Virus record (IMG/VR): IMGVR_UViG_2617270876_000003
Location: 96,001 to 160,000 of that record
From: a virus
Taxonomy: Duplodnaviria; Caudoviricetes
DNA length: 64,000 nt
Direction: 5' to 3' (one strand)
Part shown: positions 1 through 64,000 of the stretch, piece by piece
Numbering within the stretch: position 1 is the stretch's first letter
Layout of the letters: the number at the start of each line of letters is the position of its first letter
The notes under the pieces: generated by a model
The model's database searches: none
The model's input: the letters and a program-made list of their open reading frames with translations, nothing else
What the model was told of the DNA's origin: nothing
Made by a program: the position numbers and the translations under genes

Positions 1-180
1 CAAATTATAAATGATGTGAAACAAGAAAACTTATCTTTACGAAGTAAAATTGACGATTTGAACAGTCAATTACAAAATAATCATCTTGAGATACCAATGG
101 ATGAGGTCAGAGACTTCGCTAGGATGCTTCAGAAAGTGGTACAAATGCAAGAAAACGACAAAGAGATGCCAACGGGTTAA
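1..180 (+). CDS. 3' end of an unknown coiled-coil protein (partial)
   Basis: Frame 1 is open from base 1 to TAA at 178-180 (QIINDVKQENLSLRSKIDDLNSQLQ...EMPTG*) and is followed by a terminator. Confidence 0.6.
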   Translation, partial: QIINDVKQENLSLRSKIDDLNSQLQNNHLEIPMDEVRDFARMLQKVVQMQENDKEMPTG

Positions 181-200
181 TTCCCGGAAGCATCTCTTTT
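160..200. terminator. Bidirectional intrinsic terminator between convergent genes
   Basis: Inverted repeat AAAGAGATGC...GCATCTCTTT with A/T tracts. Confidence 0.7.
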
Positions 201-227
201 CTTCGTGAAATTCGTCTTTTATTGAAA

Positions 228-527
228 TTAACCAAACGGATTGAGAATCTTTGTTCTTCCATCATCTTCATATTTCTCCCAAGCTTCAGAAGCCCAGTCC
301 ATTATATCACTGGTGAAAATTGAATCACTGGCAGCACTTTCGCCAACACCGCCGTTTCCTTTGTCAAAGGTGCTCCATCTAGTTACATATTCAAGATGCG
401 AAACTGCACCAGCACCAGCACCTTGGATAAGTTCAAAGTGAGCATTTGTTTTTAGAATAAGGACATAGTCCTGTGAATCGTCTACGGCACTTAAGGTTCC
501 CTTTAATTGATCTAGTGTTGGCTTCAT
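228..527 (-). CDS. Hypothetical protein
   Basis: ORF; ATG at 527 with GGAGG RBS. Confidence 0.7.
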   Translation of the reverse strand: MKPTLDQLKGTLSAVDDSQDYVLILKTNAHFELIQGAGAGAVSHLEYVTRWSTFDKGNGGVGESAASDSIFTSDIMDWASEAWEKYEDDGRTKILNPFG

Positions 528-603
528 AAAATGCCTCCCATATTTACATATGTACTCCAATAGGATACCACATAATATTAATGTATTGATTACAGCAGAG
601 TAA

Positions 604-813
604 TTATTGATAACTTCTTTTTGCAATCTCAAATAAGATAGGCTCTGTCATCATATGGATAGGATATGTTGATTGTAACTCCTTGTAACTCTCCCACAAA
701 GTCCGAACTCTTGCTTCCATAGGTAAATATCCTTGTTTTCTCCATTCGACAATCTCATCAAAACACGTTTTCAAATCATCGTCGGATAATTTTGAAATCA
801 TTTCTTCTAACAT
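604..813 (-). CDS. Hypothetical protein, paralog of 6729-6959
   Basis: Shared EWRKxGxL and TEPxLxE motifs; AGGAG RBS. Confidence 0.75.
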   Translation of the reverse strand: MLEEMISKLSDDDLKTCFDEIVEWRKQGYLPMEARVRTLWESYKELQSTYPIHMMTEPILFEIAKRSYQ

Positions 814-853
814 ACATACTCTCCTTTTGTATGACATGAAATCTACATTTCAT

Positions 854-1216
854 CTAGTTACCAGAATACACATTCTTTGTGATTGGATAATAATAAATCT
901 CAATATCTTCGTGAATGAAGCCTCTTCTTTGAGCAGCCAAAAGAGTTTCATACATGTTTGCTCTTCCTACGGGATTGTCTGTATGTAAATATATCTTATC
1001 AACTTTTAATCCATACTCACAAAAATATTTAACTAAATCATAGCCATTTGGTAACTCATGTCCATGTTCATCTTCGCCTAGATCATGATCCAGAGTCAAA
1101 ATATTAACATCTTGAGATTCAATAATGGCTATTGCCTCTTCATATGTACGAGCAAGTATAAACCCTTCAGGACAATCACGAAGATCGTCTACATACAGGT
1201 TAATTTGCTGTGGCAT
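854..1216 (-). CDS. Stand-alone cyclic-phosphate-processing receiver (cREC-type) domain protein
   Basis: Motifs LYVDDLRxxP, LDHDLG, GYD and HTDNPVG. Confidence 0.75.
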   Translation of the reverse strand: MPQQINLYVDDLRDCPEGFILARTYEEAIAIIESQDVNILTLDHDLGEDEHGHELPNGYDLVKYFCEYGLKVDKIYLHTDNPVGRANMYETLLAAQRRGFIHEDIEIYYYPITKNVYSGN

Positions 1217-1249
1217 GTGCTCACTCCTCTCAGTAAAACTTGCATTTGA

Positions 1250-1513
1250 TTAAGAATTCAATCTTAAAAGAGTTTCTTGATAATTGTGCTCCAAGTTAGT
1301 CCAGAAGCTCTTAGGAATTTGAAAAACTTGCTGCAGTAGTGAAGATACTTTTTCGTCATCATATCTTATCTTGCTAGTGTTTAGCGCATCATAATATTCT
1401 TCACTGACTCCAGTTTCCTTAATAAACTTCTCTTTAGTCCACTCTCTGTCTTCAAGCACTTCTTTAAAGGTTTCACATGGAGGAACAGCAATTGGTGCTT
1501 GATATTCATTCAT
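1250..1513 (-). CDS. HigA-like antitoxin/HTH protein
   Basis: N-terminal PPxETFKEVLEDREWT and C-terminal FWTNLEHNY, typical of HigA. Confidence 0.6.
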   Translation of the reverse strand: MNEYQAPIAVPPCETFKEVLEDREWTKEKFIKETGVSEEYYDALNTSKIRYDDEKVSSLLQQVFQIPKSFWTNLEHNYQETLLRLNS

Positions 1514-1561
1514 AACTCATCACTCCTTTTGATTTGATAAAACATGTCATTTACTTATTAA

Positions 1562-1789
1562 TCAGATTAAATTTTTCATAGTATAAATGTATCCGTAAAC
1601 TCGGTACTGTTCAATGACATGTTGAGTTGTGCCATTATCAGTGAAACACCTTACATCTAATCCTCTCTCCTGAGCTTCCGCAACTGCATTTGTCAATGCG
1701 GTATCATCAAAAACATTAGAATGTACATTAAACTCTTTAGTTGTATTATTGACCACAACAAACGTAAAACCATTTGAGTTATTTTTCAT
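1562..1789 (-). CDS. Hypothetical protein
   Basis: ORF with AGGAG RBS before ATG 1789. Confidence 0.65.
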   Translation of the reverse strand: MKNNSNGFTFVVVNNTTKEFNVHSNVFDDTALTNAVAEAQERGLDVRCFTDNGTTQHVIEQYRVYGYIYTMKNLI

Positions 1790-2158
1790 TATAATCTCTC
1801 CTTTTTTATGAAAGAACCACTTCAAAGTGATCTAAGTACCCATCAATTCATTCAAGCATTCTATAATATCAATACTTCTGTATTATAAGTTAGTTCCCAA
1901 AATTGCTCCAAGGCTGCGCTCATGGCTCTCCATCGAGTTGTGGCCTCTTCCTCTATAGTTCCAACTTCTCCGTTAATTGTACGGTATTCTAACGTGTGTT
2001 TGACCATTTCTACCTCATCCCTCTCTTCCTGATTCGGTATAATTTTGCCTAATAGCACCTTGAATAATTTGCTCTATATCATCTGAAGTGCCTTCACTAT
2101 TAGATAGTCTATCAACGACAAGAAGAAAGCATTCCTCCCACATAATCAAATAGCCATT

Positions 2159-2977
2159 TTATCCAGCTTCCTGGATATCAATAAGCATCTGTCTAACTTT
2201 GTCTAAGTGTTCTTCACTCATAATTCTGCCTCCAGTATTAAGCATCAGGAAATATCTTAATTTTTGTTCTCTGTCTAAATTGTGAGTCTCAGCAACATTA
2301 ACAGTGTATCTTTTAAAATGGAGTTGATCTTTTGGAGACAAATCCTTAAAGTAAAATCCTTTGTACTTGAATCTACTTTCATAGAAATCCAAGATCGATT
2401 TATATCTCTGCTTTCCATCAAGTATCTCGTAAGCATATTTAAAACCATTTTTCTCCCACTCATCATCGGAGAGGTGAATAAAAGCAAACTTACCAATATC
2501 CACATTATTATAAATTGCATCAATTAATTTAATCTTATCGGTTTCTTCCCAAACATATTCACGTTGATACTCTGGATCAAAATCCACTCCGAAATAATAA
2601 GCTTTGTGAAACAAAGATTCTAATCCTGTTTGCGAATAATTAAGCCTAATATCATCATTTTTCACAAATGATGCTCTATTATCGTTCAGTTTTTTGACAT
2701 CCATCCAATTACAATAGCTCTTTTGGTTTTCATTTCTAATTGGATTTCCGTAATTATTGTTTATTGAAGTGTATCCTATTTCAATGATTTTCCCATTATG
2801 AAGAATGTTTAATACTACAACATCTTCTAATGCACCAAGTCCAACGCTTTCTCCAATTTCAAAAGAGTAGGTTGGATCGGGGATAAGAAACAATCTGTCC
2901 TCCAAATTCTTTAATTCTCTCATGTGATTATCTTGTTTTAGTCTTTCCTGGTTGGCTTCTGTTTTCTTTTTTGCCAT
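2159..2977 (-). CDS. DUF262 (ParB-like/GmrS-type) domain protein
   Basis: Motifs PEYQREYVW, ILDGKQR and LNTGG. Confidence 0.8.
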   Translation of the reverse strand: MAKKKTEANQERLKQDNHMRELKNLEDRLFLIPDPTYSFEIGESVGLGALEDVVVLNILHNGKIIEIGYTSINNNYGNPIRNENQKSYCNWMDVKKLNDNRASFVKNDDIRLNYSQTGLESLFHKAYYFGVDFDPEYQREYVWEETDKIKLIDAIYNNVDIGKFAFIHLSDDEWEKNGFKYAYEILDGKQRYKSILDFYESRFKYKGFYFKDLSPKDQLHFKRYTVNVAETHNLDREQKLRYFLMLNTGGRIMSEEHLDKVRQMLIDIQEAG

Positions 2978-3027
2978 CTATGTATTCCTCCTCAATATAT
3001 GGACATGAAACAGTCATTTGATCTGTA

Positions 3028-3261
3028 TCAATAATTATCAAACCATTCATTAGCTGCAACCTCAACATCGACAAAACTAGAAAATATCTTTTTATCGCTT
3101 CTTGAGTCATAAATAATTCCATTTTTATCTGTTACCTCAAACCAGTAAGAATCTTCCGATTCAGAGGGCAGATGAATTTGTACTTGTATTCCCTTATTCG
3201 TTTCTGCTTCATGAAATGCTACTTCTCCATTTAACCAAGCCACTTCTTTAAATATCAACAC
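3028..3261 (-). CDS. Hypothetical protein
   Basis: ORF with GAGGAG RBS. Confidence 0.65.
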   Translation of the reverse strand: MLIFKEVAWLNGEVAFHEAETNKGIQVQIHLPSESEDSYWFEVTDKNGIIYDSRSDKKIFSSFVDVEVAANEWFDNY

Positions 3262-3298
3262 AATTATCGTCTCCTCACGAAACAGCTATATTAATAAA

Positions 3299-3607
3299 TT
3301 ATTTTTTTGATTCAAATTCCTGAATTATTTCATCTATTTTTTCATTTTCCTGATATACATACTTTAGAAGTAAATTGCCTGTATTGCCAAATTTGACGAG
3401 CTGTCTATCAAATGAGAACTCTTGTCTTTTAAAATCTACATTCTCCACTTTTGAATTTTTTAGAGCATGTTTGATTTGCCATTCTATCGCTTTAGATACA
3501 TCAATGTCGTTAACTCTAACTTCATTGATTCGATTAAATGAATCCTCGTTTTCGGCTTCGTAATAGTCAATAGTTCCATCCTCAAAAAGTTTAATAATCT
3601 TTACCAT
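3299..3607 (-). CDS. Hypothetical protein
   Basis: ORF. Confidence 0.6.
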   Translation of the reverse strand: MVKIIKLFEDGTIDYYEAENEDSFNRINEVRVNDIDVSKAIEWQIKHALKNSKVENVDFKRQEFSFDRQLVKFGNTGNLLLKYVYQENEKIDEIIQEFESKK

Positions 3608-3633
3608 AAGTTTAACCCCGCCTTATGAAATAG

Positions 3634-3960
3634 TTATTTTACGATCTCATTCCACTTATTGGAAACTACATAAATATCCAGATTCGATCCATCGAGTTTA
3701 ATAGTGTGGTTTACAATGTTATGCTCAACGACTTTACTTGAATTAATTATTACATCTCTGTCCGCTCTAATAAAATCACTACTTACAGAATTAAGTACCG
3801 CCTGCGCCTCTTCAAGTGTCTGAGGCATATTCAGTTCTCCATATGCAGTGATGTATGTTAGTGATTGATTCTTACTATTTCGAACAGCTAAAATTTCACT
3901 GTCTTTTACCCACATTACTTCAATTTCATTTAACTCATTGCGTTTGATTAATCCGAACAT
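3634..3960 (-). CDS. Stand-alone LytTR-type DNA-binding protein
   Basis: C-terminal TLEE...FIRADRDVIINSSKV resembles the LytTR FxRxHRSxxVN motif. Confidence 0.6.
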   Translation of the reverse strand: MFGLIKRNELNEIEVMWVKDSEILAVRNSKNQSLTYITAYGELNMPQTLEEAQAVLNSVSSDFIRADRDVIINSSKVVEHNIVNHTIKLDGSNLDIYVVSNKWNEIVK

Positions 3961-4119
3961 AGTCATCATCCTCCGATATTTTATATTATGTATTTCGACA
4001 ACACCATGAAATAAACCTTTCGTCATATCTTACCCACATCTTAATTATACAATAAAGAATTCTATTTATCAATTATTTATTTTTACTTTATAAATAATAA
4101 GCATTACTCTATCCATAAT

Positions 4120-4182
4120 ATATGGTGACGCAATACAAAAAAGCGAATGCACTAGGCACTCGCTTTGATTAAGTCACCATAT
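4120..4182. terminator. Extended hairpin/terminator
   Basis: Outer ATATGGTGAC/GTCACCATAT stem enclosing an AAAGCGAATGC/GCACTCGCTTT stem. Confidence 0.6.
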
Positions 4183-4271
4183 CTCTTAGCGGCTTCCAGA
4201 AGGTTAATTTCTTCGCCTGAATTAGTCCTAACAACCAATTGACCATCTTTATTACGCCCACTCTTAAACAT
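4152..4271 (-). CDS. Small hypothetical protein (39 aa)
   Basis: Manually translated MFKSGRNKDGQ...KASA*; GGAGG RBS. Confidence 0.45.
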   Translation of the reverse strand: MFKSGRNKDGQLVVRTNSGEEINLLEAAKRYGDLIKASA

Positions 4272-4443
4272 ATCGATATAAGCCTCCTGTACGTCTATTA
4301 TAGACTTCTACATAAGACTTTGCTTTGTGAGTCCACTCATATACACGATCCATTAAGATGTAGCACATGGCCATTGTTGAACGTCCTCCTTGTTCAATAG
4401 ACTCAACAACCTCACTGTTTACTATAACATCGTACGTATTCAT
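4264..4443 (-). CDS. Small hypothetical protein (59 aa)
   Basis: Manually translated MNTYDVIVNSEVVES...GLYRYV*; AAGGAG RBS. Confidence 0.6.
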   Translation of the reverse strand: MNTYDVIVNSEVVESIEQGGRSTMAMCYILMDRVYEWTHKAKSYVEVYNRRTGGLYRYV

Positions 4444-4647
4444 TATATTATCTCCTTTGTATTTTTATTTTATAAGTCCTGAATACTTCATATCAGACAT
4501 GCCTTTGTTTAATCCCGACATAATTGCTTCTCGAATTTCATCACTTGTTAATTTTCTTCGCCAATTTGGATCTGGAACAATGTTTCCTACTAACTTTCTT
4601 CTTTTTGATTCGCCCATAAATTCTCCTCACTTAATCAAATTGCTCTT

Positions 4648-5193
4648 TCATGCTATTTCGTAAATATGGTAACAATAGATTTCCTCAATTTCAGGTTCGT
4701 CATATAGATAATCCGCTTGAGAATTTTGCTTCCCGATATATTCACCCCACTTTTCCCATCTCCAACCACCGCTACTTGACTGATTCCTTTTTGTTGTTTT
4801 AGAAAGCCCCAAGACAAACTTACGATCATCTATTTCAAGTTCTGGATATTGGTCTAAGACTTGTTGATAGTCGTCGCAAACACCATAATTCCCTTTGCTT
4901 TCAACACCTTCATCCGAACATTTATTAAAATAATCCCAGTCGATATTACCATCTTCTGTCTTTCTAATTATCGAAAAACTGTCCCATCTTTCAATGATTT
5001 TATCTTCAGAGAACAATTCAATATAGTGATTGAAATTTAGTCCTGTATAATATATCCCCTTGGCGATTCGATGACAAAGCTCATCAGTTCCTTTTACTGA
5101 ATACTTTCGATATTCTTCATCACTATAATGCTCTTTTAATCTTTCATTACATTCATCAATCAAATATTGTTTAAATTCAATGTCGATTAGCAT
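4648..5193 (-). CDS. Conserved-looking phage hypothetical protein
   Basis: ORF with NYGVCD and GWRWEKWGEYIG motifs. Confidence 0.7.
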   Translation of the reverse strand: MLIDIEFKQYLIDECNERLKEHYSDEEYRKYSVKGTDELCHRIAKGIYYTGLNFNHYIELFSEDKIIERWDSFSIIRKTEDGNIDWDYFNKCSDEGVESKGNYGVCDDYQQVLDQYPELEIDDRKFVLGLSKTTKRNQSSSGGWRWEKWGEYIGKQNSQADYLYDEPEIEEIYCYHIYEIA

Positions 5194-5230
5194 TATTTAT
5201 TCATCTCATTTATGTATCTTTATCAAAGAC

Positions 5231-5512
5231 TTATTTCATCAACTCAAGAGCAGCCTTCAGTTGTGCTATATTCTCTTCGATTTTAGTTTTAATTTTCTCA
5301 ATTGCTTCTTGTCTTGCGAGTTCATCATCCGTATTTTCAAGAACTTGCTGTTTAATTTGCATGAAATCTGAAGACATCAACCAAGTATCTTTAGGGTAAT
5401 AAATATGACGATGAATTTTTACATCGATTCCATTTAAAAGTGCCAACCAGCAATTGGGAACTTTCTCTTTATCATTTCGACTATATGAGGATTTATCTTT
5501 CCATTCGATCAT
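5231..5512 (-). CDS. Hypothetical protein
   Basis: ORF, AAGGAG RBS, flanked by dyads at 5222 and 5530. Confidence 0.7.
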   Translation of the reverse strand: MIEWKDKSSYSRNDKEKVPNCWLALLNGIDVKIHRHIYYPKDTWLMSSDFMQIKQQVLENTDDELARQEAIEKIKTKIEENIAQLKAALELMK

Positions 5513-5546
5513 CTTTTTTTCTCCTTCCCACGAAATACTTCTTTCA

Positions 5547-5750
5547 TTACCTATTCCATATGTTATCTTCTTTATCATCATTCCTTAAAATCCCACTCAA
5601 TAAAGTAATTGTTTTTAATAATCCTTGCTTTTCAACTTCACTTACTCCTGTATGTTCAATATCATAACGAAGCCATTCGACCATTTCACTTGCTCTTTTG
5701 ATTCTCCTAGCTTTTCTTCTCAAAATTGCTTCTGTTTCAGTCTCAGTCAT
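5547..5750 (-). CDS. Hypothetical protein
   Basis: ORF flanked by dyads at 5530 and 5766. Confidence 0.6.
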   Translation of the reverse strand: MTETETEAILRRKARRIKRASEMVEWLRYDIEHTGVSEVEKQGLLKTITLLSGILRNDDKEDNIWNR

Positions 5751-6130
5751 AGAATGTCCAACCCCTTAAAATAATCCTTTCAAAAACCCCTTACTAATTC
5801 AAACCTTTGGCTAAACCATTCATCATTGTTCCATTCATGATTAATATCACACGCAATCATTTGATACCCCTGGATATGGCAACATTTGTCTTGTTTGCGC
5901 GGAAAGCATATCTTTGTAAATCGAAACATCGTAATTATCACCCTCTTTATACATGAGTTCACCCGCAAAACTATACACATGCTTTAGGCACTTAACCTTC
6001 ATATCCTTCAATCTCCTTATAATAAAGTTCTCGTCTTCTATCTAAAGCGTATCTCATCGCTATTGATTCGTTGTGTTTCTTTATATGAATGCGCTTCGCC
6101 TATGTCACCCTTCGATACCCAAGTTACATA

Positions 6131-6418
6131 TCAACTAGGAAGGATACAGGTATAAGTATGGATGTTCTCACTAATCACAGGCAATTGAAACTCACCACAA
6201 TATTTCGGATATGTAATGTAACCATCAATCAGAAAATCAAAATAGTATTTTTCGATAAAATCAAATTTGTCTAGAGAAGGAACAAGAACAAACCACTTCT
6301 TTTTATCTATTGATTGAGATTGAACCGATAACTCCATACCCTGGTCAATGTTATATTTTTCATTGTCTATCTCGTCTGTAACAGCCATAGTACATACTAT
6401 TCGGCATCTATAATCCAT
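6131..6418 (-). CDS. Hypothetical protein
   Basis: ORF with RBS. Confidence 0.6.
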   Translation of the reverse strand: MDYRCRIVCTMAVTDEIDNEKYNIDQGMELSVQSQSIDKKKWFVLVPSLDKFDFIEKYYFDFLIDGYITYPKYCGEFQLPVISENIHTYTCILPS

Positions 6419-6443
6419 ATTTTTCCTCTCCTTGTTAAAATAT

Positions 6444-6695
6444 CTATCGTCTATTTAAGACCACCTGACTTGATTTAATTACTTCTGCTATATCATAGTT
6501 TTCAACTATATCCTTTAACGTTGAAAAGCATTTGATTACAAACGACTGTCTGTTACCACTGAGTTTAATAACTTGAAATCGCTTTGTATTAAAATTGTTG
6601 TAGATAACCATGTGGGGGTTGCCTTTCTTTGTTATGAACACATCGCCTACATTAAGATCAGATTCTTTATTCTCAATTCCCAAGTGTACTTTCAT
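6444..6695 (-). CDS. Hypothetical protein
   Basis: ORF with GAGGAG RBS. Confidence 0.65.
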   Translation of the reverse strand: MKVHLGIENKESDLNVGDVFITKKGNPHMVIYNNFNTKRFQVIKLSGNRQSFVIKCFSTLKDIVENYDIAEVIKSSQVVLNRR

Positions 6696-6728
6696 CTTCT
6701 CATCTCCTCGTGAAAGAATCCTTTTATC

Positions 6729-6959
6729 TTATTTTAACAGTCTTGCTCTATATCGCTTGACCATTTCATAAAGTAATGGCTCAGTGATTAAGTGAATCAT
6801 ATAAGTAACCCCGCCATTAATTTCACAAAACCGATCATAGGTGCTTCGAAGAATACCCTCTTGTAATACCCCAGTTTTTCTCCATTCTTCGTTTTCATGG
6901 AAGGCCGCTTCAATTTGTTCATCAGTCAATTCGGTCATCATCTGCCCAATAGTTTTCAT
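6729..6959 (-). CDS. Hypothetical protein, paralog of 604-813
   Basis: Shared motifs; flanked by dyads at 6710 and 6975. Confidence 0.75.
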   Translation of the reverse strand: MKTIGQMMTELTDEQIEAAFHENEEWRKTGVLQEGILRSTYDRFCEINGGVTYMIHLITEPLLYEMVKRYRARLLK

Positions 6960-6988
6960 TTCGTTTGTCTCCTTTTAAAATAATCTTT

Positions 6989-7399
6989 TCATCGTCCATT
7001 AAAATATTCTAAAACTTCATCTAAAGTATCCAAAGGTGTTATGTACTCTGATCCTTCAAACTTAGCCATCCACGGTTTCATAAATTTCAAATCAGCAATG
7101 GGTGTTTTGGTAATAATCTTTTTTCTCGTTTTTATTCGATCATTGTATCTTTCATCATTATCTTTAGTCATTGTGTGAGAGAAGTGATAAAGTTTCAAAA
7201 GTTCCTCATCAGTGAAATCATCTACAATGCCGTTGATAACTACCACAGATTTGCAGTCATAGATGTTGTATAGTGACTTTGTTTTATCTGTGTTTGATTC
7301 TTGCCAAATCCACCAGAACTGATTTAAGTCTCCATTCCACATTAACTTATCGATTAATGACTCTCTGGATACATCCATAATAACTGACACAACACTCAT
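6989..7399 (-). CDS. Hypothetical protein
   Basis: ORF flanked by dyads at 6975 and 7406. Confidence 0.65.
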   Translation of the reverse strand: MSVVSVIMDVSRESLIDKLMWNGDLNQFWWIWQESNTDKTKSLYNIYDCKSVVVINGIVDDFTDEELLKLYHFSHTMTKDNDERYNDRIKTRKKIITKTPIADLKFMKPWMAKFEGSEYITPLDTLDEVLEYFNGR

Positions 7400-7429
7400 C
7401 TCCTCATGAAATATTCATTTCGTAGTCAT

Positions 7430-7612
7430 CTAAACGGTTCTTTTAATGAATTTTCCACACCAGTACCAATCACCATTATGAAGAGAAAGCGTCTCTTTAA
7501 TTTGGCCGCTACACTCCCAGCCTTCTGACTCCATCTTCTTCACATGACTGTCTCTTTCTTCTTTGGAGTCATATTGAAATGTAGCATTTGTGTATTCAGA
7601 CAATATTTTCAT
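7430..7612 (-). CDS. Hypothetical protein
   Basis: ORF, GGAGG RBS. Confidence 0.6.
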   Translation of the reverse strand: MKILSEYTNATFQYDSKEERDSHVKKMESEGWECSGQIKETLSLHNGDWYWCGKFIKRTV

Positions 7613-7638
7613 TAATCTCAACCTCCGCATTGTACAAA

Positions 7639-7896
7639 TTAATTAATCTCTTTCCTTATCTCTTTCCCTTCCTTTGTTACAGCTCCCATTCTTATGTATA
7701 CATCAATATTTCGTGGAACCTTAAACTCATCTCTGTCAAACACTGGAGTAATTTCACCGTGTTCACCTGAAATCGATCCTCCTCCAACATGAAACCATCT
7801 ACCGTCATAGTCTCGAATAAACCCCCAGCGTCCAAGATAAAGAGAGTCTTTGCTTGTTATTTTAACAAGTTTACCGATTAAGTTTTCAGGCTTCAT
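7639..7896 (-). CDS. Hypothetical protein (SH3/KOW-like)
   Basis: GKLVKIT...GRWGFI pattern; GGAGG RBS. Confidence 0.6.
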   Translation of the reverse strand: MKPENLIGKLVKITSKDSLYLGRWGFIRDYDGRWFHVGGGSISGEHGEITPVFDRDEFKVPRNIDVYIRMGAVTKEGKEIRKEIN

Positions 7897-7910
7897 AATT
7901 CCCCTCCAAG

Positions 7911-8321
7911 CTATAAAGATTGAAAACGTTCAGTATCGATTCTTGTTAAACGTTCCTTGTTCAGATTATCGTAAATTTTCAAAAGACGATTATCAGAAAT
8001 TAGATTCCTCCCAAGTTGAAATGCTCTCGCTTCAAATTCAAATTTGTTTTCTATATATGACTTAGAATTAAACTTTTCAATTAATTCAGAGTTGTTCTTA
8101 AAGTCTAGATAGTGTCCAAATTCGTGATAAGCAATGCACATAAAAGTATCTTTTAGAAGATAGCCAAATCTTCCACTGATCCCCAGTACTTGACCAATAT
8201 TAAAGTGTATAGAATTGGATTTAGGTCTATAAACCATAGGTTTGTATAATTCCTCATCTTTCACAATCAAGCAATCAAAGTCATTGCTATTGACAATCTC
8301 GTTCAGCAAATCTTCCCACAT
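7911..8321 (-). CDS. Putative zinc metallopeptidase (HExxH)
   Basis: AYHEFGH motif plus downstream EFEARA. Confidence 0.6.
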   Translation of the reverse strand: MWEDLLNEIVNSNDFDCLIVKDEELYKPMVYRPKSNSIHFNIGQVLGISGRFGYLLKDTFMCIAYHEFGHYLDFKNNSELIEKFNSKSYIENKFEFEARAFQLGRNLISDNRLLKIYDNLNKERLTRIDTERFQSL

Positions 8322-8349
8322 ATTATTAGCTCCTTATCAAAGGATCATT

Positions 8350-8904
8350 TCACGCATTACCTTGATATTCTCCATAATACTTTTTTCTCATTTCGGCGGC
8401 AAATTCCCCAGCCTCATGGACATCCTCAAAAGTTCCAAGGATAGTATTTCTCTTGTTGATTTGTAGTTGAACAGACCACTTTTTAAGCTCTTTATTCCAT
8501 GACACATTTCTATAACCAGATTTATTATTTTTATTCTTTGTTGTTCTATTCATTAAGTTTTTATCTTGTGAAGTGACTCTCAAGTTATCTTCACAGTTAT
8601 TTAACTCGTTATTATCCTCGTGGTCTACAACTTCTCCCTCCTTAATCGGTTTGATAAAATGATGCATATAAATCATTTCATATCTTGGCTTTCCATCAAC
8701 AACTCCTTTATAAACGGAGCATCGCGCATAGTAAGTGTTGTTTACTTTATTCCAATATGTATGCCAAGAATGCCCCAAATCTAAAAATTTTTGAAGATTT
8801 TTTAAATCAATGTAACACTCCATTGTCTCTTTTAGTCTGTTCTTTAAATAAATGATTACCCTATCACCATCAATAACATATTTATTAAATTTCTTTTTAG
8901 CCAT
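8350..8904 (-). CDS. HNH-AP2 homing endonuclease
   Basis: VDHEDNNELNNCEDNLR (HNH) and SGYRNVSW...LGTF (AP2). Confidence 0.85.
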   Translation of the reverse strand: MAKKKFNKYVIDGDRVIIYLKNRLKETMECYIDLKNLQKFLDLGHSWHTYWNKVNNTYYARCSVYKGVVDGKPRYEMIYMHHFIKPIKEGEVVDHEDNNELNNCEDNLRVTSQDKNLMNRTTKNKNNKSGYRNVSWNKELKKWSVQLQINKRNTILGTFEDVHEAGEFAAEMRKKYYGEYQGNA

Positions 8905-8957
8905 ACCCTTATTTACATTTCTCCTTTTAGATAATGTGATAAAAACATAATTTCATC

Positions 8958-9107
8958 TTAAGCAACTTCTTTCGTATGAATCATGATAATCCCTTTATCA
9001 CTCTTACACATTTCAATAAATAGCTTCATATCTCCTTCTTTTTCAAATTTGTATCGATTTACACTTAATTTACCGCAGATTTTTTCAATAATTGATACTT
9101 CAAACAT
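8958..9107 (-). CDS. Small hypothetical protein (49 aa)
   Basis: Manually translated MFEVSIIEK...KEVA*; own promoter at 9157-9204. Confidence 0.55.
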   Translation of the reverse strand: MFEVSIIEKICGKLSVNRYKFEKEGDMKLFIEMCKSDKGIIMIHTKEVA

Positions 9108-9254
9108 TTTATGTGCCACCCTCTTGCTATGTATATTGTTCCTTTGTCTTGTATTAATTATAACACATATAATTATTCATGTCTATTTATTTTTACTTTA
9201 TAAATCTCAAATAAGAAAAGTGTCGTAGATAAAATCTCAACACTTTTCAGTCTA

Positions 9255-9503
9255 TTAATATTTACTTTTAGATGAGAAATAGAATATGCCTACTGAAACA
9301 ATAATGCAAATAGCAACTAATGGGAAGCTAACAAGATGATTGAATAACCAATTTGCGAAACCTTGTTGAAGCGACATGTCTACTTGTCCACCCAAAAACT
9401 CTTGCTTTTCAGGAGTTGTTACTTTTAATCCGTAGATGATCAAGCAAATTAATGGATAAACCAAAGCCAATGCTCCCAGTGCAATCTTCTGATCACGTTT
9501 CAT
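9255..9503 (-). CDS. Small two-TM membrane protein
   Basis: Two hydrophobic segments; AGGAGG RBS. Confidence 0.65.
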   Translation of the reverse strand: MKRDQKIALGALALVYPLICLIIYGLKVTTPEKQEFLGGQVDMSLQQGFANWLFNHLVSFPLVAICIIVSVGIFYFSSKSKY

Positions 9504-9630
9504 ATTCACCCTCCTTTCATCTATATATTGTATTGCTCGAATCAATCATAACACTATATATAGATTTTGGAAATATTTTTAATTATGACTAAAGGAAATT
9601 AATCTTTCACCGAAAAGAGTAGCCCTTCGG

Positions 9631-9849
9631 CTACTCCTCTTTTATCATCTTGTTCCAAGCGTCTTCAACAGCTTCGGCTTGAGTCATAAAAGAGTCAGAT
9701 ACAGATCTCTTTTTAGTCTCAAAATCTTCAAGATAACACTTAAACATTCCAACGGTTTTTAGAAATACTATGTACTCACGTCCATCCAATTCCATTATTG
9801 AAATCTGTACCTTGTTATTGTGTATTTGAGAATCGTTTATCATCAACAT
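9631..9849 (-). CDS. Hypothetical protein
   Basis: ORF with RBS and GAGTAGCC/GGCTACTC terminator. Confidence 0.65.
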   Translation of the reverse strand: MLMINDSQIHNNKVQISIMELDGREYIVFLKTVGMFKCYLEDFETKKRSVSDSFMTQAEAVEDAWNKMIKEE

Positions 9850-9929
9850 ATGATCACTCCTTAATACAATTATATTTTAATATATCATGAATACAGTGTT
9901 AAATGAAACATCTTAATAAACTCAGACTT

Positions 9930-10139
9930 TCATGCTAATTCAATTTGAAGAACATACATATCTGGTTCCATACCACTTTCATTTTTGCCACTATGATTTA
10001 TGAATCTAGAAACAACTTTGAATTTTACGATGCTCATTTTAAAAGTCAATAATACAAAGTCTCCTGTAGCTGGAATGTTCTTAGCTGTCACTAGTTGAAA
10101 TAGATCAAGCGAATCACATGCATAGATAAACTTGTTCAT
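9930..10139 (-). CDS. Hypothetical protein
   Basis: ORF flanked by dyads at 9916 and 10162. Confidence 0.65.
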   Translation of the reverse strand: MNKFIYACDSLDLFQLVTAKNIPATGDFVLLTFKMSIVKFKVVSRFINHSGKNESGMEPDMYVLQIELA

Positions 10140-10167
10140 GCTATTTCTCCTTTTTATCTGACTAAAA

Positions 10168-10347
10168 TCATTCTTTTATGTTAAGCTCATCTTGACTTAC
10201 CCATATTCTATTCCCATCATCACCCGTAATAAGATATTGCATTCTTTGCTCAATAATCTCGTATTTGTCTCCAGCAGGAAAGTATCCAATATAATTTTCC
10301 TGACTTACTTTAAGAATCGCGCTCTTTCCAATTTTCATAACTTTCAT
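10168..10347 (-). CDS. Small hypothetical protein (59 aa)
   Basis: Manually translated MKVMKIGKSAIL...NIKE*; AGGAGG RBS; stop falls in the dyad spacer. Confidence 0.6.
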   Translation of the reverse strand: MKVMKIGKSAILKVSQENYIGYFPAGDKYEIIEQRMQYLITGDDGNRIWVSQDELNIKE

Positions 10348-10609
10348 AAAAATTCCTCCTGTTTTTGTATTTTAATTTTAACGGAATTCGTTTCATCTAG
10401 ACTAATGCCTTGCCATATCCCTAAAAACCGCTGCAATATCCTCATCATTAATGATCCCTATACTTCCATCAGATTGCAGAATTATTGCTTGTTTCTGATT
10501 TGGATCGTAACCTAAACCGTATCGCTCTGCTGCGGCTTTAATAATTTGTTGAATATCCTTCTCCATTCTAATCACTCCATTATAATATGCATTTCTATTT
10601 GTTTAAAAT

Positions 10610-10780
10610 TCAACTTTCATGAGGCCTGGCTTCATCATTGTTAGTATACATCTTATTAATCATATCGCTTAATCTATTTATAATTCCTGAGTCCCTGCCT
10701 GTTACAGTCTCGATTCCCATAATATAAAACGCCGTATCGTGCAAAAGATCTGTTAACTTCATTTTCAATTCTTCATCCAT
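10610..10780 (-). CDS. Hypothetical protein
   Basis: ORF flanked by dyads at 10603 and 10795. Confidence 0.6.
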   Translation of the reverse strand: MDEELKMKLTDLLHDTAFYIMGIETVTGRDSGIINRLSDMINKMYTNNDEARPHES

Positions 10781-10808
10781 ATAAGTCTCTCCTTTTAAAA
10801 TAACTGTT

Positions 10809-10985
10809 TCATTCAAATGTATTTACAGTTTTGCTTATACATCTAACGAACAAATTGCTGCCCTCTCTTTTATAAACGAAATAGCTTTTATTTTTAAATA
10901 CAATGCAGTCACTTTCATAAATTTGAATATTCGACTTTACAGTAAATTCTTCTTCATCGTGGATCAATACTTTGTAGTTATTCAT
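10809..10985 (-). CDS. Small hypothetical protein (58 aa)
   Basis: Manually translated MNNYKVLIH...NTFE*; stop TGA supplied by the dyad arm. Confidence 0.6.
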   Translation of the reverse strand: MNNYKVLIHDEEEFTVKSNIQIYESDCIVFKNKSYFVYKREGSNLFVRCISKTVNTFE

Positions 10986-11220
10986 AATAACTCTCCTTTT
11001 CTTTGTAAAATCCTGCTTTCTTGGAATTATTAGTTATTATCAAGATCAACTAAATGTTCCCATGCATACGGTGTAATACAGGTCGCTTCTTCCTCGTTAT
11101 AGCAGACTATATCTTTGCCGAATTTATAGTGTGATTCTTTCTTTGTATCAATCTCTTTCCCACAGTAAGCACATTTAACTTTTGCCATTTTATACGCCTC
11201 CTCTTAAAATACTGTTTTGA

Positions 11221-11406
11221 TTAAGAAACTGATTTTAATTGACCAATCGAAAACCTAGCTGTTTTACCTACCGATTTATCTCCCTTAATCATTTCAGTTA
11301 TTTTCACATCCACTTTTGCTGATTTAAATAGGTGTCCAACAACACATCCTTTATAATGCTGTCTTGACGTTTCAATTTCTACTGTCATTCCTACCATTGA
11401 TTTCAT
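11221..11406 (-). CDS. Hypothetical protein
   Basis: ORF, GGAGG RBS. Confidence 0.6.
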   Translation of the reverse strand: MKSMVGMTVEIETSRQHYKGCVVGHLFKSAKVDVKITEMIKGDKSVGKTARFSIGQLKSVS

Positions 11407-11538
11407 TTTAAATAATCCTCCACTATTTCAATTTCGTTTCAGCATGAAATCGTTGTTTCCTTAAGAATTTTAATATGTTTTTCGTTATTTTTTCTTAATA
11501 ATATTAAATCACCAAATCATTAATTAGTCCATTTATTT

Positions 11539-11742
11539 TCACTTTATAAATTCTTGGCTTGATCTCTCTGTACCATCTTTTATCTTCTGTCGTTTCCTAT
11601 ATTGTATAGTAAATACATTGATTCCCTGATCATATTGGCACTTATAACAAGTTGTGGGAAGCCCTCGACATTCACAGTAATGTGCTGCTGCTTGTGTTGT
11701 GGGGCTTCCACAATGATAACAGATGGGCTTATTATAGGGCAT
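11539..11742 (-). CDS. Small zinc-finger protein
   Basis: CxxC...CxC...CxxC. Confidence 0.55.
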   Translation of the reverse strand: MPYNKPICYHCGSPTTQAAAHYCECRGLPTTCYKCQYDQGINVFTIQYRKRQKIKDGTERSSQEFIK

Positions 11743-11802
11743 TTATCATCCTCATTATAATGGTAAAACAGCTATACTGTTTTAATCCACTTCACCATAA
11801 TA

Positions 11803-12816
11803 TTATTTGATACTTACACAGCCATGCTTATCAGTGATAAACCTTATTCCCTCTTCCAATTCCTTATTTTTAGTTCCGGTTGATTCATCTGTGAGAAGAA
11901 TTCTTCGTAAGGAATTTAAATCATTTATAAGTACTTGATTATCTTTTTTATATTTTTCCAACAATTTATTTTTTCTTTTAATTAATCCTTCTTGTTCAAT
12001 AATGGTGATTCTATTATTATTGACTTCCACCTCAAGACGGTTAACTTTTCCGTTTAATTCACTAACAATATTAAGTTGTTTAGAAATATTGCTTAATTTA
12101 TCATTAATGCTAATAAGCTCATCTTTATTTGATTCATAATTTTTGAAATTACCGTGGAAGCATTCATTATTTTCCTGCTGAAGCATTAAACCATTCTCAA
12201 CAATGAATTGGTTCAGTGAGCCATGTCTCTTGGTAATATAATGAACTTTTTGATATACATTATTTGGATTTCTATTCAACTCTTTTGCTGCATTTTTTAT
12301 CGCAGCCATTTTATTAATTCCAGTGTTTTCCTGGATATTCAATATTTTATTTAATAAGACTAAATCGGAATCTGCCCAAGCACCAGTAACAACCTCCTTT
12401 GACTCTTGAGAAGATTGCTCTTCAATATTTAATAAATAGTTTCTAACCTTGACTGAAACTTCACTATCTCGTAAAAGCATACCGATACGTAAAATTGCAC
12501 GTTTGGGCAATAATTTCACTACAAATTGCGAATTCGGTAGGGCTTTCTTCAACTTGAAGAAAGCTTCATCCTTACTGGTAATCGTATTTACACCATCACT
12601 TTCAAATTCATTTTTATGGCGGTTTAGAATAGTTGCAATAGTTTTATAATCAACCTCATAAAACTCTGCTGCCATTTTGACTGTCATATGTTCTTCATCG
12701 GGTAACAAACTTAACATCTTGACTTTTGATAAAACCCCTATTTTCTCTATGTATTGATCCCTAATACTTTTATCTTCAACAAAATTTTGCTCTACTAAAC
12801 TCAATACTGCTCCCAT
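11803..12816 (-). CDS. Phage antirepressor-type DNA-binding protein with RsfA/Myb-like domain and coiled coil
   Basis: N-terminal AEFYEV...LRIGMLLRDSEV..VRNYLL; central AWADSDLVLL...AAKELNR. Confidence 0.6.
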   Translation of the reverse strand: MGAVLSLVEQNFVEDKSIRDQYIEKIGVLSKVKMLSLLPDEEHMTVKMAAEFYEVDYKTIATILNRHKNEFESDGVNTITSKDEAFFKLKKALPNSQFVVKLLPKRAILRIGMLLRDSEVSVKVRNYLLNIEEQSSQESKEVVTGAWADSDLVLLNKILNIQENTGINKMAAIKNAAKELNRNPNNVYQKVHYITKRHGSLNQFIVENGLMLQQENNECFHGNFKNYESNKDELISINDKLSNISKQLNIVSELNGKVNRLEVEVNNNRITIIEQEGLIKRKNKLLEKYKKDNQVLINDLNSLRRILLTDESTGTKNKELEEGIRFITDKHGCVSIK

Positions 12817-12840
12817 TATTGTTTATCTCCTTTTATGTAT

Positions 12841-13020
12841 TTAATTGTTATAAGATTCGATTAATGCTTCAAGTTTTGCAATCTGTGGCTTTTGTAAAGG
12901 CTGTTTGTTGTGAATGAACATCGAAAACAATGAATTTGATATATTTAATTTGTTTGCAATGAATGTTTTTTTAATACCTTTATCTTGTATTAATATTAAG
13001 GTTCTCTCTCTTAGTGTCAT
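12841..13020 (-). CDS. XRE/Cro-like HTH protein
   Basis: GIKKTFIANKLNISNSLFSMF helix-turn-helix. Confidence 0.7.
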   Translation of the reverse strand: MTLRERTLILIQDKGIKKTFIANKLNISNSLFSMFIHNKQPLQKPQIAKLEALIESYNN

Positions 13021-13233
13021 ACATCCTTCTCCATTCAAATAAATTTCAATAGCTATTTAAAAAAATATTCGTTTATTTACGTCTAAATATAGCTATTTTT
13101 ACTTTTATTCAATTATTACGAAAGTAACATTTCATGCAATGAATATATGATATTTGGAAAGCTGTAAGAAAAGTAATGTAGAACCAATATCATGAGTGAA
13201 TAGAAAGAAAAATTCTGCTTATTCTACCGATTC

Positions 13234-13599
13234 TTAATCATATATTTTTAACTGTCTTTGTAAATATGGTGTTAATTTAAACGGGATATTCCTTCCATTT
13301 ATTTCAGGTTCATTACAAGTTAAATTAATTTCATTAAATACATTATCTTTGTCTGTGTATAATACAATTCTTGCACAACTACCCCAATCAGTAGTTAGAT
13401 AAAAATTAGCAATATGATGAACAGAAACAGGGAAATCATTAATATAAATAAATTTGTTATCGAAATTCATATTTATGCTTTCAATTTCTCTTTCATGGTT
13501 TCCATCTTCGCCAAGCGCATGAACAATAATGCTGGTTCCCTCGTTTAACTTGAGAAAACCAATAATTTCATTTACACCAACATACTTTTCATACATCAT
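13234..13599 (-). CDS. Hypothetical protein
   Basis: ORF with GAGGAG RBS. Confidence 0.6.
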   Translation of the reverse strand: MMYEKYVGVNEIIGFLKLNEGTSIIVHALGEDGNHEREIESINMNFDNKFIYINDFPVSVHHIANFYLTTDWGSCARIVLYTDKDNVFNEINLTCNEPEINGRNIPFKLTPYLQRQLKIYD

Positions 13600-13691
13600 T
13601 ATCGCTCCTCAACTACTTTATTTAATTATTATAACCAACTTCTGAAGATGTCCCAATACGTTCTCAATTAAATTAAAATTTGATCAAAATA

Positions 13692-13889
13692 TTATTTATA
13701 GTAGGAATCATACAGAACTTTGATTGATTCATCATCCAGATGCTCGATTTTATCCCTAAATGTCTCCCTCAAATCAATCATAAATTCTTCGAAACTGGAC
13801 GTAGTATTTTCTGACTTCAATTCTTTAATATAATTTGTTAAAATTACTAATGGAAAATGATTAAGATTTCCTACTTGAACATGCTTCAC
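13692..13889 (-). CDS. Hypothetical protein
   Basis: ORF downstream of a repeat-marked promoter. Confidence 0.55.
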   Translation of the reverse strand: MKHVQVGNLNHFPLVILTNYIKELKSENTTSSFEEFMIDLRETFRDKIEHLDDESIKVLYDSYYK

Positions 13890-14005
13890 GCTTTGCTGTC
13901 TCCAAACTATGTATGTATTCTCTAATCTTGACTATATTATACCATCCCGCCACAACAAACACAATGTATTTAATATTTATTTTTACCTTATACCTTCTCC
14001 CTCGC

Positions 14006-14458
14006 TCATCCTCCCCTTATAATCACTTTCTCACCGTTTGCATTTTTAATGACCGCTTTATAAACTCCTGCTTCCTCTACAATCCCCATTAATTCAGATC
14101 CTTTCGTCCAGAACAAATGATACTCTACTGCCTCGCTAAACGCCACAGGTGCACCCAGAGCACGATACAAACTATCATTTACGATATATTCCCCTGACAT
14201 ATCTTCCTCATAAATCTCAGTCAAAATAAACTTACCTTGTGGAGTGCAAAGCACTTTATTAGGATAGTAATGTCCACAATCAGCAGCCATATTAATAATA
14301 GCCCACGTTGCGATTTCGTAGTTATTACTTGATGCTACAGCCTCCAACTCAGATTCATATATGTATTCATCATAAATTGTGTTCCCTCTGTCTGACAGCC
14401 TATCTGTTGCTACAGCAGCATAGTACAAAGTTAGTTCTGGTAGTTGGTTCATTGTCAT
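14006..14458 (-). CDS. Hypothetical acidic protein, possibly SOS-regulated
   Basis: ORF with GGGGG RBS; LexA box upstream. Confidence 0.65.
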   Translation of the reverse strand: MTMNQLPELTLYYAAVATDRLSDRGNTIYDEYIYESELEAVASSNNYEIATWAIINMAADCGHYYPNKVLCTPQGKFILTEIYEEDMSGEYIVNDSLYRALGAPVAFSEAVEYHLFWTKGSELMGIVEEAGVYKAVIKNANGEKVIIRGG

Positions 14459-14492
14459 ATCCCCTTTTTTATTTAGTATTTTTATAATAACA

Positions 14493-14506
14493 CAAACAAG
14501 TGTTCG
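14493..14506. promoter_or_regulatory. Putative Firmicutes LexA (SOS) box
   Basis: CAAACAAGTGTTCG versus consensus CGAAC-N4-GTTCG. Confidence 0.6.
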
Positions 14507-14587
14507 TATAAACCTTATTTCGGGATGAAATAGGGAAGATTTTGGGATGATTATTGTTAATACCACTTTAATATGATAAACTCATAT

Positions 14588-14664
14588 TATCCAATTAGGA
14601 TATTATTTTCAAATAGTTTATCCTTATCGGATATTACAAATTGATTATATATCCTAATTGGATA
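14588..14664. promoter_or_regulatory. Three palindromic operators TATCC-N5-GGATA
   Basis: Copies at 14588, 14619 and 14650 (exact 31-bp period) upstream of the XRE gene. Confidence 0.75.
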
Positions 14665-14671
14665 AATGTAA

Positions 14672-15217
14672 ATGCTTGGAGGAATCATTTTGGATATTTT
14701 TTCTGCAAGATTAAAATGGGCTAGAGAGAATTTAGATTTATCTCAGAAGGATATAGCTGAAAAAATTGGCATGTCGCCACAAGGATATGGAAAGATTGAG
14801 AATGGACAGCGCGAACCTAATTTGGAGACATTGGCTAAATTACCATCTATTTTGGGTGAAAGTGTTGATTTCTTAATTGGTGTAACCGATCTACACAAAG
14901 AAGCAGAGGAGATAATAAGAGAATTATCAGACACAATAAAAACAATTGATTTTTCACAAAGAAAATTGGCAAATTTAGAATATGAACGTTTAAAACTATC
15001 AAGTGGTTCAAATAATGATAGCTTGCTTCACTTTAAGTTGCGCCAAATAGAAAGGGGAACAGAATATCTTAATACGTATGAAAAACGATTGACTGCAATG
15101 TATGATGAGACAATTATTCAATTATCATTAATTCCCGGTGTTACCAAAGAGAAGGCAATTGAAATTGTTAACAATTTAGAAAATGATATTTTAAATCCAA
15201 GTAATACACAGTTCTAG
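14672..15217 (+). CDS. XRE-family repressor-like regulator
   Basis: LSQKDIAEKIGMSPQGYGKIENGQREP HTH; the only clear plus-strand gene inside the early arm. Confidence 0.85.
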   Translation: MLGGIILDIFSARLKWARENLDLSQKDIAEKIGMSPQGYGKIENGQREPNLETLAKLPSILGESVDFLIGVTDLHKEAEEIIRELSDTIKTIDFSQRKLANLEYERLKLSSGSNNDSLLHFKLRQIERGTEYLNTYEKRLTAMYDETIIQLSLIPGVTKEKAIEIVNNLENDILNPSNTQF

Positions 15218-15228
15218 GTCGTTAATGC

Positions 15229-15275
15229 AAAAAAGAGACGTAAAAGCGGATTTGTCGCTTAAAATCGTCTCTTTT
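15229..15275. terminator. Bidirectional terminator
   Basis: AAAAGAGACG...CGTCTCTTTT between convergent genes. Confidence 0.65.
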
Positions 15276-15300
15276 AGCAAATGACTAGCTTTACAAAAAA

Positions 15301-15585
15301 TTAGATAAATTCATCTACATATTCTACCGATATTTTATTCTCTTTGATAATAGTTTCTGCCTCATTCAAATCTATTTTACTATCTGGGTATTGAACAGTA
15401 CTTCCATCAATTTTATTGAATCTTATATATGAGGATATTCGATAGTTTTCTAGCACACCTGATTTATGCCTTTGAGTAACTATCTCAACTTTAGCAATAG
15501 ACTCAATAATAATATCTTGTATACCTTTATAGTTAATGATTGCTTTCCCACCCAAATTTATTGAAGTAAGCCTATAATCGCTCAT
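15301..15585 (-). CDS. Hypothetical protein
   Basis: ORF with AAGGAG RBS. Confidence 0.6.
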   Translation of the reverse strand: MSDYRLTSINLGGKAIINYKGIQDIIIESIAKVEIVTQRHKSGVLENYRISSYIRFNKIDGSTVQYPDSKIDLNEAETIIKENKISVEYVDEFI

Positions 15586-15679
15586 TATATAACTCTCCTT
15601 CTCATGAATACTGACATCTAATTATAATTACTTTTTTAATAATGTACAATAAGGAAGATAGTATAAATTAAGCATTTTA

Positions 15680-15865
15680 TTAAAATATTAGCAGATCATT
15701 ATTGATAATCCGAATGTAATTTTTGAATTCTCCTTCTATGAATTTTATTCTGCTTGCTTTTATACCCTTATCCAATACTTCAAATTTCGTTCCAGTATCA
15801 ACAACAACTCTTGAATCTGGGTAATCTTTATGTAAAAACAACTCATTTGTTGTTTGGCCTGTCAT
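15680..15865 (-). CDS. Hypothetical protein
   Basis: ORF flanked by dyads at 15663 and 15880. Confidence 0.65.
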   Translation of the reverse strand: MTGQTTNELFLHKDYPDSRVVVDTGTKFEVLDKGIKASRIKFIEGEFKNYIRIINNDLLIF

Positions 15866-15934
15866 TTCGCTTCCTCCTCATGAATCAAGAAATTTATCAA
15901 AAATTATTTTCATCGAATTCAATATTTAATTCAA

Positions 15935-16333
15935 TCAATTTAATGGTCGGCTCCCATAATCTCTTATGTACGCTTCCGGTGTATGCGTTTTTGTTATGCA
16001 TAAAGAATTTATCTTTCGAGCAGACTTCGTGATGGACAGTTCTTTAAGGTAGTCTTCTTCTTTATTCAAACCTTTTGTATGGCAGTACCATCTTGTAAGA
16101 TACTTAACTAATAAATCGTCTAAGCAGAATTCTAATTTGAAATCTGCCAACTCCCTTTTAAACCTTATAACAGAGGTCTTTCCCCAAAAACATATTTCGG
16201 CGTCTCTTCTCATTCCCTTAGTGAATTATATATCACCAGTAAAGCCGATCCCCCATATTTTGTGAGCATAAAAATCGGCTTTACTTTTTAATTTTAAGTT
16301 AAGTAATTCATAATTGATTGAGTTCTTAGCCAT
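15935..16333 (-). pseudogene. ORF interrupted by an in-frame TAA
   Basis: ATG 16333 with GAGG RBS reads MAKNSINY...GDI*FTKGMRRD...; TAA at 16226-16228. Confidence 0.55.
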
Positions 16334-16345
16334 AATCATAAACCT

Positions 16346-16714
16346 CTATTCTTCTTCAATAAAATTTCCCTCATCGTCAAAATCTTCTGAATTGATACTA
16401 TCAATAAAGATTTCTTTAAAGAATTGAATATCATCTTTATTAACAACTACGATTAATGCGTTGTTTTCTATTTTCACATAAATTTTCGCTTCATCAGTGC
16501 TAAAATCATACCCCGCTGTTCCACTTAAACTTTCCAAAACATCAACAGGAGCATAGAGCACAAGTTCATTTTGTGACCAATGATAAACGAGATGCTCTAA
16601 TTCTTCGCTTGTAAGATCGTAATAAGAATCAATATATCCTATTTGTTTGGATAAAAGTTTCTTACCTTCAGTTTGTATAAGGTCCATTTTTTCTTGAATA
16701 TTTTGAATGTTCAT
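16346..16714 (-). CDS. Hypothetical acidic protein
   Basis: ORF, GGAGG RBS. Confidence 0.65.
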   Translation of the reverse strand: MNIQNIQEKMDLIQTEGKKLLSKQIGYIDSYYDLTSEELEHLVYHWSQNELVLYAPVDVLESLSGTAGYDFSTDEAKIYVKIENNALIVVVNKDDIQFFKEIFIDSINSEDFDDEGNFIEEE

Positions 16715-16800
16715 TTAAATTCCTCCCGGTATATGTATGGTTTAATTTTACTACATTCTACTAGACAAGTCTGTAAAATCACTCTTTTACTTAGAAATGC

Positions 16801-17043
16801 TTACATCGCTCCATCTAGTTTCAGAAGCCTCACAACTTTATTTACAACAGATTTCGGAATAACATCTTTGTATTCGAGTACCAACATATTCTCCCTCACT
16901 TTATACCCTACACGTTTTCCCAATTCTGTTGTTTTTATATTCCATCTATCTAAAAACAGAATGTCAACAAGCCACTTTTCATCGACTACAATTGTAAAAA
17001 TGGGATCTTCTAAATGCGCACCTCTTTTTGAGCTGAATGGCAT
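16801..17043 (-). CDS. Hypothetical protein
   Basis: ORF, AAGGAG RBS. Confidence 0.6.
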   Translation of the reverse strand: MPFSSKRGAHLEDPIFTIVVDEKWLVDILFLDRWNIKTTELGKRVGYKVRENMLVLEYKDVIPKSVVNKVVRLLKLDGAM

Positions 17044-17086
17044 AGTTCTCGTCTCCTTATAGAACCCTCATTTAACAACTAACCGA

Positions 17087-17467
17087 TTAATGTACATAGC
17101 GGTATGATTCAAAATCATTAAGACATTCCTCGCATGCTCTACCATTAAAAAGAACATTTCTTTCCTTAATGAAGTCAAATCTTCTTCCGATTACTTTTGA
17201 AACCGATACATATCTTCCACAGCAACGACAATGTTCTTTATAGGCATAAACCTCTTCAAGTTTGGCGTTAGTTACACCTTGTTCCATTACTTCATAAGCA
17301 GACTCTATGCTCTCAAATGTATTATCAATTACCTGTTCCCATCCAGAATCAATTAATGAGAAAAGTTTCTTGTCACTAGTCTTTTCTGCATCCAACACGA
17401 GAGCCACAGCGCCACTTTCATATTCTTTAATAAATCCATAGATGTGCATCGTTATTCCTCCAAACAT
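17087..17467 (-). CDS. Hypothetical protein with C-terminal Zn ribbon
   Basis: CRCC...CEEC. Confidence 0.6.
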   Translation of the reverse strand: MFGGITMHIYGFIKEYESGAVALVLDAEKTSDKKLFSLIDSGWEQVIDNTFESIESAYEVMEQGVTNAKLEEVYAYKEHCRCCGRYVSVSKVIGRRFDFIKERNVLFNGRACEECLNDFESYRYVH

Positions 17468-17529
17468 GTTATTTGAATCTTAGTATAACATGAAGCTATA
17501 AGAGCTTATAAAATGAGTATTTCTTTTTG

Positions 17530-17736
17530 TTATCTAACCACCATCAAAGATCCTTTTCCTGCTTCGAATTTATTTTTAAGATATTCACCGTACATCTTTA
17601 CATAATCAAGCTTTTCAAATTCATACATATTTGCACATGAGAACGAATTGTTGAATTCATATTTGAATTCTTCAAAAGACAATCCCGATTCAATTTCATT
17701 CAACGACTCTTGGATTCTTTTGTTCATATTTTTCAT
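17530..17736 (-). CDS. Hypothetical protein
   Basis: ORF, AGGAGG RBS, repeat-marked promoter. Confidence 0.65.
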   Translation of the reverse strand: MKNMNKRIQESLNEIESGLSFEEFKYEFNNSFSCANMYEFEKLDYVKMYGEYLKNKFEAGKGSLMVVR

Positions 17737-17813
17737 TTCAACCGCCTCCTATGTATTACCTTATGAACTAAGTATACATCAGAAGACGGTAATAGTCAAT
17801 ATATTATTTATTT

Positions 17814-18152
17814 TCACTTATTAAAATAACCTTTTACCTCCAAAAAGTTTATCGCTTCTCTTCCGCTGATCTTCTTATAGTCTCCCTCACACACTCCACG
17901 ATTAACACTATAATATCCATAATCGACAGTAAATCCATTGTCATATACAAGCAACATAATAACTTTCTTACCTTTATAAATAAACGGTTTATCTAGACTT
18001 TCAATAACCCGCTGTCTTAATTGTCGTTTTTGTTCAAAGTCACACATCGCATGTACTGCCTGTTTACCAGCAGACCATTCGACTTCTTCGCCAATATTGA
18101 TAGGATCATTACAAAACGGACAAACACTTGTAAATTTTGCTTTGATAATCAT
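17814..18152 (-). CDS. Zn-finger hypothetical protein
   Basis: AKF..CPFC..I..GE....HAMC. Confidence 0.6.
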   Translation of the reverse strand: MIIKAKFTSVCPFCNDPINIGEEVEWSAGKQAVHAMCDFEQKRQLRQRVIESLDKPFIYKGKKVIMLLVYDNGFTVDYGYYSVNRGVCEGDYKKISGREAINFLEVKGYFNK

Positions 18153-18163
18153 GTCTATTATGC

Positions 18164-18503
18164 CTACTCAATATATGAGTCAATAATCTCAATTTCTTCA
18201 TCCGTCTGCTCATCGCCAACATAAATAATATGTACTTTCTTATTAATATATTGTTGTTTAAGTTGTTTTGTTAGTGTCTTATTTTCTTTCTTTGTGGCTA
18301 CTCTTACAACATCAAGTGTCCAGAATCCACCTTGTTTGTCTCTGTTCGTCTCGGCAATGTAGTAGCCGCTCTCTGCTTGATAATATAGTTTTGTAATTGT
18401 GGCGTGCGATTTCGTGTTTAACTGGCGCTGCGGACGTTGTGGACGGCGTAGAGATGACGACAAGGGAAAGGACAGTGATAATAGTAAGAATGATTTTTTT
18501 CAT
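18164..18503 (-). pseudogene. Frameshifted secreted protein
   Basis: Signal peptide MKKIILTIITVLSLVV...SAAPVK in one frame; mature-looking domain in another frame from about 18415. Confidence 0.55.
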
Positions 18504-18586
18504 GGGTAAAACCTCCATATATTTTTATATTTTTAATTATATTTTATATATTTATTTTTATCAAATAAAGTTTTGCTTTCCCCAGT

Positions 18587-19909
18587 TTAAACGTGTGTAA
18601 CCGTTACAAGATTAAATTTAACTAATTCATGTTTCAATATTTCTTCTATATCTTCAAACTTCCAATATGGAATTCGTAAAAGTGGTATATTATTATTATT
18701 ACAGAATTCATTTTTTATTTCGTCATTGTTTCGAGTGTTCATAAATGCCTTTTCACCAAAAATTGGTCTATAGTGCTGTTCTCCATCATATTCAATCAAC
18801 ATGTTAATATCTTGACTTCTCGAAAATACTACAAAATCAAAAGGTAATCTCCTTATATTTTTACATTCTTTAATTCTAAATTGTGTTTTGAAATTAATCT
18901 TCAAATCTGTTAATAATTTTGATATTTGCAATTCTCCTTTGGATTGTATGCATTTCGGGCATCTCTTACCGTTTTTAAAATTACCAAAAGAAGTATAGTA
19001 TACATGATTTTTGTCGCATTGAATTTTCAATTTCTGTGAATTGTTTTTATAGCTCTCTGATAGTAGTCGATAACCTGTATTTGATTTCCCTTCTATATAT
19101 TCTTTTACGTATTTATATTCTAACGGAACTGTACCCATACATATTTTACATCTATGTCCATTGAGAAAATGTATAAACTTCATCTCAACTATATGCCCTT
19201 TTGGGCATTGGACAATTACTTTTTTTGCACTTGTTTCATACGTAGACATTAAGATGTATCCTGCTTTGTTTATTATTAACTCTGCTTCTTCTTGACTTCT
19301 CCTGAGATTATCACTAGCCGTTGCCTTTGAGCATTTGGGACAGTGAGGCCCGTTAAGAATAGTTGACGGAGATGCTTTCCATTCATAACCACATATTTTA
19401 TGTTTGGTTAAAATTGGTGTTTTGCGATTAATATATGTTTCTAAGATTTCATATTCAGTTCCCTTGTTTAAATTTTCGACTTCTTTTAGATAGGAATTAT
19501 GGGTTTTCTTGGGGGTACTAAAACAATATGAACACCTATGTCCATTTAAAAAATTGTTTGGCTTTACTTTATAAATATTTCCGCAATTAACATGTTTCAT
19601 TAAAATGTGTTTATTCGATAACTCATAATCACTTTCTAAAACATATTCATTTCCCACCAAATCATAAATTTCTTTAACAAATTGAGCATGTTCCTTCCTT
19701 GTTTTTTCTTGCAACTTAAATTTTGTACAATTATTACATCGTTGTTTATTTTGGTCTCTGAAATGATTAAAGGTTGTTATAAATATATTGCCGCACTTAC
19801 ACTTAATAGTCAGTTTTTCACGATTATTACTATATTCAGTATTTATCAATACACAGGATTGTTCGTTAATGTATTTACTTACCTCTTCGTAAGTCAATTT
19901 TTTTGTCAT
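18587..19909 (-). CDS. Zn-ribbon-repeat endonuclease with C-terminal PD-(D/E)xK/Vsr-like domain (homing type)
   Basis: Repeated CxxGH...G.RC..C units; SKGE..I, LPFDF, IEYDGEQH, LLRIPYW. Confidence 0.8.
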   Translation of the reverse strand: MTKKLTYEEVSKYINEQSCVLINTEYSNNREKLTIKCKCGNIFITTFNHFRDQNKQRCNNCTKFKLQEKTRKEHAQFVKEIYDLVGNEYVLESDYELSNKHILMKHVNCGNIYKVKPNNFLNGHRCSYCFSTPKKTHNSYLKEVENLNKGTEYEILETYINRKTPILTKHKICGYEWKASPSTILNGPHCPKCSKATASDNLRRSQEEAELIINKAGYILMSTYETSAKKVIVQCPKGHIVEMKFIHFLNGHRCKICMGTVPLEYKYVKEYIEGKSNTGYRLLSESYKNNSQKLKIQCDKNHVYYTSFGNFKNGKRCPKCIQSKGELQISKLLTDLKINFKTQFRIKECKNIRRLPFDFVVFSRSQDINMLIEYDGEQHYRPIFGEKAFMNTRNNDEIKNEFCNNNNIPLLRIPYWKFEDIEEILKHELVKFNLVTVTHV

Positions 19910-19919
19910 AGTTTCTCCT

Positions 19920-22900
19920 TCAAGAAATATTTTGCTCTCCCCATGTTAAGCGTACAGATCCATTTTCATCATATTCTTTTGTAATAATACTACTAAATAT
20001 ATCTAAACTTATCCCAAATTCTCCGAATATCTCAGCATCCTCCTTATATTCACACTGTTTAACAAATTCATTGATCCGTTGTTTGGACATCAACAAAGCC
20101 AGAATATTCTGCTCCAAGGTATTTAAATAAGTTACAAAGTGGATCATTGTTTTATTCTTGCTGTTAAGTCTCGTAAAACGGCCTATATACTGCATCATAT
20201 TCGCAATGTTATATTGTAGACCCTCGCATATTACAACGTCACAAGAAGGGATATTGACGCTCTCAGAGAGACTCATCTGTGTAGAAATGAGCAATCCGTT
20301 TTCTGTTGCTTCAAATTCTTTTATAATCTCTTGACGCTTTTTAAATGGAGTTTCGCCTAATATCAAAAATATAGGTCGCTCTTTAAACTCAGTTCTTAAT
20401 TTATTGTAATAATAAGTTGCCGAATCAATAAATGTTGTTCCGATTGCTACTTTATCGCTATTTGCACTGTTAATAATTTTTACTATTTTTTTATATTTAT
20501 TCGGCTCCACCTTACCATCATATTCCTTCAATTTATGCGGAATAGAAACAGCTTTTTGTAGCAATTGTATCTGTTGAATAATTCTCAACATTGCATCGCG
20601 TCTATAGTTGCCAGACGTTCCATAATAGCCCCTAACAATGGAGTGGAACTCTTCCATAATTAATCTATATACTTCTTGTTCATTGTCATTCTGGCTTATT
20701 CTATGCGTCTTAAACTCGACCACATCTTTAGTCATGACATCAAACATGCTACGGACAATAATAGTTTTTTCAATAAGTTTAACAAGTTTGCTCGAATTCA
20801 TAATGTCTTGATTTCCTTTTTGAATTCCAAACACAGAAGTTTTTTTAGGAGAGAAACAAGAAGAAAAAACGCTTTGTTTGTATGCAGGAAAAGGATGTTT
20901 ATAATATTTATTATGTTCCTCTTTCCACTCTCCTGTTTTTTTATCCTCGGATAAAACAGTTTCACATTCACAAATACAATTTATGCTGCTACCGTAAAGG
21001 ATCATGAATTGTGAATACAATTCGTTAGCTGTATTTTTAGTTGGCGTTCCCGACATTAATAATTTATATGGTACTTTTTGAAATACATTGATGGTCGCCT
21101 TTGTTGTTTTTGTGTTTGGGTATATGCAGCGGTGACTCTCATCTAAAATGAAAGCAATTTTTCTGCCCTGCATCTTTATATATTTTTTGATATTTTTTTG
21201 ATATTTAACTAACATATTAAAAGATATTAAAACTATATCGTCAGGCTGAATATTGTGAATGTCTGATAATGTTTCTATTTTTTTATATGGAAGGTCATAG
21301 GATTCTAATCTATCCGTCCATGTCATTTTAATTGAAATACTGGAAGATACAATAAACGTATTTCTTATGCTATTATTTTCAATGAAATACTTCATCCACG
21401 TTATTCCTGCTTCTGTCTTTCCCAGTCCAACATTCCAAGCAAGCAAAGCCCGATCCTTTTGTAATATCTTTTGTATATCTTCTTTCTGAAAATTTTTAAG
21501 TTTTATAAATTGTTTTGAATTTTTATTATATAGCGTGAAGGCTTCAAGCCAGTCTGATATATATTCATTCTGTCCTATCTCCTTAAATGGCTTGCTTTGC
21601 TGAGTATGTGCTTTAATTTTTTTATTGAGTAGTTTTCTATATGTTTGATCTTCAAACGGGTATTCACCTTTTAAAATCATGTCATTAAAACTAACCTCTT
21701 TAACTCCAGTAAACTTCGATAAGTATATTTTATTTTTGTGTGAGTATCCTTTTAGTTTTAGACTGTTAGATTTCTTGACCAATTTAATACAATCATGCTC
21801 TACTCTGTGTTGATTTTTTAGTATTTTCTTCAACTTTGAAATAATCATATTCGGCGTTAACTTAGCATTAGACCATTCTTCCGCAGACATTCCCTCCGGT
21901 TTTACCTGAATTTTATATCTATGTAACATTTCACTACATTTTGCATAATGAATGCACGTTTTTTGATTTCTTTTAATGTCGAACAAAAGTTTATTAACTT
22001 TGAACTGAAAATCCTGCTCTTCTTTGGTATTACTATTTGCTGCTGCAATCTCATAAAATAGTTTCGCTTTTAATGTTTCCTTTTGTTGCATAACTGGTGC
22101 TATGTATTGAGTATGATATTTATCGGCTATCTCAGCAGAAAACTCACTAATTAATATTCCTTTATTACTGTACGGAATATCTGTTAAATGCCCACTTTTG
22201 CGCTGAAAGAATAATATTTTAGTTTTAAAATTATTTACTCCAACGTTTTTAAATACATCGCTAGGTAAATTTAATTGTAATAAAAAGTTAAATTTATCAT
22301 TAATCATTTCTATATCTATCTTGTTTGAAAATTCATCGGCAAGAAAAGTGTCTGGAACAATGATGCAAAATAGAGAGGAGGGTTTTAAGAGTTCGGCAGA
22401 TTTTAAACAGTAGTACATCTGACTTGTTACTTTCTTATTATCCCATTTGAAGCCCTCTATATTATACGGAGGATTTCCACAAATTAAATCGAAACGGGTT
22501 AATGGTGTATATTCCCGAATATCGCCTAACGTTGCGTTAACTTTAGGATATAAAAATTTTTGAACTTTGAAAGATTTAATGTCAATCTCATTTGTATAAA
22601 CATTCTCATGACACGGCAACCAGTTTAAAAAAGCACCATGACCCGCTGTAAAGTCTCCAATTATGTCGTGAATGGACGGTTTGAGCATCAAAGATAGGAA
22701 ACGGGTTAATTCATAAGGTGTATAAAATTGTCCATTTTCTATTTCACGTTTTGCGGAAGAAAATTCATGGAAGTTGGCATAATCACTAAAAGATAGCCCA
22801 TGTAAACCACCATCTCCAGAATAACATAAAAACACATGATTTTTAGAGATTCCATGCTTTTCTGTCAGATTGTTATCGATCAAATAAAGCACTTTTTCAT

Positions 22901-22961
22901 TTATTTCCTTTCTTTTATTTTGAGGAATAATAACGTTATTTAATTCATACATAATTGTCAC
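19920..22961 (-). CDS. N6-adenine methyltransferase-SNF2 helicase fusion (DarB-like)
   Basis: GQFYTP, AGHGAF and GNPPY MTase motifs; VGLGKT, ILDESH, SGTP and GRFTR helicase motifs. Confidence 0.85.
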   Translation of the reverse strand: MTIMYELNNVIIPQNKRKEINEKVLYLIDNNLTEKHGISKNHVFLCYSGDGGLHGLSFSDYANFHEFSSAKREIENGQFYTPYELTRFLSLMLKPSIHDIIGDFTAGHGAFLNWLPCHENVYTNEIDIKSFKVQKFLYPKVNATLGDIREYTPLTRFDLICGNPPYNIEGFKWDNKKVTSQMYYCLKSAELLKPSSLFCIIVPDTFLADEFSNKIDIEMINDKFNFLLQLNLPSDVFKNVGVNNFKTKILFFQRKSGHLTDIPYSNKGILISEFSAEIADKYHTQYIAPVMQQKETLKAKLFYEIAAANSNTKEEQDFQFKVNKLLFDIKRNQKTCIHYAKCSEMLHRYKIQVKPEGMSAEEWSNAKLTPNMIISKLKKILKNQHRVEHDCIKLVKKSNSLKLKGYSHKNKIYLSKFTGVKEVSFNDMILKGEYPFEDQTYRKLLNKKIKAHTQQSKPFKEIGQNEYISDWLEAFTLYNKNSKQFIKLKNFQKEDIQKILQKDRALLAWNVGLGKTEAGITWMKYFIENNSIRNTFIVSSSISIKMTWTDRLESYDLPYKKIETLSDIHNIQPDDIVLISFNMLVKYQKNIKKYIKMQGRKIAFILDESHRCIYPNTKTTKATINVFQKVPYKLLMSGTPTKNTANELYSQFMILYGSSINCICECETVLSEDKKTGEWKEEHNKYYKHPFPAYKQSVFSSCFSPKKTSVFGIQKGNQDIMNSSKLVKLIEKTIIVRSMFDVMTKDVVEFKTHRISQNDNEQEVYRLIMEEFHSIVRGYYGTSGNYRRDAMLRIIQQIQLLQKAVSIPHKLKEYDGKVEPNKYKKIVKIINSANSDKVAIGTTFIDSATYYYNKLRTEFKERPIFLILGETPFKKRQEIIKEFEATENGLLISTQMSLSESVNIPSCDVVICEGLQYNIANMMQYIGRFTRLNSKNKTMIHFVTYLNTLEQNILALLMSKQRINEFVKQCEYKEDAEIFGEFGISLDIFSSIITKEYDENGSVRLTWGEQNIS

Positions 22962-23842
22962 TCCTCATTTCCTTGATATCTAAACTCACCAAAATATTTA
23001 ATTTCTGCCTCTTTTCTTGTTGAAAAAGCATCTTCAAAATTATTGAATGTTCCTAAATGTATGTATTTTTTATTTATATGTATTCCAGCGATGTATTTAC
23101 CATTTTCATATTGTTTGATGCCTGAAATATTTAAACTTTCATTTTTCGGCGTTCTATTTCTTGTATTATCTGCCACAGTGCAGATTCTAATATTGGCCCT
23201 TCTATTATCACAAGGAGTATTATTTTTATGATCAACAATATCATTATTTTTTGCATTTAAAAGTAAACGGTGTAAAGATATTGTCCTAACATTTCCTAAT
23301 TCGTCAGTTTCTCTACTTCTCACATACCCGTTATCATCCATACACCAACTATATTTACTTATCAACTCAAAATCTTCTACATTAAAATAAAATTCCCATC
23401 CCTTAGAAGTCATTCCAACAAAGTAAGTATCACATTCAAAGAACTTATTTATTGATTCTTTATTTTTACATCCACAATGGGTTATTTGTCTACCATCTTT
23501 TCTTTTTAAGTCATTTCTAGGAACAATTTTATCTCCTCCGCAATCACATTGACATAACCATGTCGAAGTATGCCCACTCAATCCCACTCTTTGAACAACA
23601 ACCAAATTCCCAAATCGTTTCCCCGTTAAATCCTTCAACTTCTTCATGTTTCGATTGCATCCACAACTCTTTGATAAACCTCTGACGAGATAAGTTTCAG
23701 GTACAAGTTTTTTAGTTCTATGGCATTCAGTGCAGACGCACAACCATTGTTTTAAATTTGTTTTTTCTTTTTTGGGTCCTTGTTCTAATACAAACCATTT
23801 TCCAAACTTTTCACCAATTAAATCATCTATTTTTTTCTCCAC
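22958..23842 (-). CDS. HNH-AP2 homing endonuclease with Zn-ribbon repeats
   Basis: WLCQCDCG and SCGC repeats, VDHKNN..DNRRANIR, HLGTF. Confidence 0.85.
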   Translation of the reverse strand: MEKKIDDLIGEKFGKWFVLEQGPKKEKTNLKQWLCVCTECHRTKKLVPETYLVRGLSKSCGCNRNMKKLKDLTGKRFGNLVVVQRVGLSGHTSTWLCQCDCGGDKIVPRNDLKRKDGRQITHCGCKNKESINKFFECDTYFVGMTSKGWEFYFNVEDFELISKYSWCMDDNGYVRSRETDELGNVRTISLHRLLLNAKNNDIVDHKNNTPCDNRRANIRICTVADNTRNRTPKNESLNISGIKQYENGKYIAGIHINKKYIHLGTFNNFEDAFSTRKEAEIKYFGEFRYQGNEE

Positions 23843-23925
23843 AAATTCCCTCCTTTTTTTTGCTGTTCTATCAATTATATTATTTCAGCCAGCAAAAAGT
23901 GCTGGCTGTTATACGGTCTTTTAGT

Positions 23926-26127
23926 CTATGCAGATTGTTGATTATATCCGCAATATTCATTTGCAAACTTGGATGCAACTTGATTGGATAAAAATTCAAT
24001 TTCCATTTTACCGTTCTTTAAAAATTTAATTGTTTTTACCTTGCTTAACGTCTGCACTTCGTATTTATCATAATTATCTTTACTTCTTTCGTTGTTATAT
24101 CCGAAATATTTATTTGACAACTCTTCTTTAACATTTGTGTTGCCGTCTTCAAAATGTGATAGTGCCATTAAAATGGACTCATGCTTTCCGGTTAACCTAT
24201 ACTCTTTCCAGATTGAATCATGATAGGCAAAATGTCCGTCTAAGATCAATTTATTGTTACGTATAGTTATTTTGTCATTACTATAAAAAATGTCTTTTGC
24301 TTTGCTTTTTATCTCCTGTTCTGCTTTTTCCGTAAAGTTGAACCCGTCAAGTTGAATAAAAATCTCATCAATAATGTTATTATAGGTGATATCCTCCCCA
24401 TATTTATTTTTAACTTTATCCTCATCAATAGTAATGTTGTATTTTCTTTCAAAATAAGAGCAAACATACATAATAAATGCATTTTTTATATCACTAATAG
24501 CTTTTTCATAATCATGCTTGCTCATGCTGTAATAAAACGCCGTATTTTGAGCGTGAAAGTAATTCTCTGTTTTTTTACCGAATTTTTGCCCATGCTCTTT
24601 ATCTAAAATCGCAATTATCTGAAGTTGTGCATTAAATGTTTTATATGCCGCAATAGTCTTTTTATAAATTTCCTCTTGTTCATTGCAGAATTCCAGATCC
24701 TCGTTAGAAATTTTTTGCTCTGCTGTTATAGTGATGTTGTCAAACTTACTGAAAATATCATCATATGTATTAACCATTCCCTCAACCTCTTTCCCTTCTG
24801 TTTCTGTTGTTTCAGTTTGACTAAAGTTATAATGTATTACGTTGTCTTGCGCCTCTGTATTGCCTCCTGTTGCGGTTTGTTCTGGTTCTACCTCCTCTAT
24901 GCTGTCTACACTGTTATTGCCATTAATAAGACTCTGAGCGAATGCCAAACGTTCTTCTGTTTGTTTCGCCCACCATTTTCCTCCATAAGAAGACCAACGG
25001 AAACCATTTTCTTTTAATGATGTAATAATATCGCTAGAAGGTTTTCCGTTAAACTTTAATTCAATGCCGTTTTTCTCTTCGTTGATTGTAAGTGTAACCT
25101 CATTGCTGTTGTCGCTACCCCTATGTGCGCTTTCTGTTTCTTGGCTTGCTGTTGCTTCGGGTGTCTCAATCTGTGGAGCATTTGAAACAGTTTGTTTACG
25201 TGCTGTTTTCTTGAATACAGTCTTTTCTACATATTGCGTAACCTCTATAAACTCGATTACAGCAATGTGGCCTTTACTCAACAATTCATTAATACGGGTA
25301 ACAGATAAACTCCACATCTTATCGAAACTTTTAGATGGCTTATTGTTTTTGCCAAGCTTAGAGAACACACCGTTATTGATATATGTATATTTATTTCCTT
25401 TGCTTTTTCCGTGTGTATATCCAACTTTCATTACAATAGTGAAACCTTCTTTAATGTCTGCATCTGTTACGGCTGTGACGGCTTTTTCTACGGTTTGAAT
25501 GGTTTTAACGGGAACCTTGATAACTTCGGCCTGTAATGCGTCCGAATCGCTCAAAACCTTTTCTACGCGGCTAACAAATGCTGTGATTTTTTCCTCTTTC
25601 TGTTCTGCTGCTGTTTTCTCTTTATTTTCCCAATCATATGTATTAGTAGAAAATACTCCTTTACCTTTCGCAATAATCTGACCATCCTTTTCAATATGCC
25701 AGCTAGTACCTTTTGGATTAGCATGTGAAAAAGTTGGGTAAACCTCTTTAACCGTATACTCTGGTTCAACTCCTGCTTTCTCTTTTTCTTTTTCAATAAG
25801 TACAGCACAAGAAGCTTTTTCATTTTCAGTGCTTGCTGCATCGTTCATCATTGCGGTTAGTTTAGTGATACGTTCATTTGATACGGTTCTCTTGCTATTA
25901 TAAATATATTCTCTTTCTTCTTTACCAGAAAGAGAAAGATTATAATTACAAATGTCAATTAACAATACATAACCATTTTTAGTTGCTATGCCAGACCAAT
26001 CAGCAGGGTGATAATAATCAGTCATAGAGTCTGATTGATCAGGAGAATAACCAAATGCTTTCCAGCCACTTTCAACCAATTTATGCATGATTCTAACCTT
26101 TGCTTCTCTTTTATCACCGTAGTACAT
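23926..26127 (-). CDS. Large multidomain (polyvalent-type) phage protein
   Basis: N-terminal SDSMTDYY; internal NEEKNGIELKF.GKP....LKENGFRWS...WW domain. Confidence 0.65.
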   Translation of the reverse strand: MYYGDKREAKVRIMHKLVESGWKAFGYSPDQSDSMTDYYHPADWSGIATKNGYVLLIDICNYNLSLSGKEEREYIYNSKRTVSNERITKLTAMMNDAASTENEKASCAVLIEKEKEKAGVEPEYTVKEVYPTFSHANPKGTSWHIEKDGQIIAKGKGVFSTNTYDWENKEKTAAEQKEEKITAFVSRVEKVLSDSDALQAEVIKVPVKTIQTVEKAVTAVTDADIKEGFTIVMKVGYTHGKSKGNKYTYINNGVFSKLGKNNKPSKSFDKMWSLSVTRINELLSKGHIAVIEFIEVTQYVEKTVFKKTARKQTVSNAPQIETPEATASQETESAHRGSDNSNEVTLTINEEKNGIELKFNGKPSSDIITSLKENGFRWSSYGGKWWAKQTEERLAFAQSLINGNNSVDSIEEVEPEQTATGGNTEAQDNVIHYNFSQTETTETEGKEVEGMVNTYDDIFSKFDNITITAEQKISNEDLEFCNEQEEIYKKTIAAYKTFNAQLQIIAILDKEHGQKFGKKTENYFHAQNTAFYYSMSKHDYEKAISDIKNAFIMYVCSYFERKYNITIDEDKVKNKYGEDITYNNIIDEIFIQLDGFNFTEKAEQEIKSKAKDIFYSNDKITIRNNKLILDGHFAYHDSIWKEYRLTGKHESILMALSHFEDGNTNVKEELSNKYFGYNNERSKDNYDKYEVQTLSKVKTIKFLKNGKMEIEFLSNQVASKFANEYCGYNQQSA

Positions 26128-26289
26128 TTTAAAACCTCCATAATATGTATTTAGTAACCGTGTCCCTCATTTGCTTATAATTTATTATAGCATGGTTTAT
26201 ATTGTATGTCTATTTATTTTTACTTTATAAACAAAAAAATAAAGCCTTTCGGCTTTGTGTTTTCGCATGAAATCTTGTTTTTATGAGAT

Positions 26290-26646
26290 CTAATAGCAAA
26301 CACTTCTAATATTTAATTGCTTAAAAATATGCATTATCTTATCTACATCAAAACCATTTTCTTCATATTTGACAATCTGTTTTAGCGTTTTTTCTTTTTG
26401 TTTGTTTATGTGTTCAAACATACTAATTTCCGCTTCACTCAATTTATCCCATGCAACACTATTGTTTTCATTACGTGGAGCATAAGCCCAAAAATTATTT
26501 AATTCCTTTTCAAATTGTTCGTATTTTTTATGTATTTTAATTATTTTTACTTCTTCTTTATTAAATCCATCGTATCTCACTTTCTTATCAACTCTTGATG
26601 AAACCTTCTTATATCTTAAATTCTGCTTCTCTTTATTTGCACCCAT
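26290..26646 (-). CDS. Hypothetical protein
   Basis: ORF flanked by dyads at 26267 and 26671. Confidence 0.65.
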   Translation of the reverse strand: MGANKEKQNLRYKKVSSRVDKKVRYDGFNKEEVKIIKIHKKYEQFEKELNNFWAYAPRNENNSVAWDKLSEAEISMFEHINKQKEKTLKQIVKYEENGFDVDKIMHIFKQLNIRSVCY

Positions 26647-26692
26647 AGAAATAAAGCCTCCTTAATTAAGATGAAATATGGTTTTTATCATA

Positions 26693-26959
26693 TTAAATGA
26701 TTGGTTTAATCTTCAGCCAAAACTTACCGTTCAAGTAAATGTCTATGGTTCCATCTTCATTGAATTTGGTATCTTTGGCTTTAGGAATATCAAGCCATGA
26801 ATCATTTCCGTTAACTAGTGTTGTTATTGCATTGGTTTGAACCTTGTTAATTTCTCTTACTTGGCCTCCTGCCATTTCTGGTTTCATTGTGTTTTCAATG
26901 AACTGAATTTGCTTGCCTTTCTCTAACCATTTTTTAAATTGGGACATATTTTTAATCAT
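26693..26959 (-). CDS. Hypothetical protein
   Basis: ORF. Confidence 0.65.
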   Translation of the reverse strand: MIKNMSQFKKWLEKGKQIQFIENTMKPEMAGGQVREINKVQTNAITTLVNGNDSWLDIPKAKDTKFNEDGTIDIYLNGKFWLKIKPII

Positions 26960-27001
26960 GTTAATCAATCCTTTTTGTGTATTTTTATTAATAAAGAACA
27001 A

Positions 27002-27256
27002 TTAAGGCAGCAAAGCTACACATTCTCCAGTTTGAATTGTATGAGCTTTTTGCAAAAATGCTAATGTGTAATCATAACAGCCATCTAGGGCTTCAGCGAT
27101 ACTCTCTTTACGCCATTGTATGTATGACTCTATATCATTTACTTTTACTTCTCCACTTACAACCTCATTAATACATCCCTGTGCATTATCCGCAAACCAT
27201 TCTCTTGCTTTTTGAATTGACTCTGCTGATAGTTCTACTCCTGTAAATCGTGCCAT
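27002..27256 (-). CDS. Hypothetical protein
   Basis: ORF, GGAG RBS. Confidence 0.65.
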   Translation of the reverse strand: MARFTGVELSAESIQKAREWFADNAQGCINEVVSGEVKVNDIESYIQWRKESIAEALDGCYDYTLAFLQKAHTIQTGECVALLP

Positions 27257-27321
27257 ATTATCAACTCCGATTAATATTTTCATCTTATAAAATCCGGTTT
27301 TTATCAAGCTCCTAAGAAAGA

Positions 27322-27651
27322 TTAAGCCGTAAAGCGTCTAACAACCACTTCGCAGTTAATTACTGAAACTTTCTTGTTCGTGTCGTTTTTATTCCATGCA
27401 TTTTCCTGTATATAGTTTTTGTTAATCAGCATGCTTCCAGTTGTTTTAATAGAATCCTCAACTTTCGCAATTGACATTGCATAGCTGACAACAGCATCTT
27501 TCAAAGTATCGTAACCATATTCCCAGGTTTGACCTTTTTCTTTAGAACACCATCCGTATTCTTCTTCTTTCCAAAACTCAACTTGATCGTTTTCCCACCT
27601 CTTTTTATTTTTAACCAGTTCAATATTAGATTTGCAATCAATATAACTCAT
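27322..27651 (-). CDS. Hypothetical protein
   Basis: ORF flanked by dyads at 27287 and 27684. Confidence 0.65.
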   Translation of the reverse strand: MSYIDCKSNIELVKNKKRWENDQVEFWKEEEYGWCSKEKGQTWEYGYDTLKDAVVSYAMSIAKVEDSIKTTGSMLINKNYIQENAWNKNDTNKKVSVINCEVVVRRFTA

Positions 27652-27734
27652 ATGTATCAACTCCTGTGATTGTATTAGTTTTGATAAAATTATCATTTGA
27701 TTGGATTGTCCAGAGGAGTCTCAAGACTCCTCTT

Positions 27735-28022
27735 TTAGTTTTTCATCATCCATTCAAGCGCTTTTGATGGATAGCCTTTAGTAAATATCACTTTCTTCTC
27801 GTCCCCATCATAAACTGTTAAAGTTCCCGCTCCATACATCGATTGGCTTGAAAAGCCCATACAAGATTCAAAAACTACTTTCTTTCCCGATTTAGTAAAT
27901 CCAGTTTGAATTGCATTCGTACCATCAAGTTTTACTTCGGTATACTTTGCACATTTCTCGCGTTCTTTTCTTTCTTGTGCTGCTGCTTTAATTCTTTCCG
28001 AACGTTCGTAATCCCATGTCAT
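27735..28022 (-). CDS. Hypothetical protein
   Basis: ORF, GGAGG RBS, followed by hairpin AGAGGAGTC/GACTCCTCT. Confidence 0.65.
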   Translation of the reverse strand: MTWDYERSERIKAAAQERKEREKCAKYTEVKLDGTNAIQTGFTKSGKKVVFESCMGFSSQSMYGAGTLTVYDGDEKKVIFTKGYPSKALEWMMKN

Positions 28023-28723
28023 ATGTATTACCTCCGCTTCATTTGATAAATCAAGTATACCACACATTGTTGCTATATACAATACTTATTTATTTTTATC
28101 TTTTAAATTAACCTACCCATTGGATCAATATCCAGAACCAAATAATAACAGACACAGCCATGATTACTTTATGTTTGATACTCCATTTGTTTTCCTCTCT
28201 AGAGTCTCTGTTAATGATTCTGATGTCCATCTTACATTCCTCCTTATATTTGCATGATTATTTTTATCTTTGTTATAGCGGCTTCTGGGTGGCTTATATT
28301 AGGCGCTAACAACAATTTCAACGGTGTTACCTTGATAACTTACAACATCGTGCATACAACATGTGCAAAGCTCTAACACCTTAAGATTGTCGCCAGAAGT
28401 TTTAATGATTAAAGATCCGTCACGTTTAACAAGTTTGATTGTCTTATTATTCACTATGTATATTCTCCTATTTATTTTTATATTTATAAGGATTGGTCGA
28501 AACCTCTAAAACTTTATAAATACTCCCAATTGACTCTTGCAATGCACACTTTGCACTGCTTTCGGATGAAAAAGAGCCATAACGGAAACTCTTCACGGAT
28601 TTGAAACCTGTTTCTTTGTCTTCCACTAAAGCGACCCATGAGCATTCAGACATTTTAATCATTCTCCTTTTTTGGGCCTCTGACACATTGCATGATTGCA
28701 TCAGAGGCGTTTATATTTACTTT

Positions 28724-29458
28724 TTAGGCAGTAACAGCGGATTTAATATTAAACGTTGTGATGGGTGTTTCTGGGACTGCTGATAGGATATCGGTCAGAT
28801 AGTTATCATTAAAGCAAGCATAATTACCTTGAGTAACTGTCATAGATGGAGTTTCTTTAATAACCGTTTTAGTGATTGAGTCAATATCAACATTAATCCA
28901 GCCATCATATACAATAAAGTTTTCATAGGGCAAGATAGTGTTAGAGTAAAGAGATCTTTTCCGCTTTGGTTTATGAACAATTTTAAGCGATTCTTTGTAT
29001 TGTGCGTATGGTTTAACCTCAACATGGTCAATAACCGTTTGAATAGCAACAGGGAAACCAAAGTCAGTGAATTTAACTATTGTTACTTTTGTTTGAGGCT
29101 GAAGGGCTTCAACAGCTTCAGTAAACACAGATTCAAACGGAACATTGTAGCCATATTGACGAAGCAGAGTAGCCATATTTGTGCATCCTCGATGTTCTGT
29201 GAACTCGATGATATCAAGCGTAAGAGTGATATTATGAGTGTTCAAAGCGTCAAAGAACAGCACTTTAACACGTTGTTTTTCTGTGTCCGAATACTTTGAA
29301 TAATTAACACCTTCCGGTCTAACTTCAAAACAAGCATTTGCAAGAGTATCAGAGAGAACGTCAAATTTATTAGTAATGTACAGCAGATCAAAGTTAGAAA
29401 GAGATGGATATTCGTTTGCCTCTTCTACCGAGATTTTAGCAGCTACTTGATTTGTCAT
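28724..29458 (-). CDS. Hypothetical protein
   Basis: 244-aa ORF, AAGGAG RBS, repeat-marked promoter. Confidence 0.7.
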   Translation of the reverse strand: MTNQVAAKISVEEANEYPSLSNFDLLYITNKFDVLSDTLANACFEVRPEGVNYSKYSDTEKQRVKVLFFDALNTHNITLTLDIIEFTEHRGCTNMATLLRQYGYNVPFESVFTEAVEALQPQTKVTIVKFTDFGFPVAIQTVIDHVEVKPYAQYKESLKIVHKPKRKRSLYSNTILPYENFIVYDGWINVDIDSITKTVIKETPSMTVTQGNYACFNDNYLTDILSAVPETPITTFNIKSAVTA

Positions 29459-29532
29459 TATAACCGACTCCTTTAATATGTATTAGTACCCATAATGGAT
29501 ACTTAATTTATTACTTAAATTATTTTTACTTT

Positions 29533-29628
29533 ATTAGCGAAGAATCAGACAACCTACGATTAATTTATTTTTGAGTGATTGCTTACGATCCCATTTACTT
29601 TTGAGTACTGCCAGTTGTGATTGAGACA
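29533..29628 (-). CDS. Small peptide (31 aa)
   Basis: MSQSQLAVLKSKWDRKQSLKNKLIVGCLILR*; AAGGAG RBS; own promoter. Confidence 0.45.
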
Positions 29629-30022
29629 TTAATTATCGACTCCTTTGGAATAGGTTATAATGAAATAGTGAATATGTATTCCTTAACCTTGATATAAGTA
29701 TAGCACAGATTGAGTTATGTTTGCAATGATTTATTTATTTTTATTATATAAATAAGAGGCCCATTCTTAGTGAATGAACCTATGTAAAGAGATGTTAAAT
29801 TTTGCATTGGAACGGAACGTTCCTAATGCTCACACGCGACACGCTTGCGTGTTTAGCGTGTGAATTCTTTTGATCTTTAGTTTATCTTTGAACATTAGAA
29901 ATAGCCAGTTTAACAAGTAATAACCCTTATTATATAAAGGTTTTACAAATAATTTCATATTAAATTTTGTCAAATTTGGCTTTATAATATATCTTTATTA
30001 TATCTCTCTTTTTGACAAAATT

Positions 30023-31186
30023 TTAGTACTCTAAGTCTGGATTTCCCTTTGTTTCTGTGGGTAATTTGATACTTTTTATATCATCTTTAATATTCTTTGC
30101 TTCTCTTTCAACAAGTGTGTTGATTAGTTTCTCATTATTTTTTAAATAATTTACTTGTTCCCTGACTGTATATTTCTTATTAACTATTTCACCTTCATTA
30201 TTAACTATTTTCTTTGCTGATGAGTGTCTTTTATTGGCATTGTCATATAGTAATTTTTTAACGTTTTCATTTACATTTTCATTCTTTAATTCAAATTCTT
30301 TATAATTCAATTCATATGTATTAATATCGGCGTAAGCTTTTTCTATGTTGTTGTGATTGAATGTCAATTTATAAGAATTGTAATAGTAAAGTATATTGTA
30401 TTTATTGAATAATATTTCTTTTACTCTATCCGTGCATTGTTTCCACATACCATTAACCACGATATATTTTTTATCTTGTCCTCCAGTAAGATCATATACA
30501 GCTTGTAACTCTGCGTCTGTGATTCCATTCTTTTCTTCTTTCGTTGCTTCCCTGTGTATTTTCTTTAGATTATGAGTAAGATTATATTTGTATTGATTCT
30601 CTCCATATTCATCAGTACCAGTAATATATCTATCAAGTTTAATTCCTGATTCTGATTCATTATTTCGTACATCAGGATCAATGAGGCACACTGTTATAAT
30701 ATCCTCTTTTATTGCTAATGATTTCTTTCTAAGATTTTTAAAAGCAGTCTCTAGACCGTTAGTTAATGAATCCTTTGACAATCCATAAAATTTGTGTATT
30801 TCATTTTCTGATACATCAGTTAAAATACTTAATTTTGGTATGTGATAGCGACAAAAATTATAATTGTCATTGACCATGTTTAAGAGTTTGAAAAGTTTAC
30901 TCTTAGGTAAAAGCAATTCTCCTGTTGTATCTTTAATTAGTATATTTACTATTAATTCTTCAAGATCATTGATTAAACCATATCTGGTTAGTTTACCTCT
31001 GGGATTTCTATACACCTTTTCAATGCTAATTTTATGACCTATTTTAATATATTCAAAATACCTTCCCCATTCATCCAATTGAACTATTTTAGCATTTCCG
31101 GTTTTAGTTTCTTCGCCTAAAAACTTGCATAACTCCTTATAATTCTTAAACGTATAACCTTTTTTTAGTTTTGAAGAGTCTATAAT
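30023..31186 (-). CDS. Putative phage DNA-binding/replication-associated protein; non-canonical start
   Basis: Frame extends upstream of the tracked 31078 start through FKNYKELCKFLGE..KTGNAK to ATT/ATA just after an AAGGAAG RBS. Confidence 0.55.
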   Translation of the reverse strand: MIDSSKLKKGYTFKNYKELCKFLGEETKTGNAKIVQLDEWGRYFEYIKIGHKISIEKVYRNPRGKLTRYGLINDLEELIVNILIKDTTGELLLPKSKLFKLLNMVNDNYNFCRYHIPKLSILTDVSENEIHKFYGLSKDSLTNGLETAFKNLRKKSLAIKEDIITVCLIDPDVRNNESESGIKLDRYITGTDEYGENQYKYNLTHNLKKIHREATKEEKNGITDAELQAVYDLTGGQDKKYIVVNGMWKQCTDRVKEILFNKYNILYYYNSYKLTFNHNNIEKAYADINTYELNYKEFELKNENVNENVKKLLYDNANKRHSSAKKIVNNEGEIVNKKYTVREQVNYLKNNEKLINTLVEREAKNIKDDIKSIKLPTETKGNPDLEY

Positions 31187-31331
31187 TTAACAACTTCCTT
31201 TCTTAATTAATAAGGGATATCCCTCTTGGATTTTATACACATTGTTGCAAAATAATTATATTTTAAATAATTAAATTATATTTACTTATTTAATTGATCA
31301 AAAAAGAAAAGGCTCAACTGTCGAGCCAAAT

Positions 31332-31709
31332 TTAAATATCTGTCTTTCCGCTCTCCTGGTTCAATAAATTAATTAAATTTACAGCATACTCTTCCATGAA
31401 TATTTTAAATTGATTTTGCATTTCTTCCTCTGACTCAATTGCACCAGCTTTATATGCTTCAGCTATTCCGGTAAAGTCTTCAAGTGATGAAGCATTGATT
31501 TCTGCATATCGTGCCGTATTCGAGATTGCAGAAGCTATAACAGATACTTTATAGGCGTTGTCTTTATTTAATCCTTCTTTATGTTCTGCCGCAATTTCTT
31601 CAACCGTTATATTGTTGTTGCTGCTTAATGCATGATTATAGTCATTGTTGTGTTCATTGATATTCAGATTAGACAAGTGTACCATCTCCTTTATCATCTC
31701 CACTTTCAT
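31332..31709 (-). CDS. Putative antitoxin partner of the upstream DUF4258-like toxin
   Basis: Acidic small protein directly downstream of the toxin-like ORF. Confidence 0.35.
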   Translation of the reverse strand: MKVEMIKEMVHLSNLNINEHNNDYNHALSSNNNITVEEIAAEHKEGLNKDNAYKVSVIASAISNTARYAEINASSLEDFTGIAEAYKAGAIESEEEMQNQFKIFMEEYAVNLINLLNQESGKTDI

Positions 31710-31750
31710 TATATAGTATATACCACATGGAAAGAAAAATGCAGTCACGG

Positions 31751-32107
31751 CTAGAAAACCGTGACACACTCAATATATAATTTATTGTTATTATCTACTC
31801 TGAAAGCTATTGCCAGATGTCTTTTGTTGTATCCTTCAAGTAAATATGTATAGTTGTAATATTCATCGTTCCACTTAGGTTCTACATGCTTGGGACGTTT
31901 AAGAATGGATAATAACTTTTGTTCTGTAAAGTTTCTATCAGGTTGAGCCAATCTCATTTTAACGTGATACGAATAATGAATGAAGAATTTAGGATAGAGT
32001 TCATTGATGAGTAAGATAACTTCTTCATTAGAAAGCTTCATGTTGATAGGCTTAACAGGTTGTTCTGGCTTAAACAATGTTCTCACCTCCCATATCGTTA
32101 ATAACAT
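31751..32107 (-). CDS. DUF4258/RelE-like ribonuclease toxin candidate
   Basis: YSYHVKMRL...YLLEG...LAIAF...VTVF pattern. Confidence 0.5.
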   Translation of the reverse strand: MLLTIWEVRTLFKPEQPVKPINMKLSNEEVILLINELYPKFFIHYSYHVKMRLAQPDRNFTEQKLLSILKRPKHVEPKWNDEYYNYTYLLEGYNKRHLAIAFRVDNNNKLYIECVTVF

Positions 32108-32424
32108 TATATCACAGATGGTATTATATTGTATAGTATTTATTTATTTTTACCTTTTAAATTATTGAATTGGTGTTTTATATTCATAGTTAAGAATTAA
32201 ATTTATTAGTTTTGCTTTGCTATAATATCCTACACCGTGCTCCATATTATCGGTATAACTATAAGCAATATCATATAATGTTTGTTCAGAACAGTTATTT
32301 AAAAAATCTTTTCGGCTATTTATAACAGCTTCATAGTATTTCATGTGTGCATTGTTCTCCTTTGATTGCTGTAATATTGGATCGTTATATTTGTAGAATA
32401 ACATATATAACATCTTAAGTACAC

Positions 32425-32769
32425 TTACTTTATTTTCGTAATAGTAATAGCAGAAAACCAAAGACCATTATGTTTATCAATAATTTGTTTAGTGAATTTA
32501 TATCCAAGTGATTCTAATTTATTCTCTAACTTAGTGATGCGTCTGCTGTTTGCATTTAGTGCAAGATTAATCTTTTTACCTTTGATGTTTTTACGATCTT
32601 CCCAAGCCTGGATAATTTGATTTGCTACTTTATAGGCTTCTTTGTCGGACTCTTCAATTTTAGAAAGTTCTTCGATTTGTTGTGCAAACTCTGCTTCCCA
32701 TGCGAGTACTGCTTTATATTGTGTCTCCATTGCTTTAACTTCATCGCGTCCAGTAGTTTCGTTCATCAT
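32425..32769 (-). CDS. Coiled-coil hypothetical protein
   Basis: ORF with RBS and repeat-marked promoter. Confidence 0.6.
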   Translation of the reverse strand: MMNETTGRDEVKAMETQYKAVLAWEAEFAQQIEELSKIEESDKEAYKVANQIIQAWEDRKNIKGKKINLALNANSRRITKLENKLESLGYKFTKQIIDKHNGLWFSAITITKIK

Positions 32770-32893
32770 TGTTATCCGCTCCTTTTGTTTGTTTCGTTAC
32801 ACTAATTATATCACGAATAATACGTAATGTATAGTATTTATTTATTTTTACTTTATAAATTGAAGAAAAAGAAAATGGAATAACCACAAACAA

Positions 32894-33109
32894 TTATTCC
32901 CTGTGTGCTGGATTTGATTGGCCTTTGAGTATAAGCCAAGTCTTACCACGTTTACGTGCTACAACCTTGCCAGATGAGCATAGACGCTTGATATGGTCTT
33001 GTGATAGGCTCCAGAGGGTTGAAGCTTCTTCAGTGGTCATAAGCTGTGACATGAGGGAATCGATGGTGTTATTGAGTTGTTGGATATTGATTGTGTTATT
33101 GTTGGTCAT
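32894..33109 (-). CDS. Excisionase-like HTH (HTH_17) protein
   Basis: LMTTEEASTLWSLSQDHIKRLCSSGKVVARKRGKTWLI. Confidence 0.75.
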   Translation of the reverse strand: MTNNNTINIQQLNNTIDSLMSQLMTTEEASTLWSLSQDHIKRLCSSGKVVARKRGKTWLILKGQSNPAHRE

Positions 33110-33124
33110 TGTGTTATCTCCTCT

Positions 33125-33307
33125 CTATTCCTTACGAGTAAGCCTGTATATAGCTGTGATGAGGAGATACAGAGTCACGATAGAGATGAAAGCAAAATAG
33201 TAAGGATTGGATTGTACAACGAATAGCAAAGGAACCATGACAATGAACAGGATTAAACGAAATTGTCCTTCACGTTTAGATTGATTGTGCTTAGTCATTA
33301 GGAACAA
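33125..33307 (-). CDS. Small membrane protein
   Basis: Two hydrophobic segments. Confidence 0.55.
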   Translation of the reverse strand: MFLMTKHNQSKREGQFRLILFIVMVPLLFVVQSNPYYFAFISIVTLYLLITAIYRLTRKE

Positions 33308-33418
33308 ACCCCCTTTAGTTAGTGTTGACTATAAGCAACGGTTTGGTTACAATGTAAGGGAAAAGGGTGGAACGGTGTTGTTTCCGTTCCTGCATAGTTA
33401 TCAAGTAAGTGGAATGGT

Positions 33419-33568
33419 TTAGTGTTTGCGTTTAGGACTTTTGCGAGAAGTCTTAGACGCTTTTTCTTTGCGTTCTTTCATCTTGGCTTTAGTGTCGAGT
33501 ATGTCTTTGATGATTAAGCGTATGAATGTAAGAGCGCTTATGATGACTGCCGTCTTTTGCCAATCCAT
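33419..33568 (-). CDS. Small hydrophobic/basic peptide (type I toxin-like)
   Basis: MDWQKTAVIISALTFIRLII plus K/R-rich tail; AGGAGG RBS; downstream hairpin GGAACGG/CCGTTCC. Confidence 0.55.
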   Translation of the reverse strand: MDWQKTAVIISALTFIRLIIKDILDTKAKMKERKEKASKTSRKSPKRKH

Positions 33569-33669
33569 TGTATACCTCCTTTCCCTTACAAGATTATTAT
33601 AGCATATCCGATAACGGGTATGAGTGATATTTATCATAATAATATGTATTTATTTATTTTTATTTTATA

Positions 33670-34700
33670 GAGGTGAGAGTGAGATGTGAAGGTGAGATGG
33701 AATATATTGTGTGTGTGATGATATATGATATACGTATGAGTTAAAGGTTTGTTAATAGGATGTAATGATTAGATATAGGAAATGAATATGATATTGTGGT
33801 TAGTTATAGTTATAGGCTATAAGTGGATATGGATAGATATAAAGCGATAGTAATATGATGGTTATATAATATGAAATGTAGTTTCACTAGATGAAACAAT
33901 AAGACAGCAATGTGCCATTTTTCGTTAATGTCCCGATCCTGCACAAATGTGATTGGTATGGGCATATGTGCATGTAAATTTTAAATTGAAAAGCAGCAAA
34001 GTGTGAAAAATTTTAAATTAAATTTGACTTGATAGGCTGCATGGATCATGAGAGTTGTCAAGTATGAATGTTAGTACTATTTGGCATGGAATATATGTTC
34101 CGTACCATATAGGAGCATATACCGGGGGCTATTTTACATCAGAAATTACCTTTTATTGTCAGATATGACCTATAGCACTTCCACTTCCACACTCAACTTA
34201 AAATTTTCATTTCACAATTTATCCCCAACTTTATCCACAGTTTCCTCACAACTTATTTTCGTCACTTTTCATCTATTTTCACCTAATTGTTATCGTAAAT
34301 GTTATCGTCCAACACGACACAAACCCTTATCCTATCTATACTTTTCACTCATCACTTTTTTACGTCATCACATATTTTTACCTTTTCCACCCCTGAAATC
34401 ACTATAAAACCCTTGTCCCGTCTACACTTTTACGATGTCACCTGGACGATAACATAAATTTATATATCCATTCTTCAATTTCACCTCAATTTTCACCATA
34501 CAATTCAGTCAATTTTTCCTTATTTTATCTATGTTTTTTATACTTTTTATACTCAATTCATTCCACTTTTCATCATTTCAATCGAAAATGTTATCGTACC
34601 AAATTTTCATCACCGATAACAAAATTACATTCTCGATCCATCTTTCACGCATCATCAATGATCACTCAATCATCACTCACCTGTACCGGGGGATAGTTTA
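33670..34700. other. Non-coding strand-asymmetric region (candidate origin or packaging/terminus locus)
   Basis: G-rich then C-rich top strand, perfect DnaA box TTATCCACA at 34231, GTTATCGT repeats, TACCGGGGG twice. Confidence 0.45.
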
Positions 34701-34799
34701 ACATAAAAAAGGCAGCATCCATATTTGTATTGGATACTACCCTGTAATTGACAATAAACCTTTTTCTTCTGTTTCATTAAATTATCTCATCTATTCTTA

Positions 34800-35063
34800 C
34801 TACTCATTCATGTTGGATCTCCATACTACCCAGCCATACTCTTCAAGTGGAAATACACTTTCACAACGTTCCCACTTCCACCAATTCTCACCCTTCATTT
34901 TTGCTGGTTCTTTACCTTCAGTAGTTGCACAATAATAGTAATCACCAGCCGTAAACACTGGAATACTTGTGTGTCCATAGTGGTATCTATTATCCTTTAC
35001 GTCATCTATATCCCAACCTAGTATATAGGCTATAGCCTCAGCAGAATTAAGTCTTTTCTTCAT
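34800..35063 (-). CDS. Hypothetical protein
   Basis: ORF. Confidence 0.6.
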   Translation of the reverse strand: MKKRLNSAEAIAYILGWDIDDVKDNRYHYGHTSIPVFTAGDYYYCATTEGKEPAKMKGENWWKWERCESVFPLEEYGWVVWRSNMNE

Positions 35064-35626
35064 TTAATCACCACTTCTATCATTTTAGTTTAATGTTATC
35101 AAGTTTATATTATAAAAGTAACCTGTAATTTAAACCAATTATGAATTTGAGAAGACGGTATATTTCATTCTTCAATTTTCAACTCTAATCTCTTATTAAA
35201 TTACAATAAAGAAATAACCTATCCCCTTTACTCTTGCAATCATCCTACCTTAATCAGTAACGTTTAAATTCATTATTAATTAATAATAAAATCGACACTC
35301 AGAATTGATGTCGATGCTTCAATTCCATTTTACTTCAACTTATATTTCAACTTTTCAATTTCAAACTCCAATTCTCAGCGTCAGCGTCTCGGTTCTAAAT
35401 AATGGAGGAGAGCTGGCTCGACCCCTTTATAAATACTGAGTATAAGTATATGAAAGTATATATGTATATAGGGTTTTATGTTTATATTTATACAGTGTAT
35501 TTTATGCAGACATGTTTTACACTTTTGACTTGCATATTTTACACACCTGTCTTGCATAAATTCCACTTATGCCTTGCATGTCTTACACTTAGGTTTAAAC
35601 CTAGTAACAACAATAAAAAAAAGAGG

Positions 35627-36250
35627 CTAGAGAATATTCTCCAACCTTACACTGTAATGGTTATTGTATTTGCTAAAGATGATCTTGTCATTTTCATCAT
35701 ATCTATAATCTGTACCTAACTCATGTTTCTCAATACTAAGCAATTTTTCCTTTTTCAAGATTCCGTTGTATTTGATAATTGTTTTGCTGTTTAGACCAGT
35801 CTCTCTAGATATTGTTGCTATCCCTGTATAACAGAATTGATTCAGTGTTATCTTTCTGTTTATATAACTCTCATAATAAAACAATAATCGAACACCATTA
35901 AATCCAATCCTCGGTATGTGTTTAAGGATATCTACATACACATGTGTAAACTTATTTTTACTTTTTACTAACTGTTCATTTAAAAATATTTTCCCCTTTG
36001 AATGACTATCAATTTTTACTGGTTCAAGTATGTATTGATTTCTGTTTAGGTTGTCAAAAGATTTTTTAATTGTCCGGTTATCATTTATATGCAACTGATC
36101 CTTAATGTGCTCTTTGCTACTAATAACAAACTCATTTGATCCATTTATGTATTGCAGTGTTTTGAGTTTAATCAAAATTGCAAAGTCTAATGATGACAAC
36201 TCAGGATTCCTTATTATACTGTTTGGCATCTGTACATATTGCTTACCCAT
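35627..36250 (-). CDS. Tandem winged-HTH protein (replication initiator-like)
   Basis: YVQMPNSIIRNPELS; IATISRETGLNSKTIIKYNGILKKEKLL. Confidence 0.6.
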   Translation of the reverse strand: MGKQYVQMPNSIIRNPELSSLDFAILIKLKTLQYINGSNEFVISSKEHIKDQLHINDNRTIKKSFDNLNRNQYILEPVKIDSHSKGKIFLNEQLVKSKNKFTHVYVDILKHIPRIGFNGVRLLFYYESYINRKITLNQFCYTGIATISRETGLNSKTIIKYNGILKKEKLLSIEKHELGTDYRYDENDKIIFSKYNNHYSVRLENIL

Positions 36251-36251
36251 T

Positions 36252-38525
36252 TTATCTAGCCTTCTTCAGCAAATCGCATAAATGTGTATTCCGTCTCATA
36301 TTATCCACTTTTCGTATGGCATAATTCAGTGTCTCGGCTTGAGTTAAGAATATGCACTTCTGCTTACTGCGAGTGATTGCCGTATAGATTAGATTAGCAG
36401 AAATTTGGAATTTATTGGATTTATCTACTATACACAAAGCAGCTTCAGACGAACTTCCTTGTGATTTGTGAATGGTATATGACCAACTGTGTAATAACTG
36501 AGTTGCTAATCCAAAGTCTAATCTGACTAGATTATCATCAAATTGAACAATGATCCCCTTCTTATCTCTTTCAGTCATCTCTTCGTCTTTATTGCCTTTC
36601 TTGTCATCCTCAAACTTTAAATCAATTACATTCCCTGAGTCTCCATTAACTACATCTATTCCTTGCTCATCCATGTCGGCAATTCGGTACATATTTACGG
36701 TGTTCAAAACGTAGTCTCCAACTCTTAAGATATTATCGAAACCATATTTATGTTCCTTCTTATTACCGTCTTGTGGATTAACAACTTCCTGTATATATTT
36801 ATTTATTTCAATCGTTCCAAGCTTACCCTTCTTGGTTGGTGTTAGCACCATGATGTCTTCAGGAGTAAATGTCTCAAGGAAAGTTTTATAATATGTCTTA
36901 TACCCTTTTTCCATATGTATTTGATCTACGCAATGCAAAAGAAAGTTATCGCCAAATAACTTCTTACCTTCAAAATCATTCTTAACAAATTGCTGTCCTT
37001 TTCTAATCTTTGTTGCAATATCTAATATCCCGCCATCACTCTGTCTAAAAACAATGTCAAGTTTAGTCATCGGTATGGTTCCACTTTCAATTACATCGTG
37101 AAGGAAATTTCCAGCCTGAATACTCAATAACTGGAATGAATCGCCACAGAAGAGTAATCTAGTTTTTGGATTTTTTATTTTTGCTAATAAACTTGCAAGG
37201 ATAAACACATCAGTCATCCCTGCTTCATCTATGATCACAAAGTCTTCCGCAATCTCGTACATATTTTCTTCATCTTTATCCATACCGTAACCAATTTTTC
37301 TATGTATAGTTTGTGCATCTACTCCTGTATACTTCTTTGTTACTTTAGCAGCTTTAGCTGATGGTGACATAAAAGTATATGTGAGACCAAGTTTATCAAG
37401 TAAAATAACTAAGAATTTTTGCATCGCAGATTTCCCCGTACCAGCAAAGCCAACAAGAAGATTAACGGGATGCTTTTGAATATTTCTAAAGAAGTCTTTC
37501 TGTTGATGGGTTAGTCCATTTGGAATATCTTCTTTATATTCTTCTTCTATGTACTTAATAAATTCTTCTGAATCAAAATTAAGTTCGGTTCCATCGTCAA
37601 GCTTCTCTTTGAGTTTCTTAGATATGTAATATTCTGCATTGTATGTTCTGATTAATGAAATCTTATTGTCTATAAACTTTAACTCGTCAGTCTCATCGAG
37701 CATTTTATCAATCAACTCAATCTCCAATTCCAACTTCTCTGAAGCACTTCTTAATAAATCTTCTCTGTACATAAAAGTATGTCCATGTTGCTGATTCTCG
37801 TCTATAGTGTACCGGATACCATACATTATTCTTTGCGGATTGTCATGAGCAATGCCCATCTGCTTGGCAACCTTATCTGCTCGTTTGAATCCCCAACCAC
37901 TGATAGCGACCAATTCGTATGGGCAGTCTTCAATCTTTTGTATCGCTAATTGTTTGCTGCCGAACTTTTCTTCAAGTTTTAAAATTACATCATAGGTGAT
38001 ACCATACTTACCTAATCGTCCAAGTATTTCTTTATAGGCCAGATTATCCATAATACGATTTCTAATACGTTTATAGACAACTGGCCCAAAGTTTCTTACT
38101 TTATCATAATCGAATTTGTCGTCTATGATAAGTTGAACAATATCTTCATCTGGATAGGTTTTATAAACCTCTTTTAACTGTAATTCAGTCATAAGCGTCG
38201 AAAGAAACGCTTGTTGCCCCTCCATTGTTTGTGGCACATCTTGATATATAGAGAGAACGTTATAACTTGCTCCAAATCTAGGGTCAACCTTATCTAATTC
38301 AATTTGAGCTTCGTATTCGACTCCTAATTCTAGCCGTTGCATTATACCCTTGATTGATAGTCTGTCAAAAGTATTCAGCATAATTTCATCATTTTTAGTG
38401 TTGCATGAATAAATGCGAAAGTCATTCTTATTATCTGCCTCCCTCTTAGGAAACATCATTTTTTCAGGTGTCAACTTTAATTCAATAATATTACTCAAAT
38501 TACTCTTCATCCTCCTTATTCTCAA
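36252..38525 (-). CDS. recD2: RecD2-like ATP-dependent helicase
   Basis: GWGFKRADKVA (HhH), GFAGTGKS, TIHRKIG, IIDEAGM, GDSFQL, FRQ and TIHKSQGS motifs. Confidence 0.9.
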   Translation of the reverse strand: MRIRRMKSNLSNIIELKLTPEKMMFPKREADNKNDFRIYSCNTKNDEIMLNTFDRLSIKGIMQRLELGVEYEAQIELDKVDPRFGASYNVLSIYQDVPQTMEGQQAFLSTLMTELQLKEVYKTYPDEDIVQLIIDDKFDYDKVRNFGPVVYKRIRNRIMDNLAYKEILGRLGKYGITYDVILKLEEKFGSKQLAIQKIEDCPYELVAISGWGFKRADKVAKQMGIAHDNPQRIMYGIRYTIDENQQHGHTFMYREDLLRSASEKLELEIELIDKMLDETDELKFIDNKISLIRTYNAEYYISKKLKEKLDDGTELNFDSEEFIKYIEEEYKEDIPNGLTHQQKDFFRNIQKHPVNLLVGFAGTGKSAMQKFLVILLDKLGLTYTFMSPSAKAAKVTKKYTGVDAQTIHRKIGYGMDKDEENMYEIAEDFVIIDEAGMTDVFILASLLAKIKNPKTRLLFCGDSFQLLSIQAGNFLHDVIESGTIPMTKLDIVFRQSDGGILDIATKIRKGQQFVKNDFEGKKLFGDNFLLHCVDQIHMEKGYKTYYKTFLETFTPEDIMVLTPTKKGKLGTIEINKYIQEVVNPQDGNKKEHKYGFDNILRVGDYVLNTVNMYRIADMDEQGIDVVNGDSGNVIDLKFEDDKKGNKDEEMTERDKKGIIVQFDDNLVRLDFGLATQLLHSWSYTIHKSQGSSSEAALCIVDKSNKFQISANLIYTAITRSKQKCIFLTQAETLNYAIRKVDNMRRNTHLCDLLKKAR

Positions 38526-39567
38526 TCATTTTTTTGGCGCTTAACTTTAACTGCATAAGCACCCCACCCTTTTGACTCATTATCAATTCCAGGAACTCTT
38601 CTCTATTCAATTCGTTAAAAATATCATTAGATATTTCATTCTCAAAGCGCAAACTTGGGCTGTTAGACAAATCTTTATGACTGTGTTGATAATGCTCAAA
38701 GTAAGTATCAAAACTGGAATGTCCTAGTTGATCCTTAATTTCTTCAATCTTTCCACCACTCTCTTCAATCCAGCCAGCCATAACATTTCTCAAACTGTGG
38801 GGAACAACTTTTTTACCACCATTGAATTCAAAATGCTCGTTTATATCGTCAAACATGTTCTGAATCGTAGTCTTACTTAAATGAAATACTTTGTTATCAT
38901 TGTAGCGCCGATAATATTTCTGTTCTTTAATCTGAAGTAATTCATTATAAAACTCTTCGGAGATTGGTTGAACTCTTTCTTTGTCACCTTTATCAATTAC
39001 GGTTACTTCGTAATAATCATGATAGGGATGTTTCTTAATATCATCCCACCCAATGTTTAATATGGCACTTTTACGGAATGAAGTTGTATACCCCATTCTA
39101 ATAAAAGCAGCTTTCTCAAGTCCCTTACTCCGTGTGTTTTTAACAAAGTCACGAATCTCCTTAGCTTCCTGATCATTCATCTCACCATGTTTATTTGATT
39201 TCGCTTTGAGAAAATCAACCTTAACATGTTGGGCATTAATTGGATAACCGTTAACTTCAAGAAATTCATACAGGCTGAAAATTGCTGACAAATACTTATT
39301 GATTGTTCTAGGTGCGTAATTATATCCCGTTTCCAAGAAATCTTGATATCTAATAATTATAGAGTTTTTTACCTGGATGTCATCTTCAGTTAATTTATTA
39401 ATGTCTTTGTCTTTATACCATCTAAAAAACATTTTTAGTCCGCGTTCGTAAACATCTGCCGTAGATTCATTTTTTTTCTTACATTTCAATAAGAAAGCTT
39501 GGATGTCTTCGTACACAGATCCTTTATGTAATCCAGTCACATTATACTTATTAATTGCTGCTTCCAT
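38500..39567 (-). CDS. Tyrosine recombinase (SPbeta YopP-like)
   Basis: Catalytic residues R (SFRKS), K (DKG), HSLR, LGH and Y (EHYQH) all present. Confidence 0.85.
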   Translation of the reverse strand: MEAAINKYNVTGLHKGSVYEDIQAFLLKCKKKNESTADVYERGLKMFFRWYKDKDINKLTEDDIQVKNSIIIRYQDFLETGYNYAPRTINKYLSAIFSLYEFLEVNGYPINAQHVKVDFLKAKSNKHGEMNDQEAKEIRDFVKNTRSKGLEKAAFIRMGYTTSFRKSAILNIGWDDIKKHPYHDYYEVTVIDKGDKERVQPISEEFYNELLQIKEQKYYRRYNDNKVFHLSKTTIQNMFDDINEHFEFNGGKKVVPHSLRNVMAGWIEESGGKIEEIKDQLGHSSFDTYFEHYQHSHKDLSNSPSLRFENEISNDIFNELNREEFLELIMSQKGGVLMQLKLSAKKMIENKEDEE

Positions 39568-39626
39568 TACAAATCCCTCCTTTTAATTGATAGTTCTTAT
39601 TAATCATTATCCCTTTCGGTATCTTC

Positions 39627-39698
39627 ATTATACATCGTTGGATTAATAAAGTAAATATAAATAGTTTCTTGACTTATTGAATAGTTGTGTGGTATATT
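39627..39698. promoter_or_regulatory. Divergent sigmaA promoters (recombinase operon versus RNAP operon) with a repeat element between them
   Basis: TTGACT 39669 ... TG-TATATT 39693 on plus; TATAAT on minus at 39632-39627; TAAAGTAAATATAAATA between. Confidence 0.65.
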
Positions 39699-39762
39699 TT
39701 AGATACAGAGATAAAGCATCTCTGAATAAAAAAATCTGAGAGGACGAAATGGTACATACATA

Positions 39763-40032
39763 ATGATCAATAACAAACTACAAAAGGAAAGACAGAAGCA
39801 TCGTAGAAATCTACAGGAACTATATTATGATGGAGAGGCTGAGTATATTGATGAAAGATATGTTTCACTGGAATTACTGCAAGGAGATGAGGATTGTGTT
39901 GAGTATTTAGATAGTAAATATACATATGATGATGAAATAATTCGGCTTAAGAATGGAGCCAATAAGGGGAAGTTTTATCGGGAACCATATAAATTAGAAA
40001 GCAATGCATTTGAGAAAATCCCTAATAAGTAA
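39763..40032 (+). CDS. Hypothetical protein
   Basis: First ORF of the plus-strand operon. Confidence 0.6.
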   Translation: MINNKLQKERQKHRRNLQELYYDGEAEYIDERYVSLELLQGDEDCVEYLDSKYTYDDEIIRLKNGANKGKFYREPYKLESNAFEKIPNK

Positions 40033-40059
40033 AAATACATATCAAAGGAATGATATTAA

Positions 40060-40368
40060 TTGAAAAATTTTAAAGTTTCGTCGTTAGAAGATGCACTAGT
40101 CGTATTGGAATATGCAAAAGAATATGATAAACAAGTAAGTTTGGCTGGTGGATATGATAATGAAACAGACGGTGAAGAATATGCTTTTTATATTCAGGAA
40201 AACTTCATAAGTAAAGTCTATGAATTCTTTTATGGTCTAGAACAAATTACAGATGAAAGTATTTTTAAAGCAGACATCTTTACAATGACAATGTGGGACT
40301 ACATCACAGATAGAATTAATCTAGAAGAACTATTGGTCTTTTTTAAGGAAGAAGAATTAATTAAATAA
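40060..40368 (+). CDS. Hypothetical acidic protein
   Basis: ORF with AAGGA RBS. Confidence 0.65.
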   Translation: MKNFKVSSLEDALVVLEYAKEYDKQVSLAGGYDNETDGEEYAFYIQENFISKVYEFFYGLEQITDESIFKADIFTMTMWDYITDRINLEELLVFFKEEELIK

Positions 40369-40383
40369 GGAGGATATAGTTTA

Positions 40384-43161
40384 TTGACTAAGCATTCAAC
40401 AAGTTTAAAATACATACTTAAAATTAATTCATCGACCCTACGTAAAGCCAAATGGGATTATAAAATAAGTTTAGAAGATGCTCTTGAAAATGATGAAATT
40501 GTCTCCCTTGCCGATAGTTCAGTGCTTCGTTTCATAAAGGAGATTGAGTACAAAGAATCTGAAGAAAAAAACAATATTGAAGATCAAATTGATGAACTAA
40601 AAAATTATATTAAAAAATTAAAGAAAAGCAATAATACACCTGAAAATAGAAAACAAATAAAGTCTCTATATTCAAAATTAAATAATCTAAAATATTTTCC
40701 AAAATACATATGTGTAGTCATTGATAAAATTTCTGATTTTGACCGGATGAATAGAAAAAAGGGGTTTTACATCAATGGATTTAAATTCAAACGACTATTG
40801 GCAACAACTGGAGGTGCAAAGAATAGTACAGTCGTATATATACAAGAAGACATATATGACGAGATAACCAAAAGAATTGATAATGGCAGAAACAAAGAAA
40901 AACCAATAGTTCCTGCAAAACTCGAAGCATATAAGGCTCTTGCTTGTAGCGCTAGCGTTCCAGTGTCTAATCCAAATGGAATTATAGTGATCGATGATTG
41001 TTTAACGGAATTTTACGAAGATGTTATTAGGATATATGACGAAAAAGATATCATCTATCCAAAAGTAGAGGAAGTAAAAAATTATAAACTAGAGAATAAC
41101 GCAAGCGATGGATTCGGTTTGGCTATGCCATCACTAACGTCGCGTTGGAACAAAGAACTTGGCAATAAATATATACCAAGTGGCTTATGTATAAGAGGAA
41201 GTTTCTTAAAGGGAATGGTTTTTACATTCGATTTTAAAAAATTCGCAGCACAAATAGCTGAAAAAGATACGGTAGTTGATATTTGGGGAACCCCAAGAAA
41301 TATTAATGATGCAGAATTGATACTAACATCTTCTATGCTCAAACTATGGAATTCCTATGAAAGTCTTGAACATTATTTGAGTTGCTGTGACGAAAATAAG
41401 TATACATTTAGTGTAACGAAGGTTTCTCCTGAACAATTGGAAAATCAGAGAAATTTAAACTATCAATTCATTCAATCGTTTGATCTTGATGATCAGCAGA
41501 TTGATGAATTGATTAAACCGACTGTAGATATGCTAAAAGACTCTCTAGGAAACGATCATATGAAGTCCCTTTTGTTTCTTAAAGGAAATCATCTAGCAGA
41601 CAATAACATCATGAGCGGGAAGTATGATTTTTCTATGGCTCTCATGGCTGATAAAAGAATGATAGATGATCCATTTGTGAAAAATCGAATTCATGACATG
41701 CTAGAAAAAAGAATTGACGATGCTAAAAAAGGAGATTTGATCGTAGACGGTAATTTCAGTATTGTATCTGGAGACCCCTACACCCTCTGTCAAAGCATGT
41801 TTGGACTTAAAAAAACAGGGTTGTTGAATAAAGGAGAATACTATAATAGTTATTGGAATAAAAAAGGAGTTAAGCAAGTAGTGGCATTTAGAGCACCAAT
41901 GACATTACATAATAATATACGTGTATTGGATTTAGTTAATGAAGAATCAGTAAATGAATGGTATAAATATATGAATACAGTAACGATAATTAATTCATTT
42001 GACTCTACAGCCAGTGCTCTAAACGGTATGGATTTCGATGCGGACATGGTATTAACTGTTAACAATCAGATAATTAAAGATTCTGTTAAGAGATTAAAGC
42101 CAATTATCTGTACTCAAAATGTCGCCGATAAAAAAGTTCCAACCGAAGCGGATTTAATTAAAGCAAATAAACTATCATTCGGCGATGAAATTGGTTCAGT
42201 TACAAACAGAGGAACGGCAATGTATGATGTTTTAGCAAAGTTTGATAAGAATAGTAAAGAATACGACGAGATAATGTATCGTATAACCTGTGTGCAACAT
42301 TTTCAACAAAATGCTATTGATAAGACAAAGGGAATTGAAAGCAAGCCAATGCCAAAAGAGTGGTATGACGGTAAATTTAACACAAAATTAGAAGTGGCCG
42401 AGTCCATAAAAGGATTTAATAATTCTATATTGGCAGATAAGAAACCATATTTCTTCATATATATTTACCCTCATATCATGAAGAACTATAAGAGATATAT
42501 TGCAAATAACAACACAAATTGTAACTACAGATTTGGTATTTCTCTCAAACAATTGATTAATAAAAACAATAAATCTCAAGAAGAGGATTGTTTCATCCAG
42601 AATTATTTAGATAATATGCCTGTGTCAATGGCAAATTCAACAATGAATAAGATTTGCTGGAGAATAGAGGACGAATTTAAATTAAATTCTCGAAAAATAA
42701 AAAAAGAACCATTCGATTACAAGATTATGAAGTCTAACAAGTTTTATGATAAGGATTCAAAGAGGAAAGTTTCAAATCTGTATCTCGAACATAATGAAAA
42801 AATACAAATACATATGAGAAAAATTAAAAGTGACAGAGAAGACGAAGAGACAAAGGCGGAAAAAAGACAAAGATTTATAAGCGAGTTCAAGAAAAAAGCA
42901 CTATCTATTTGTAATGACATCGAAGAACTTACAAATATTATCTTAGATATTTGTTATAAAGATAATAGCAAAAGAACAAAACAGTTTGCATGGGATGTAT
43001 GTGGAGAACAGATAATTCGAAATCTTTTGAAAAATAATGGTGGCAAATTGATATATCCAGTTCAAGATGAATATGGAGATATTAATTATGGAGGATTGAA
43101 GTTTAAAGAAAGTGAAAAAATCTGCGAAGAGGATGATTTTATTGAATTTGGTTTTGAATGA
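40384..43161 (+). CDS. yonO: YonO-like single-subunit phage RNA polymerase (RdRP-like double-psi-barrel)
   Basis: SDGFGL, IRGSFLKG, FRAP and GMDFDADM catalytic motif, AIDKTKG; synteny with HU and terminase as in SPbeta. Confidence 0.8.
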   Translation: MTKHSTSLKYILKINSSTLRKAKWDYKISLEDALENDEIVSLADSSVLRFIKEIEYKESEEKNNIEDQIDELKNYIKKLKKSNNTPENRKQIKSLYSKLNNLKYFPKYICVVIDKISDFDRMNRKKGFYINGFKFKRLLATTGGAKNSTVVYIQEDIYDEITKRIDNGRNKEKPIVPAKLEAYKALACSASVPVSNPNGIIVIDDCLTEFYEDVIRIYDEKDIIYPKVEEVKNYKLENNASDGFGLAMPSLTSRWNKELGNKYIPSGLCIRGSFLKGMVFTFDFKKFAAQIAEKDTVVDIWGTPRNINDAELILTSSMLKLWNSYESLEHYLSCCDENKYTFSVTKVSPEQLENQRNLNYQFIQSFDLDDQQIDELIKPTVDMLKDSLGNDHMKSLLFLKGNHLADNNIMSGKYDFSMALMADKRMIDDPFVKNRIHDMLEKRIDDAKKGDLIVDGNFSIVSGDPYTLCQSMFGLKKTGLLNKGEYYNSYWNKKGVKQVVAFRAPMTLHNNIRVLDLVNEESVNEWYKYMNTVTIINSFDSTASALNGMDFDADMVLTVNNQIIKDSVKRLKPIICTQNVADKKVPTEADLIKANKLSFGDEIGSVTNRGTAMYDVLAKFDKNSKEYDEIMYRITCVQHFQQNAIDKTKGIESKPMPKEWYDGKFNTKLEVAESIKGFNNSILADKKPYFFIYIYPHIMKNYKRYIANNNTNCNYRFGISLKQLINKNNKSQEEDCFIQNYLDNMPVSMANSTMNKICWRIEDEFKLNSRKIKKEPFDYKIMKSNKFYDKDSKRKVSNLYLEHNEKIQIHMRKIKSDREDEETKAEKRQRFISEFKKKALSICNDIEELTNIILDICYKDNSKRTKQFAWDVCGEQIIRNLLKNNGGKLIYPVQDEYGDINYGGLKFKESEKICEEDDFIEFGFE

Positions 43162-43933
43162 GAAAAAATACATAGAAGAAATTAGTAATGGAACGATTAC
43201 GGATGATATTTTAACTACAACAATTAGATGCTTAATCAAGAATTATGTAATTGAAGGAAAAAGTAAAAATGAAATTGTTTGTTTGGTTGAAGAATACCTT
43301 TCCAGTAGACTAAAGCAAAAATACAAATCTAAAAAATGGGAGTCTTATATCACAAAGACAGTTGGTTCCGTTTTTAAACAAAAGAAAAGTTATGAAAAAG
43401 AAGAGAAAGAATTTCAATTAAATGAGATTGATTGTATTAAGGTCTCATTTTCTGAGTTAGAAAAAATCAAATTAATTGAAAATATAAGCGCAGAGAAAAT
43501 TGCATTTGTTTTGCTGGTATGTGGGAGAATTAATCAGCAATTGAGCAAAGATAATAAAATCGGAACATATTGCAATAGAGAATTTTTTAAAGATTGCGGC
43601 CTCTCCTTCTCTAACGCAAATAGAAATCTAATAAACCATCTAAAACAATTAGGATATGCACAACCATCAAGCAATAATCAGTCTTCATTTGTTGAAATTC
43701 TTATTGCTGATATAGAATACGGAGATAATGAAGGAATTGTTGTTGATGATTTTAGAGACTTTGTATTGATTTATGAAAAATGGATTGGTGAAAAAATCGG
43801 GAAATGTGGATGTGGAGGTCTGATTAAACTAACAAGTGGCAACAAACGAATGTGTAATATATGTTGGAAAGAGCACCGAAAGGGAAAAAATAGAGAAAAA
43901 GCATTGAGATATTATAATAAAAATAAGCATTAA
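43112..43933 (+). CDS. Hypothetical DNA-binding protein with C-terminal Zn ribbon
   Basis: CGCG...CNIC and basic tail; overlaps the RNAP gene. Confidence 0.65.
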   Translation: MKKSAKRMILLNLVLNEKKYIEEISNGTITDDILTTTIRCLIKNYVIEGKSKNEIVCLVEEYLSSRLKQKYKSKKWESYITKTVGSVFKQKKSYEKEEKEFQLNEIDCIKVSFSELEKIKLIENISAEKIAFVLLVCGRINQQLSKDNKIGTYCNREFFKDCGLSFSNANRNLINHLKQLGYAQPSSNNQSSFVEILIADIEYGDNEGIVVDDFRDFVLIYEKWIGEKIGKCGCGGLIKLTSGNKRMCNICWKEHRKGKNREKALRYYNKNKH

Positions 43934-44081
43934 ATATAACTTTACCACTTTATTATGGTCAAAAAACCCTTATAAACATTGACTTTTTTAACGATTTTTT
44001 AAAAACGCTAATAGGGAAGAATAAAATAATTATTTTCCCCTATTTATCAATAAAAAACTAATCTAAGGGAGCAATTTAAAC

Positions 44082-44402
44082 ATGAATAAAACAGATCTTA
44101 CAAATGAAGTTGTAACAAAAACAGGACTACAAAAGAAGGATGCTGAAGCAGCAGTAAATGCAGTATTTGAAACTATTGCTGGCGCTCTTGCTGAAGGCGA
44201 TAAAGTTGCAATTTTTGGATTTGGAACCTTCGAAACTCGTGAACGTGCTGCTCGACCAGGTATCAACCCAAAACTTCTAGCACAACTAAAAGAGCAAGGT
44301 GTAGATGCTGAAACTGCAAAAGAACAAGCAACTATTCAAATCGATGCATCTAAGGCTCCTGCTTTCAAGCCAGCAAAAGCGCTGAAGAATGCAATTAAAT
44401 AA
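44082..44402 (+). CDS. HU-family DNA-binding protein (YonN-like)
   Basis: MNKTDL...GFGTFE.RERAAR.G.NP...[10 protein letters not shown]. Confidence 0.92.
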
Positions 44403-44528
44403 TCTAATCAAACAATAATTTTATCGTAAATATACATATACCGAAACTCTATTAGCTTTAGCTAATCTGATGCCTGCATTACCGAGGGGATTACACTCCC
44501 CTCCCCAACTCTACCTTGAAAGGTACAT

Positions 44529-45182
44529 ATGCCTATGCCATTACCGAAAGATAATTTATTATTTGGTTTTGCATCAAAATTGACTGACGAACAAAAGAAA
44601 TATGTTGATTCTATCTTTGACAATCTCCTTACAATAGTTAATGCGAAAAGTGGTACAGGCAAGACAACACTGGCCGTTGCTTGTTCATATCTCTTGAAGA
44701 AGCCATTAATTTATATCTTTTCTCCAGTGATGGAAGGTTCTATGGGATTTCGACCGGGAACACAGGAAGAAAAGGAAATAGAATATATAACACCACTTAA
44801 AGATGCTTTGCTAAAGATTAATATGGACCCGAATAGAGCAATCTTTAGTGAGCTTAATCAGGATAACCGAAACAAAGAAGCGTGGGTGTTTCCGCGCTCT
44901 CATATCTTTGCAAGGGGAACAAATATTGAGGATTGTACAGTGATCATAGACGAGTGTCAGAATTTTACAAAATCCGAGATTCGCAAAATATTAACACGCA
45001 TTCATGACAATTGTACTGTAATTATGATTGGACATACTGGACAAATCGATCTTAAAAACCACAATGACAGTGGGTTTGCACCATACATAGAACATTTTAG
45101 AGATAAAGATTATGCAGAGGTTTGTGAGTTAACTCATAATTTTAGAGGCAAATTGGCAAATGATGCAGATGAATTGATTTAA
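44529..45182 (+). CDS. phoH: PhoH-like ATPase
   Basis: AKSGTGKT, GFRPGT, RGTN, IIDECQN, LTR and GHTGQID motifs. Confidence 0.88.
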   Translation: MPMPLPKDNLLFGFASKLTDEQKKYVDSIFDNLLTIVNAKSGTGKTTLAVACSYLLKKPLIYIFSPVMEGSMGFRPGTQEEKEIEYITPLKDALLKINMDPNRAIFSELNQDNRNKEAWVFPRSHIFARGTNIEDCTVIIDECQNFTKSEIRKILTRIHDNCTVIMIGHTGQIDLKNHNDSGFAPYIEHFRDKDYAEVCELTHNFRGKLANDADELI

Positions 45183-45210
45183 CATATTATTAAAAGGAGC
45201 AAAAATACAT

Positions 45211-45393
45211 ATGGCAAAACGGAATAATTCCATTCAATTTAAGGGACTACTTAATACCGAAGCAATGGAGATTCTTGAAGAGGATAAAAACGGTTCGGCA
45301 ACATATGATCTTCTTGAAGAGTTGAAGTTCTATGATGGAAAAAATGTAACAATCTCTATTAAAGAGGATCTGCCAGTCCTTCCGAAGGAGTGA
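45211..45393 (+). CDS. YonK-like protein
   Basis: MAKRNNSIQFKG...YDL...FYDGKNVTISIKE; SPbeta synteny. Confidence 0.65.
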   Translation: MAKRNNSIQFKGLLNTEAMEILEEDKNGSATYDLLEELKFYDGKNVTISIKEDLPVLPKE

Positions 45394-45397
45394 TTGA

Positions 45398-46618
45398 ATG
45401 AATCATTCCAATATAGAATTACAACGTAAATCATCCGAATCATTGGATGATTTTTTAATTCGCCTGGGAGATAATCTCGATGTTTATGATTTAACTTGGA
45501 CTGAAGCTGCCGACATTCTAAATAAAGAATCCGATGAGGAGTATTCTGAATCACGTTGGCGCAAACGTTACAAAACTTATGTGGAGTTCAAACCAATCAT
45601 TCTAGCCAAATACGCGAATAACGAAGTTGTTCAGGAAATTCAAGACTCAACATTGGAACAACGAAAAGAGCGTTATAAACTCCAGGCTGAAAAAGTTGAA
45701 TACAACAAACTTCTACGTGAACATGCTAGAGCAGATTTGCTTGAAGAAAAAATTGTTGAAGCCGTTGAGAAACGTCCAACAATTACTGTTCCACAAATAC
45801 ATATTAAGAAGAATAACTCAAAACGAAATTTCCTCCTCCCCATCACAGATATCCACGATGGCGTTCAGTTCTGTTTACGTGGTTGGGAAAATGAGATTCT
45901 TAATGAATACTCTCCCGAAATTATGGAAAAACGCATGTGGAAGTTGTTTGAGGCGTTTGTTTCTATCAATGACGAACTTAAAATCAACCACGTTACTTTA
46001 CCAAATCTAGGCGATAGTGTTGATGGAATCCTCCGTATGAGCCAACTCATGGGATTGAAACTTGGTGTTGTTGATTCTTCTATCCACTTTGCTGAATTTA
46101 TGAGTCAATGGCTTAATGAATTGTCTAAATATTGCGTAGTTGATTATTACTCAATTTTCGGTAACCACGACCAACTTCGTCTACTCACTGGTAAACGCGA
46201 TGAATTCCCAAATGAGAATGCTCAACGTTGGATCACTAAGTTAATCGAAGCCAACCTTCGTAATAACAAGAATGTGACAGTGAATAACTGTAATGAGTTT
46301 ATGTATCTAGACATTCTAGGGACGAAAGTTCTTGGGGTTCATGGCGAAAACGAACGTAATCTTGAGCAAAGTATTAAGGATTACTCAATGATTTATGGTA
46401 AGAGAGTCGATCTGCTTATTTCGGGACATTATCATCATGCACATGAAAAAACTATTGGAATGTCTCAAGGAAAAGACATAGAACATGTACAACTACCCTC
46501 TATTATTGGTATCGATGATTATTCTCTAAAGATTAAGAAAACTGCCAATCCAGGATCTAAAGTTATGGTCATGGAAGAAGGAAAAGGTAGAACAATTACA
46601 TATAACATTAAACTATAA
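45398..46618 (+). CDS. Metallophosphoesterase (YonJ-like)
   Basis: TDIHDG, LGDSVDG, GNHD, VHG and SGHYHH motifs. Confidence 0.8.
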   Translation: MNHSNIELQRKSSESLDDFLIRLGDNLDVYDLTWTEAADILNKESDEEYSESRWRKRYKTYVEFKPIILAKYANNEVVQEIQDSTLEQRKERYKLQAEKVEYNKLLREHARADLLEEKIVEAVEKRPTITVPQIHIKKNNSKRNFLLPITDIHDGVQFCLRGWENEILNEYSPEIMEKRMWKLFEAFVSINDELKINHVTLPNLGDSVDGILRMSQLMGLKLGVVDSSIHFAEFMSQWLNELSKYCVVDYYSIFGNHDQLRLLTGKRDEFPNENAQRWITKLIEANLRNNKNVTVNNCNEFMYLDILGTKVLGVHGENERNLEQSIKDYSMIYGKRVDLLISGHYHHAHEKTIGMSQGKDIEHVQLPSIIGIDDYSLKIKKTANPGSKVMVMEEGKGRTITYNIKL

Positions 46619-46679
46619 ATAATGTTTCGGTAAGCACACTACAGAGTGGGCCACTGCCTCATTTAAGGAGGCGTTACAA

Positions 46680-47021
46680 CTGACATTTGAAGAATATTTA
46701 GAAGGCGAGCCAGAAGAGGAACGAGACATTCCCTCCTCTTTTCTTTCTGATGAAGATATTGCATCAGAGACAAATGTTGTTATCATTCCTAACCTAAAAA
46801 TTGATTTAGAGTTACAACTCGACAACTATATTTCAATCATAGAAAAAATTAAAACAAAAAATGAACTCAAAGATATATTGAAAAAACTTTGGGAACATGC
46901 TTATACACATGGTTCAATAATGGAGCGTATTGATAGACTTCAAAGTGAAGTCGAAATGTTGCGATATGATTTAGGAGATATAGACTTTGAAATTGAATTT
47001 GTTGACGGTGAAGAAGATTAA
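46680..47021 (+). CDS. Acidic hypothetical protein (113 aa, CTG start)
   Basis: AAGGAGG RBS 8 nt before CTG; open frame to TAA 47019-47021; absent from the ORF track. Confidence 0.6.
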   Translation: MTFEEYLEGEPEEERDIPSSFLSDEDIASETNVVIIPNLKIDLELQLDNYISIIEKIKTKNELKDILKKLWEHAYTHGSIMERIDRLQSEVEMLRYDLGDIDFEIEFVDGEED

Positions 47022-47210
47022 GAAAATAAAAAGAACTTCTAAGGTGACTATTTATTCTAATCGCCTTTTTTCTTGTTTTTATTTTCATGGGGAGACTCTG
47101 CTGCAAGGGTCTTTAAACAGGTTACGACTCCCTCCTACCCCATGTATTTATTATCAAATAGGAGTTTTATCAAGAATTCAGGAAATGTTCTTCTATAAGA
47201 AGGTGAAATA

Positions 47211-48128
47211 TTGGCTGTAAAAAAACAGGTAAATAAAACAGAAGACAACAAAATAAAGTGCCTAAATTGTGGAAAGTATAAAGCAGTAATATCATTTTAT
47301 ATGAATACCAACCATTTATTTTCTTCAGATAAATTTGAAGTATGTAAAGACTGCCTAAAGAATTCTATAGGCGCAAAGGATTCAGATGGTTATTTAGATC
47401 GAGTAATGCAAGTGTTGGCAACTATGGATAAACCTTTTCTTCAAAATATATGGGAATCAAGCAATGAGGATTGGTCTAAATATATTATCCAAATATCATC
47501 ACTATCTCAACACAAAGGCAAAAAATTCTCAGATAGCATTATAAGACAATCGAATTCCATTAGTTATGAATACCTTGACCAGATCAACGAAGAATTTGAA
47601 CTCACTCAAGAAGAAATTTCTCAGTTACAGTTGAAGTGGGGAAAAAAAGGATTTGATGTTGAGGACTACATATTTTTAGAAAATGAATATCATACATGGA
47701 TTAATTCTTATGAATGTGATTCATATGCTATGGAAATGCTATTTCAGGAAATTTCTCACAAACGTTTAGAAATTAAAAAACTTAGAGAATCTGGAAAGTC
47801 TACAGACAAAGAAATGAAAACACTTCAAGACTTATTGGGATCATCAAATATCAAGCCTGTTCAGGAGACAGGTGCAAATGCAACAGAACAAGCTACATTT
47901 GGGACATTAATAAAAAAGTATGAAAATGAACGTCCAATTCCTGAACCTGATCCAGTATGGAAAGATGTAGATGGAATTAAAAAATACATACAGGTATGGT
48001 TTTTTGGTCATTTATGTAAAATGCTTGGGATTAACAATGACTACTCTCAAATGTATGAAGATGAGTTAAAGAAATACACTGTTGATACACCAGATTTCAC
48101 CTCAGAAAATGAAGATGGTTCATTATGA
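47211..48128 (+). CDS. Putative terminase small subunit (YonG-like)
   Basis: N-terminal CxxC..FY..CKDC; [17 protein letters not shown]; directly precedes the large subunit. Confidence 0.65.
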
Positions 48129-49897
48129 GTGGGTATAAAAACTTTCAAGTGTCTCGAAATAAAGCTCACAAAGGTAACAATATCTTTAATAAAAGCAGAA
48201 ATTTTAATAAAGGCCCAGATAAAAGTCAAAAATTAATGACTGGGATTGGAATATGGACAAGTTTTTATCGTTCAAACCCCCATCGCTTTGCAAAAGAGTA
48301 TTTAGGTATTAGTCTTAAGTTATTTCAAGTAATTCTGATTTTTATGATGAATTACTCCAACTATTTTATGTATCTCGCCAGCCGCGGCCAAGGAAAAACG
48401 TTTTTAACTTCCATTTATTGTGTAATTCGTTGCATTTTATGGCCCGAAACTAAAATAGTTGTTGCATCAGGAAATATGAAGCAAGCTAGAGAAGTTATAG
48501 AGAAGATTGATGATTTAAAGAAAAATTCACCTAACCTATCAAGAGAAATAAGTGATTTGTCAACATCTTCTAATGACCCCAAGGTTGAATTTCATAATGG
48601 TAGTTGGATTAAGGTTGTTGCCTCTAACGACGGGGCGAGAAGTAAAAGAGCCAACTGTATTATCGTTGATGAGTTTCGAATGGTTGATCTAAACATTATT
48701 AATAAGGTACTCCGAAAGTTTCTAACCGCTCCACGCCAACCAAAATATTTAAATATCCCCGAATATGCTCATCTACAAGAAAGAAATAAAGAAATATATC
48801 TCTCCTCTGCGTGGTATCAATTTCATTGGTCTTGGACAAAACTTAAAGCTTTCGTAAAAGCAATGACAATTGGAAAAAACTATTTCATATGTGGCCTACC
48901 CTATCAATTAGCAATTAAGGAAAGTCTGCTAATGAAGGATCAGGTGCTAGATGAGATGTCAGAGGATGACTTCGATGAAGTGGGATTTTATATGGAGATG
49001 GGATGTTTATTCTTTGGTGAATCAGAAAAAGCATTCTATAAATTCGAAGATCTTGAAAAAAACAGAAGATTAGTTCAAGCTGTATACCCCAAGCCATACT
49101 ATGGATTAATTAAAGACGCTTCATTTAAATATACTCCAAAAAAAGAAGGAGAAATTCGACTTCTATGTTGTGATATTGCAACAATGGAAGGTAAGGAAAA
49201 CGATGCGTCTGCATATACAATGATCAGATTAATACCAAATTCAAAAGGTTTAGATCGCTATATCTCATATATGGAAAGTATGACTGGAGGACATACTGTT
49301 ACTCAGGCTGTTAGAATAAGACAGTTATTCGATGATCTAGATTGCGACTATTTGGTTCTGGATACTCAAAGTGCTGGTATGGGTATTTTTGATAATTTAG
49401 TGATACCTCTATCTGATAGAGAAAGAGGTATTGAATACGAGCCTTGGACCTGTATTAACGACGATAGAATGGCAGAAAGATGTACTTATTCATCTGCTCC
49501 AAAGATAATATACAGTGTTAAGGCTGGTCAGCAGTTAAATAGCGAAGCGGCAATTGGACTAAGAGATAATTTAAAACGAGGAAAGGTTCGTTTATTAATT
49601 AACGACAAAGAAGCGCGAGATCATTTAAAAAGCCTTAAGGGCTACAGTTCTTTACCGATAGAAACGCAAGCGAGATTTGAAAACACGTTTATTCAAACAA
49701 CTCTCTTAGTCAATGAGATGATTAACCTTGAAGGCGATAGGAATGATAATGGTACAGTAAAATTGAAGGAGCCTTCAGGTAAACGTAAGGATAGATATAG
49801 TTCTGTGTCATATGGAAACTATATTGCTTCACTTATTGAGCGCAAACTACAGTCAGTTGATGACTACGATGACGAAGATGAACTTGTATACTATTAA
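48125..49897 (+). CDS. terL: Terminase large subunit (YonF-like)
   Basis: [14 protein letters not shown] and YLSSA ATPase motifs; CCDIA and KDRYSS nuclease motifs. Confidence 0.9.
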
Positions 49898-49938
49898 TAT
49901 AAATATTTTTGTTATAAATAATAACAATAAGTCTGGAG

Positions 49939-51489
49939 GTGATTTTATTTTTGGCAAATAACCAAATTAATACTAATACAAACGACCCAACTCTTGAACG
50001 AGAATTTAATACATATGAAGAATACCTATCTACTTTTGTTGAAGGTTTTATGTCTCAAATTTTCTCAAGTGGAATCATAGACGAAATTGACATCAAGAAA
50101 CTTCAATCATACTTTGCAAATCCAGATAAGTATCAAAATGAGTTAGAAAAAATAGCTCAATACTTTTATATTGCTAGTGCTGAAGTGTTTCAATTGTTTG
50201 AATTAGTAAAAATACTTCCTACACTCAACCACAAGATTAATGTTTTTGATAAAAATAAAAATTATGAAAAGAATCTTTCAATTTGTAATAAATTTTTATA
50301 TAAAATCAAACATAAAACTTTGACTAGAGATATTTTAATGCAAGAGATTACTGCGGGAACTCTAGTTGGTATGTGGTTGGGTGAAAAGAAAAGGTTCCAC
50401 CCATATATTTTTGATGATTTAAAATACATCTTCCCCGCCTATCGTAAAAACGGTGATTGGATAGCAGTAATAGATTTGGAATGGTTCACATCTATGAAGG
50501 AAGATGAAAGAAAAATCCAATTTGAAAATTTAAAGCCATATGTAACTGAGGCAATGTATGAAAATTTCTTAACAGACAAAAGTAATACTGATCTAAAGTA
50601 TATTGAATTGCCTCAAGAAAGAACATTTATTTTAAGAACTCATACAACTAAAAGAAATCAGCGTCTTGGTATTAACTGGTCTACAACTGGACTATTTGAT
50701 TTGATTCATAAATCAAAACTTAAAAATATGGAAAAGTCGGTTGCTAATAAAATTATCAATGCTATTGCTGTTCTTACAATAGGGAGTTCAGATAATAATG
50801 GTGAAAATTCAAACTTAAAGCTCAAGCCAACAATTAAGAAAAAGATACATAACGGAGTTAAGGCGGCTCTTGAAAAAAATCAATCCAGTGGAGTAACGGT
50901 TGTATCTGTTCCTGACTATGCCAGTATTGATTTTCCAGATATGAAATCGGAGGCACTAGATCCTAAAAAGTTTGAATCTGTAAATAATGACATTCAGTCT
51001 TCTTATGGTCTATCGTCTGCTGTTTTGAATGGTGCCGGAGGAAACTTTGCTTCTGCAAAATTAAATCTAGAAACTATGTATAAACGAATCGCAGTATTAC
51101 TTGAAGATATTGAACAAGAGGTTTATGGAAAACTATTTAATTTAATCTTGTCAAGTGCCGATTCAGATAATTACGTCATGGAATATGATAAGCAAATGCC
51201 TATATCTGGAGATAAAAGACTTGATGCTCTCTTTAAATTGCATTCAGAAGGTTTCGCTGTTAAGCATATTGTTGATTCTTTGGATGGTATTCAATTCGAT
51301 GATTTCATCAACCAAAGTTTATACGAATCTGAAGTCATGAAATTAATAGAAAAGATTAAGCCATATCAAACAAGTTATACAACTAATAGTAATACAAATG
51401 GAAGAGATGCAATTGATGACTCTAGTCTAGAAAATGAAAACACCATAAAATCTAGAACGACTGACGCGAATAATACCCCAGAGTCCTAG
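49939..51489 (+). CDS. Portal protein (YonE-like)
   Basis: About 516 aa directly after terL; GGNFASAKLN motif. Confidence 0.75.
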   Translation: MILFLANNQINTNTNDPTLEREFNTYEEYLSTFVEGFMSQIFSSGIIDEIDIKKLQSYFANPDKYQNELEKIAQYFYIASAEVFQLFELVKILPTLNHKINVFDKNKNYEKNLSICNKFLYKIKHKTLTRDILMQEITAGTLVGMWLGEKKRFHPYIFDDLKYIFPAYRKNGDWIAVIDLEWFTSMKEDERKIQFENLKPYVTEAMYENFLTDKSNTDLKYIELPQERTFILRTHTTKRNQRLGINWSTTGLFDLIHKSKLKNMEKSVANKIINAIAVLTIGSSDNNGENSNLKLKPTIKKKIHNGVKAALEKNQSSGVTVVSVPDYASIDFPDMKSEALDPKKFESVNNDIQSSYGLSSAVLNGAGGNFASAKLNLETMYKRIAVLLEDIEQEVYGKLFNLILSSADSDNYVMEYDKQMPISGDKRLDALFKLHSEGFAVKHIVDSLDGIQFDDFINQSLYESEVMKLIEKIKPYQTSYTTNSNTNGRDAIDDSSLENENTIKSRTTDANNTPES

Positions 51490-51503
51490 AAAGGAGGTGA
51501 AAA

Positions 51504-52973
51504 ATGAACAAAAAACAAGAATTAAATCTTAAACTCAATTCATTTGTAAAGACAGATGACCCCACATTACTAAAAGCAACTTATATTATTCTAGATTTTG
51601 ATAAATCATGGAATAACTCCGTTGTTAGTAAAGAAGTTGCACTAGAATTAGGGGAAACAATTATCAACAAACCTCTTGTTGCTAGATACATTCCCGTTGA
51701 AGAACCAAACACTAACACGGACAACTTTACTGGACACGAGGCAAAAATAAGCACAAACAAGTATGGTGATAAAACAGTCATCACTGATACTGTTCCGATT
51801 GGAGTTTTTACTACAAAAGGATATCTTCTTACCGTTGAAGAAAATGGTGAAGATAAAGAAGTGTTGGCTGCTGATGCTGTACTGTGGCGCTCTCGTTTCA
51901 GCGATGCATGTGATTTGCTTTTAGAGTGGTATAACAGAGGGATAAATATAAATACAAGTTGTGAATTCTTATATTCTAATTTCTCCGTTCAAGATGGTGT
52001 TGAATATATTAATTCTCCCGTTTATTTTGAGGGGCATTGTCATCTTGCTGCCGAAGAACGTGGTGAACAAGGTGTTGTACTCCCTGCTTACGATTCTTCT
52101 AAATTGTTGAGTTTTAATGAGTTTAATATGTTTAATAAACTGATTGCAGAATCACTTTTGCAATCTAAAAATAATATTGATGAACTAGAAGGTGAAAAGG
52201 TGTTATTTAAAAAAGTATTCGAATTGTCGCATAGCGATATTAGAAGTAAGATTTATCAAGTTCTTGACCCCACTCTTCCAGATGGCACTTATTCATATAT
52301 CATTGACACCTATGACAATCATTTTGTTGTAGAACTAGATGATGCAGATGGATACAAATACTATGATTTTGCCTATTCTAAAACCGAAGATGATCAAGTT
52401 GTAATTGATTTTGATTCTAAAGCGGAAGTAGTGGAAAAACGCGAATGGGTAAAACTGGATACAACTGTTGCCCTACAAACTCAACTGAATGAGTCTAAAA
52501 ATACTATTAAAGATTTAGAAATTAAACTTTCGGAAGCTAATGGTTCAATTAAGGCTCTTACAACCGAGAAAACATCTTTGAATGAAGCTAATACTTCTTT
52601 TAGTAATGAGATTACCACTCTCCGTGCTGAGGTTGAAACTTTAAAACCATATAAAGAAAATTATGAAGCAGAAGAACTAAATAAATCAATTAATGAAATG
52701 TCTAGTTTTTACTCTGCAAAATTCAGTGCTGTGTCTGCTATTGAAAAATTTGAGTCTGAAGAAGTTCAGAATCTTATTAAGAATTCTGTTTATGATAGCG
52801 AAGTTGGCACAGAAGCAAAATTCAAGCTCAATAATATGCTTGTAGAATTAATGCAAGTAGAAACTGAAACACCAAAACCATCTGTTGCGACTCCTGTACC
52901 AATCAGAGAGTTTTCAAGTCGTATGGAAAATCTGATTCCTGCGTCGAATGATTTTGATAGTAAATATAAATAA
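51504..52973 (+). CDS. Prohead protease/scaffold protein (YonD-like)
   Basis: N-terminal protease-like domain, C-terminal coiled coil; synteny. Confidence 0.65.
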   Translation: MNKKQELNLKLNSFVKTDDPTLLKATYIILDFDKSWNNSVVSKEVALELGETIINKPLVARYIPVEEPNTNTDNFTGHEAKISTNKYGDKTVITDTVPIGVFTTKGYLLTVEENGEDKEVLAADAVLWRSRFSDACDLLLEWYNRGININTSCEFLYSNFSVQDGVEYINSPVYFEGHCHLAAEERGEQGVVLPAYDSSKLLSFNEFNMFNKLIAESLLQSKNNIDELEGEKVLFKKVFELSHSDIRSKIYQVLDPTLPDGTYSYIIDTYDNHFVVELDDADGYKYYDFAYSKTEDDQVVIDFDSKAEVVEKREWVKLDTTVALQTQLNESKNTIKDLEIKLSEANGSIKALTTEKTSLNEANTSFSNEITTLRAEVETLKPYKENYEAEELNKSINEMSSFYSAKFSAVSAIEKFESEEVQNLIKNSVYDSEVGTEAKFKLNNMLVELMQVETETPKPSVATPVPIREFSSRMENLIPASNDFDSKYK

Positions 52974-52991
52974 TTTGGAGGTATTTTATAA

Positions 52992-53519
52992 ATGGCAACT
53001 CAACGTTTTAATGCATTAACCCAACAAGGAACTCATCATGTAGGAACTCTTTCCAGTTGGAAAGTCAAAGATATCGCTAATGGTGCGATTGTTACTTCAA
53101 CCCCAGTAGACAACTATACTATCGTAGAGCTAGATTTTGATGTTGACGGTAATCGGACATGTAAACAACTTTCTGCCGTAACTAAAAAGCAGTATCTCAT
53201 TGCTGCTGTAGAGCGCCGTTATCTAGGTGAGTCTCTTTCTGAGTTCTATAATGCCGTAGGAGAACCTGCGCGAATTGTTGTTCTTGAGCAAGGGCTTAGA
53301 TTTGAAACTTCTGCCTTTACGCTGAATACTGGAGTGACTGATGTGGTCAAAGGGCTTGTTGCTCACTTTGATCCAGCTAGTAAAACATATATCTTGTCTA
53401 CTGTTGGTGCCCCTCACGCTGATTATGCAAATGCATCTACAAAATTTATTGTTGCGGCTGACGATGAGGATACGGCCCTCAACCTGGGAAAAGAAACTAT
53501 TAGACTGGAAGTACAATAA
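52992..53519 (+). CDS. Capsid decoration/minor head protein (YonC-like)
   Basis: Position between scaffold and major capsid genes. Confidence 0.55.
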   Translation: MATQRFNALTQQGTHHVGTLSSWKVKDIANGAIVTSTPVDNYTIVELDFDVDGNRTCKQLSAVTKKQYLIAAVERRYLGESLSEFYNAVGEPARIVVLEQGLRFETSAFTLNTGVTDVVKGLVAHFDPASKTYILSTVGAPHADYANASTKFIVAADDEDTALNLGKETIRLEVQ

Positions 53520-53551
53520 TTAAGTACATATCATTAGGAGGAAAATAATAA

Positions 53552-54568
53552 ATGCTATACGACGATCAAAAAATTAAAGGGCTTTTTAGCCGAGTACTTG
53601 ATACAAAAAATACATCTAACGATGACGCAGAAGATATCAAAGCCTACTGTTCTAAAGTTTTTGGTGATGGTTCTAAAACACCCGACCCTTCTATGCTACA
53701 TCAATTTAACAATCTGATTGTTGAAGAAGCCGATAAAATTGTTAAACCAAAAGCAACAAAAGTGCTCGATCTGTTGGCTGCGTTTGTCCCTCGCAATCGT
53801 GGAGATATTTATCAGTACAATATTTCGAAAGAACATAAAGCAAAAGTTGTTTGGGCCGCACTTGGAACTGGAGTAGACCTTATTCGCGTTGACGGTAAGA
53901 AGTCCAAAGTGGCTACACCAGCAAGCTTCCAAACTGGTTTTTCTTATGAGCCACTTGACTTGGTAAATGACTCCATTGAAAACTTCCGTAAGTTGGTTGA
54001 CGATGTTGGAGAAGCAAAGATTCGTCTATACATGCAGCAAGTTAGCAAACTCATGCAAGCAGCTATTTCTGCTGGAGATATTCCTGCCGCCAATGTGAAG
54101 ACTGGTTCAAACCTTGGGCTTGCAGATTACAACAAAGTAGCTTCTACTCTACAAAGATATGGTGGTCGTCCGGTATTTGTGGCCGATACTCTTCTTATCG
54201 ATTATTTTGCTCAACAAGCTACGGGTGCAGGATATAAAGATCTTCTCACTGACGATCTTCGTACAGAACTGCGCACCGCTCTCAATCCGACATCCATCGG
54301 TCGAACCACTGCTGTTAATCTTGTTAATCCTTTCACGGACGAAACAAACAGCAAAGTTGAAATTCCTGTTAATGAAGGGTATATGATGGCTGGAGCAGTT
54401 AATCAGAAGCCATTCATTATTGTTGAATATGGTGGTATGAGACAATACACCGAGCAAGATCCTAGTGACGAAAGAATTAAACTAAAAATCACTCAAGAGG
54501 CAGCCATCGAATTGCTCTATGGCGAAGCTATTGGTTACATCAAAGAAGATGCGGCAGTAAATCTATAG
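53552..54568 (+). CDS. Major capsid protein (YonB-like)
   Basis: 338 aa, strong RBS, followed by a terminator; synteny. Confidence 0.75.
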   Translation: MLYDDQKIKGLFSRVLDTKNTSNDDAEDIKAYCSKVFGDGSKTPDPSMLHQFNNLIVEEADKIVKPKATKVLDLLAAFVPRNRGDIYQYNISKEHKAKVVWAALGTGVDLIRVDGKKSKVATPASFQTGFSYEPLDLVNDSIENFRKLVDDVGEAKIRLYMQQVSKLMQAAISAGDIPAANVKTGSNLGLADYNKVASTLQRYGGRPVFVADTLLIDYFAQQATGAGYKDLLTDDLRTELRTALNPTSIGRTTAVNLVNPFTDETNSKVEIPVNEGYMMAGAVNQKPFIIVEYGGMRQYTEQDPSDERIKLKITQEAAIELLYGEAIGYIKEDAAVNL

Positions 54569-54582
54569 TTTAAAATTAACTT

Positions 54583-54612
54583 AGGTAGGAGATAAAATAA
54601 CTATCTCCTACC
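54583..54612 (+). terminator. Hairpin after the capsid gene
   Basis: AGGTAGGAGATA...TATCTCCTACCT. Confidence 0.7.
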
Positions 54613-54637
54613 TATCAAACTAATAAGGGGAGTCAGT

Positions 54638-55105
54638 ATGGAAAAAATTATTAAAGTGGCGAGATATAGAAATACTCCATATGTCTTTAATTTTATTGGC
54701 AATGGCGGAACCAAAAGATATGAGTGGTCGGGTAGTAAGGGGAATAAATTTGATACAAAACAATTGCCCGAGGAAGCAGTTGATTGGCTTATGATGAATA
54801 GCGAATGTTTTAGAAAAGGCGAGCTTGTTATTATCGAAGATAGTGAAGAATCCAAGGAAATTATCGAAAATTTGGGTGGAGATTTAGATGAATATAAAAG
54901 TAATATCCACACAAAAGAAGAAATCTTAAAGATTCTTCAAGGTAATTATATGAAGATGCAAAAAGAACTTTTTGAAATTACGGTAGCCTCTGAGAAGAAA
55001 TTTGTTATTGATATTGCCAAAGAAATTGGAGATGACCTATCTGGCGGTAAACTAAAATTTTTAGCTGAATGGATGGATATCCCGCAAGACGTTTTGTTCG
55101 GTTAA
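54638..55105 (+). CDS. Head-associated hypothetical protein
   Basis: Synteny. Confidence 0.6.
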   Translation: MEKIIKVARYRNTPYVFNFIGNGGTKRYEWSGSKGNKFDTKQLPEEAVDWLMMNSECFRKGELVIIEDSEESKEIIENLGGDLDEYKSNIHTKEEILKILQGNYMKMQKELFEITVASEKKFVIDIAKEIGDDLSGGKLKFLAEWMDIPQDVLFG

Positions 55106-55119
55106 TTGTAGGTGATTAA

Positions 55120-55515
55120 GTGACAACATATGATGAGTTATATGAATCCTTTTTGTCAAAATGCAAAGTTGATGATATTGACCTTCCATCCGATAATTCA
55201 AAGATATATACATTTATCAAAAGTTCAATTAGTGACTACAACAACAGATTGAGAGACAACATCGTCTGTAACGATGATACTGAGTCTATTGACAGAGCAT
55301 TGAATGATGATGAACTTTTATTAATCACAAAATATATGAGATGGAACTTACTTAAAAACCAACTTACATACTTTGCTAGTGTATGGCAACCATTTAGTAA
55401 AGATTTAGGTTTGAAAAATTATCAATCGCAAATCAAAGCTCTTGAAGGTTTGGTAAATAACGAAAAAAATGAAATAGAACAAGTAATCATTAACACTATC
55501 GATGACTTTATGTGA
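55120..55515 (+). CDS. Putative head-tail connector
   Basis: MTTYDELYESFL start; synteny. Confidence 0.55.
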   Translation: MTTYDELYESFLSKCKVDDIDLPSDNSKIYTFIKSSISDYNNRLRDNIVCNDDTESIDRALNDDELLLITKYMRWNLLKNQLTYFASVWQPFSKDLGLKNYQSQIKALEGLVNNEKNEIEQVIINTIDDFM

Positions 55516-55527
55516 GCAGGTGTTAAG

Positions 55528-56721
55528 ATGAAAAATTATTCTAATTATCATGGAAAAAAAATAGACAAGTTAAGAGATAATGCTCAAAGACTCATTCAAT
55601 CATCTATAATGGACAGCTTAGATTCCCAAGACGTACTCGTTAATGGTGAAAATAAGCGACTAATAATAAATGATAAGTATTCTGCTTCTCAACAACTAAA
55701 ATATATGATAGGTGAAACTATTGATTCACTTTATTATGGTGATGTTGTTGAACTACAGAATGGTGAAAATTGGATAATATGCAGTTATGAAACTGAAAAT
55801 CAATTCTATAAAAAATGGATAGCTACTTTGTGCAACTTCAATTTAAAATGGATAGATGAAAATGGCATAATTCAATCTTATCTATCTGTACTAACAAGCA
55901 CTAGATCGAGTAATGGTATTGAAGAAGATAATATTATGACACTTCCTATTGGACGTAGACATGTCATTGTTCAGTTGAATGAGCATACCAAAAAGCTAGA
56001 CAGAGGAAGACGATTTATCATTGGCGGAGAAGCTTTCAAGGTTGTAGATATTGATCATATGAGTGTTAAAGGTCTCGTTAATCTAAGCTTACAATCGTCT
56101 GGAGACTTAAATCCCGCAAAGGATAATCTAGAATTAGAAATTGCAGATTATTATGGCAATGTTGCTAATTATAAGATTGAAATTCTTAATGGTTATTTTT
56201 CAACAATAAGTGAAGATCAGTCTTTGCAACTAAATGTTGCCGTGACTAATAATAACATTCCTATCCTCTCCCCTACCCTATTTTATACTTCAAGCGATGA
56301 GTCTATTGCGGAAGTGAATCCCCAAGGGGTTATTGTTCCCAAGACAAATGGCACAGTCACCATTAGAGCAAGTTTTAAAGATGTGTCTTCTGAGATTGAG
56401 ATTAGCGTAACTGAATCAACTGCTTATAGTTATACTTGTGAAATTATCGGAAGCAGCGAAATTAAAATTGGAAGAACTCAAACCTATACTGCAAAGTTTT
56501 ATCGTAATGGGGTTGAATATCCTGATGAAAGTAGATTTTCATTAAGTGCTGATGATGGTGTGTCTGATACAAATTTCGCTACAATTTCAACTCAAGATAA
56601 TTCTGCTCATATATGCTCGATTCTTGCAGGAGATAATATTGGTTATTTCTGGTTGCATGTAAAAAACCAAAATGGACTCTCTGAGTCAAAAATAAGAATT
56701 AAAATTAAACCGTTATATTAA
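55528..56721 (+). CDS. Neck/head-closure protein with Ig-like (Big_2) domain
   Basis: YTSSDESIAEV..G......GTVTIRAS motif. Confidence 0.65.
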   Translation: MKNYSNYHGKKIDKLRDNAQRLIQSSIMDSLDSQDVLVNGENKRLIINDKYSASQQLKYMIGETIDSLYYGDVVELQNGENWIICSYETENQFYKKWIATLCNFNLKWIDENGIIQSYLSVLTSTRSSNGIEEDNIMTLPIGRRHVIVQLNEHTKKLDRGRRFIIGGEAFKVVDIDHMSVKGLVNLSLQSSGDLNPAKDNLELEIADYYGNVANYKIEILNGYFSTISEDQSLQLNVAVTNNNIPILSPTLFYTSSDESIAEVNPQGVIVPKTNGTVTIRASFKDVSSEIEISVTESTAYSYTCEIIGSSEIKIGRTQTYTAKFYRNGVEYPDESRFSLSADDGVSDTNFATISTQDNSAHICSILAGDNIGYFWLHVKNQNGLSESKIRIKIKPLY

Positions 56722-56733
56722 GGAGCGTGAAAC

Positions 56734-57246
56734 ATGAGTTCAGCAATTGTTCGCTTCGGTGAGCTTAAAGTTGATTCATTTGTACAAGGAGTCGTAAATA
56801 ATTGGCTAGTTTATAGTCCTCTCCCCTACTCTAAGCAACATTCAAGCGGACTAGATGGAGACATTGTTATTAGTGCTACTCCAACGGTAGAGATTATTGA
56901 TGCAGATTTGGATGTTGCTATTGATCCGCAATATGCTTATGCGTATTCCATTGCAACAGATAATAAATTGAAGATTGTATTCGATAAAGTGAAACACCCT
57001 GATAAGGGCAGCGCACTTGAAGCGCTGAAATGTATTAGTGTTTCATATGAATTGGGACATCTTACTCCTAATGGTGGGCTATATATTGCCATCTTTAGAA
57101 ATTCTCTAGGAGAAGAAATTCATCGTACAACACCTATGTCGTTGACTCAATGTACAACTGTCATTTCAACATTTAATGATACCAGACAAGTTGATACAGG
57201 TGGCTATTTGAAGTGTGAGGTAGTACCAGACTTCGTTGTTAGTTGA
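56734..57246 (+). CDS. Putative structural protein
   Basis: ORF in the structural module. Confidence 0.55.
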   Translation: MSSAIVRFGELKVDSFVQGVVNNWLVYSPLPYSKQHSSGLDGDIVISATPTVEIIDADLDVAIDPQYAYAYSIATDNKLKIVFDKVKHPDKGSALEALKCISVSYELGHLTPNGGLYIAIFRNSLGEEIHRTTPMSLTQCTTVISTFNDTRQVDTGGYLKCEVVPDFVVS

Positions 57247-57257
57247 GGTGATTATGA

Positions 57258-57731
57258 TTGTCATTTCTCAAAGAGATAACTGAATACAAAAAAACTGTCA
57301 TTAAAAGGCTAATCAATGATAATGGCTTGTGCAAGGCAATATTCTATAACGACGAGGATTTTCTTGATCGTGAGGATGTAATTCATACTGATGATTTAAT
57401 TTATAACAATGTCTACCCTCATCGTTTTATCCCCGAGGTAACTTCCACAGCTAAAACATACATTACTGTCTCCTGTACAGATTATAGGCCATCTGGAAAC
57501 AGTTTTAAAAACGGCATGTTGAATATTTATATGTTCACACATCGCGACTTATTTAAGACAGACTATGGATATACTCGTATGGATTATGTGATGACTAAAG
57601 TTGAAGAATTGATAAATGGTGAAAGAGGAATTGGAGTTGGCGAATTAGGATTCGGTGGTCTGAATGAATACATAGTTAATGAAAAGTTTCAAGGATATGT
57701 TCTTACCTACAGACTAGTGGATTTTAATTGA
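57258..57731 (+). CDS. Putative tail terminator/completion protein
   Basis: Synteny; RMDYV...VEELING. Confidence 0.5.
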   Translation: MSFLKEITEYKKTVIKRLINDNGLCKAIFYNDEDFLDREDVIHTDDLIYNNVYPHRFIPEVTSTAKTYITVSCTDYRPSGNSFKNGMLNIYMFTHRDLFKTDYGYTRMDYVMTKVEELINGERGIGVGELGFGGLNEYIVNEKFQGYVLTYRLVDFN

Positions 57732-58456
57732 TGGTTGAAGCAGTTGAAGGCATTGAAGACATTGAACTAAAACTCTTGCTCGGTCAGCCTGTTTTCATTA
57801 ATAATATCTATATCTTTTCTCCTTTGTTAAAAGATGTGATAGAAAATGGATACACAGCCTACAATCAAGCCCTCTCCTCTCTTCTGTTTGATAAAAATAA
57901 ATTCCCTGAGTTGAAAAATTTAGAGCAATCTAATTTAGACTTCATAATCTATTTTTTTGAAAAAGATATTAGATTCAGGGAATCATTTAAACTTGGTTCA
58001 AAACTGATGTTTAAAGAGGATGTTTTTGTAGATATCATTGATGATTACCCATCTCTTCGTATAGGGGAACATCAAATTTCAGATGAGACAATCGAATCAA
58101 TTCAGAAAATAGTGAAGTTTGCAAATAAAGTTCCTGATAAGAGCGAGGAAGAATTTAACCCCGCAAACTCCAAGGCTGAAGAGTTTATTAAAAAGATTAT
58201 GGGTGATAGAGCAAAGAAACCTCAGAAGAAACCTATCAATAATTTACATAGTCTTATATCTGGTTTAGCTTGGAAATCACATAATATATCCATTTTAGAT
58301 ATGGAAAAATTAACAATATATCAATTTTATGATGGATATTTCAGATTAGAAAATATCGATCACTACAACAACATAATGATGGGAATATATTCTGGCAATA
58401 TTGATTCAACAAAAATAAAAATCCAAGAAAATACTTGGACTAAAATAATTAGATAA
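57728..58456 (+). CDS. Putative tail-associated protein
   Basis: LTIYQF...RL motif; synteny. Confidence 0.55.
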   Translation: MMVEAVEGIEDIELKLLLGQPVFINNIYIFSPLLKDVIENGYTAYNQALSSLLFDKNKFPELKNLEQSNLDFIIYFFEKDIRFRESFKLGSKLMFKEDVFVDIIDDYPSLRIGEHQISDETIESIQKIVKFANKVPDKSEEEFNPANSKAEEFIKKIMGDRAKKPQKKPINNLHSLISGLAWKSHNISILDMEKLTIYQFYDGYFRLENIDHYNNIMMGIYSGNIDSTKIKIQENTWTKIIR

Positions 58457-58472
58457 TGGAGGAAGTTAATAA

Positions 58473-59267
58473 ATGGCAGTAACAAATCGGTGGGCAATTC
58501 GTGATGTCGCAACGGCATCATTTTTTGATCAAGTTACAAAAAAACTGAGAGCACGGCTTGACAGTCTAAAGCAATCTGGCTTAGAAAATAGCGCTGACGT
58601 AGTATACAGTAACGGAGGAAGCGGCAACCCTAAATTAGTGGGATTTTCTGGAAATAAAGCAGCGAGATTCACTCTTCAAGATGCTTTGTTTACAAATGAG
58701 CTTATCGCTATGCTGCTTGGTACAGAAGTTATTACGGCAGCTACTCCTGTCACTACAAATGATATTTTGACAGTAAGTGCAGGAAGTGTAAATCTCGAAC
58801 ACACTCCTTCATCAACTGGCGCACTTGTTAGTGTAAGCAAATATCTTCCTGATGGCACTATTGGAGAAGGTTTTGATTATAATTCTTCCGCTCCATCTAC
58901 TGGTGAATATGGTGTTGCTAACAAAACAGTAACTTTTGCTACTGGTGATGTTGTAGATGGCGAGAAAGTTATTGTTTATTACAAAACAATGGCTGGTTCT
59001 GATACTAAGCAAATCAAGGCACAAACCGATAAATTTGCTGGTAGTTTTGAACTTGTTCTTGATGTTCTTGTTCGTGATGTGCTTACTAAGAAGGATTATG
59101 CGGCACAAATCACTATTCCATCAGCTAAGATTGAAGATAACTGGAGTATGGCTATGGCCCCTGATGGCGATCCTGCTGTTCAAGATATTGCAATGGAAGC
59201 TCTCGCAGTACCTGGTTCTAAAGATCTATATACAATGTACATTTTTGATGAAGACGACTTTGTTTAA
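58473..59267 (+). CDS. Major tail tube protein
   Basis: Thr/Ala/Gly-rich; GGSGNP and MAPDGDPA motifs; followed by a terminator. Confidence 0.7.
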   Translation: MAVTNRWAIRDVATASFFDQVTKKLRARLDSLKQSGLENSADVVYSNGGSGNPKLVGFSGNKAARFTLQDALFTNELIAMLLGTEVITAATPVTTNDILTVSAGSVNLEHTPSSTGALVSVSKYLPDGTIGEGFDYNSSAPSTGEYGVANKTVTFATGDVVDGEKVIVYYKTMAGSDTKQIKAQTDKFAGSFELVLDVLVRDVLTKKDYAAQITIPSAKIEDNWSMAMAPDGDPAVQDIAMEALAVPGSKDLYTMYIFDEDDFV

Positions 59268-59285
59268 TCAACGACATGGCATATA

Positions 59286-59320
59286 TGCGGTTGGGCACTA
59301 ATATGCCTAACCGCATTTTT
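59286..59320 (+). terminator. Intrinsic terminator
   Basis: ATGCGGTTGGGCA...TGCCTAACCGCAT followed by a T tract. Confidence 0.75.
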
Positions 59321-59340
59321 ATTTTAAAAGGGAGAATACA

Positions 59341-60072
59341 ATGAATGAATTACCAACAATCACACTCGCAGCACCCATTCAAAACAGAGATTTTGTTTTA
59401 AATCAGTACCTCGATCATATCTATAAGATTGATTACCCCAAAAATAGGTTAGAATTACTCTTTGTCCTCAACAATTCGTCTGATCATAGTGAAGAAATAT
59501 TAAGAATATTCAAGAAAAAACATAATGATGAATATAAATGTATTACTATTGACACCTACAATCGAGACGTTCCACAAGATACTCGAAAAACAAGTATAAG
59601 AAATGAGTACATCTATCAACATTTGAGTATATTAAAAAATTACATTATGTTTAAAGTAAAGACCGAAAAACTTATGTTTATTGATTCTGATATTTTAGTC
59701 CCTGATAGTGTAATTAATAATCTACTTAAATCTAAAAAAAATATAGTTTCGGGACTAATATATAATGGCTATTTAGTTGACCCAGAACAACCTTATAAGT
59801 ATCCAAACGTGATGAGATTAAATGAGCATAATTGCTATGAACATATTTCAAATAGTTATATACGAAATGCTCCACAACTTAAAGAACAACAATTAATAAA
59901 AGTTGACTTAACAGGTGCAGTATTCATGCTTGATAAACAAGTATATAAGAAAATTAAATTTGGGTATCATCCTCAAGGGGAAGATGCCTATTTTTGTGCA
60001 ATGGCACAGAGAAATGGTTTTGAAATTTGGTGTGACGTTGGCACATTTTGCACTCATGTAATGGAAAAATAA
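59341..60072 (+). CDS. Glycosyltransferase, GT-A fold (GT2-like)
   Basis: APIQNR, NNSSD, FIDSD, TGA and GED motifs. Confidence 0.85.
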   Translation: MNELPTITLAAPIQNRDFVLNQYLDHIYKIDYPKNRLELLFVLNNSSDHSEEILRIFKKKHNDEYKCITIDTYNRDVPQDTRKTSIRNEYIYQHLSILKNYIMFKVKTEKLMFIDSDILVPDSVINNLLKSKKNIVSGLIYNGYLVDPEQPYKYPNVMRLNEHNCYEHISNSYIRNAPQLKEQQLIKVDLTGAVFMLDKQVYKKIKFGYHPQGEDAYFCAMAQRNGFEIWCDVGTFCTHVMEK

Positions 60073-60089
60073 AAATTAGGGAGTTAACT

Positions 60090-61091
60090 ATGAAACAAAA
60101 AACCATATTATATCCATGTACTTTGGATTATTCATTTCTCTTCCAGCGTCCTCAACAAATAATGAGACAGTTTGCGCGTAACGGGTATAGGGTAATCTTC
60201 TGCAATAATACTCAGACAAATGAACCGCCAGAAGAAGTTGAACCGAATCTTTTTGTGTATCATAATTGGCAAGATGTAATTAATAAGATCAAGTACAAAC
60301 AACTAAAAATTGATATTTATTATTATACTTGGGCAAAATCAGCACAGTTTATTGATGATGTCAAAGCGAAGTTGAATATCTATGACAGCGTAGACAGCTT
60401 CCCTAGTTGGTATGAATATGAAGATAACGCGGTTAGTAGTGCCAATATTGTGCTAACATCCAGTCAATTTCTATATGAACTTAGAAGCAAGAATCATAAC
60501 AACGTACATCTTGTTAGAAATGCGTGTCCAGAATCATACATCAACAAAAAATCAATTATTCCAGAAGAATATAAACACATAGATAAACCTATTGTTTTGT
60601 TTTCTGGCGCAATAGGATCATGGGTATCTACACATCTGCTAAAAAAAGTTGCTGATAAGTATGCTGTTGTACTAGTTGGGAAAGAATTCGGGAAGAGTTG
60701 TCCTTCCAACGTCATTAATCTAGGGACAAGGGATCACGAAGAACTGTACAATTATTATGCTCATGCCGATGTATGCCTCCTACCATTCGATACAACTCAA
60801 GAAGTTACGCAAGCAGCATGTGCCATTAAACTATTCGAACATATGGCTGCTGGAAAAATTACTGTTGCTACTGATTGGAATGAAACGAATATCTATCCTG
60901 ACTCTGTATTTACAGGAAAAACAGATGAAGAATTTTTGGAGCAAGTAGATCGAGCTATTCAATTAAGCAGTTCGGATTATCATAAAAATAAGTCATTGGA
61001 ATATGCAAAGCAGAACACTTGGGAAAGTAGATTTAATGATATTGCAGAAATCATTGAGAATTATTATTCCAAGGAAGGTGTTTTTGTTTGA
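60090..61091 (+). CDS. Glycosyltransferase, GT-B fold (GT4-like)
   Basis: FQRPQQI, ADVCLLPF, KLFEHMAAGK and NTWESR motifs. Confidence 0.85.
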   Translation: MKQKTILYPCTLDYSFLFQRPQQIMRQFARNGYRVIFCNNTQTNEPPEEVEPNLFVYHNWQDVINKIKYKQLKIDIYYYTWAKSAQFIDDVKAKLNIYDSVDSFPSWYEYEDNAVSSANIVLTSSQFLYELRSKNHNNVHLVRNACPESYINKKSIIPEEYKHIDKPIVLFSGAIGSWVSTHLLKKVADKYAVVLVGKEFGKSCPSNVINLGTRDHEELYNYYAHADVCLLPFDTTQEVTQAACAIKLFEHMAAGKITVATDWNETNIYPDSVFTGKTDEEFLEQVDRAIQLSSSDYHKNKSLEYAKQNTWESRFNDIAEIIENYYSKEGVFV

Positions 61092-62059
61092 GTGAGAAAC
61101 TAAAAATACTTTTTACAAATAATGCTCCTTTAATTAAGCATGGTATTGCTCAGGGTTTTAAGAATTTGGGATATGATATTTTTATTATGGATAAAAACTA
61201 TCAATTATGGGACAAAAGCAAAGAACGACAAGTTGAAATATTTAAACGGGCTGTCGAAGAATTTCACCCGTCAATTGTGTTTTCAGAATGCTTCGCTAAT
61301 TTTGCAGAAGGTATATTTGAACACACTAAAGAAAAAGGTATATTTCATGTGTTTTTTTCAATAGAAGATACTCCTTACGATCACTGGATAGGTGATTATT
61401 GGTCTGATTATGCAGATCATATTTTCACCACCACTGCTGAATGTCTCCCCAACTATTGGAACAAAGGTAGGCAAGCAGAGTTGATGTTATTTGGCTGCAA
61501 CCCTTCTTTTCACAAGTCAGTAAAAACAGATATTACTAAAGATATTGTTTTGGTCGCCAATAACTATGAACGTAGATTTCAGCAAACAAAGGATTATATT
61601 ATTCCTTTGGTGGAGCAAAATTATAACATCGAGATTTATGGAAATGAATGGTGGACTGATTCATCAAAGGAAGTCAATCTATGTAATTCTAATGCTTACA
61701 AGGGGTATATGGCTTATGAAAATCTTCCCCTCCTCTACTCATCATCAAAAATTGCATTAGGACAAAACTTAGATGGAAATTCAGTTACACAATCCTCTAT
61801 GCGCATGGCGGAAGTTATGGGAATTGGGGGAGCTTTGCTTGTTTCTCCATATACAAAAAGTCAGGAATTTCTATTCAACGATCATATTTATCTTCCTAAA
61901 ACTGGACAAGAAATGATTGACATGGTTGATGAGATATTGAGCATGACAGACAAGCAAAGACAGTTGAAGGCAAAAAAAGCACAAAAATATGTTTACAAAT
62001 ATCACAACTATGATATTAGGGCTAAACAAGTAATTGATGCTTATTATGGTTTGAAATAA
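61088..62059 (+). CDS. CgeB-like glycosyltransferase
   Basis: EDTPY, FGCNP..H, YSSSKIAL, SMRMAEV.G.GG and HNY..RA motifs. Confidence 0.8.
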   Translation: MSEKLKILFTNNAPLIKHGIAQGFKNLGYDIFIMDKNYQLWDKSKERQVEIFKRAVEEFHPSIVFSECFANFAEGIFEHTKEKGIFHVFFSIEDTPYDHWIGDYWSDYADHIFTTTAECLPNYWNKGRQAELMLFGCNPSFHKSVKTDITKDIVLVANNYERRFQQTKDYIIPLVEQNYNIEIYGNEWWTDSSKEVNLCNSNAYKGYMAYENLPLLYSSSKIALGQNLDGNSVTQSSMRMAEVMGIGGALLVSPYTKSQEFLFNDHIYLPKTGQEMIDMVDEILSMTDKQRQLKAKKAQKYVYKYHNYDIRAKQVIDAYYGLK

Positions 62060-62089
62060 AAAAATGATTTAATGGGAGTGAATCGTTTA

Positions 62090-62602
62090 ATGGCAAAAAA
62101 ACTTACTGCGGCAACAATGAATAAAATGATTAAAGAATTGGATAAGAAAAAGAAAATTTATATCCTTGATGATCATGAAGTCAATATTGACATCACCTTT
62201 AAAGATTCTTCAATTAATAGTATCATTGTTGACTATTTAACTATTTTTGAAAAAGTTCAGAAAAAAGAAACCGATGTGACTGAAGATGAACTATTAAAAG
62301 CAATGGATGGAGTTTTAGGTGCTCTTCTTCTCCGTGAGTTTTCAGATGTCCCACTTATTCCAAAAGACATTAGTGATATCAGAAAAATAATTAACATTAC
62401 TAACGCTTTGCTTAACACAAAAATCATGGAAAATATTCTACCTCAATTTGATCCAAAAGAAATCGAGCGAGTAAAAGAGAAGATCGAATTGGCAAGTAAG
62501 AATATTGGACAATTTATGGGTGAGTATGCCGTTAAAATGGCGATTGATGAAAATAAACTTAGCGATAATAAAGAAGAAGTTGAGACTGATGCCACAGTTT
62601 AA
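62090..62602 (+). CDS. Putative tail assembly chaperone
   Basis: Synteny; helical acidic protein. Confidence 0.45.
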   Translation: MAKKLTAATMNKMIKELDKKKKIYILDDHEVNIDITFKDSSINSIIVDYLTIFEKVQKKETDVTEDELLKAMDGVLGALLLREFSDVPLIPKDISDIRKIINITNALLNTKIMENILPQFDPKEIERVKEKIELASKNIGQFMGEYAVKMAIDENKLSDNKEEVETDATV

Positions 62603-63074
62603 TAACTTAAGTGAACTAGAGAAGTATCTTAACACTGGTAAAGGACAACAAACTGTATTTGGTCAAAGAGATGTTCGTAAAGCACTAAATGAAGCTGCTA
62701 AATTACTTGAGAAAATAATGCATGAAGAACTTGAAGCTTATTATGCTTCTTATACTCCAGTTGATGGCGGTTATGAACGTACATATGGATTATTAAATTC
62801 ACTCCGCATATCCCCCATTACTCAAGTTGGAAATGAATTGCATATTAATGTTTATTTTGATCGTGAAAGTGCTACTCATCCATCTATTTTTGGCGGTGAG
62901 GACGGATACGTAGCAAAGTTGATCAATGATGGTTGGAGTTGGTCAAACACTTCAGTTAATATCTATCACCTTTCTCATTATGAAGGGTTTCATTTCGTAG
63001 AAAAGGCGTTGCAGCGCTTCTCTTCTGAAAACAAGTGGGGATTCAGAATCAGTAAGAATAATGTTGCTAAGTAA
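62589..63074 (+). CDS. Putative tail completion protein (HK97 gp10-like)
   Basis: Y.P...YERTYGLLNS motif. Confidence 0.55.
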   Translation: MPQFNNLSELEKYLNTGKGQQTVFGQRDVRKALNEAAKLLEKIMHEELEAYYASYTPVDGGYERTYGLLNSLRISPITQVGNELHINVYFDRESATHPSIFGGEDGYVAKLINDGWSWSNTSVNIYHLSHYEGFHFVEKALQRFSSENKWGFRISKNNVAK

Positions 63075-63128
63075 ATATTGTAAAAGAGTTATTTTATAAG
63101 AAAATCAATAAATAGAAAGTGTGGTTTG

Positions 63129-64000
63129 ATGGCTTCCAAAATTACAAAAGTTAAATATTTCACACCTGAAAAGAAGGCACTTATCTCTCCTGCAAACAAA
63201 AAATTATATGAGAAATACCTTAACAGCAGCATTATTAAAAACAGAGATGTTAAGGAAACTACATATAAAACATATGAAAATTACTTTACTCAATTCCTAG
63301 TCTTTCTTGCTGAAAAGTACGACAATATTGGATTATATAGCGAAGAATTCTTTGAAGATGCGGTAGAGATTATGGAATCTTTTATTTCTTTTTGTCAGGA
63401 GACTTTAAAGAATAATAAGAAAGTAATCAATACGAAAATTTCATCTGTTAGTACTTTCTATCTCTGGAGCATGAAGAGAAAATTAGTTGATAGGCATCCA
63501 TTCGATAAACAGTTGGAACGAATGAAAGGTGCGAGTGAAGAAAAGATCATAAACTCTTATTTCCTTAATGATGAGGAAGTAGAAATTATTAAATATGGAC
63601 TTAATGAAGAAGGCAGCAGATTTGACATTCAAGATAAAATTATATGGGAAGTAATGCTTGAATCTGCCAACCGAATCGGAGCTATCTCCAAACTGACTCT
63701 CTCCTCACTTGATATTGAAAATATGATTTTCACTGATATCCGCGAAAAACGTGGATATAAAGTTGAAGTTGTGTTTGGTGAAGAAGGGCGAGATCTAATC
63801 AAGCAATGGCTTGAGATGCGAAAAGAAATGGATAATTTAGCTGTAGATTCCCTATTTATCACAAAATACAGAAACGAGTATAAACCAATGGATAAGGGAA
63901 CAATTCAAGAACGAATTAAGAAAATCGGAGCAATAATTGGCCTTGATGACTTTCACGCCCACTGTATTCGTAAGACACAACTAAACTCTGTTTACGAGAA
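63129..64000 (+). CDS. Tyrosine recombinase (SPbeta YomM-like), truncated by the window end
   Basis: Manually translated MASKITKVKYFT...; SANRIGAI (R), EKRG (K), FHAHCIRKT (HxxR); absent from the ORF track. Confidence 0.8.
   Translation, partial: MASKITKVKYFTPEKKALISPANKKLYEKYLNSSIIKNRDVKETTYKTYENYFTQFLVFLAEKYDNIGLYSEEFFEDAVEIMESFISFCQETLKNNKKVINTKISSVSTFYLWSMKRKLVDRHPFDKQLERMKGASEEKIINSYFLNDEEVEIIKYGLNEEGSRFDIQDKIIWEVMLESANRIGAISKLTLSSLDIENMIFTDIREKRGYKVEVVFGEEGRDLIKQWLEMRKEMDNLAVDSLFITKYRNEYKPMDKGTIQERIKKIGAIIGLDDFHAHCIRKTQLNSVYE

Follow-up and report, generated by a model that had tools for sequence, protein, structure and literature searches.

Dyads at gene junctions

The DNA analyzed here (the window, 64 kb in all) is part of an SPbeta-like prophage island of ~196–197 kb and 33% GC. 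Between positions 205 and 11461 all genes lie on the minus strand, and the sequence-only reading was right to describe the small genes there as co-oriented. Recurring among them is a dyad with the consensus ATRAAA/TTTYAT, i.e., inverted 6-bp arms flanking a 6-bp centre, which at most sites falls between a stop codon and a ribosome-binding site, 15–37 nt upstream of the next start. Six example sites given earlier (836, 2145, 3005, 6710, 8336, and 10795) exist as written, and the accompanying count of about 25 strict copies (RTNAAA-N6-TTTNAY) in 11 kb was too high: there are 11 strict copies and 18 copies of the core TNAAA-N6-TTTNA, and about five one-mismatch variants bring the total to ~22. 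Seventeen of the core copies are at gene 3' ends, and one, at 757, is intragenic and probably a chance occurrence. By our reading, which depends on crude gene calls, the core dyad occupies 17 of ~35 gene 3' ends and the relaxed dyad ~22 of ~35; a dyad at most junctions is thus correct for the relaxed motif and incorrect for the core. The sites are as follows, with centres also found in related genomes (G013, G046, G218, and G298) indicated.

205..222, core dyad, centre TTCGTC (plus strand), after the stop of gene 228–632 (minus)
757..774, core-pattern match within gene 604–837 (minus), the nearest stop being 82 nt away
836..853, core dyad, centre TCTACA, also in G218 and G298
1233..1250, core dyad, centre CTTGCA, also in G218, G013, and G046
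2145..2162, core dyad, centre TAGCCA, common to G218 and G046
3005..3022, core dyad, centre CAGTCA, common to G218 and G046
3625..3642, core dyad, centre TAGTTA, common to G046
4634..4651, core dyad, arm contains the stop TGA of gene 4648–5193 (minus)
5222..5239, core dyad, centre contains the stop of gene 5231–5581 (minus)
5530..5547, one-mismatch variant at a gene junction, sense ATGAAA-N6-TTTCGT
5766..5783, core dyad, arms TTAAAA/TTTCAA, at the stop of gene 5780–5980 (minus)
6710..6727, core dyad between genes 6729–6959 (minus) and 6444–6695 (minus)
6975..6992, core dyad, arm contains the stop of gene 6989–7399 (minus)
7406..7423, one-mismatch variant at a gene junction, sense ACGAAA-N6-TTTCAT
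8336..8353, core dyad at the stop of the HNH endonuclease gene 8350–8904 (minus)
8939..8956, core dyad, centre ACATAA, common to G298
10162..10179, core dyad, centre TCATTC, common to G218
10603..10620, core dyad at the stop of gene 10610–10816 (minus)
10795..10812, core dyad, centre TAACTG, common to G218
11005..11022, one-mismatch variant at a gene junction, sense AAGAAA-N6-TTTTAC
11204..11221, core dyad at the stop of gene 11221–11406 (minus)
13667..13684, junction dyad beyond 205–11461
26267..26284, junction dyad, centre TCTTGT, common to G298
26671..26688, junction dyad, centre TATGGT, common to G218 and G298
27287..27304, junction dyad, centre TCCGGT, common to G218
27684..27701, junction dyad, centre TTATCA, common to G218
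44407..44424, dyad in the plus-strand part of the window, centre CAATAA, common to G218
4044..4072, minus strand, predicted sigma-A-like promoter (11/12), after the terminator at 4140–4166, for context
9157..9185, minus strand, predicted sigma-A-like promoter (11/12), for context

The promoter at 4044..4072 follows a terminator, and the dyads therefore lie within operons, away from promoters. That at 9157..9185 sits in a repeat with four further copies elsewhere in the island.

A pattern search of the whole window yielded 26 strict matches, whereas dinucleotide-shuffled controls gave a mean of 3.65 (sd 1.72, maximum 10), with at least 26 in none of 100 shuffles. The motif also extends far beyond 205–11461: the island contains 110 core copies, and its junction zones, which account for 20.5% of the bases, hold 90 of these, bearing out the proposed enrichment at junctions. 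Strict matches number 137 genome-wide and 78 in the island, and the dyads are restricted to the early minus-strand 115 kb, being rare in the late region. The length of the centre is fixed, as had been claimed; a 6-bp spacing gives the 110 matches, and each of 14 alternatives (0–5 and 7–14 bp) gives 19–49, with 4–18 in junction zones. Conservation covers only ~6–7 bp of each arm, less than the 11–13 bp of dif, lox, and FRT arms.

Base frequencies are mirror-symmetric, both in the arms (position 3 versus 16) and in the centre (position 7 versus 12). Across 59 junction sites, neither strand showed more pairing at mirrored positions than with shuffled partners, A-C and G-G oppositions occurred as often as independence predicts, and an Rfam search with E up to 0.1 found no match. 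Because mirrored positions do not covary, the dyad is not an RNA stem; a double-stranded DNA site for a symmetric (dimeric) protein is supported, in agreement with the sequence-only reading.

Centres in related prophages

Centres were compared between this genome (G000, 110 dyads), G218 (78), and G298 (79). No two are identical within any one of the three; column shuffling predicts 2.6, 1.5, and 1.1 identical pairs, respectively, and none at all with probabilities of 0.07, 0.18, and 0.35. Pairs with at most one mismatch number 29 within G000, versus 42 expected, and 0 of 267 centres are self-complementary. Between genomes, identical centres exceed the control in all three comparisons: 32 versus 3.8 (G000–G218), 22 versus 3.4 (G000–G298), and 22 versus 2.7 (G218–G298). 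One-mismatch pairs show no such excess (60 versus 60.6, 48 versus 54.5, and 35 versus 43.4, in the same order). Centres are conserved all-or-none between related prophages. They are thus not free in sequence, as had been supposed, and since they are junction-specific and conserved, the heterology-tolerant recombinase that free spacers had seemed to demand is unnecessary.

Identical centres are also collinear (32/32, 21/22, and 21/22, again in that order), and 32 matches are on the same strand versus one in reverse complement. Collinearity with G218 speaks for exchange in register from one genome to another and against the cassette capture and shuffling within a genome that was first envisaged. 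The 197-kb island has essentially no internal duplications, only two short self-matches. At their free positions, the arms of same-centre G000–G218 pairs agree in 44–59% of cases versus 30–49% for random pairs.

Flanking genes and homology breakpoints

The DNA around shared centres is largely unrelated. In the G000–G218 comparison, blastn detected no similarity in either flank of 29 of the 32 shared dyads, and only 3 of 41 assessable pairs of flanking ORFs are homologous by blastp. When intervals between consecutive shared centres were compared by tblastn, 13 of 25 had no G000 gene matching the G218 interval, and in none of the 25 did all G000 genes match.

Homology between relatives begins or ends at dyads in several genomes. 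G000 and G046 share a block of 94% identity that begins in the left arm of dyad 1233, ends in the right arm of dyad 836, and retains both centres; homology to G013 likewise begins in the left arm of dyad 1233 and stops just past dyad 3005, and an 88% block shared with G218 stops directly after dyad 26671. Beyond the G046 block there are five more sharp cases. Between SPbeta and phi3T, identity switches between ~30% and 100% at dyads 83687, 86885, 92752, 113663, and 131161, 100%-identical blocks beginning or ending exactly at shared dyads, and in 7 of 15 phage records the match to SPbeta ends exactly at the final base of dyad 116414. Same-centre dyads of SPbeta and phi3T with heterologous flanks lie at SPbeta positions 69423, 88399, 116414, 117534, and 118469. 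By our reading, sites with one homologous flank and a difference in the arms have that difference on the non-homologous side in eight cases, on the other side in one, and on both in one. In G046, two dyads are 3 nt apart whose centres are 6.6 kb apart in G000, so deletions ending at dyads do occur.

Dyads are not the sole breakpoints. The 34 ends of SPbeta–phi3T blocks of at least 90% identity comprise 11 in dyad junctions, 12 in dyad-free junctions, and 11 within genes, and because 28 of 115 junctions already have a dyad, the enrichment is modest; some ends are 8 and 33 nt off a dyad, and others are at dyad-free junctions. Laboratory phi3Ts–SPbeta hybrids are reported to be joined by homology at 15 of 16 sites. 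The Hyb2 switch is next to dyad 113663 and is not placeable, because the parents are identical for >540 nt beyond that dyad.

A candidate enzyme

38500..39567, minus strand, Xer-like tyrosine recombinase, SPbeta YopP homologue, candidate dyad enzyme

The protein has Pfam Phage_integrase and SAM-like N-terminal domains, is 28% identical to SPbeta YopP (E 1e-28), and, aligned with XerD, keeps all of the catalytic residues (R, K, HxxR, H, and Y). In line with the earlier suggestion of a tyrosine recombinase, the element encodes one that is apparently intact. It is not an integron integrase, scoring 39 bits against the 265-bit profile cut-off. All nine dyad-bearing elements examined (G000, G218, G298, SPbeta, phi3T, and G201–G204) have a YopP-family homologue, and this co-occurrence, among relatives that are not independent, suggests that the family may act on the dyads. 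Dyads are nevertheless kept in two phages whose versions deviate at a catalytic residue: in SPbeta YopP the second R is replaced by K, and in the G218 homologue the H is replaced by Q. Integration of the island can be attributed to a large serine recombinase encoded at its left end. The YopP homologue SroD was reportedly described as an auxiliary repressor by Brady and colleagues in 2023. According to two accounts, the core genes of SPbeta-like phages include yopP, which is probably expressed in lysogens (PMC10516654; bioRxiv 10.1101/2021.11.22.469490).

Discussion

Because centres and their order are preserved while the genes between them differ, the dyads most likely serve as crossover points for gene swaps between related phages. 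With moderate confidence, we interpret them as conserved heterospecific recombination joints for in-register module exchange between related phages, by a mechanism that we infer as follows. The arms would be bound by the YopP-family Xer-like tyrosine recombinase that the phage itself encodes, acting as a dimer, and strand exchange across the 6-bp centre would limit recombination to sites of the same centre. Related phages or prophages meeting in one cell could then trade, in register, the block of genes lying between two "addresses" and leave genes unbroken, and the lack of identical centres within a genome would guard the phage against self-deletion or self-inversion.

The arrangement resembles the heterospecific lox and FRT sites of engineered Cre/Flp cassette exchange, in which inverted arms flank a centre that is short and asymmetric; differing centres should keep two sites from cross-reacting, and sites with the same centre exchange the intervening DNA. 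The phage dyads similarly have unique, asymmetric, all-or-none conserved centres and variable cargo, but they are a natural set of ~100 in fixed order, with arms of 6–7 bp, a centre of 6 bp, and a putative enzyme. In Acinetobacter plasmids, too, accessory genes are flanked by many copies of a Xer-type site with a 6-bp centre, the pdif sites of the XerC/XerD system, and these genes recur in various replicons as dif modules (Mindlin et al. 2019, PMC6449649). Those sites are host dif-like and served by host XerCD, whereas the dyads are in a phage, accompany a phage-encoded Xer-like protein, have shorter arm conservation, and carry centres that form an ordered set kept between relatives; the available part of PMC6449649 states nothing comparable. 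We found no published description of such dyads in the literature.

It is rather unlikely that the dyads are simply a conserved linker of 12–18 bp joined by general or phage homologous recombination, the arms serving some other purpose. Breakpoints at dyads fit any crossover within a shared core, and the laboratory hybrids were reportedly joined mainly at homologous regions. However, because sites with the same centre vary at the free positions of their arms, uninterrupted identity amounts to just AAA-N6-TTT and two fixed bases, which is very short for homologous recombination, and dyad symmetry, exact 6-bp spacing, lack of self-complementary centres, and uniqueness of centres within a genome are left unexplained. 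The models for such a linker are the boundary sequences of lambdoid phages and the PeSLs (promoter-early stem-loops) of T4-type phages, the latter consisting of sigma-70 promoters with stable G+C-rich stem-loops; shuffling by homologous recombination between PeSLs is documented (Arbiol et al. 2010, PMC2839356). Both PeSLs and dyads are repeated intergenic motifs between stop codon and Shine-Dalgarno sequence in regions rich in small accessory genes, and differences between related phages map to both, but relative to PeSLs as the available part of that paper presents them, the dyads are not promoters, form no supported stem, and have only ~12 contiguous bases in common.

We also think it unlikely that the dyads are operator or roadblock sites, at which a dimeric protein, possibly YopP/SroD as a repressor like its relative SroF/MrpR, would silence or tune accessory operons and leave recombination footprints as a by-product. 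Symmetric double-stranded sites confined to the early region would suit such a role, as would probable expression of yopP in lysogens, and MrpR/SroF is a tyrosine-recombinase fold already turned repressor (PMC10516654; bioRxiv 10.1101/2025.11.27.690993). A regulator that reads only the arms nevertheless gives no cause for unique, asymmetric, all-or-none centres while the regulated genes change, and the position of the dyads away from promoters also counts against it. The known operator of the family, the SPBRE/SroF (MrpR) box of SPbeta, resembles them as a dispersed intergenic motif in the same phage family with a binder of tyrosine-recombinase fold (putative for the dyads), but, in what is available of the same two sources, it is non-palindromic, 24–26 bp long, read by a monomer, and found at ~10 promoters. 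A AATATGTATA-type word common to the upstream regions of 9 of 10 named SPbeta genes (SPBRE) differs in sequence from the dyad; the repeated promoter element at 9157–9205 and 4040–4094 may be its counterpart in this prophage.

An integron-like system, in which cassettes are captured, excised as circles, and reshuffled between any dyads by a heterology-tolerant recombinase, is very improbable. The likeness to integrons (attC x attI) lies in the co-oriented promoterless small genes, each followed by a recombination-type site, in the tyrosine recombinase, and in the deletions seen in G046. The 18-bp sites have neither the extended imperfect hairpin of attC nor covariation, no IntI is present, the order is unshuffled, the island lacks internal duplications, and conserved centres make heterology tolerance needless; we therefore reject the integron analogy. 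An RNA signal in polycistronic early transcripts (a hairpin, a processing site, or a translational operator upstream of the Shine-Dalgarno sequence) would suit sites just before the next start, but it is hardly credible given the lack of covariation and of Rfam matches, a mirror symmetry that single-stranded recognition does not explain, and ordered, conserved centres amid unrelated flanks.

If the dyads are indeed heterospecific joints for exchange between related phages, they would constitute a natural set of ~100 orthogonal sites in fixed order along one phage genome.

Genomic setting of the array

The window was located at G000:C1:4328714-4392713 on a 5.87-Mb Paenibacillus chromosome of 50% GC, within an island of ~196 kb and 33% GC (~4,232,000-4,429,000) that is an SPbeta-like prophage. 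The large terminase of the island is 66% identical to SPbeta YonF and 76, 72, 67 and 67% identical to prophage proteins of two Paenibacillus, one Oceanobacillus and one Terribacillus genome, and its left end carries a large serine recombinase gene. A stretch of ~135 kb holds mostly small genes on the minus strand and gives way to ~60 kb of plus-strand structural genes; the 11-kb region of interest (window 205-11461) is part of the minus-strand accessory section, and every gene in it is on the minus strand. The region comprises at least three operons, divided by two strong sigma-A-like promoters (9185-9157 and 4072-4044) that each have a terminator-like hairpin before them. No close DNA relative of the region turned up in the phage collection by megablast, and a terminase search for the family gave distant matches only, in 6 of 200 genomes and at no more than 28% identity. 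Six of the ten array ORFs tested had no Pfam match; the cargo of the array includes:

854-1216, minus strand, cREC_REC receiver-domain protein (E 5e-30)
2159-2977, minus strand, GmrSD_N/DUF262-domain protein
3634-4026, minus strand, stand-alone LytTR protein
8350-8904, minus strand, HNH_3 endonuclease with an AP2-like tail

The proteins of 604-837(-) and 6729-6959(-) are apparent paralogues by eye, with a common EW-K-G ... TEP-L-E pattern. Outside the region, 19920-22961(-) encodes a 1013-amino acid fusion of an N6-methylase-like N-terminus and an SNF2/ResIII helicase, adjoined at 18587-19909(-) by the gene of a 440-amino acid protein with treble-clef zinc finger, CapR and DUF2726 domains; the relative order of this block (18587-22961) and the dyad block at 26267-27700 is swapped between G000 and the related prophage of G218.

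Number, spacing and position of the dyads

The dyad is an 18-bp palindrome of two inverted 6-bp arms (ATRAAA/TTTYAT) around a 6-bp centre, and it was counted in a core (TNAAA-N6-TTTNA) and a strict (RTNAAA-N6-TTTNAY) form. The window holds 26 strict copies against 3.65 expected, a number reached in none of 100 shuffles; the motif is enriched, as the sequence-only reading required. The same reading had counted about 25 copies within 205-11461, a figure that stands only under a relaxed definition: that region contains 11 of the 26 strict dyads and 18 core dyads (17 at gene 3' ends and one intragenic), with one-mismatch variants at ~5 further junctions. Overall, ~17 of the 35 gene ends in the region carry a core dyad and ~22 a relaxed one. 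In many cases the upstream gene has its stop codon within the left arm (the TRA of ATRAAA) or the centre, and at most sites the next start codon comes 15-37 nt past the dyad.

Over the whole island, junction zones account for 20.5% of the bases and contain 90 of the 110 core dyads; with each of 14 other spacings, the arms occur in 19-49 copies, 4-18 of them in junction zones. The dyads span genome positions ~4,241,800 to 4,356,400; the late region has few, and most of these are away from junctions. Genome-wide there are 137 strict copies, 78 of which are in the main island.

Centres as addresses

Of 115 other genomes of the genus searched by DNA, 14 had matches. Two of them, G218 and G298, contain collinear ~175-kb relatives that are 65-88% identical in their alignable parts (45 kb in 64 pieces for G218), and two others, G046 and G013, contain small islands with single-gene matches. 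Across the wider family, dyads also cluster within the related prophages of four other genomes.

The centres are all different within an element (110/110 in G000, 78/78 in G218 and 79/79 in G298), where a column-shuffle null predicts 2.6, 1.5 and 1.1 identical pairs (P(0) = 0.07, 0.18 and 0.35, respectively); each case is weak alone, and all three point in the same direction. Between G000 and G218, 32 centres are identical versus 3.8 in the control, with one-mismatch pairs numbering 60 versus 60.6, and the other two pairings (G000-G298 and G218-G298) behave in the same all-or-none manner. The sequence-only reading had taken the spacer to be free; it is instead unique to each junction and common to different elements on an all-or-none basis. 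The order of the common centres is collinear for 32/32 in G000-G218 and for 21/22 in each of the other two pairings, and 32 of the centres common to G000 and G218 are on the same strand, versus one in reverse complement. No centre among 267 is self-complementary; asymmetric centres of kept orientation are consistent with sites that have a direction, and centres that are distinct within a genome and identical between partners are what would be expected of heterospecific sites.

The surroundings of the common centres are not conserved. In G000-G218 pairs, the free arm positions agree in 44-59% of cases, and ungapped identity is 34-40% over the 20 bases either side and 31-33% at 21-40 bases out; by blastn, both flanks lack similarity at 29 of the 32 common sites. 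With heuristic gene calls, flanking ORF pairs were homologous by blastp in only 3 of 41 assessable cases in G218 and 2 of 25 in G298. Of 25 intervals between consecutive common centres, 13 had no G000 gene matching the G218 interval by tblastn, and in none did all the G000 genes match. Four slots of the region (836-1233, 2145-3005, 3005-10162 and 10162-10795) have their bounding centres in common with G218, where the cargo between them is unrelated and of different length. A 6-bp stretch that is perfectly conserved, differs from junction to junction and lies among replaceable genes has no easy explanation unless selection acts on the identity of the centre between genomes.

A second low-GC island of ~53 kb in G000 (genome 3,257,000-3,310,000) has 16 core dyads, a terminase-like gene and its own YopP-like recombinase (44% identity). 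It has little DNA, and no centre, in common with the main island (controls 1-2), which suggests two non-cross-reacting dyad sets in one cell. The Paenibacillus trio G000, G218 and G298 and the pair SPbeta and phi3T likewise had no centres in common above control.

Homology ends at dyads in relatives

In G046, a block of 416 nt with 94% identity (window 838-1253) extends from the left arm of dyad 1233 to the right arm of dyad 836; the centres are kept at 6/6 and 5/6 positions, and there is no similarity outside the block. Five further block ends fall within a few bases of the outer edge of a dyad whose centre is intact; other ends are at a start codon, a stop codon or a dyad-free junction. Recombination between identical centres leaves no trace within the site, so that exchange between sites would be expected to end homology at the outer edge. 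Across these comparisons and that of SPbeta with phi3T, where only one flank was homologous and the two copies had unlike arms, the differing arm was on the non-homologous side in eight cases, on the homologous side in one, and on both in one; each arm thus mostly travels with its own flank, placing the crossover between the free positions of the two arms. As the sequence-only reading had anticipated, homology ends do map to dyads in relatives.

At genome positions 4773675-4773713 (103675-103713 of the joined island sequence), G046 also has two dyads 3 nt apart, one with the centre found at window -5763 and the other with a degenerate copy of the 836 centre. These centres are 6.6 kb apart in G000, and the pair looks like an emptied slot or a deletion that ended at dyad edges.

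SPbeta and phi3T

SPbeta has 54 core copies at spacing 6 versus 17-34 at other spacings, except for 49 at spacing 7, a count that overlaps AAAA/TTTT runs; with the arms ATRAAA and TTTYAT there are 14 at spacing 6 versus 0-3 at the others. The SPbeta dyads are at gene ends of the yoq, yor, yos and yot regions. Comparing SPbeta (60-134 kb) with its relative phi3T (50-128 kb), 26 centres are common among 39 dyads each, in the same order. Identity jumps from ~30% to 100% across SPbeta dyads 83687, 92752, 113663 and 131161, and at dyad 86885 the change, from 100% down to 33%, takes place inside the right arm. At 69423, 88399, 116414, 117534 and 118469, the dyad is identical in the two phages (17-18/18) and both flanks are unrelated, and a 3.2-kb block (99.97% identity) has a dyad at either end. 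When SPbeta 116100-116740 was compared by megablast with the phage collection, 7 of 15 records ended on the final base of the dyad (query base 332); in two more such checks, the ends were 8 and 33 nt off the dyad or at dyad-free junctions, with one record ending exactly at a dyad.

Dyads are not exclusive breakpoints. The 34 ends of SPbeta-phi3T blocks of at least 90% identity comprise 11 at dyad junctions, 12 at other junctions and 11 inside genes, and 28 of the 115 junctions in this comparison have a dyad. A main rival to site-specific exchange is recombination at short homologies without a dedicated enzyme, and it gains from laboratory phi3Ts-SPbeta hybrids, whose joints were mostly at homologous regions; that study mentions a single non-homologous joint, "following yosA" (bioRxiv 10.1101/2020.05.06.055103). 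Hyb2 and Hyb3 are pure SPbeta around dyad 116414, and the Hyb2 switch beside dyad 113663 is uninformative, as the two parents do not differ for more than 540 nt past that dyad. The dyad at SPbeta 116414-116431 (16414-16431 of our SPbeta locus, L007) lies 90 nt past the yosA 3' end; phi3T has the identical dyad, between flanks that are heterologous to those of SPbeta.

A candidate recombinase

The window encodes one protein that may read the dyads, ~27 kb from the array:

38500-39567, minus strand, P0001, Xer-like tyrosine recombinase of 355 amino acids

Aligned with XerD (1a0p), P0001 retains R (FRKS), K (KGDKER), HSLR, GHS and the final Y, and is thus predicted to have the Xer-like catalytic set (R, K, HxxR, H/W, Y). 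Its best profile matches are the XerA, XerC and XerD models, all under their cut-offs. P0001 is homologous to SPbeta YopP (28%, E 1e-28), also named SroD, and not to SPbeta YopR. Homologues were found in every other dyad-bearing element examined (G218, G298, SPbeta, phi3T and G201-G204), in L018, a locus of G202, and in the second island of G000, although the elements are relatives and so do not count as independent cases. The tyrosine is kept in 7/7 members of the family alignment, in which the second R is replaced by K in SPbeta and the H by Q in G218.

In the available portions of the published accounts, yopP is a core gene of SPbeta-like phages and is probably transcribed in lysogens (PMC10516654; bioRxiv 10.1101/2021.11.22.469490), and SPbeta integrates by means of the serine recombinase SprA (PMC10516654). 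Because integration is accounted for by the serine enzyme, the YopP-family tyrosine recombinase is left without an assigned recombination role. From site geometry and co-occurrence, we infer that a YopP-family recombinase acts on the dyads. Host XerC/D-like genes are also present.

A second tyrosine recombinase of 351 amino acids, apparently intact, is encoded in the late region from window 63126-64000 to genome position 4392894 (+). It matches Pfam Phage_integrase at 77 bits, has a dyad at 63080, 28 nt upstream, and had no homologue in G218, G298, SPbeta or phi3T; it probably represents cargo or belongs to a separate element.

Protein-bound DNA site, regulatory signal or RNA

The other main rival gives a dyad-binding protein an operator or roadblock role, which is compatible with recombination. 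Base frequencies in 59 junction sites are mirror-symmetric, both in the arms (position 3 A33/G18/C7/T1, mirrored position 16 A25/G22/C7/T5) and at the edges of the centre (position 7 T27/G15, mirrored position 12 T32/G14), a pattern that fits a symmetric double-stranded DNA site for a dimer. The dyads are located inside operons, and their palindromic form differs from the known SroF operator, SPBRE, a 24-26 bp non-palindromic box. Two reports describe SPBRE as present at ~10 promoters, read by a monomer, and the target of MrpR/SroF, a repressor with a recombinase fold (PMC10516654; bioRxiv 10.1101/2025.11.27.690993). Identity with SPBRE was rejected, as the word common upstream of SPBRE-bearing SPbeta genes is unlike the dyad. 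A promoter-bearing repeat (sigma-A-like, 11/12 matches) at operon starts of the island, at window 9157-9205 and 4040-4094 and genome 4326997-4327045, 4354919-4354944 and 4292059-4292114, may correspond in this phage to the SPBRE/SroF operator.

Promoter or terminator function was rejected, since the dyads are absent from strong promoter-like and terminator-like consensus sites; the number of promoter-like sites in the region equals that in shuffles (57 vs 57.6). An RNA hairpin was ruled out because no mirrored pair in the 59 junction sites (3/16, centre or flank) covaried above shuffled partners on either strand and Rfam gave no match. Support for pairing is confined to the fixed A/T triplets of the arms, and a weak A/U stem that does not covary is not credible as an RNA element.

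Comparison with known recombination systems

Integron attC sites are imperfect inverted repeats of tens of bases with conserved outer core sites, and they fold as single strands. The dyad is instead 18 bp long, with ATRAAA/TTTYAT arms and no attC-type pairing; no IntI-type integrase adjoins the array (P0001 scores 39.4 bits against TIGR02249, whose cut-off is 265); and cassette order is not permuted, with 32/32 common centres collinear in G218 and 21/22 in G298. The integron-like cassette array proposed from the sequence was abandoned on all three counts.

The Xer sites dif and pdif have 11-bp arms that resemble the host dif site and are acted on by host XerC/XerD. Like them, the dyad has two arms around a central region of exactly 6 bp (110 copies versus 19-49 at other spacings). 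Only ~6-7 bp of each dyad arm is informative, and stop codons and ribosome-binding sites confound the signal of the flanks. The PeSLs of T4-type phages combine a sigma-70 promoter with a stable stem-loop terminator; the dyads are neither, and no stem is supported. In engineered cassette exchange with heterospecific lox or FRT sites, sites of the same centre exchange, and the proposed same-centre-only exchange of blocks between two addresses would resemble it. No published description of the dyad motif was found in the papers searched.

Proposed working and meaning

Symmetric arms, exact spacing, unique asymmetric centres, an all-or-none fixed order, unrelated cargo and sharp homology ends were all observed. 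The most likely working that we propose for them is that a dimer of the YopP-family recombinase would bind the arms and exchange strands across the centre, which would succeed only when the two sites have the same centre and lie on related genomes present in one cell. A single exchange event would yield a chimera, two would swap the block between two addresses, and the uniqueness of the centres would prevent self-deletion. More broadly, though with somewhat less than even confidence, we suggest that SPbeta-family phages carry a natural genome-wide set of ~40-110 orthogonal sites, each with its own 6-bp address and in conserved order, read by the phage-encoded YopP/SroD-family Xer-like recombinase for in-register exchange of genes or blocks without flanking homology.

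Phage genomes are mosaics of exchangeable modules, and we know of no dedicated in-register exchange mechanism that has been established for them beyond general or illegitimate recombination and selection. The idea is directly testable in Bacillus subtilis with SPbeta and phi3T. If true, it would provide a toolbox of dozens of natural orthogonal recombination sites, give the conserved core gene yopP a function, and explain how the backbone of large temperate phages persists while their accessory cargo is replaced; modular evolution of phage genomes would then have a molecular mechanism dedicated to it, found even in the long-studied SPbeta.
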